DNA of 25,259 nucleotides from Paraphysomonas bandaiensis. Its lineage: Eukaryota; Protista; Chrysophyceae. Position 1 is the stretch's first letter, and every line of letters begins with the position of its first letter. The notes under the pieces are model-generated. The model had not been told where the DNA came from. It worked only from the letters and a program-made list of their open reading frames with translations, and made no database searches. The position numbers and the translations under genes were made by a program. Positions 1 through 25,259 of this stretch are shown here, in pieces. The stretch is taken from contig CBFFRP010000582.1 of the NCBI GenBank assembly GCA_965644295.1, forward strand, positions 1 through 25,259, written 5' to 3'.

Positions 1-2
1 AG

Positions 3-755
3 AATGCTTTCATTGTAAGTTTGAGCAATGAGGTCCAGAAATATTTGAGCCAGCCCATATTTCTTACCCTTAAGCTCCGGGCAATACTCTTTATTGTTCT
101 CCATCAATATTTGGAAAACCTTCGTAAAGAGATCCTTCCTCCTAAGGATACCTTGATAGAATCGCTGGTGATTCGCTGGATTAACTTTTTCCCAATTTAG
201 AGGCTTCATATAGCGAAGTGCATGCCTCATGGTATCCCCAAACTCACGCTTTGACATGACTTTGGTCTCCTTGGCCATTAGCTTCATGAAATCAGTGGGA
301 GTCATCTTGTAGAAATCTGCTTCAGACACTTCATGGTTATGCATCAGCAAACTTCGTAGTCGCTTTGACAATATCCGTGGAGGTTCTAGTTTGAGGCTGT
401 AAGTGCTCTCCCATTCCATCCACTGAATCAAGAAATTGGAGAAATCCGCTAGGTCAGTAGAGTCTAGGAATATGTGCTTGAAGTCTGGCGGTGGCATGTT
501 GATCACTACCATTCGCTTCTCTTCTGCAGCAGAAACATCTTCAAGGTCTTTCTGGAATCGTGTCTTTCTTGATTGTCTTTCTCTTGCTGAAAAATGCGAT
601 CCATCATCCCTTTCATCATCTTTATCAAGAGTGCGCTCGCCCTCCAAAATACTGAGTCTAGATTCGAGTGCGGCAGATCTATCCGCTTGTAAGTCCATTT
701 TCACAACCAAAGACTGTAAAAGAGTCTTTATAGTGTCTTCTTCGTCAATTTCCAT
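3..755 (-). CDS. Intronless ORF of >250 codons running off the left edge; putative retrotransposon Gag/capsid-like protein
   Basis: Manual translation from ATG at 755: MEIDEEDTIKTLLQSLVVKMDLQADRSAALESRLSILEGE...MPPPDFKHIFLDSTDLADFSNFLIQWMEWESTYSLKLEP...GLAQIFLDLIAQTYNESI, with no stop before the window edge (absent from the ORF track). N-terminal coiled coil then a helical-looking region. It starts 41 bp after a TG...CA unit. The ORF is directly seen; Gag identity is contextual inference. Confidence 0.55.
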   Translation of the reverse strand, partial: MEIDEEDTIKTLLQSLVVKMDLQADRSAALESRLSILEGERTLDKDDERDDGSHFSARERQSRKTRFQKDLEDVSAAEEKRMVVINMPPPDFKHIFLDSTDLADFSNFLIQWMEWESTYSLKLEPPRILSKRLRSLLMHNHEVSEADFYKMTPTDFMKLMAKETKVMSKREFGDTMRHALRYMKPLNWEKVNPANHQRFYQGILRRKDLFTKVFQILMENNKEYCPELKGKKYGLAQIFLDLIAQTYNESI

Positions 756-794
756 TGTTAACAATATTTTCCGGCTTTTAACCCAAGTAAATTT

Positions 795-1071
795 ACTGCA
801 ATGGAACTCAGGTTGGGACCTGAGAGCCAAACTCTAAATAAGCTAAAACTCGCTTTAACAGAGAGAATGCTGCTTATTATTAACCTATACTACTTCTGCA
901 GTACTGAACTGCATAGCTGGTGAGTTGTGCTTTAGTTTCTTGGGGTGCCGAGAAGCATTTAGTACTGCAGAAGTAGTATAGGTTAATAATAAGCAGCATT
1001 CTCTCTGTTAAAGCGAGTTTTAGCTTATTTAGAGTTTGGCTCTCAGGTCCCAACCTGAGTTCCATTGCAGT
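795..1071. repeat. Perfect 111-bp inverted repeat (795-905 / 961-1071) with 55-bp spacer; TG...CA core 797-1069 is a candidate 5' LTR
   Basis: ACTGCAATGGAACTCAGG...CTTCTGCAGTACT (795-905) is the exact reverse complement of AGTACTGCAGAAG...CCTGAGTTCCATTGCAGT (961-1071). Each arm contains a smaller stem-loop (CTCAGGT-CCCA-ACCTGAG in the right arm). Confidence refers to the repeat; the LTR reading is inference. Confidence 0.97.
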
Positions 1072-4000
1072 CCCATACTGCTTTATTGGCACCGCCTATG
1101 TCGCTGTCGTACGCAGCCCTGGCTTGGATTAATATCTCAAGTGGCCAGCGTTGATCACACCAGTAATGATGCCCGTAGTTGATGAGAAGTTCTTCATCCT
1201 TAGCAATGGGACGTATTGTACGGACATAGAGGCGTTTATTTTTCGTGACAAACTTGACATTAGCCATGTTTGTGGCTAGGGGGTCATTAATATACCCAGC
1301 TTCGCATGTTACACATTGTCGGACTTGGTCAAAGCCATCTATTGCGAAGGTACCAGTACTGTCTTGAACTATGTAATCAGAACGCCTTGCAGACTGACTC
1401 AGCTTTGTTAGTGGATAGCGTTTGCCTTTGTACTCAGCAATGATGACGTCTGCTGGGAATGTGTTCTTCGCATAAAGGGATAGTCCTTTGGCAGTGTTAT
1501 CGGCGTACGCAATGTAGAACTTTCTTGACCAGTCCTTGTCCCAGCTGGTGGTATCAAGTGCTGGAGTTGGTCTGATCGTTCGTGTGGTCGTGGATTGGTG
1601 TGAGTTGTGAAGGTTCGTTGGTTGGTCACTTTCATCGTAATTTACGACCTTTTTGGCTTTCCGGGTTGGCTGGCATCGACTTGTCAACGCAGTTTGGGCG
1701 TGTTTCAACTGCATCTTCTTGTGCGATGGTAGTGCTCCAGGGGTTGAAGCCTGCAGAATCTGTCGATTTGTTCGTGCTAGCTTGGTGCTGCTGGACGAGG
1801 TTGTTCTGGTGCTGGTCGTCTTTGATGTCCTATTGTTGTTCGTGATTGAGTCCGCGGGAAGTGTAGGTGGAGCGATGGGGTCAGACGTTGAGAGTATACT
1901 GGGGGCCAAGGTGTTTTCAAGAGATAGTAGGGCGTTGTCTAGGGCAGTAGAAAGACCGGCAGGGTCTAAGAGGAAGTAGTGAGCATCTTGTAGTATGACA
2001 TGGTAGTAGTTATCACGAATAGCGTTCCTAAGTTCCTCCACCTTCCATGCGATGTTATAAGCTACTTTGTCAGTAGGGATACCTACAATGCTGAGATAAT
2101 TACCATTTTGCGCCCACGTCGTGCAGGGGTTGATAGTAGAGGCTAAAAGGTGGACCTCTCGCACTGAGAGCCAGTGAGTTATGTCGTCCTCCGTAGTGTA
2201 TGTTGTTTTGGCAGGTATTAAAAGTGCGGCCTGTGCGTGATCCAACTTATGTCGTAGTGGCTGAAGTGTGTGATGGGCCATGCACTCCCGTTGCATTGTG
2301 TCGAACGCTTGGGTGCCTAATGTATTTATAAAAGATGCTAGCGTGTGACGGTCCTTGCGTTGTTTGAGGTCTAATTTCAGACAGGAGCGAGTGTGTCGCC
2401 TGCTTGAAGCAAGAATGTGCAGATGATAGAGTGTGCTGTATGCGCAGTATCCATCACTTGGGATATGTTGTTGTGTGCGAAGGGCTGAGGGTCTGAGGGT
2501 GAGGCGATAGACTCTGCTCATGTCGCACATATGGAGCCTGAGTTGTCGACGGTCCGTGGGGTTCATCTGCCGTAGTTGACGTCGAGCTCTCGGTGACAAG
2601 GAGACTGCAATTACTTCCCTCTGTTCCTGTTGCTCTCTTTGCTCATGTAGCATAGATGGTACAGTTGACGGTTCAGAAGTCCAGATGATGTTGGTGCTCT
2701 GTCTGGAGGTCTGGTGTTGTAGAAAACAGGATAGCCGCTCCTGAGTTCGTGTTAGAGCGTGCATGATGGAGGTGGGGATATTTGTTGCATTTAGTATGTG
2801 AAACCCATGCTGGCTGCGTATGATGTCATGGGTTACCACAGTGTTGGTAGAAGCGTGCACTGTTAGTGCCTGTCTGGAGAATGGTGATAGCTGTGCCCAA
2901 CCAGGCGCCAGGTGCGGTTGAACAGCGTCCCATAGTCTGTATGGTATGGAGAGAAGATCGAGTAGCAGTTGGAAATCCTCCGTGTCTAGATGTAGTCCTG
3001 TGTGTGGATTCGAGGATTCATATTGCATAAGTGTCTTACGGAGAGTGACAGTGGCTGTTGAGGGAATACCCTTTGTCAGGCAAAGGGTCCGCACATGCCT
3101 AGATACAACATGAGTGGAGTCTGCCCAGGGTTTGTTGCCATTCGCGAGATGCTGGGCAACTAGTAGGGCGCTGTGCGTGGTGTCCAATTTGTGCTCTGGT
3201 AGCGTGAATGATATCATGAGATCATAGTTGTCCGTCCTGGAAGCCTTGGCTATGAATCCTTCCCATATGTCTAAACAGGCAGGGGATAGCATGTGTGCGT
3301 ATATTTCTTTTAAAAGGTTTCCCTGTGGGGAGGCAGCAATGGTTTGGGTTTCATCATATCTAACCCAGTTGTTCAGCAGATCGGAGTGAAAGGGCGTGTG
3401 ACCCCGGCCCTCTGTGTAGTGTAGGGGGTATGTGGCAATATCCTTGGGCAGTACATCCGGCCTGAGGTCAGGAGTGGTAGTGGAGAGTGAGGATGGGCCG
3501 TCTGGGGCTAATGCTGGAGTTCCCATGGTGTTCAGTTGAGCAAGGTTGGTGGTAGGTGGCTTCCGTTTGACTGGGAAATAGTCAAATAACGTTGCATACG
3601 GTGTGGTGGCATCCTTAGTGGGTAAGGGTAATGTGTGGGTGGATTTGCTGGGTCCGTCACCGCTGTTATCGGAGGAGAATTCCTTCCCCTGAAGGGCGTG
3701 GGAGGGATGGTTGATGGACCTGGCACGGTGGACTCCTTGCATTCCCTTGGAATGACATTGCAACACATTTTGGAGACGCATGATGACAAGGTCAGGAATT
3801 CTCTCGAGTAGCGCGTGTAGTTCCAACTCCACCGGGTATTTGGTGTCCAGGAAGAAGTGATCGTTGGAGCAAAACACATCATAAGATGGAAGGAATTGAG
3901 TTTGTGGAAGGAAGGAGGAATAGTGGGTGGACCAGTACGCCCAGTAAGGGAGAGGCGATAGTTTGTCTGGGGGTTTTCTAGGAGGAGGTAGAGTGTACTG

Positions 4001-4786
4001 TGTGTGTGTATGACACTGCAGTGGTGTTATGAGTGTGTTGGACAGTGAGAGAGAGCTGGTGATGTGTCCAACAGTACAGGTAGACAGGTACATGGACATG
4101 GTGATGTGTCCAACAGTACAGGTAGACAGGTACATGGACATGGTGATGTGTCCAACAGTACAGGTAGACAGGTACATGGACATGGTGATGTGTCCAACAG
4201 CAGTAGAGGTATACACGGAATGGTATGCATCCTGTAGGACACAGTAGTACAGTAGTCGAGTATACCGTATGCGGAATACAGTGTCTATCCAATGAGATGG
4301 ATGGGCTGTGGGGGTGATAGGTGAACAGGGTGAGGGGGTAGCCTGCTGGGTGGATGGACCACAGACAAACCATGTTGGGTTGGGTTGAGTGGGCGGCAGA
4401 AGGCAGCCCTGTTGCACAGTTGAGAGGGATCGAGAGTATTCAGTGATTGCATAGGGGGTCCATGGGGGTCGTTTTCGTGAACCTGCTCGCACGAGCCATG
4501 TTCTGAGAGGTTGTAGCCGTAGAAAGCGATGGGTGAGACGAAGTTGTCTGCTGAGGGGATAGCACGTAGGTGCGGTCAGCGCTGCATTGGTGCAGGCACG
4601 TGGTTTAACTGAAGTAGTTGAGTAGGGTGAAGGTTGCAAGGCCAGGCAGGGGGGCTTGGAGCGTGTACAACATGGTGTGACAGGTAATTTGTCGGAAGCG
4701 TGGTGGTCAACAAAATGCAGCAGTAAGGGAGTGTAAAAGGCCCTGGGCACACTGATGTGACTCAGCCACAGTCTCAATAGAGACAT
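1043..4786 (-). CDS. Long intronless ORF with an OTU-like cysteine protease domain (~1960-2470) and a C-terminal SET domain (~1160-1520); true start uncertain; C-terminus runs into the inverted repeat
   Basis: SET motifs: GLSLYAKNTFPADVIIAEYKG, AIDG, EAGYINDP..ANVKF, VRTIRPIAKDEELLINYGHHYW. OTU-like motifs in the right order: IPSDGYCAYSTL (D-x-x-C), WLSVREVHLLA (W-x-x-x-x-E), ILQDAHYFLL (catalytic His loop). The first ~330 codons are low-complexity, contain a tandem repeat and may be untranslated. Confidence 0.8.
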   Translation of the reverse strand: MSLLRLWLSHISVPRAFYTPLLLHFVDHHASDKLPVTPCCTRSKPPCLALQPSPYSTTSVKPRACTNAALTAPTCYPLSRQLRLTHRFLRLQPLRTWLVRAGSRKRPPWTPYAITEYSRSLSTVQQGCLLPPTQPNPTWFVCGPSTQQATPSPCSPITPTAHPSHWIDTVFRIRYTRLLYYCVLQDAYHSVYTSTAVGHITMSMYLSTCTVGHITMSMYLSTCTVGHITMSMYLSTCTVGHITSSLSLSNTLITPLQCHTHTQYTLPPPRKPPDKLSPLPYWAYWSTHYSSFLPQTQFLPSYDVFCSNDHFFLDTKYPVELELHALLERIPDLVIMRLQNVLQCHSKGMQGVHRARSINHPSHALQGKEFSSDNSGDGPSKSTHTLPLPTKDATTPYATLFDYFPVKRKPPTTNLAQLNTMGTPALAPDGPSSLSTTTPDLRPDVLPKDIATYPLHYTEGRGHTPFHSDLLNNWVRYDETQTIAASPQGNLLKEIYAHMLSPACLDIWEGFIAKASRTDNYDLMISFTLPEHKLDTTHSALLVAQHLANGNKPWADSTHVVSRHVRTLCLTKGIPSTATVTLRKTLMQYESSNPHTGLHLDTEDFQLLLDLLSIPYRLWDAVQPHLAPGWAQLSPFSRQALTVHASTNTVVTHDIIRSQHGFHILNATNIPTSIMHALTRTQERLSCFLQHQTSRQSTNIIWTSEPSTVPSMLHEQREQQEQREVIAVSLSPRARRQLRQMNPTDRRQLRLHMCDMSRVYRLTLRPSALRTQQHIPSDGYCAYSTLYHLHILASSRRHTRSCLKLDLKQRKDRHTLASFINTLGTQAFDTMQRECMAHHTLQPLRHKLDHAQAALLIPAKTTYTTEDDITHWLSVREVHLLASTINPCTTWAQNGNYLSIVGIPTDKVAYNIAWKVEELRNAIRDNYYHVILQDAHYFLLDPAGLSTALDNALLSLENTLAPSILSTSDPIAPPTLPADSITNNNRTSKTTSTRTTSSSSTKLARTNRQILQASTPGALPSHKKMQLKHAQTALTSRCQPTRKAKKVVNYDESDQPTNLHNSHQSTTTRTIRPTPALDTTSWDKDWSRKFYIAYADNTAKGLSLYAKNTFPADVIIAEYKGKRYPLTKLSQSARRSDYIVQDSTGTFAIDGFDQVRQCVTCEAGYINDPLATNMANVKFVTKNKRLYVRTIRPIAKDEELLINYGHHYWCDQRWPLEILIQARAAYDSDIGGANKAVWDCNGTQVGT

Positions 4787-4800
4787 TGGGCTTGGAGCTG
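1072..4800 (-). mobile_element. Putative mobile-element- or virus-derived segment carrying the OTU+SET ORF (boundaries approximate)
   Basis: No introns over 3.7 kb while the neighbouring host genes are spliced. Visibly GC-richer, with strong C/A skew on the coding strand, a 5' tandem repeat and a return to AT-rich DNA near 4800-4900. No RT, transposase or TSD is visible, so this is inference. Confidence 0.5.
4057..4200. repeat. 42-bp tandem repeat, 3 identical copies plus an 18-bp partial
   Basis: TGGTGATGTGTCCAACAGTACAGGTAGACAGGTACATGGACA at 4057, 4099 and 4141; partial copy at 4183-4200. Confidence 0.97.
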
Positions 4801-7281
4801 GTTAATAGAGTGAAACTTTATGTTGGACTGTATTTGCCATCGTAGGGCAGAGAATTATCCCATAGTATGTTTGGCGTTAGGCAACTACTAATACTGCATC
4901 GCATCATATGCTATATACTATAGGAGTAACTCTGTAATACACTTGATCATTCCTTATTATTTAATCACTCCCTCTAATCAATGAAGTATAGTACGGGCAT
5001 TTGTAATCATCTAGTTCAGTGTACTGCATGGAATATATCCGAAGTTTTTGTTGCATTTTATACTCCTCAATTTGGTCTGGAAGTCCATGCTCCCATTCCT
5101 TTGTAGGAGCTCCTGTATACAAGTCGTATCAACCAAACGTATCATTTATAAGAATCAGAATAGATGCCGATAGAGTCAGAAATCGGTCAGCATAATATAT
5201 ATATGGAGCAGCAACATGGAGAAGTAACAAGTGAAACTATATAATCTCAACAGGCTAAACACCCACGTACCCATAATAATGCCAAAACCATCTTCATTCA
5301 GTATTCGGAATATCTCACGGGCTGACACTATTGGGGAGTCTACATCTCACTCGGGATGAGGAAGGGATATTATTACAAGCTAAAATTCGTGATAACTATA
5401 GAACGAAACAAAATTTAATGGTTAGTCACATGATGCAAAAATATAACTAATATTTCAACGTAACGGGACATACTTGCAGGTAAAGTAGCCAATAAATCAA
5501 CAACTTCGACAGAATCCTCATATTGAGCTGCCCCAATCCGAGAGCGTACCATGGTGAAGTGCTAGTGTTGACTACGCTAAGCAACACAGGTGTGGGACAG
5601 AACAGAATCTGGGCGTGATCTATGCTGTCAGCTACGTTGGTACACGCGGGTAGGCAGATTATAGAATCAGTGCTATATCTCGGTGTTATAGGTGGTATAC
5701 CAGCGAGTCTTCACATGGCCACGCCTCTGAATGGGGAAGATACTAATGCCTTATACTACAGGCAAGAGCAAGACAATGACATACAACGATATGACATGAT
5801 GGTTACATACGATGTGACGACTGGAAGGAACTGTTCGACGTAGAGAACAATATATATGACAACAGAATGTAACGGAAACGTCAGGACAGATATTTCATTG
5901 TTGGCGGTTGGTATATGAAGATTCCTTGCCACATTGATCCAATGCACAATGCAACTGGACTCAAGGAGGTCCACTGGACTCAAGTTTCTTTAGCCATCTA
6001 AACTGTTTCTTCTTAAGAACACTAAAGGTGCACTTGACTTCTTTCGCACTGACTCAAGAAACTCGTCCTCGATATTGTAATGAAAGCTGTTCGATGCTAT
6101 ATTGCATAATGTGCTCTTTAATAGTTTTCGAGGGCTTGTTGGATGAGTATGAGTAGATACTGATTGAACTGATGAAGATCCAGACATGCTAAAAGATGAT
6201 CTCGTCTTCGACCGTAGTTTTTATGAACGATAACCCCAGACAGTTGTAGCATTACCTGTGAACACGCAACCGCAGTAACATGCTTTCAGCTGCATGAGTT
6301 ATTGAGACTATGATCGTCTACACAAGGTCCTTGTAGCCCACTTACATTTCCAACACATTCTCGGTCAGTTGCAGTTGTCTAAGTAGCTGAGAGCATATGT
6401 GAAACAGTTTAATTCCATTAAATGAATCAGTGCATATTTCAATAAAGTACTGTCTAATGCTCTTTATGTTAAGGAAGTGGATCTTCCTGATATAATTGAT
6501 AATACTTTCAGTAATCAGGGAATTGACAATGGTTTGTTCTTCATTAATAGCATCAATTAATATTATTGTTGCCTGATCCCAAAGAGATGGTCTCTTGCCG
6601 TGGCCTGAATCCGAGCTAATATCGTCACCGACTTCGTAGCATAGTTATGTGAAGCAGATCACTACCAATCGCTTATGTTTCGACTTATTTATTATCAGTG
6701 GTTAGAACCCCATCATTTCTTCCATATAGACGATAGTTGGTACGTCTTTTAGCTCCAGACAGGATATGATCAACATTAACATGTATTAGGCAGAAGGCAC
6801 TCCCTAAGCACTTTTTTAAATGCATGGATAATAATTCTATATTCCACATGCAGGAATTCTTCTCTACTAAACTACATCAATATATCAATATCTACCCAAG
6901 CAGTGTACTATATTACATGTTACTACACCGAATGCCTTTACAATTGATAATTGATCATACAATTTACATTTAATGATGGGAATGCTGAAGAAGCACTACT
7001 GTACGTAATCTAGGCAGTGATTATGGCCAGCTACGAGGTTGCGTGCTATATATAACTTCGCAGGTACAATACCAATCAATAAATTAAAACTGAATCACAC
7101 TGATGACAAGACACACCTACGTACGACTACAACTAAATCGCTATAACTTGTATGGAAGTGTCCCAGCATTATATGAAATGACAACAAGCCACAGAAACAT
7201 AGAAATATTAACAATTTCTATCTAATGAGTTTGCACGGGCTTCTGGATATACACCACCATGGAAATCACCTTGAATACGCT

Positions 7282-7676
7282 TCACAATAAATTCTTCTCC
7301 ATGCAATTGTTGCAAAATTTCCGCAAGTCCATTAAACCATGTGTCGAACTGATCTGAACTTAGAGCCATTAAATCAACAGATCTAGTAGGAGTAATTAAT
7401 GAAAAGCACTGATTATAGACATGCCCTCCGTATTCTGCACTCTTTCTTTTAAAGTTAGTTGTGTTCTGGCCTTGCTCAAGTCTAGTAACAGTTTGGAGAT
7501 TAACTGCATAGTATTACTAAGCGATTAGACGTTTTATAATTACTCACTAATAGAATCTTCAGGTTTTTTGCATGCAAATATTGAGGATTTCCAATATAAA
7601 GTGGTATTATCTTTCGATATATGAATACGCCTCTCTTGCACACGTCCTTGACGACCAAACTTGAGAAATATATCTC
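7282..7676 (-). pseudogene. Two spliced exons encoding a PH domain (PLC/PRAF-like type); probably part of a degenerate larger gene
   Basis: Exon 7676-7548 (after tatacag): GDIFLKFGRQGRVQERRIHISKDNTTLYWKSSIFACKKPEDSI. 44-bp GTGAGT..GCAG intron. Exon from 7503: INLQTVTRLEQGQNTTNFKRKSAEYGGHVYNQCFSLITPTRSVDLMALSSDQFDTWFNGLAEILQQLHGEELL*. The FLKFGR, GQxT, FSLI, SxDL and WxxGL motifs are typical. No clean upstream start exon found. Confidence 0.7.
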
Positions 7677-8302
7677 CTGTATATAAGCAATCAGACATTT
7701 ATAAGTGTTGCACACTGTGCTTTATGATGTTGAAATATATGGGGGTTCATGAACTGTGATACTGTATCATGGATGTGTATGTACTGGCAGCAGTGTGGTA
7801 TGGGATGATATGCATGTACAGTATTTGTACCTATCAAAACTCCTGATTATCAAATTCAAAACAGAAAATCATCGATTTCATATTAAAATATTGAAATTAT
7901 GGATAAAAATCGATTTGTACCACCAAACCACCTCATCTCGATAGAAATTGAGGAAAAAACAAACAATTTTGGACTGAAATCTTGTTTTGTGGACTGAAAA
8001 GTACAACACAACAAGTACCTCTCCTCCAACATACAGCAGAGTATACCAAAGCAAAAAAATTCTGAGAATTTAATACTGTGGCTAATTTAACCAATCATAA
8101 TACATTATTTCTCTTTCTATCTAGTTCATTGGATAGATTCTATGGCTGCAATGAGCGTATGATTGAACACTATGCATATATATATATATATATGTGTGTA
8201 TATATGACTAGATTCCAGTGATAATAGTTCCATATCACTTAAATTGAGTAGAACATAATCTGAATGTGTATTTTTATTAATCTCATTTATTAGTGAAACC
8301 AA

Positions 8303-10368
8303 ATGAGTGACTCTAAATCACAGAGTGATGAAAATACATCATTCCCTTATCGTAAAATGATAGTGTTACTTACTGTCGCATTATCAAGCTCATTATGTTT
8401 AACGGGATTATTTCCTTATGTAGCCTTTATGGTGGTTGATTTACATGCTGCATCTAATGTTGATAGTGCCGGTTACATGTCTGGATACATATCGTCAGCC
8501 TTCTTATTTGGTCGAATGTTAACATCATTTTTTTGGGGTCGTGTGGCGGATACATATGGACGTTTACCAGTTCTATACTTTGGTTGTACAACTATTGTAA
8601 TAATGAGCATTGTATTTGGATTATCGGTAAATATTTGGATGGCAATTATTTCCAGGTTCCTACTTGGACTTGGCAATCCGCTTGCTGGACTGGTCAAGAC
8701 ATTGGTGTCGGAAGTATGTGGCCCGACTCACGAAAAAGCTGGAATGGCTCTGACAACGGGTATGTATATTTTTACATTAGTGCATTAAAGGAATATGTCA
8801 TGGTTATGCTGGTGTAGGTGCGTGGAGTTTAGGATTAGTTGCCGGTCCTGCCGTCGGGGGGTAAGTATTTTGCCATAATGAATGCAATGAATAGCAACAA
8901 GTCTTGTGTGAACTATGTGATATGAAGACTACACTGTGTTGGTTATTGAATGAAAAGTGTATTTATTCTCTTTTCGTACATATTTTGACAACATCACTTC
9001 TCATACCGCTACAGGCTTCTCTCAAGACCAGCTGCTCAGTACCCTGATACTTTCGGTGAGAGCTCATTTCTGAAAACTTTTCCCTACATTCTTCCTAATC
9101 TGTTCACTGCTGCTGTGGCTTTGTTGGGGATGGTTCTTATATATTTTAATCTAAGTGAGACTCTTCATAAAAAGGCGTCAGATGTAAATATAACAAACGA
9201 ATCGGTTGAATGTGATGATGTGGAAGAAAATGGAACCTCATACAACCCAATTGGAGACAAGTGCGCTCCTAATGATGATGAGGAAGGACAGTCTGACGGT
9301 ATTGAGTGTGTAGATATGCGAAAAAATAATACCGGTGATGTACAAGGTGTACGTGATGCTGATATTAAATCTAATTATTACCAGAATATTGATGACGAGC
9401 ATACAGATCGTAATATATCGAAACCGCGGTGTTGTGGAAGCATTCGTGACTTACTTTCAACCCAGAGTGTATCTGTGTTAGTTATTGCCTATTTCTCGGT
9501 TAGTTTGAGTGCTATAGTGTACGATGAGGTGATGCCTCTGTGGGCATTATCTTCAGTTCGTAGAGGAGGCCTGGGTTATGAGAGTAGAGACGTAGGTCAA
9601 GTGATGAGCATTGTTGGCATCCCGGTTGTGGTGTTCACATTCGTTGGCTATCCTTATCTTGCCAAGCAACTTGGTGAGGTCAAATGCTTTCAAGTCGGGC
9701 AGATGCTAGGGGGAGTTTTGTGCTTTTGTACTGTTCTTTTACGGCTACTTCCGCTAACCTGTGAAGAGAAAGATGGTATGGACTCCGCTAGTGATAGTTG
9801 CCGAAATAAGTGGATAATGGAAGCGCTGCTTGTTTTTATGTCTTCTTTGTGCCATATGTCGTATGTTTTGGCATTTACGTCACTATTTTTGCTCATAAAT
9901 CGCTCTGTACCGACTGATCAACGTGCCTCAGTAAATGGACTTGCTATGACCGTTGGGAGTGTTTCGAAGGCCATTGGCCCTATTGCTGGATCTATATTGT
10001 ACGCGTGGTCAATACATAATGGGCTTCGCGATGTTCCGCCTCTAAATTATATGTTTGTTTTCGCTTTGTGTCTATTGCTATCACTCGTAACATTTTTGCT
10101 CCCTATTGGAAGTCCGGTCTCGAAATCGAATTGCCCATTAGAAACAGGAAGCGCTAGTGATACTAACAGCACGGATGAAGATTTGGAACAAACTGTGGAA
10201 TCAACATCTCGCAGTACGCATTGGAGATTATTTGGTCAGAATGCAAATGTTAGTTTATTTCGCTACATGTTCGGTGACGATTATAGAAGTCGAAATGAAC
10301 ATAAAGATAGAGATACGGACAAGTTGTTAACAACTCGTAACAGATGTGATACTAGTAATACACCTTAA
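8303..10368 (+). CDS. MFS transporter, ZINC INDUCED FACILITATOR-LIKE type; exons 8303-8759, 8818-8860, 9015-10368
   Basis: MFS motif A WGRVADTYGR; AGYMSGYISSAF; spliced junction GAWSLGLVAGPAVGGLLSRPAAQYP...FPYILPN; later RGGLGY and RASVNGLAMTVGSVSKAIGP. GT-AG introns 8760-8817 and 8861-9014 keep the frame. Confidence 0.92.
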
Positions 10369-10511
10369 CTAATTCCTTTTTAAAGCTTCTTCAGTAAATA
10401 TATTACATAGAAAACAATGAGAAGTCAGACACACTCAGAACTCGGGAATACTATATTGAAATTAACATAGAAGTTATCACATTAATCAGTAATAGACAAC
10501 AGGAGAAATAC

Positions 10512-10952
10512 GAGATATATTATTCAACCTAGTCAATTTGGTTGAATTTCCTAGTCATACTATTTTCGGTGTAAAAACCTAGTCAATTATAGTATTAAAC
10601 CTAGTCGTGAATTGTACTCGCATATAGGTACGCGTTACAGGCCTATAGCTTGACATCACAGGCATATAGCTACGCATTACAGAAGCATGAGGTCATAGCA
10701 GGTGAAGTAGAACCAATGCCCAATTTTCATTCGACTGTGACGACGAAGTGTGAGGCATATAGCATTTGAATTTTTGAATTTATGGCTATAGTAGCTATGC
10801 TCCCCTTTTTGACTAGGTGAATACCCACTTCCACCTACTCAACCTAGTCATTGAAACGATAAAAATCTAATTATTTAATGACTAGGTTTTTAAACTAATA
10901 TTGGTGTGACTAGGAAATTCCACTAAATTGACTAGGTCGAAAAATAGATCCC
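10512..10952. mobile_element. Non-autonomous Mutator-like MITE (441 bp) with ~75-80-bp imperfect TIRs and a 9-bp TSD
   Basis: GAGAAATAC is duplicated at 10503-10511 and 10953-10961. Left end GAGATATATTATTCAACCTAGTCAATTTGGTTGAATTTCCTAGTCA matches the reverse complement of the right end, GGGATCTATTTTTCGACCTAGTCAATTTAGTGGAATTTCCTAGTCA. CCTAGTC is reiterated. A 9-bp TSD with long G-starting TIRs is the established MULE signature. Confidence 0.88.
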
Positions 10953-11112
10953 GAGAAATACAGAGTACGACGCGAGTCGTCGAAAGTGGATTCTACGACT
11001 AGTTATTTACTAAAAGATGGCGCTACCATCTACACAAATACTGTACAAAACAAAAAAATGCAGTGTCACCACTCATAATTCATAGTACTACACTACCTAT
11101 CAATATGAACTG

Positions 11113-14100
11113 TTACACTACCCCACTTCCGAATGCAGTTTTCTTTGACGACGACTTGGCTCTATTTCTCTCTCGTACTGACTGCTGGGGAACTTTCTGT
11201 ACATACACTTCGTGGTTAAAATCAAATAATAATCTTGTTGACGATAATTACATACACAACACAGCAGATATATTGTACACGTGAAAATATGTGTCAGTGT
11301 CAAATCACGTACCACTCCAGCACCATGGAATATGGACAAATTAGGGGTCTCCCTACGTTGCTTTGCTTGTTTTTCTACCTCGCTTACACTCAGTTCTAAC
11401 TCTTCCTCAGTGCATTCCTTAGTCTCCATTGTCTTATTCTCAACGTCTTTCTCAGTATTCGTCGGTGTTCCAGAGGTCTGACTCGGAGAATTGGCAGAAC
11501 CGTTGGGGAGTGCATTTCGAGTGGGACGGCCCCGAGCGGGGGAACCTTTGGGCGGCTGTTTCTGACCTGCAGCGGTTCCAGAATTCGCCCGAGCTACGGA
11601 CTGCACTTTAACATTAGAATCTTTTCTACTAGAAATAGGTTGCTTGGAAGGGGACACAGCTCTCTTTTTTCTTACAGGGCCAGAAGCAGATACGTTCGAC
11701 TGCATCGAATAGTTGGATTTCTGAAATTCTATTTTGTTCTCAATGTCCACAGCTTTGGATTGCCAGTACTCGAGCTGAAAAAAATGTAATTGAAAGAAAA
11801 TATAAGTTCCTAACGATTGTTCATGCTCATCGTCGGAGAATTACCTTGGAGTAAATCATCCTAGCGTCGACACGGACAGCACAATTCTCTGGTACTCGAG
11901 GCCTGGCACGGGCGTATTTCTTTGATGCAGACTCTATAATAATTACAAGTCACAGTCACTTTCTACCAAAACATGGAACAAAATGTCCACTGCAATAAAT
12001 ATCATACAGCGGTTGGTATTTCATTTTTATTGTAGAAATACAATCTCTCGTACCATGAGGGGCATGAAGTTTCAGCCAAAAGCTATGCTTCTTCTGATCC
12101 AACAGTAGTTTTAGTGGGAGTAACGAAAGGGCAATAACCTCATCCGCCCCAGTCTTCGAGGCGTTCCATAAAATTATACTCAGAACACTTCCGCTGGGAA
12201 CATCACCAGAGCGAGTTAATGGGAACATCAGAGACTTGGGCTCGTCCCTCCAGTCAGGGTATCTCTCATCCCACCTAGTCAAAGTCCTCTGGCGGCTACA
12301 AGGATAACATAGTTCAAATATGGCATACTCATTTTAAAATGACTAATAATTGCACCACACACAATACGCAGTAATACACGATACCCAGTGATTCAGCATT
12401 ACAAACCTCTCGGGGTAGTCATAGAAAGTGCCATCTCCATTTGAAAAGTCAATAGTGGCCTCCATGTAACAATCTGCTCCTGGAGCCACCTTTTTCGTCT
12501 GAAAATGGTCATATTACTTTCTCCTCTCAGAATATTGACATAATAGTTCATGTTACTTCAACAATTTTCGCATCCAATTATGTATGCCGAATCCGTAATT
12601 CTCTTACCTCTGGCATATCTCGTATATTCATGATGGTAACATCAAGGCGCCCTGGTAGAATACCACACGCTTGTAAGACATATAACAGAAAATAAAGTGT
12701 TTATACCTGTAAGCTCTACCTGTGAGGTGCTCGATAATTCTTTAATCTTCGTTTTGCACCTATGACAACATCGTTTACTACACGTACCACATACTAGAAC
12801 AGCTTATACACACTTTTTTAAATGTCCCTCCAGCTCTTTCACACTCTCCACCCTACCAACCATTCCTCTGCTGCTAATAATACTCGAAGCGTGAATTTCC
12901 TCAACCAGTTCTCGCTCATGGATACCATACTCGTGTTTTCGCTTCGGAGATGATCGGCGTCCTACAGGAGATGCCGGTTTAATATCTCCACCCGACGAGC
13001 CAAATGATGCGCCCAACTGTACAGATTGCAGATCTTCGGCGTTGAGACTCTGTCCCCTAGAGTTACTAGTGTAGCGATACTTGAACTTCTTGTTATCTGT
13101 ATCACGTCCACGGGTCAGTAAGTGGTCAGTCTTCATAAAGTAGCTCCCATCTCGCTCAGTCACGGGACTACTTTTACGGCGTCCGCGAGTGGTACGTGAG
13201 CCGTCTGCATGTGGAGACCTCTGACGCTCGTATCGTACGTCATCGTTACTAGACCCAGATATATTAAACACGCTACTCTGATCATCATCGTCGTGGTCAC
13301 GACTTTTACTTCGATGTCTTGAAGATGAGCGCCGTCTTTCGTGTGAGTGCCTGTTGAACACATACATATCAAAAACATAAACAACATGCAGATGGGGTAT
13401 GACATGGAATAATGCCAGGTATACGGTATACATACCTCTCTGGAGATCGACTATGGCTTCTGCTGCGACCTCTTCGTTCCTCACTGAGCTTCAACACATC
13501 TTTAGACTTTTCCACCAAATGAGAGGCGATGTCACTGACATCCTTCCATGGTGAAGAGTCCACAGATACGATACTATCTTCCCGCCTCCTTGTAGGGCTG
13601 AGCGATGCTGAGTGTTTATAGGAGCGAATACCGGTTGGAGGTGGTCCGCTAGACGGAAGAGCTCCTGCAGCAGACTTACTGCGGACTACTTTGCGTGACT
13701 GCTGCTGACCATCAATTACACTGTGGTCGTGAGAGTGATGGTGTGAATGGCCCTGAGAATGAGGGCGAACTGACTTTGAATTGCTTCTTGCCATCTGGAT
13801 AGCAGTGGGGTCGGAGCTTCGTCTGGATATAGGCGATGGGCTACGACTATTGATTCTACTACATATGGCACAATGGGCATGCCGAGACGCCTCTACAGCC
13901 TCACTGTTAGTAGCGGGATAGTTGTACTTGTTGTCCTTCCCTTGTACGTGATGACTAGTATTTGTCCCTCCACCAATCCATTTACTGGCACTACGTGTTG
14001 GAGACACTGACTGACTGCGATGTGGGGTGTGTTCTGGAGTACTATGATGAGATATAGGAGAGGCGTGCTGAACACCATGATAAAATCCATACATGACATC

Positions 14101-17100
14101 ATTATCGCATTTCGGTTCCTCTTTTATTCTATTCTTCTCAGATATAGAGCGAATTTCTTCTAGTTCCTGCTGTTGTTCACGAAGTAAGAAGACTAAATCA
14201 TCATACCCTACCGCCTCTCCGTCGTCAGATTCACTACTACCAACAGAAGAACTGCAAGAGCTGTCCACATCACAGTCTTTTAAAAGCATACTAAGCAATT
14301 CACTGATGACAGCTTCTTGGCGTTTCATTTTCACTTCGATTTTATTGCTACCAAGTAAGTCGGCGCCAAACTCTTTAACTACTGCACTATCAGCCACCTG
14401 ATTCAGTCGTACTGATATTTCTTCCACAGACTTAAATCTACCATTTTTTCCAAATAAAATGCCTTTCTTCTTACGCCCCCGATCTTTTTTCTGTTTCGTT
14501 TGCGTCGTATCAGCACCACTATCCGCAATGGAATTAGATGGCTTTCGAATCAAATGACCATCTCTGGTATACAACTCTGGCGTACTACATCTCGATATTG
14601 CTGGAGGCAATGCCGGCTTTGTCGGACCTCCATCCTTACTATCAATAGGCCTTGAATCCCCTTGGTTGTCTACATCTGCAACTGTCTCAGCTGGGAGAAT
14701 AGATTCGCTTTTTAAAGGATCGACTCGACATAACGTGGAGTCAATAAGAGTGTTGATACTATCATCTACGTGATGTGACTGGATTTCATCACTACTACTT
14801 CCTTCGTCTTCCACTAGTACTTCACACCCATCTTTCTCTTTACTTTCGAATTCGTTCTGTCCTTCATCGTCACTCTTTTCTCCATATTCAGCTTTCAGAA
14901 GATTAACTGCGACCTTGATCATATCCCTTGCCCCACTCCGCACATCAGATGAAGCATTCGGCTTAGAGTCGACTTCAGTATAATGACTGTCAGAATCCAT
15001 ACGCATAGGGCTGATGATCCAATTTTTGCGCGCAGTTGAACCACCCTCTCCAACAAGATTCTTTTTAGCTGTGTCTTGCAGCTCCGCAATATCGAAAGGC
15101 TTGTCTCCGTTATCCATACTATGATTCACTTGATGCCTCTCTGGAAAAGCAGCAGATACCGAAAATCTGCTATCTGAATAGTGATTATTGTGATCTTTCC
15201 GGGTTCGTTCTTGAAAGTGTATGTCCATATTTTGAGATGGCTGGAGACGTCTACGTGATTCATAAGGGTCTTCTACTAATGGATGCACACTAGGACAGTC
15301 ATCAGATGTATGGTATTGTGATGAAGTAGCTGCCCGACGCTGCTGGAGAATCGTGCAGATATTTGCTACTCGAAGCTCCAACCGCAGGCGCTTGACCTCA
15401 CATTCACGAAGCTACACCAAACCGTCAATAATTCAATTTTAAAAAACAACGCATGCACACATCAACACACTAGCTAGCACCTCGTAAACAAAGGCTGATT
15501 GATGCATACAACATATCGTGCATCAAAGACATATAACTTTCAGAGCAGTAGATTACCTGATCTAAAGCATTTTTCACTTCAGCTGCCTTGGCATCCACTT
15601 CCTCCTGAAGCTGAGCACACAGGAGCAACAAAGCATTAAGCCTTTTCTGTAGTCTAGCCCGGTACACTCCGGCAGATTCCCCTGTCATACGCGTAATTCT
15701 AGCCTTTCCCGCCAAAACTTCTTCCAGAGTAAAGTCGCATGTGTAAGGACGAGGTGCGGAAGTAGCTGTTGCGCGGGCTACAGCCAAATCTAAAACACCC
15801 AGTACATGAGTATGAACATTTAATATGTGTTTGCAATATTGGAGAATTTTTAACTGGTATTCTTAACAACAAATACAACTACTAGAATACCTTGATTTTC
15901 TGCCTTGGGTTCACTTTGTGGAAACGCCGAGGTGTGAGTCCCGTCTGGGTTCTTAAAGGATGAGAATAATGAAACTGCATTGGATTCGCCCTGTATAAAA
16001 ACACATTTATTACATTCGCACTTATTAATGAGAAAAATGTATGGCCCGTAATTGACAAGTACTAAACTGCCATTACACAGTCTTCGGTAGACATGTACTA
16101 TACACATCGAGCCCAGCCATTGCATGCTATATGATATATACTAGAATAGTGTAACAATACGAACCTTCACTTTTGTGAAGTGGGACAAATTCAGGGCATC
16201 CTGGAAGGCCAGTCCATCCTTTCCACCAATAAGTTTCAAGGATTCAGATACTTCGTTCTCCATATTAAGTAGCTGTTGTCGCAAAGATACGTATTCAGAC
16301 TCTGCCTGCTCCAGTGTATGGGAGTTGTTTATCAAATTCATTCGCAATTTGGTTGACATTTCAATCGCATTAGGAACTTTATCTAACAGCTGTATGCACA
16401 AGATCATAACAAAAAACATCACGTATGTACAATGTAGGGAATACATATAACTCAATTGGATAGATTGAGAACATAACTATCTTTCTAGCATATAGACAAT
16501 AGTAAAGTACAGAGCACACAACTTCAAAAAGACAGATCTCAGTTTCCATTGGCATGATATACAAGAAGAGGAGCTACTTCACACATACAAGAAGGAATAG
16601 AACCTCACCTGCGAAGACTCCATTAATACCGATGAGGCCTTCCGAATATCTTCTCGCAGCACATCTAGTCTTTTTTCATGCTCCTCTATTTTCACTCGAA
16701 GGGCATCTCTCACTCGCACCTGTGGGTAACGCAATACAATTCGTTAGTGGATGTTAAAGTTTTAGTTTTCCCATGTAGGTTCAAGTTACACACATATAAC
16801 ACATATATATGTTCCTAACTTCATATGTCCGACGAACTTGTGTGAAACTAACCTTCTCTCTAAGAACTTGGATATGAATCTGCTGGCTTAGATCTATATT
16901 CTCACCGCTGCTACTGTCCACTGTACCATTCAAGCCCTCATGTCCACCATTACTACCTCCATCAACTAAAGTACCATATGCCCCCCCTTTAGTGGTTTGG
17001 ACAGAGAAATTAGAGTGCTGTTGTCCAACATCTTTAGGAGAATCGCGGCTGTTTGGTTTCCAATGATATGCTTGATCATGTATTTCCTCAATTGTGGTCT

Positions 17101-17642
17101 CTTCAATGGCAGCCCGGAAATTAGCTATATGCTTACGCAGACTAACCAGCTTGTCCCACGTATCCTGTAGATCTTGACAGCGCTGCCGATGGTGGGCTTT
17201 TAAGGAAGCTTCAGTTTTGCATATAGTGCCCAATTCTCTTTGCAGTGAAGCCACTTCGGCATCCGACGAGGATGCCTTCGACAGACCTCCTATATCATGT
17301 GCCATCGAAATAAGACGACGCAAATTCATCTCAGCACTAGATTCAAAACTGGTACTATTTTCTCCAAAGCCTTGAGAGCGTCCAAAATCTTTAAGTTTCA
17401 ACTCTTGCAACTCTTGCTCCGATATACTCAATGCAGAAGCAAGTCGTGTGAAATTTTGGCTCGTGCTCTCAAGAAGATGAGATTTAACCTGAATACGGCA
17501 ATAATAGTGAATACTACGTATAATATCGATGAGTATACTGTGAGCATACCTTTAATTCCCTCGATATGTCGTGTTCCTTATCATCATTACGATACGCTAC
17601 CATCTGATTGGATGTATGCCTCATTGAATGACTTCTCGACAT
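11113..17642 (-). CDS. Large multi-exon protein: N-terminal coiled coils, long Ser/His/Arg-rich disordered region, C2 domain near the C-terminus (3' end approximate)
   Basis: Exon 1 17642-17550 (MSRSHSMRHT...RELK) splices in frame to exon 17488-16853. Further co-oriented exon ORFs lie at ~16.2-16.4, 15.9, 15.6-15.8, 13.4-15.4 and 12.8-13.35 kb. C2-like pieces RLDVTIMNIRDMP / ADCYMEATID / PDWRDEPKSLMFPL..LSIILWNASKTGADEVIALSLLPLKLLLDQKKHSFWLKL / VRVDARMIYSK lie at ~12660-11845. Not all exon boundaries were verified. Confidence 0.75.
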
Positions 17643-18613
17643 TGAATTCATACTCTAAATATAGTAATATGTGTATGAAAGTATAGATAAGCCAGCTATT
17701 GGGTCAAACGGTGTGTGTGTATTAATAAACTAGAGATATCTGCTAATAGATGAACTATAAACAAATCCACGTCTATCCATACATCCATAGAGACATCACA
17801 GGTGATAGGACTGGTATAGACCAATGAGTGTGTTTGTATTACACCTGTAATCACTATGATGCAATCTAGTATTGCTTTATAATAATAAGAGGGTTATATT
17901 ATGACACATACATATATATATATATAGACATACTAATATATCAAACTGTAAATACTGTGTACCTGTGTACCGCTATACTATATCCACAGTATATATGTAC
18001 AGCAATATATAGGAACATTTACAGCAGTATATACTTGTATACCTATAGTGCTGTACATGTATAGGAGTACATTACACCATTTTTTGTTGTGAATTTTTTA
18101 TACATTTTAGAGTTTTATGCCACTTTTTTACTGAAAACACTAATTTTAGTACCTAGAAATATCTGGCAATATGGAGCAGATGTTTCGCCATCATGAACAC
18201 TGTTATCGGCACACAGATACAGAGATAAGCAGAATTTGAAATCATATCCACGTTCTATCAAACAATGGAGTACATACTTGTCAGTATCATCTATCCAGAT
18301 ATCACTGCATGATTTAATACTGTGTCGCATGAATACTAAAACGTCTAGAACACAAAACATACAAAAAAAATAAAAAGGACAATTTTCTCTTTTTACTATG
18401 AAAATAATATGATTACTTCGTACAATACAATTTTACATACCAGGAAATATTTTTATAAAAGCAAATTTACAATTTTGTCCTGGATGCATATATAAGTACA
18501 TATATATCTACATATATATGTATACACATAATCCACTCTATAACAACACTCCTAAGCTGTATATTCCATTACCACCTTTATATCCTTACACCAACTAATA
18601 TCCTTTATTCAAC

Positions 18614-19689
18614 ATGGGTAAAAAGGTTCCTAATACAGTATTACTTGATCATTCTACTGTTAAACCTACACTATTAAGTTATATAGTTGTATGGAGTGGA
18701 TTAGGATGGTTTATAACTGTACCATGTGTTATTGCTGCATTTCCATTCTTATGGACACATTTTAAACCATTAGTATGTGCAGTAGGAGGATCTATGTTAT
18801 TATCTGCTATATATACCGTTGATCGTTCATCTCAACCTGAATGGGGGTTTGCATTAGGCAGATGGATTATGAAAAATTGTTGCGCTTATTTTAGTTTTAA
18901 AATTGAATTTGAGGATGTGGAAGCAGTACAGAAAGCTGGACCTGCTTTGTTTGCTATTGAACCTCATGGTGTTTTACCGATCAGTATTTACTGGGGGAGT
19001 TTGAATATCCTATCGCGTCACAAGTTCTTGTGTTGCTTATCCTCATCCATGCTTATCATGCCAATGATGAAACATATTCTGACATGGACAGGGGCTATCA
19101 GTGCAGATAAGGCTACGATGGTGAAGTACATTCGACAGGGGTTCAGTTTGAATATCTGTCCTGGTAAGAATTATGTCTATAACAATGTATGTCGTATGTC
19201 AGTGTGCCTGTAAAAGTGTATGTTATCATTTTTTCTCGATATCTGTAACGTTACACGTGCGTAGGTGGAGTACAGGAAGTAGCATACCTTGGAAATCCTA
19301 AAGAATGCGTACTCTTCCTGAGAAAGCGCTTCGGGATAATAAAAATGGCAATGGAAGAAGGTATTCCCCTGATACCAAGCATGACGTTTGGGCTTCACAA
19401 AGCCTATGATTTTTGGGTACCTTCGAGTGACTTTGCTGTTCGATTGGGTCGGCGAATAGGATTTCTTCCAATGATTTTCTTCGGACTTGGGGGAGTTCCG
19501 TTTGCTCAAGCAAAGCCTTGTCCACTTTCTGTTGTGGTTGGGAAGCCAATTATGTTGCCACATAAAAGTACTCCAACGACTGAAGAAATCGCTAAATATC
19601 ACGCCATATTCATAGACGAAATGGTTCGACTGTACGAAGAAAATAAAGTGGCGCATGGAATGGCTGATATCACGCTTCGTATTGAATAG
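18614..19689 (+). CDS. DGAT2: DGAT2/MOGAT-family acyltransferase; exons 18614-19163 and 19265-19689
   Basis: Motifs AYFS (YFP block), EPHGVLP, spliced CPGGVQE, RKRFGIIKMAMEEGIPLIPSMTFG, VVVGKPI and AKYHAIFIDEMVRLYEENK. GTAAG..GTAG intron 19164-19264. Confidence 0.92.
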
Positions 19690-20201
19690 AGCGTGAGTTG
19701 TGTTGTATGTGATTTAATTGCTGTATGTGTGCTCCAATAAATTTAATATTGTTGTAGCATTTGACTTAATTTCACTTATGCTTCTAGATTATAATAATTC
19801 ACTTAGTTTTATTGAACATATTCGCGAACGTAGTGTGAGCCTTGTGGTCGCACTGTTGCAAAATGATTTTCGGTACTTGAATTCGATACGAAGCAATGAA
19901 TGGAATAGAAGTGCGTTTTGATTAATGATTAACAACCCGGAGTGCATCTAAACAATGGTAAGATACAGCTACAGGGCAACAGCTAACGACAAAATGAACG
20001 TACAAGCTCTGTTTATCTTACTGGTGTGTTTCAAGTCCGTACGGTATACGGCAAAAACTCGGCTAGAGCAAAATATGAATATAACCCCGGCGTACTAAAT
20101 AATTAGCACAAAGTACCATACTAATTTACTGTGAACGGCAATTGTCGTTGCATAGAGTCACTTCTAATTCACCGAAATGGTACTGCGCGAAGCAGTGACG
20201 T

Positions 20202-21391
20202 TTACGTGAGGTCGACATCATCGGCACTGGAGATGTGTCTCTTTATCTGTAACATATACAACAATTACGACAGCCACAGAGCATGTATGCAAACGTGAAA
20301 AACACCACATTAGAACAAAAACAAACCACGATAACAAAACGCGATCCGCACGCACCTTAACCAGCATGCTTGTCTTCCATGGGTCTAAGGGAGTAATACG
20401 ATCGAAATCAGCACAAGCCTCAGAAAAGTCATCAGCATTGTAGGCGTCTGCAGCCTGGGCACAACAACATGAGAGCAGTTATTGCATGAACTAAACTATC
20501 TCCCTGCTACGCGCGTTTATAAATGTATGTGTATCGTCACCAAGCACGCATGAATAATACATTTGCAGGAGTGTCATTACAAATTAGATATGTAACCTGA
20601 TATCCATGTACACCTACCGCCACTAGCTTCTCTAGGAACTGGCATTCTCTAGATGAGGGAAAGTTGTAATCGGTCGCTTTAAAGCTCTCTAGTTTACCGG
20701 TGGCAGCTACATTATCTCCAGCTGCCATATGGCACAAGACAGACTGGAAAAAATAGCCTTTGGCAGAGTACGCTCCCAGCTTACTCTCAAGAGACTCATG
20801 ACCCAGAGACTCGAAAATATCGGCAGCTTTGGTAAAGTCATCTTCCTGGGAGCAGAGAGTTGCCACCTTGAGACGACACTGCCCAGCAGCAGATTTTTTG
20901 TTATCAGCTTCATTTACATCAGCCGCCTGTGGGAGAAAACAATTATATTAATGAAAAAGTTGATAGAATGTTAAAACACACACCTTTTCATAGTACTCCA
21001 TCGCTTCAGAAAAGGCTCTTTCCTTCTCCAACAACTCAGCTATTTCCTTATAATATCTCGCCATAGGACTAAGACGATTATTTTCTCTGTATATTTCAAT
21101 AGCTTGTAAATATGGTTCAATAGCTGCACGTGGATTGGATGATTTCGCATAACATCCACCTGCTTCTACATATGAATTACATGAATCATTAGGAGAATCT
21201 GTTTCTTTTTGACATTCTGCTGCACGAATAAACATATCTCCTGCATCCACCCAGTCCTTAGACATCTTATAGGCATTACCCGCCTTCACATAATTAGCAC
21301 TGGCGTCTTCATACTTAGCTTGTTTACCGAACCCAAATATAGTGGTTCTTTTAAGGGCTTTTTCAGCCTCTGCTTTAAATTTATCTCCCAT
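20202..21391 (-). CDS. SEC17: Alpha-soluble NSF attachment protein (alpha-SNAP/Sec17), 4 exons
   Basis: AEKALK..FG..KYEDAS..YVKAGNAYKMSKDW; AADIFESLG...LGAYSAKGYFFQSVLCHM; FPSSRECQFL; third exon DFDRITPLDPWKTSMLVK; last exon IKRHISSADDVDLT* with the conserved C-terminal DL. Confidence 0.95.
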
Positions 21392-21472
21392 TGTTATTAT
21401 AGTTAAGTATATTAATAGAGTGTAAGAGACTAGTGTATGTATATATAGAATAAGGCAACAGAATAAATGTAC

Positions 21473-22571
21473 ATGTATGTATGTATGTATGTATGTATGT
21501 ATGTATGTATGTATGTATGTATGTATGTATGTATGTATGTATGTATGTATGTATGTATGTATGTATGTATGTATGTATGTATGTATGTATGTATGTATGT
21601 ATGTATGTATGTATGTATGTATGTATGTATGTATGTATGTATGTATGTATGTATGTATGTATGTATGTATGTATGTATGTATGTATGTATGTATGTATGT
21701 ATGTATGTATGTATGTATGTATGTATGTATGTATGTATGTATGTATGTATGTATGTATGTATGTATGTATGTATGTATGTATGTATGTATGTATGTATGT
21801 ATGTATGTATGTATGTATGTATGTATGTATGTATGTATGTATGTATGTATGTATGTATGTATGTATGTATGTATGTATGTCTGTATGTATGTATGTATGT
21901 ATGTATGTATGTATGTATGTATGTATGTATGTATGTATGTATGTATGTATGTATGTATGTATGTATGTATGTATGTATGTATGTATGTATGTATGTATGT
22001 ATGTATGTATGTATGTATGTATGTATGTATGTATGTATGTATGTATGTATGTATGTATGTATGTATGTATGTATGTATGTATGTATGTATGTATGTATGT
22101 ATGTATGTATGTATGTATGTATGTATGTATGTATGTATGTATGTATGTATGTATGTATGTATGTATGTATGTATGTATGTATGTATGTATGTATGTATGT
22201 ATGTATGTATGTATGTATGTATGTATGTATGTATGTATGTATGTATGTATGTATGTATGTATGTATGTATGTATGTATGTATGTATGTATGTATGTATGT
22301 ATGGTATGTATGTATGTATGTATGTATGTATGTATGTATGTATGTATGTATGTATGTATGTATGTATGTATGTATGTATGTATGTATGTATGTATGTATG
22401 TATGTATGTATGTATGTATGTATGTATGTATGTATGTATGTATGTATGTATGTATGTATGTATGTATGTATGTATGTATGTATGTATGTATGTATGTATT
22501 ATGTATGTATGTATGTATGTATGTATGTATGTATGTATGTATGTATGTATGTATGTATGTATGTATGTATG

Positions 22572-22632
<61 letters not shown>

Positions 22633-22650
22633 TGTATGTATGTATGTATG

Positions 22651-22681
<31 letters not shown>

Positions 22682-22790
22682 GTATGTATGTATGTATGTA
22701 TGTATGTATGTATGTATGTATGTATGTATGTATGTATGTATGTATGTATGTATGTATGTATGTATGTATGTATGTATGTATGTATGTATG
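21473..22790. repeat. (ATGT)n/(TACA)n tetranucleotide microsatellite, ~1.3 kb (~330 units)
   Basis: Near-perfect array with five visible interruptions (about 21881, 22303, 22500, 22601, 22681). Confidence 0.99.
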
Positions 22791-23079
22791 CGCAGAGAAA
22801 AATACGGTACTCGGTCGAATGTTACGGATGTTACAAATCAATAAACGGACGGAATACCCCCGTTGCTTTCACACAGTCTACACTACAGGTAGTCAAAGCA
22901 AGGTTCTCTTTATAGTTACTACAGAACTTCTCAGTAAGAGGAAATTATGCCTCTATTCTACAGCCGTACACTACACACTGCATAATATAACACCATACAC
23001 CTCTATGTGCCCTATGCATATCTTATACAGTCACTTCAAGTACTAAACTGAAAAGAACATCCTCTTATTTCTCTACGCA
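22789..23079 (-). repeat. 3' LTR (291 bp) of the Copia element
   Basis: On the minus strand it begins TGCGTAGAGAAA right after CACAGGGG, 14 bp past the pol stop, and ends TTTCTCTGCGCA. This gives TG...CA termini with an 11/12 matching terminal inverted repeat. Confidence 0.85.
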
Positions 23080-23093
23080 CCCCTGTGATGTGT

Positions 23094-25052
23094 CTACTCG
23101 TTCCCAACGATCAGACATATCAAATGACGAAACAATTTTCCTTGTAGGGGTTTAGTCAGCACATCAGCCAACATCTCTCCTGAAGGTAAGTACTGAAGCT
23201 TCACGTCTCCCCTATCATGGTGTTCTTCGACTAAAGCCTGCCTTACTCGTAGATATTTCGATCGGTATTTGCCTCCTCCTTTCGTTACGAGACTGAGATT
23301 CGACAAGTTGTCCTGATAAATAACAGGTGGGTCAAGCGCATAGCCCTGCCCACACACAAACTCATGTAATCTCATTGCATTAGACATCATATCAGATAGG
23401 CCGACCAGCTCGGATTCGGTCGAGTCTTTCGTCACGATTCGTTGCTTAGTTGATCGGCATAGTACTGTGGCCCCTCCAAGCTGTACAACTACGCCTGTAT
23501 GCCCTTTTCCGTCTTCGTGGGTGGCGAACGAAGCGTCGATGAAGCTTCTTACCCGCAGCTGCTCTCCAATCTTCAGCTGCAGATCTTGATCCCTTGTGTG
23601 CGCAAGGTATTTCAGCACTCGATTCAACTTCTGCTGATCTCCGATTGTCGGACCCTTCACTCTTGTTGTGAGGTACGCTATACTGAGCAGGATGTCTGGT
23701 CTAACTCTTATCGATAGATATAGCAATTTGGCCACCACTGAATGGAAATTGGCAGCCTCCTTCCTCCCCAATTTCTGTCCTGCGCCCTCTGCGAACAGTG
23801 ATGATGTCGCTGGAGATGCTGCTCTGCCAGTGACCGCTGCCTCCTCCAGCACTCCGTCTAGGTAAGCCCTCATTGACACCACTGCCCTGTCATCTATCAT
23901 GCTCACATGCATACCTAAATACGACATGTCTTTGTCATCACAGTATTTTACCTCACCATATTGTTTCTTTAGTTGTTCCACCAACCACTCGGTGTCACGC
24001 TTGTCTTGTGATAGCACTAGCAGATCGTCCACGTGTAGTGTTATAGTGCACTGCTTGCCGTTGACAGTCCTATTGAGAACACACTGATCCACCGGGTTAG
24101 CCACGAAACCAATGCTCTCCAGGTAAGCTCTTATCGTGTTGTACCAGAGCTTGGCGCTCTGCACGCATCCATATAACGCTTTGTCTAGGCGCACCAATAT
24201 TTTGCCTCTTTCATCAACATACGGCTGGATTGTGGGGTCTAGTTTTCTGAGTATTGTGGCCAACATCGGCTCCAATTCCATTATTACCTCTTCGCCTGAC
24301 ATCTCCGCATTGAGGTATGCACCACCTATATCAATTGTCGATACATGTCTCCCCTCTCTCGCTGCTATTGCTAGGCATGCAAATACTGACTGTATGTCCA
24401 CAGTGGGTGACGACGTGTCTGGGTACAGTTTCCGGTCCTGCTGCGCCCCGTTCGCAACCAGCCTCGCCTTGATTTTCTCGAACCTTCCGAGTCCGTCGTA
24501 TTTCGTCTTCAAGAACATCAGCGATCGAATTGTTCGTTTGAGTTGAGTCTTTGACAGGTCACTCCGGTGTACTGGAACTATCGCCTTTTTTTCATGCAGC
24601 AGCTGCTTCAGCTCCCGTACTATCGCCAGGTAGGCTTCTTTGCCGTGTTCCTTTAAACCTTTGGTTACGCTTGTGTGATAGGCTCGATACATTACGGGCT
24701 TTCTTCTTGTGCCTGCCGCTATCCTTGCTCCGGCTGATGGTGATGATAGTACTTCGCTTGTATTGTGTGTCATCCCTGTAGTTTCCACCCCTGTAATTTC
24801 CGGATCGTCGATGTCGTTGGGTGTTGCAGCGCCCGGTTCCTGTTCGCTCGGCCCATCAGCCCTGTCGCCATCATCGTCGACTAGTTCCGTGATTTTTGTT
24901 CTCTCTCTCTCTTCTGTGTGGCCGTGCCCTTCGTCTGTGTCAATGGCTGTCATCTGCCCCTCCTCGTGAGGCTCCTTCGGCTTATCGATCTTGTCATTCT
25001 CAGCTGGTGGCGTGGTATCCTCGATCTCTCGACTCTCATTCTCGCTGGTCGT
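23094..25052 (-). CDS. pol: Ty1/Copia pol fragment: acidic linker, reverse transcriptase and RNase H; integrase and upstream domains absent from the window
   Basis: KIKARLVANGAQQ, SSPT, DIGGAYLNA, LDKALYGCVQSAKLWY, DQCV, LHVDDLL, YLGM. RNase H: FIDASFA, STESELV, YQDN, ADVLTKPL. The first ~15 codons of the ORF-track call come from unrelated flanking sequence. Confidence 0.95.
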   Translation of the reverse strand, partial: TTSENESREIEDTTPPAENDKIDKPKEPHEEGQMTAIDTDEGHGHTEERERTKITELVDDDGDRADGPSEQEPGAATPNDIDDPEITGVETTGMTHNTSEVLSSPSAGARIAAGTRRKPVMYRAYHTSVTKGLKEHGKEAYLAIVRELKQLLHEKKAIVPVHRSDLSKTQLKRTIRSLMFLKTKYDGLGRFEKIKARLVANGAQQDRKLYPDTSSPTVDIQSVFACLAIAAREGRHVSTIDIGGAYLNAEMSGEEVIMELEPMLATILRKLDPTIQPYVDERGKILVRLDKALYGCVQSAKLWYNTIRAYLESIGFVANPVDQCVLNRTVNGKQCTITLHVDDLLVLSQDKRDTEWLVEQLKKQYGEVKYCDDKDMSYLGMHVSMIDDRAVVSMRAYLDGVLEEAAVTGRAASPATSSLFAEGAGQKLGRKEAANFHSVVAKLLYLSIRVRPDILLSIAYLTTRVKGPTIGDQQKLNRVLKYLAHTRDQDLQLKIGEQLRVRSFIDASFATHEDGKGHTGVVVQLGGATVLCRSTKQRIVTKDSTESELVGLSDMMSNAMRLHEFVCGQGYALDPPVIYQDNLSNLSLVTKGGGKYRSKYLRVRQALVEEHHDRGDVKLQYLPSGEMLADVLTKPLQGKLFRHLICLIVGNE

Positions 25053-25259
25053 ATAACAACACCCGGTTTGATAACCAGGGTGTTGGCTCGTAAACAATAA
25101 AACTACAACAACACCTACACTGAACCAACAAGCACAGTAATAACGGTATTATTATTAAAACACTTTTTTCCAAGTTTAGACCTAAACTCAGTTAGTGACT
25201 CCCGCGAAGAGTCACCGCGCAATGGTATACCGCTGGCACCCAAGATCACTAGCACCAAG
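25052..25259. mobile_element. Terminus of a probable nested insertion interrupting Copia pol
   Basis: The coding-like acidic linker changes abruptly to AT-richer non-coding sequence beginning TATAACAACACCCGG, with stops in the pol frame and several hairpins. Confidence 0.5.

Follow-up and report, generated by a model that had tools for sequence, protein, structure and literature searches.

The window, a stretch of 25,259 nucleotides of Paraphysomonas bandaiensis DNA (contig CBFFRP010000582.1), contains on its minus strand an intronless frame that is free of stop codons from 4801 to 1043 (1252 codons from stop to stop). Starting from the Met codon at 4786, this frame encodes a protein of 1247 aa (P0001; 1043..4786); when the bases were shuffled 200 times, the same frame stayed open for at most 111 aa on average and never for more than 222. 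An earlier note, made from the sequence alone, had outlined an intronless ORF at 1043-3800; a single frame without introns it is, but a longer one. Its last eight residues (1240-1247) and the stop codon fall in the arm of an adjoining inverted repeat, that is, they are encoded by the neighboring repeat and not by the element described below. As the same note had observed, the DNA is GC-richer (0.50 in the ORF versus 0.40 in the window at 5901-21000) and strand-skewed (C 0.32 and G 0.18 on the coding strand). The host is a eukaryote with intron-containing genes, and its DNA turns up in marine metagenomes. An upstream ORF of 12 codons (4802..4840, minus strand; read by hand) lies in the frame of the main ORF and stops 15 bases before its ATG. 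The 30 best-supported variants listed between copies include 14 synonymous changes and no stop codon; under neutrality, about one-quarter would be expected to be synonymous by our estimate. One-base deletions inside the ORF are listed in run X1, so that many copies of the element may be dead.

Contig depth and loose contig ends mark 1070..4857 (minus strand) as the 5' portion of a high-copy repeat. In run X1, the contigs add up to a depth of 20,500-62,900 over 802-4806, compared to 33-60 over 5875-8000, and in run X3, to 2,455-16,436 on the element compared to 35-38 in the unique flank; the depth is thus tens to hundreds of times that of the flank and drops abruptly at the 5' side, in agreement with the earlier suggestion of a selfish element. 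The 5' end lies at about 4856-4857, where contigs from six runs terminate (4849-4859), and in runs X3 and X16, there are loose ends with A-runs behind 4857. At the other side, the element is broken off at 1070, that is, right after the AVWD residues where the note had placed an interruption, with an inverted repeat beyond; loose ends before 1070 are found in X1, X5, and X6, and other copies continue in frame past this point (30 letters beyond 1070 are visible). Both ends of the window copy carry the same 7 bases as a direct repeat, which allows for its having been inserted already 3'-truncated. Among the contigs listed, none spans the 1070 junction or represents an empty site, so the junction may also be an assembly chimera. 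In being dispersed in many copies that share a defined 5' end, the repeat resembles non-LTR retrotransposons of the APE type, and 1070-4857 probably represents the 5' part of a LINE retrotransposon with a single ORF, broken at its 3' side. RNA contigs from one sample (X15, X16) span much of the element, which by itself does not prove transcription.

The 5' part of the element (3946..4857, minus strand) is an exchangeable module, with loose ends at 3945/3946 in X1, X3, X5, X6, X9, X15, and X16: in other copies, either this module is joined to a different body or the body is joined to a different 5' part. The module includes a 42-bp tandem repeat (3.4 copies, 4057-4200) and keeps the reading frame; its coding frame contains no stops, compared to four to five in the other minus frames. 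A search against Rfam found no ribozyme at the 5' end of the element.

The nature of the element is judged from its relatives, which are 28-39% identical and are single-ORF LINEs of about 2,800 aa with the order OTU-OTU-SET-APE endonuclease-RT-RNase H-like-Cys knuckle. In particular, P0002 is 39% identical to P0001 over 520 aa across the OTU-linker-SET region and then runs into APE (PF03372), and P0146 and P0147 encompass SET, APE, and RT within one ORF, with human L1 ORF2p as the best PDB match (E 1e-10). APE and a LINE-type RT, absent from the broken window copy, were seen in the relatives P0002, P0146, P0147, P0150, and the DNA contig L005, where OTU, OTU, SET, APE, and RT follow in this order with a few frameshifts. 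Altogether, 8 distinct clusters in the set of 155 proteins have APE behind SET, and 4 of these clusters were not profile seeds. In a FastTree of 144 SET domains, built without the near-identical cluster members P0148-P0155 and matches shorter than 95 residues, P0001 and P0002 form a pair (93) inside a group of 36 rows (91) that includes all 9 rows labeled SET-APE. Like elements of the Dualen/RandI clade, P0146 and P0147 consist of a single ORF with a cysteine protease at the N-terminus and with APE, RT, RNase H, and CCHC, the RNase H being recognized by eye from its motifs, with no Pfam match; R2 matches the relatives within the RT only. The earlier note had supposed that replication enzymes may lie left of the window, beyond the interruption; in the intact relatives, APE, RT, and RNase H-like domains do lie downstream, which points to a LINE rather than a Helitron or a virus. 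The window element is very likely an OTU- and SET-encoding LINE.

Of the two accessory domains, the SET domain is readily recognizable (aa 1101-1205; 1172..1486, minus strand): PF00856 matches over its full length (E 4.1e-9, 37.2 bits, with a cut-off of 22.4). As noted previously, it is compact, with no Cys cluster visible before or after it in the sequence, in this respect resembling the minimal, zinc cluster-free vSET of chloroviruses, and there are weak matches to KMT2C/D and PBCV-1 vSET (E ~0.005). In P0001, G-L-S replaces GxG, IND replaces INH, and Tyr1204 occupies the catalytic position; the N-D/N-E motif is family-wide, and most of the relatives retain GxG. The SET domain is preceded by a linker (aa 961-1075; 1562..1906, minus strand) in which Thr and Ser are abundant (18% and 14%), as claimed in the note, but Pro (10%) exceeds Lys (7%), so that Thr/Ser/Pro-rich is the better description. 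It is followed by a family-specific helical extension (YW..RW..IL..A..AY..W; 1070..1171, minus strand) that is conserved in the SET-APE relatives and cut at its end. The metagenome and virus searches yielded related SET genes: with the window protein as the query, none of 31 candidates from JGI metagenomes was confirmed; with the alignment as the query, 1 of 25 was, a giant-virus-like SET; and 3 of 37 candidates from IMG/VR are giant-virus contigs with related stand-alone SET genes, no LINE genes being found among the ORFs listed on these contigs.

Upstream of the linker, the OTU-type motif series pointed out in the earlier note is present, with D778-G-Y-C781, W872..E877 (W-x4-E), and H936-Y937, in a putative cysteine protease domain (aa 760-962; 1901..2509, minus strand; Cys781 at 2444-2446 and His936 at 1979-1981). 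The profile and structure searches proposed there gave different answers for the two domains: SET was found by its Pfam profile, whereas OTU was undetected in P0001 with either Pfam (PF02338) or PDB sequence profiles and came up in the structure comparisons. The AlphaFold2 model of this domain, based on a 10-row alignment, has a pLDDT of 81.4 and a pTM of 0.82 (a single-sequence model reached a pLDDT of only 31). In the VIA-align search with this model, OTU proteins occupy every one of the ranks 1-14 (Z 5.7-7.3, rmsd 3.4-4.3, 124-148 residues aligned), with the best match (Z 7.3, rmsd 3.6, 136 residues aligned) covering the model range 1-186; since all these Z values are below 8, which, according to the tool itself, can mean merely a common arrangement, it is the consistency and coverage of the matches that support the OTU fold. 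The non-OTU rows align over 47-81 residues, in helices only. Likewise, 33 of the 36 listed PDB rows from Foldseek are OTU proteins, none of them at E ≤ 0.001. In the model, C781 (residue 22) opens helix 22-35 and H936 (residue 177) opens strand 177-181, so that, as in OTU proteases, the catalytic Cys begins a helix and the His sits in a strand, and W-x4-E is present in the sequence. Two features fit less well: the second residue past the catalytic His is aromatic, not Asp or Asn, and the Asp of D-x-x-C, part of the series in the earlier note, is not conserved, being found in 3 of 8 rows, with N, T, R, or G in the others. Taken together, aa 760-962 are predicted to adopt the OTU fold. The modeled fold and the Cys/His arrangement are like those of nairovirus vOTU, OTUB1, and OTUD1-3 among the PDB matches, but the identity is 6-15%, and additional helices separate the Cys motif from the Trp motif. 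By Atlas features, OTU clusters are the nearest (0.86-0.91), which we treat as a lead only. Weak phmmer matches to a lectin repeat and to a MINDY-like pseudo-deubiquitinase were rejected, being absent from the 50 VIA rows and the 36 Foldseek rows.

The earlier note had described the region upstream as unrecognized, but part of it (aa ~520-690; 2717..3229, minus strand) is apparently a decayed first OTU-like domain that has lost both the Cys box and the His box. In a BLAST comparison (E 8e-10), this region aligns with the more N-terminal Cys/His domain of P0002, and a profile made from second domains only recovers the first domains of relatives with E values between 1.5e-9 and 4e-4, the best shuffle reaching 0.12; with this profile, the first domain of P0001 does not score above shuffled versions of itself, so the OTU-like assignment is transitive. 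A profile search for further OTU-like domains, 84-384 aa long, found P0003 alone. With the first domain decayed in P0001 and P0004, and both Cys and His missing from the OTU-like domain of P0014, the domain evidently can be lost.

The combination of a protease and SET in a LINE has a precedent, so the suggestion that the tandem architecture was new for a transposon was overstated. According to the available text of PMC5029228, Dualen-1_GCr of the cryptophyte Geminigera cryophila combines APE-RT with SET and a Ulp1 protease, the latter two in the order SET then C48/Ulp1, within 5,287 aa. The window family and the cryptophyte Dualen share a single giant ORF, with SET and a ubiquitin-like cysteine protease before APE, RT, RNase H, and a CCHC finger, and a marine microbial eukaryote as the host. 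They differ in that the protease here has a predicted OTU fold, is tandem (with the first copy decayed in the window family), and is placed before SET, and in that the relatives of the window element are smaller, about 2,800 aa. A restriction-like endonuclease (RLE), which in the Dualen/RandI clade lies past the CCHC finger and gives these elements two endonucleases, was not recognized past the knuckle: a search for the motif PD-x(8-18)-[DE]-x-K, which a degenerate RLE could escape, found it in neither of the two full-length relatives. Among the homologs detected here, Pfam C48 in P0063, P0065, and P0066 provides further cases of Ulp1 combined with SET. The novelty is accordingly partial, with the protease-SET layout of LINEs already reported and OTU as the protease being a variant. 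In the papers searched, we found no OTU in this slot.

Other mobile elements show parts of this arrangement. Dualen/RandI of Chlamydomonas is a single-ORF LINE as well, with an N-terminal deubiquitinase-type protease followed by APE, RT, and RNase H, but the protease is a Josephin, proposed to disrupt protein degradation, an RLE is present, and SET is not mentioned in the accessible parts of the reports (PMC8557442, PMC9977147). NeSL and Utopia LINEs also fuse an N-terminal ubiquitin-like isopeptidase, Ulp1, to the LINE ORF, but, as far as the available text of PMC4640811 goes, are RLE-type and target-specific, with no APE and no SET reported. Among DNA transposons, OTU ORFs occur in Helentrons and a SET ORF in a proto-Helentron (PMC4067079), and Phytophthora HarbingerS and MuDR likewise are described as bearing OTU or SET, with a counter-silencing role proposed (PMC4067079, PMC12730594); unlike in the window family, in the portions of these sources available, the two domains occur in separate ORFs or elements, unfused to an RT polyprotein. 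The same N-terminal slot of single-ORF LINEs is occupied by three unrelated isopeptidase folds, Josephin (PMC8557442), Ulp1/C48 (PMC4640811, PMC5029228), and the OTU domain predicted here.

We consider it fairly likely that the OTU-fold protease and SET travel with the endonuclease and RT, removing ubiquitin and adding lysine methylation in favor of the LINE; the pair would likely help the element to escape host degradation or silencing. LINE proteins bind their own RNA and insert by target-primed reverse transcription. The full element would be transcribed, and its translation into a single protein of about 2,800-3,000 aa would yield a product that does the same; OTU could strip ubiquitin from this polyprotein or its RNP, rescuing it from degradation, or from nearby histones, and SET could methylate a histone or a host factor at the new insertion. 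More speculatively, in a marine-protist LINE lineage, a ubiquitin eraser and a lysine-methyl writer on the integration protein might rewrite histone marks at each insertion, LINEs might have recruited Josephin, Ulp1, and OTU for one job, and the protease-SET module might move between the N- and C-termini of families.

Some OTU-like proteases of RNA viruses process their polyproteins, and the same LINE could use OTU mainly for cutting itself into working parts, with SET being a separate passenger. The great length of the only ORF, in the absence of a separate ORF1, would fit such a role, and possible cut sites exist: an S-D-[DN]-S-G-D-G-P-type motif (3650..3676, minus strand), upstream of the OTU domains and near the N-terminus of the relatives, is conserved in P0001, the P0002 cluster, P0093, P0146, and P0147 (SDGGP in P0055 and P0075), and in P0055, P0066, and P0075, LRGG directly precedes the SET module. 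However, L-x-G-G is absent from the domain borders of P0001, P0002, P0146, and P0147, the sole GG of P0001 (aa 1231) is missing in P0002, LRGG/LKGG occurs in just 4 of 143 homologs, and the fact that OTU and SET are also found in the reversed order and at C-termini speaks against a fixed processing scheme. We regard self-processing, the main rival reading, as unlikely and lean towards counter-defense as the main role of OTU. Still less likely, one or both domains could be catalytically dead and persist as readers of ubiquitin or histones or as decaying passengers, as the loss of the first OTU domain and the state of P0014 might suggest, along with the altered GxG and NH motifs of SET and the non-canonical third catalytic residue of OTU (the aromatic one, two past the catalytic His). 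Against this, in aligned rows merely 14-44% identical to the window domain, Cys is conserved in 7 of the 8 that cover the position and His in 9 of 10, the SET Tyr is near-invariant among the relatives, and the N-D motif recurs in the stand-alone SET of the giant-virus-like contig L001; both enzymes are probably active. That this is no LINE but a host gene, a giant-virus insert, or Helitron/Helentron cargo, as the OTU and SET ORFs of Helentrons, the SET genes of giant viruses, and the largely Nucleocytoviricota membership of the nearest Atlas OTU clusters might hint, is very improbable and largely refuted by the high-copy depth, the sharp 5' end, the closest relatives that run directly into APE-RT in the same ORF, and the lack of any Rep-helicase or viral gene in the Pfam-scanned relatives that share the OTU-SET region.

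Among algae and protists, LINEs with a single ORF repeatedly carry a ubiquitin-like protease, and some add SET; the available text of the cited literature reports no assay of these proteases or SET domains. The window family adds a third protease fold, OTU as predicted, in the same slot, in fusion with SET. Because the domains are small and soluble and their catalytic residues can be named, editing of host ubiquitin and histone marks by a retrotransposon becomes directly testable, and the family would supply divergent OTU and SET enzymes, the former being missed by current profiles.

The break of the LINE is marked by an inverted repeat (795..1071) with 114-bp arms (795-908 and 958-1071, 99% identical) that is part of a second repeated element. 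This element contains an open-ended ORF (1..833, minus strand; depth 2,370-10,320 in X1) that looks gag-like by eye only; the ORF and the inverted repeat have no matches in Pfam, PDB, or IMG/VR. Sub-threshold Rfam matches to miRNA hairpins were dismissed as a product of the inverted repeat. In contig 27 of run X6, 586-794 is joined to 900-1071 in reverse-complement orientation, with other sequence beyond, an arrangement which indicates that the window carries a fold-back of the 5' part of the second element.

A minus-strand reading frame runs without stops from 4801 to 1043 (1252 codons) and yields a 1247-aa protein from the Met at 4786 (P0001), a length that chance would hardly produce, since 200 shuffles gave no frame above 222 aa. 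As the earlier note stated, the DNA of this ORF is intronless, GC-richer (0.50 vs 0.40 for 5901-21000) and strand-skewed, the coding strand being C-rich; the host neighbours MFS, DGAT and SNAP are in pieces. A 12-codon upstream ORF (4802-4840), in the frame of the main ORF, lies near the 5' end of the element. Pfam detected a full SET domain in P0001 (E 4.1e-9) and, besides it, nothing except the related PR model. The OTU motif series proposed previously was located at D778-C781, W872-E877 and H936-Y937; the linker, described as rich in Thr, Ser and Lys, is indeed Thr/Ser-rich, with Pro rather than Lys as the third component.

The feature is real and, judging by the relatives of P0001, likely represents a Dualen-like single-ORF LINE with tandem predicted OTU-fold domains and a SET domain. 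Contigs from three sequencing runs (X1, X5 and X6) depart from the window sequence at 1070; by hand inspection, over the 30 letters past this point the frame stays open with the W-x-x-L-L spacing of the relatives, and contig 28 of X6 provides 1,136 further letters. The closest long relative, P0002 (39% identical over 520 aa), runs on into an APE endonuclease, and in P0146 (2805 aa) and P0147 (2831 aa) one complete ORF encodes SET, APE and RT, after which an RNase H-like region and then a Cys knuckle are recognisable by eye; L1 ORF2p is the PDB entry that matches these two proteins best. The related DNA contig L005 (LINE DNA over 1-7310) has the same domain order through the RT active site and, in an upstream frame, a second SGDGP-like motif. 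It is filed under a bacterial MAG and is, we infer, evidently eukaryotic repeat DNA; its protein P0148 also carries a bacterial name in NCBI, and both labels probably reflect eukaryotic contamination. Among 155 proteins, 8 distinct clusters (4 of them non-seed) have APE after SET, and FastTree places the P0001 SET inside a 36-row group with the SET-APE relatives (support 91).

The mobile-element-like character suggested earlier was borne out by contig depth, which points to many copies, and by a sharp 5' end. Summed contig depth, which is not copy number, reaches 20,500-62,900 over 802-4806 in X1 vs 33-60 over 5875-8000, and 2,455-16,436 over the element in X3 vs 35-38 in the flank; the plain reading is tens to hundreds of LINE copies. 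Contigs end at 4849-4859, with A-runs behind 4857 in two runs, and we place the 5' end near 4857, with T-tracts ahead of it at other insertions. In a selected list of 30 variants between copies, synonymous changes account for 14 and stops for none, which hints at purifying selection; X1 also lists one-base deletions. Poly-A metatranscriptome contigs from a single sample span a large part of the element, which is not proof of transcription.

The OTU domain was not found by Pfam, either in the P0001 ORF or in 10 aligned domains, nor in PDB sequences by phmmer or profile. The OTU-like domain is nevertheless a conserved family: a 13-slice profile matched the non-seed P0084 at 2.7e-21, and in the 10-row alignment, with rows 14-44% identical, the Cys is kept in 7 of the 8 covering rows and the His in 9 of 10. 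In the AlphaFold2 model from this alignment (pLDDT 81.4, pTM 0.82), the Cys opens a helix and the His opens a strand. In a structural comparison with 48,161 representative chains, OTU proteins take every one of ranks 1-14 (nairovirus vOTUs, OTUB1, SnOTU, FAM105A, OTUD1/2 and Otu2; Z 5.7-7.3, rmsd 3.4-4.3, 124-148 residues), with the domain covered whole, and non-OTU rows align 47-81 residues, all helical. OTU proteins make up 33 of the 36 listed Foldseek rows, none at E<=0.001, and viral structure matches lean the same way. Because no Z reaches 8, it is the consistency and coverage of these matches that carry the case; the modelled domain very probably has the OTU fold, with an aromatic rather than acidic residue at His+2.

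Part of the region preceding this domain, previously left unrecognised, can be assigned through P0002. Two Cys/His boxes are present in each of P0002, P0146 and P0147, and against a profile made from second domains only, the first domains of these proteins reached E 1.5e-9 to 4e-4 (best shuffle, E 0.12). Residues 520-690 of P0001 align with the first Cys/His domain of P0002 (E 8e-10), have lost both the Cys box and the His box, and do not score above their own shuffles against the second-domain profile; by transitivity, they appear to be a decayed tandem OTU-like copy. Upstream lies a conserved SGDGP-type motif. The 5' module (3946-4857) is exchangeable, with loose contig ends in seven runs: it is found on another repeat body and is replaced in other copies, a pattern that we read as probable 5'-end swapping between families.

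At the break, the LINE adjoins a second repeated element, which holds a 277-codon open-ended ORF (1-833) with no family match and whose subfamilies part ways at 586. A 114-bp inverted repeat (795-908/958-1071) belongs to this element; by comparison with one metagenome contig, the arrangement in the window is a fold-back of the element's 5' part, made at a 9-bp microhomology. One and the same 7-base sequence lies just outside the LINE 5' end (4858-4864) and at the break (1071-1077), as would the target-site duplication left when a 3'-truncated copy inserts after internal priming, a pathway of L1. Thus the second element may have jumped into the LINE, or the LINE copy may have been internally primed and inserted already truncated; among the contigs listed, none confirms the 1070 junction or decides between these origins.

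The earlier note did not recall this tandem architecture in a transposon. Dualen-1_GCr of a cryptophyte comprises SET, C48 peptidase, APE, RT, RNase H, CCHC and RLE (PMC5029228), so that a LINE joining SET to a ubiquitin-like protease is already published. The slot that the predicted OTU takes here holds Josephin in Chlamydomonas Dualen (PMC8557442) and Ulp1 in NeSL/Utopia (PMC4640811) and cryptophyte Dualen (PMC5029228). In other transposons, SET is cited for HarbingerS and MuDR (PMC12730594), and OTU and SET for Helentrons (PMC4067079). No OTU domain in a LINE was found in the full-text literature covered, which takes in few subscription papers and no Repbase Reports, nor in the Fig. S6 text or 12 other supplementary files of PMC5029228. 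Membership of Dualen is possible. The layout of the P0146/P0147-type relatives fits Dualen, as defined in PMC9977147; no RLE, as Dualen has, was recognised in these relatives.

In LINEs, the polyprotein associates with the RNA that encodes it and integrates by target-primed reverse transcription. One polyprotein on its own RNA would thereby bring OTU and SET to each insertion site, where the predicted OTU would strip ubiquitin from the RNP or adjacent chromatin and SET would methylate a histone or host factor. We favour a counter-defence role, which the two domains would share, because Josephin, Ulp1 and OTU converge on one LINE slot; Ulp1+SET proteins are also present among the matches. The main rival, that OTU self-cleaves the polyprotein, is weakened by ubiquitin-tail motifs not being kept at the domain borders in the P0001 family. 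LRGG-type motifs occur upstream of SET in P0055, P0066, P0075 and P0138, as possible self-cleavage sites. That the domains are catalytically dead is a lesser rival to counter-defence.

Other proteins carry these domains in further arrangements. In a set of ORFs that end in G-[IV]-G (P0013, P0019, P0022, P0023, P0029, P0033, P0037, P0056 and P0095), SET lies close to the C-terminus, in some preceded by an OTU-like domain and in P0022 by an RNase H-like region; the OTU-like/SET module seems to occur in the 3'-terminal part of LINE ORFs as well. The order is reversed, SET then OTU, in P0055, P0084 and partly P0075, and the same SET family is fused with Ulp1/C48 or a related CE-clan protease in P0063, P0065, P0066 and P0145. 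Two further proteins suggest the presence of SET in LTR retrotransposons: in P0048 it is fused C-terminally to a Copia-like RNase H (recognised by eye), and in P0113 to a Gypsy-type pol protein (Pfam RT, RNase H and integrase zinc finger). Elsewhere in the window, a short separate high-copy repeat (5514-5774; depth 500-2,400 in X1 and X3) has no tRNA or Rfam match, and a MITE-like element (10511-10953) is bounded by terminal inverted repeats of 75 bp that are 83% complementary. The region of the SNAP gene contains an (ATGT)n array of 1.3 kb (21473-22790), and the right end is occupied by a Copia RT ORF (PF07727; 23094-25148).
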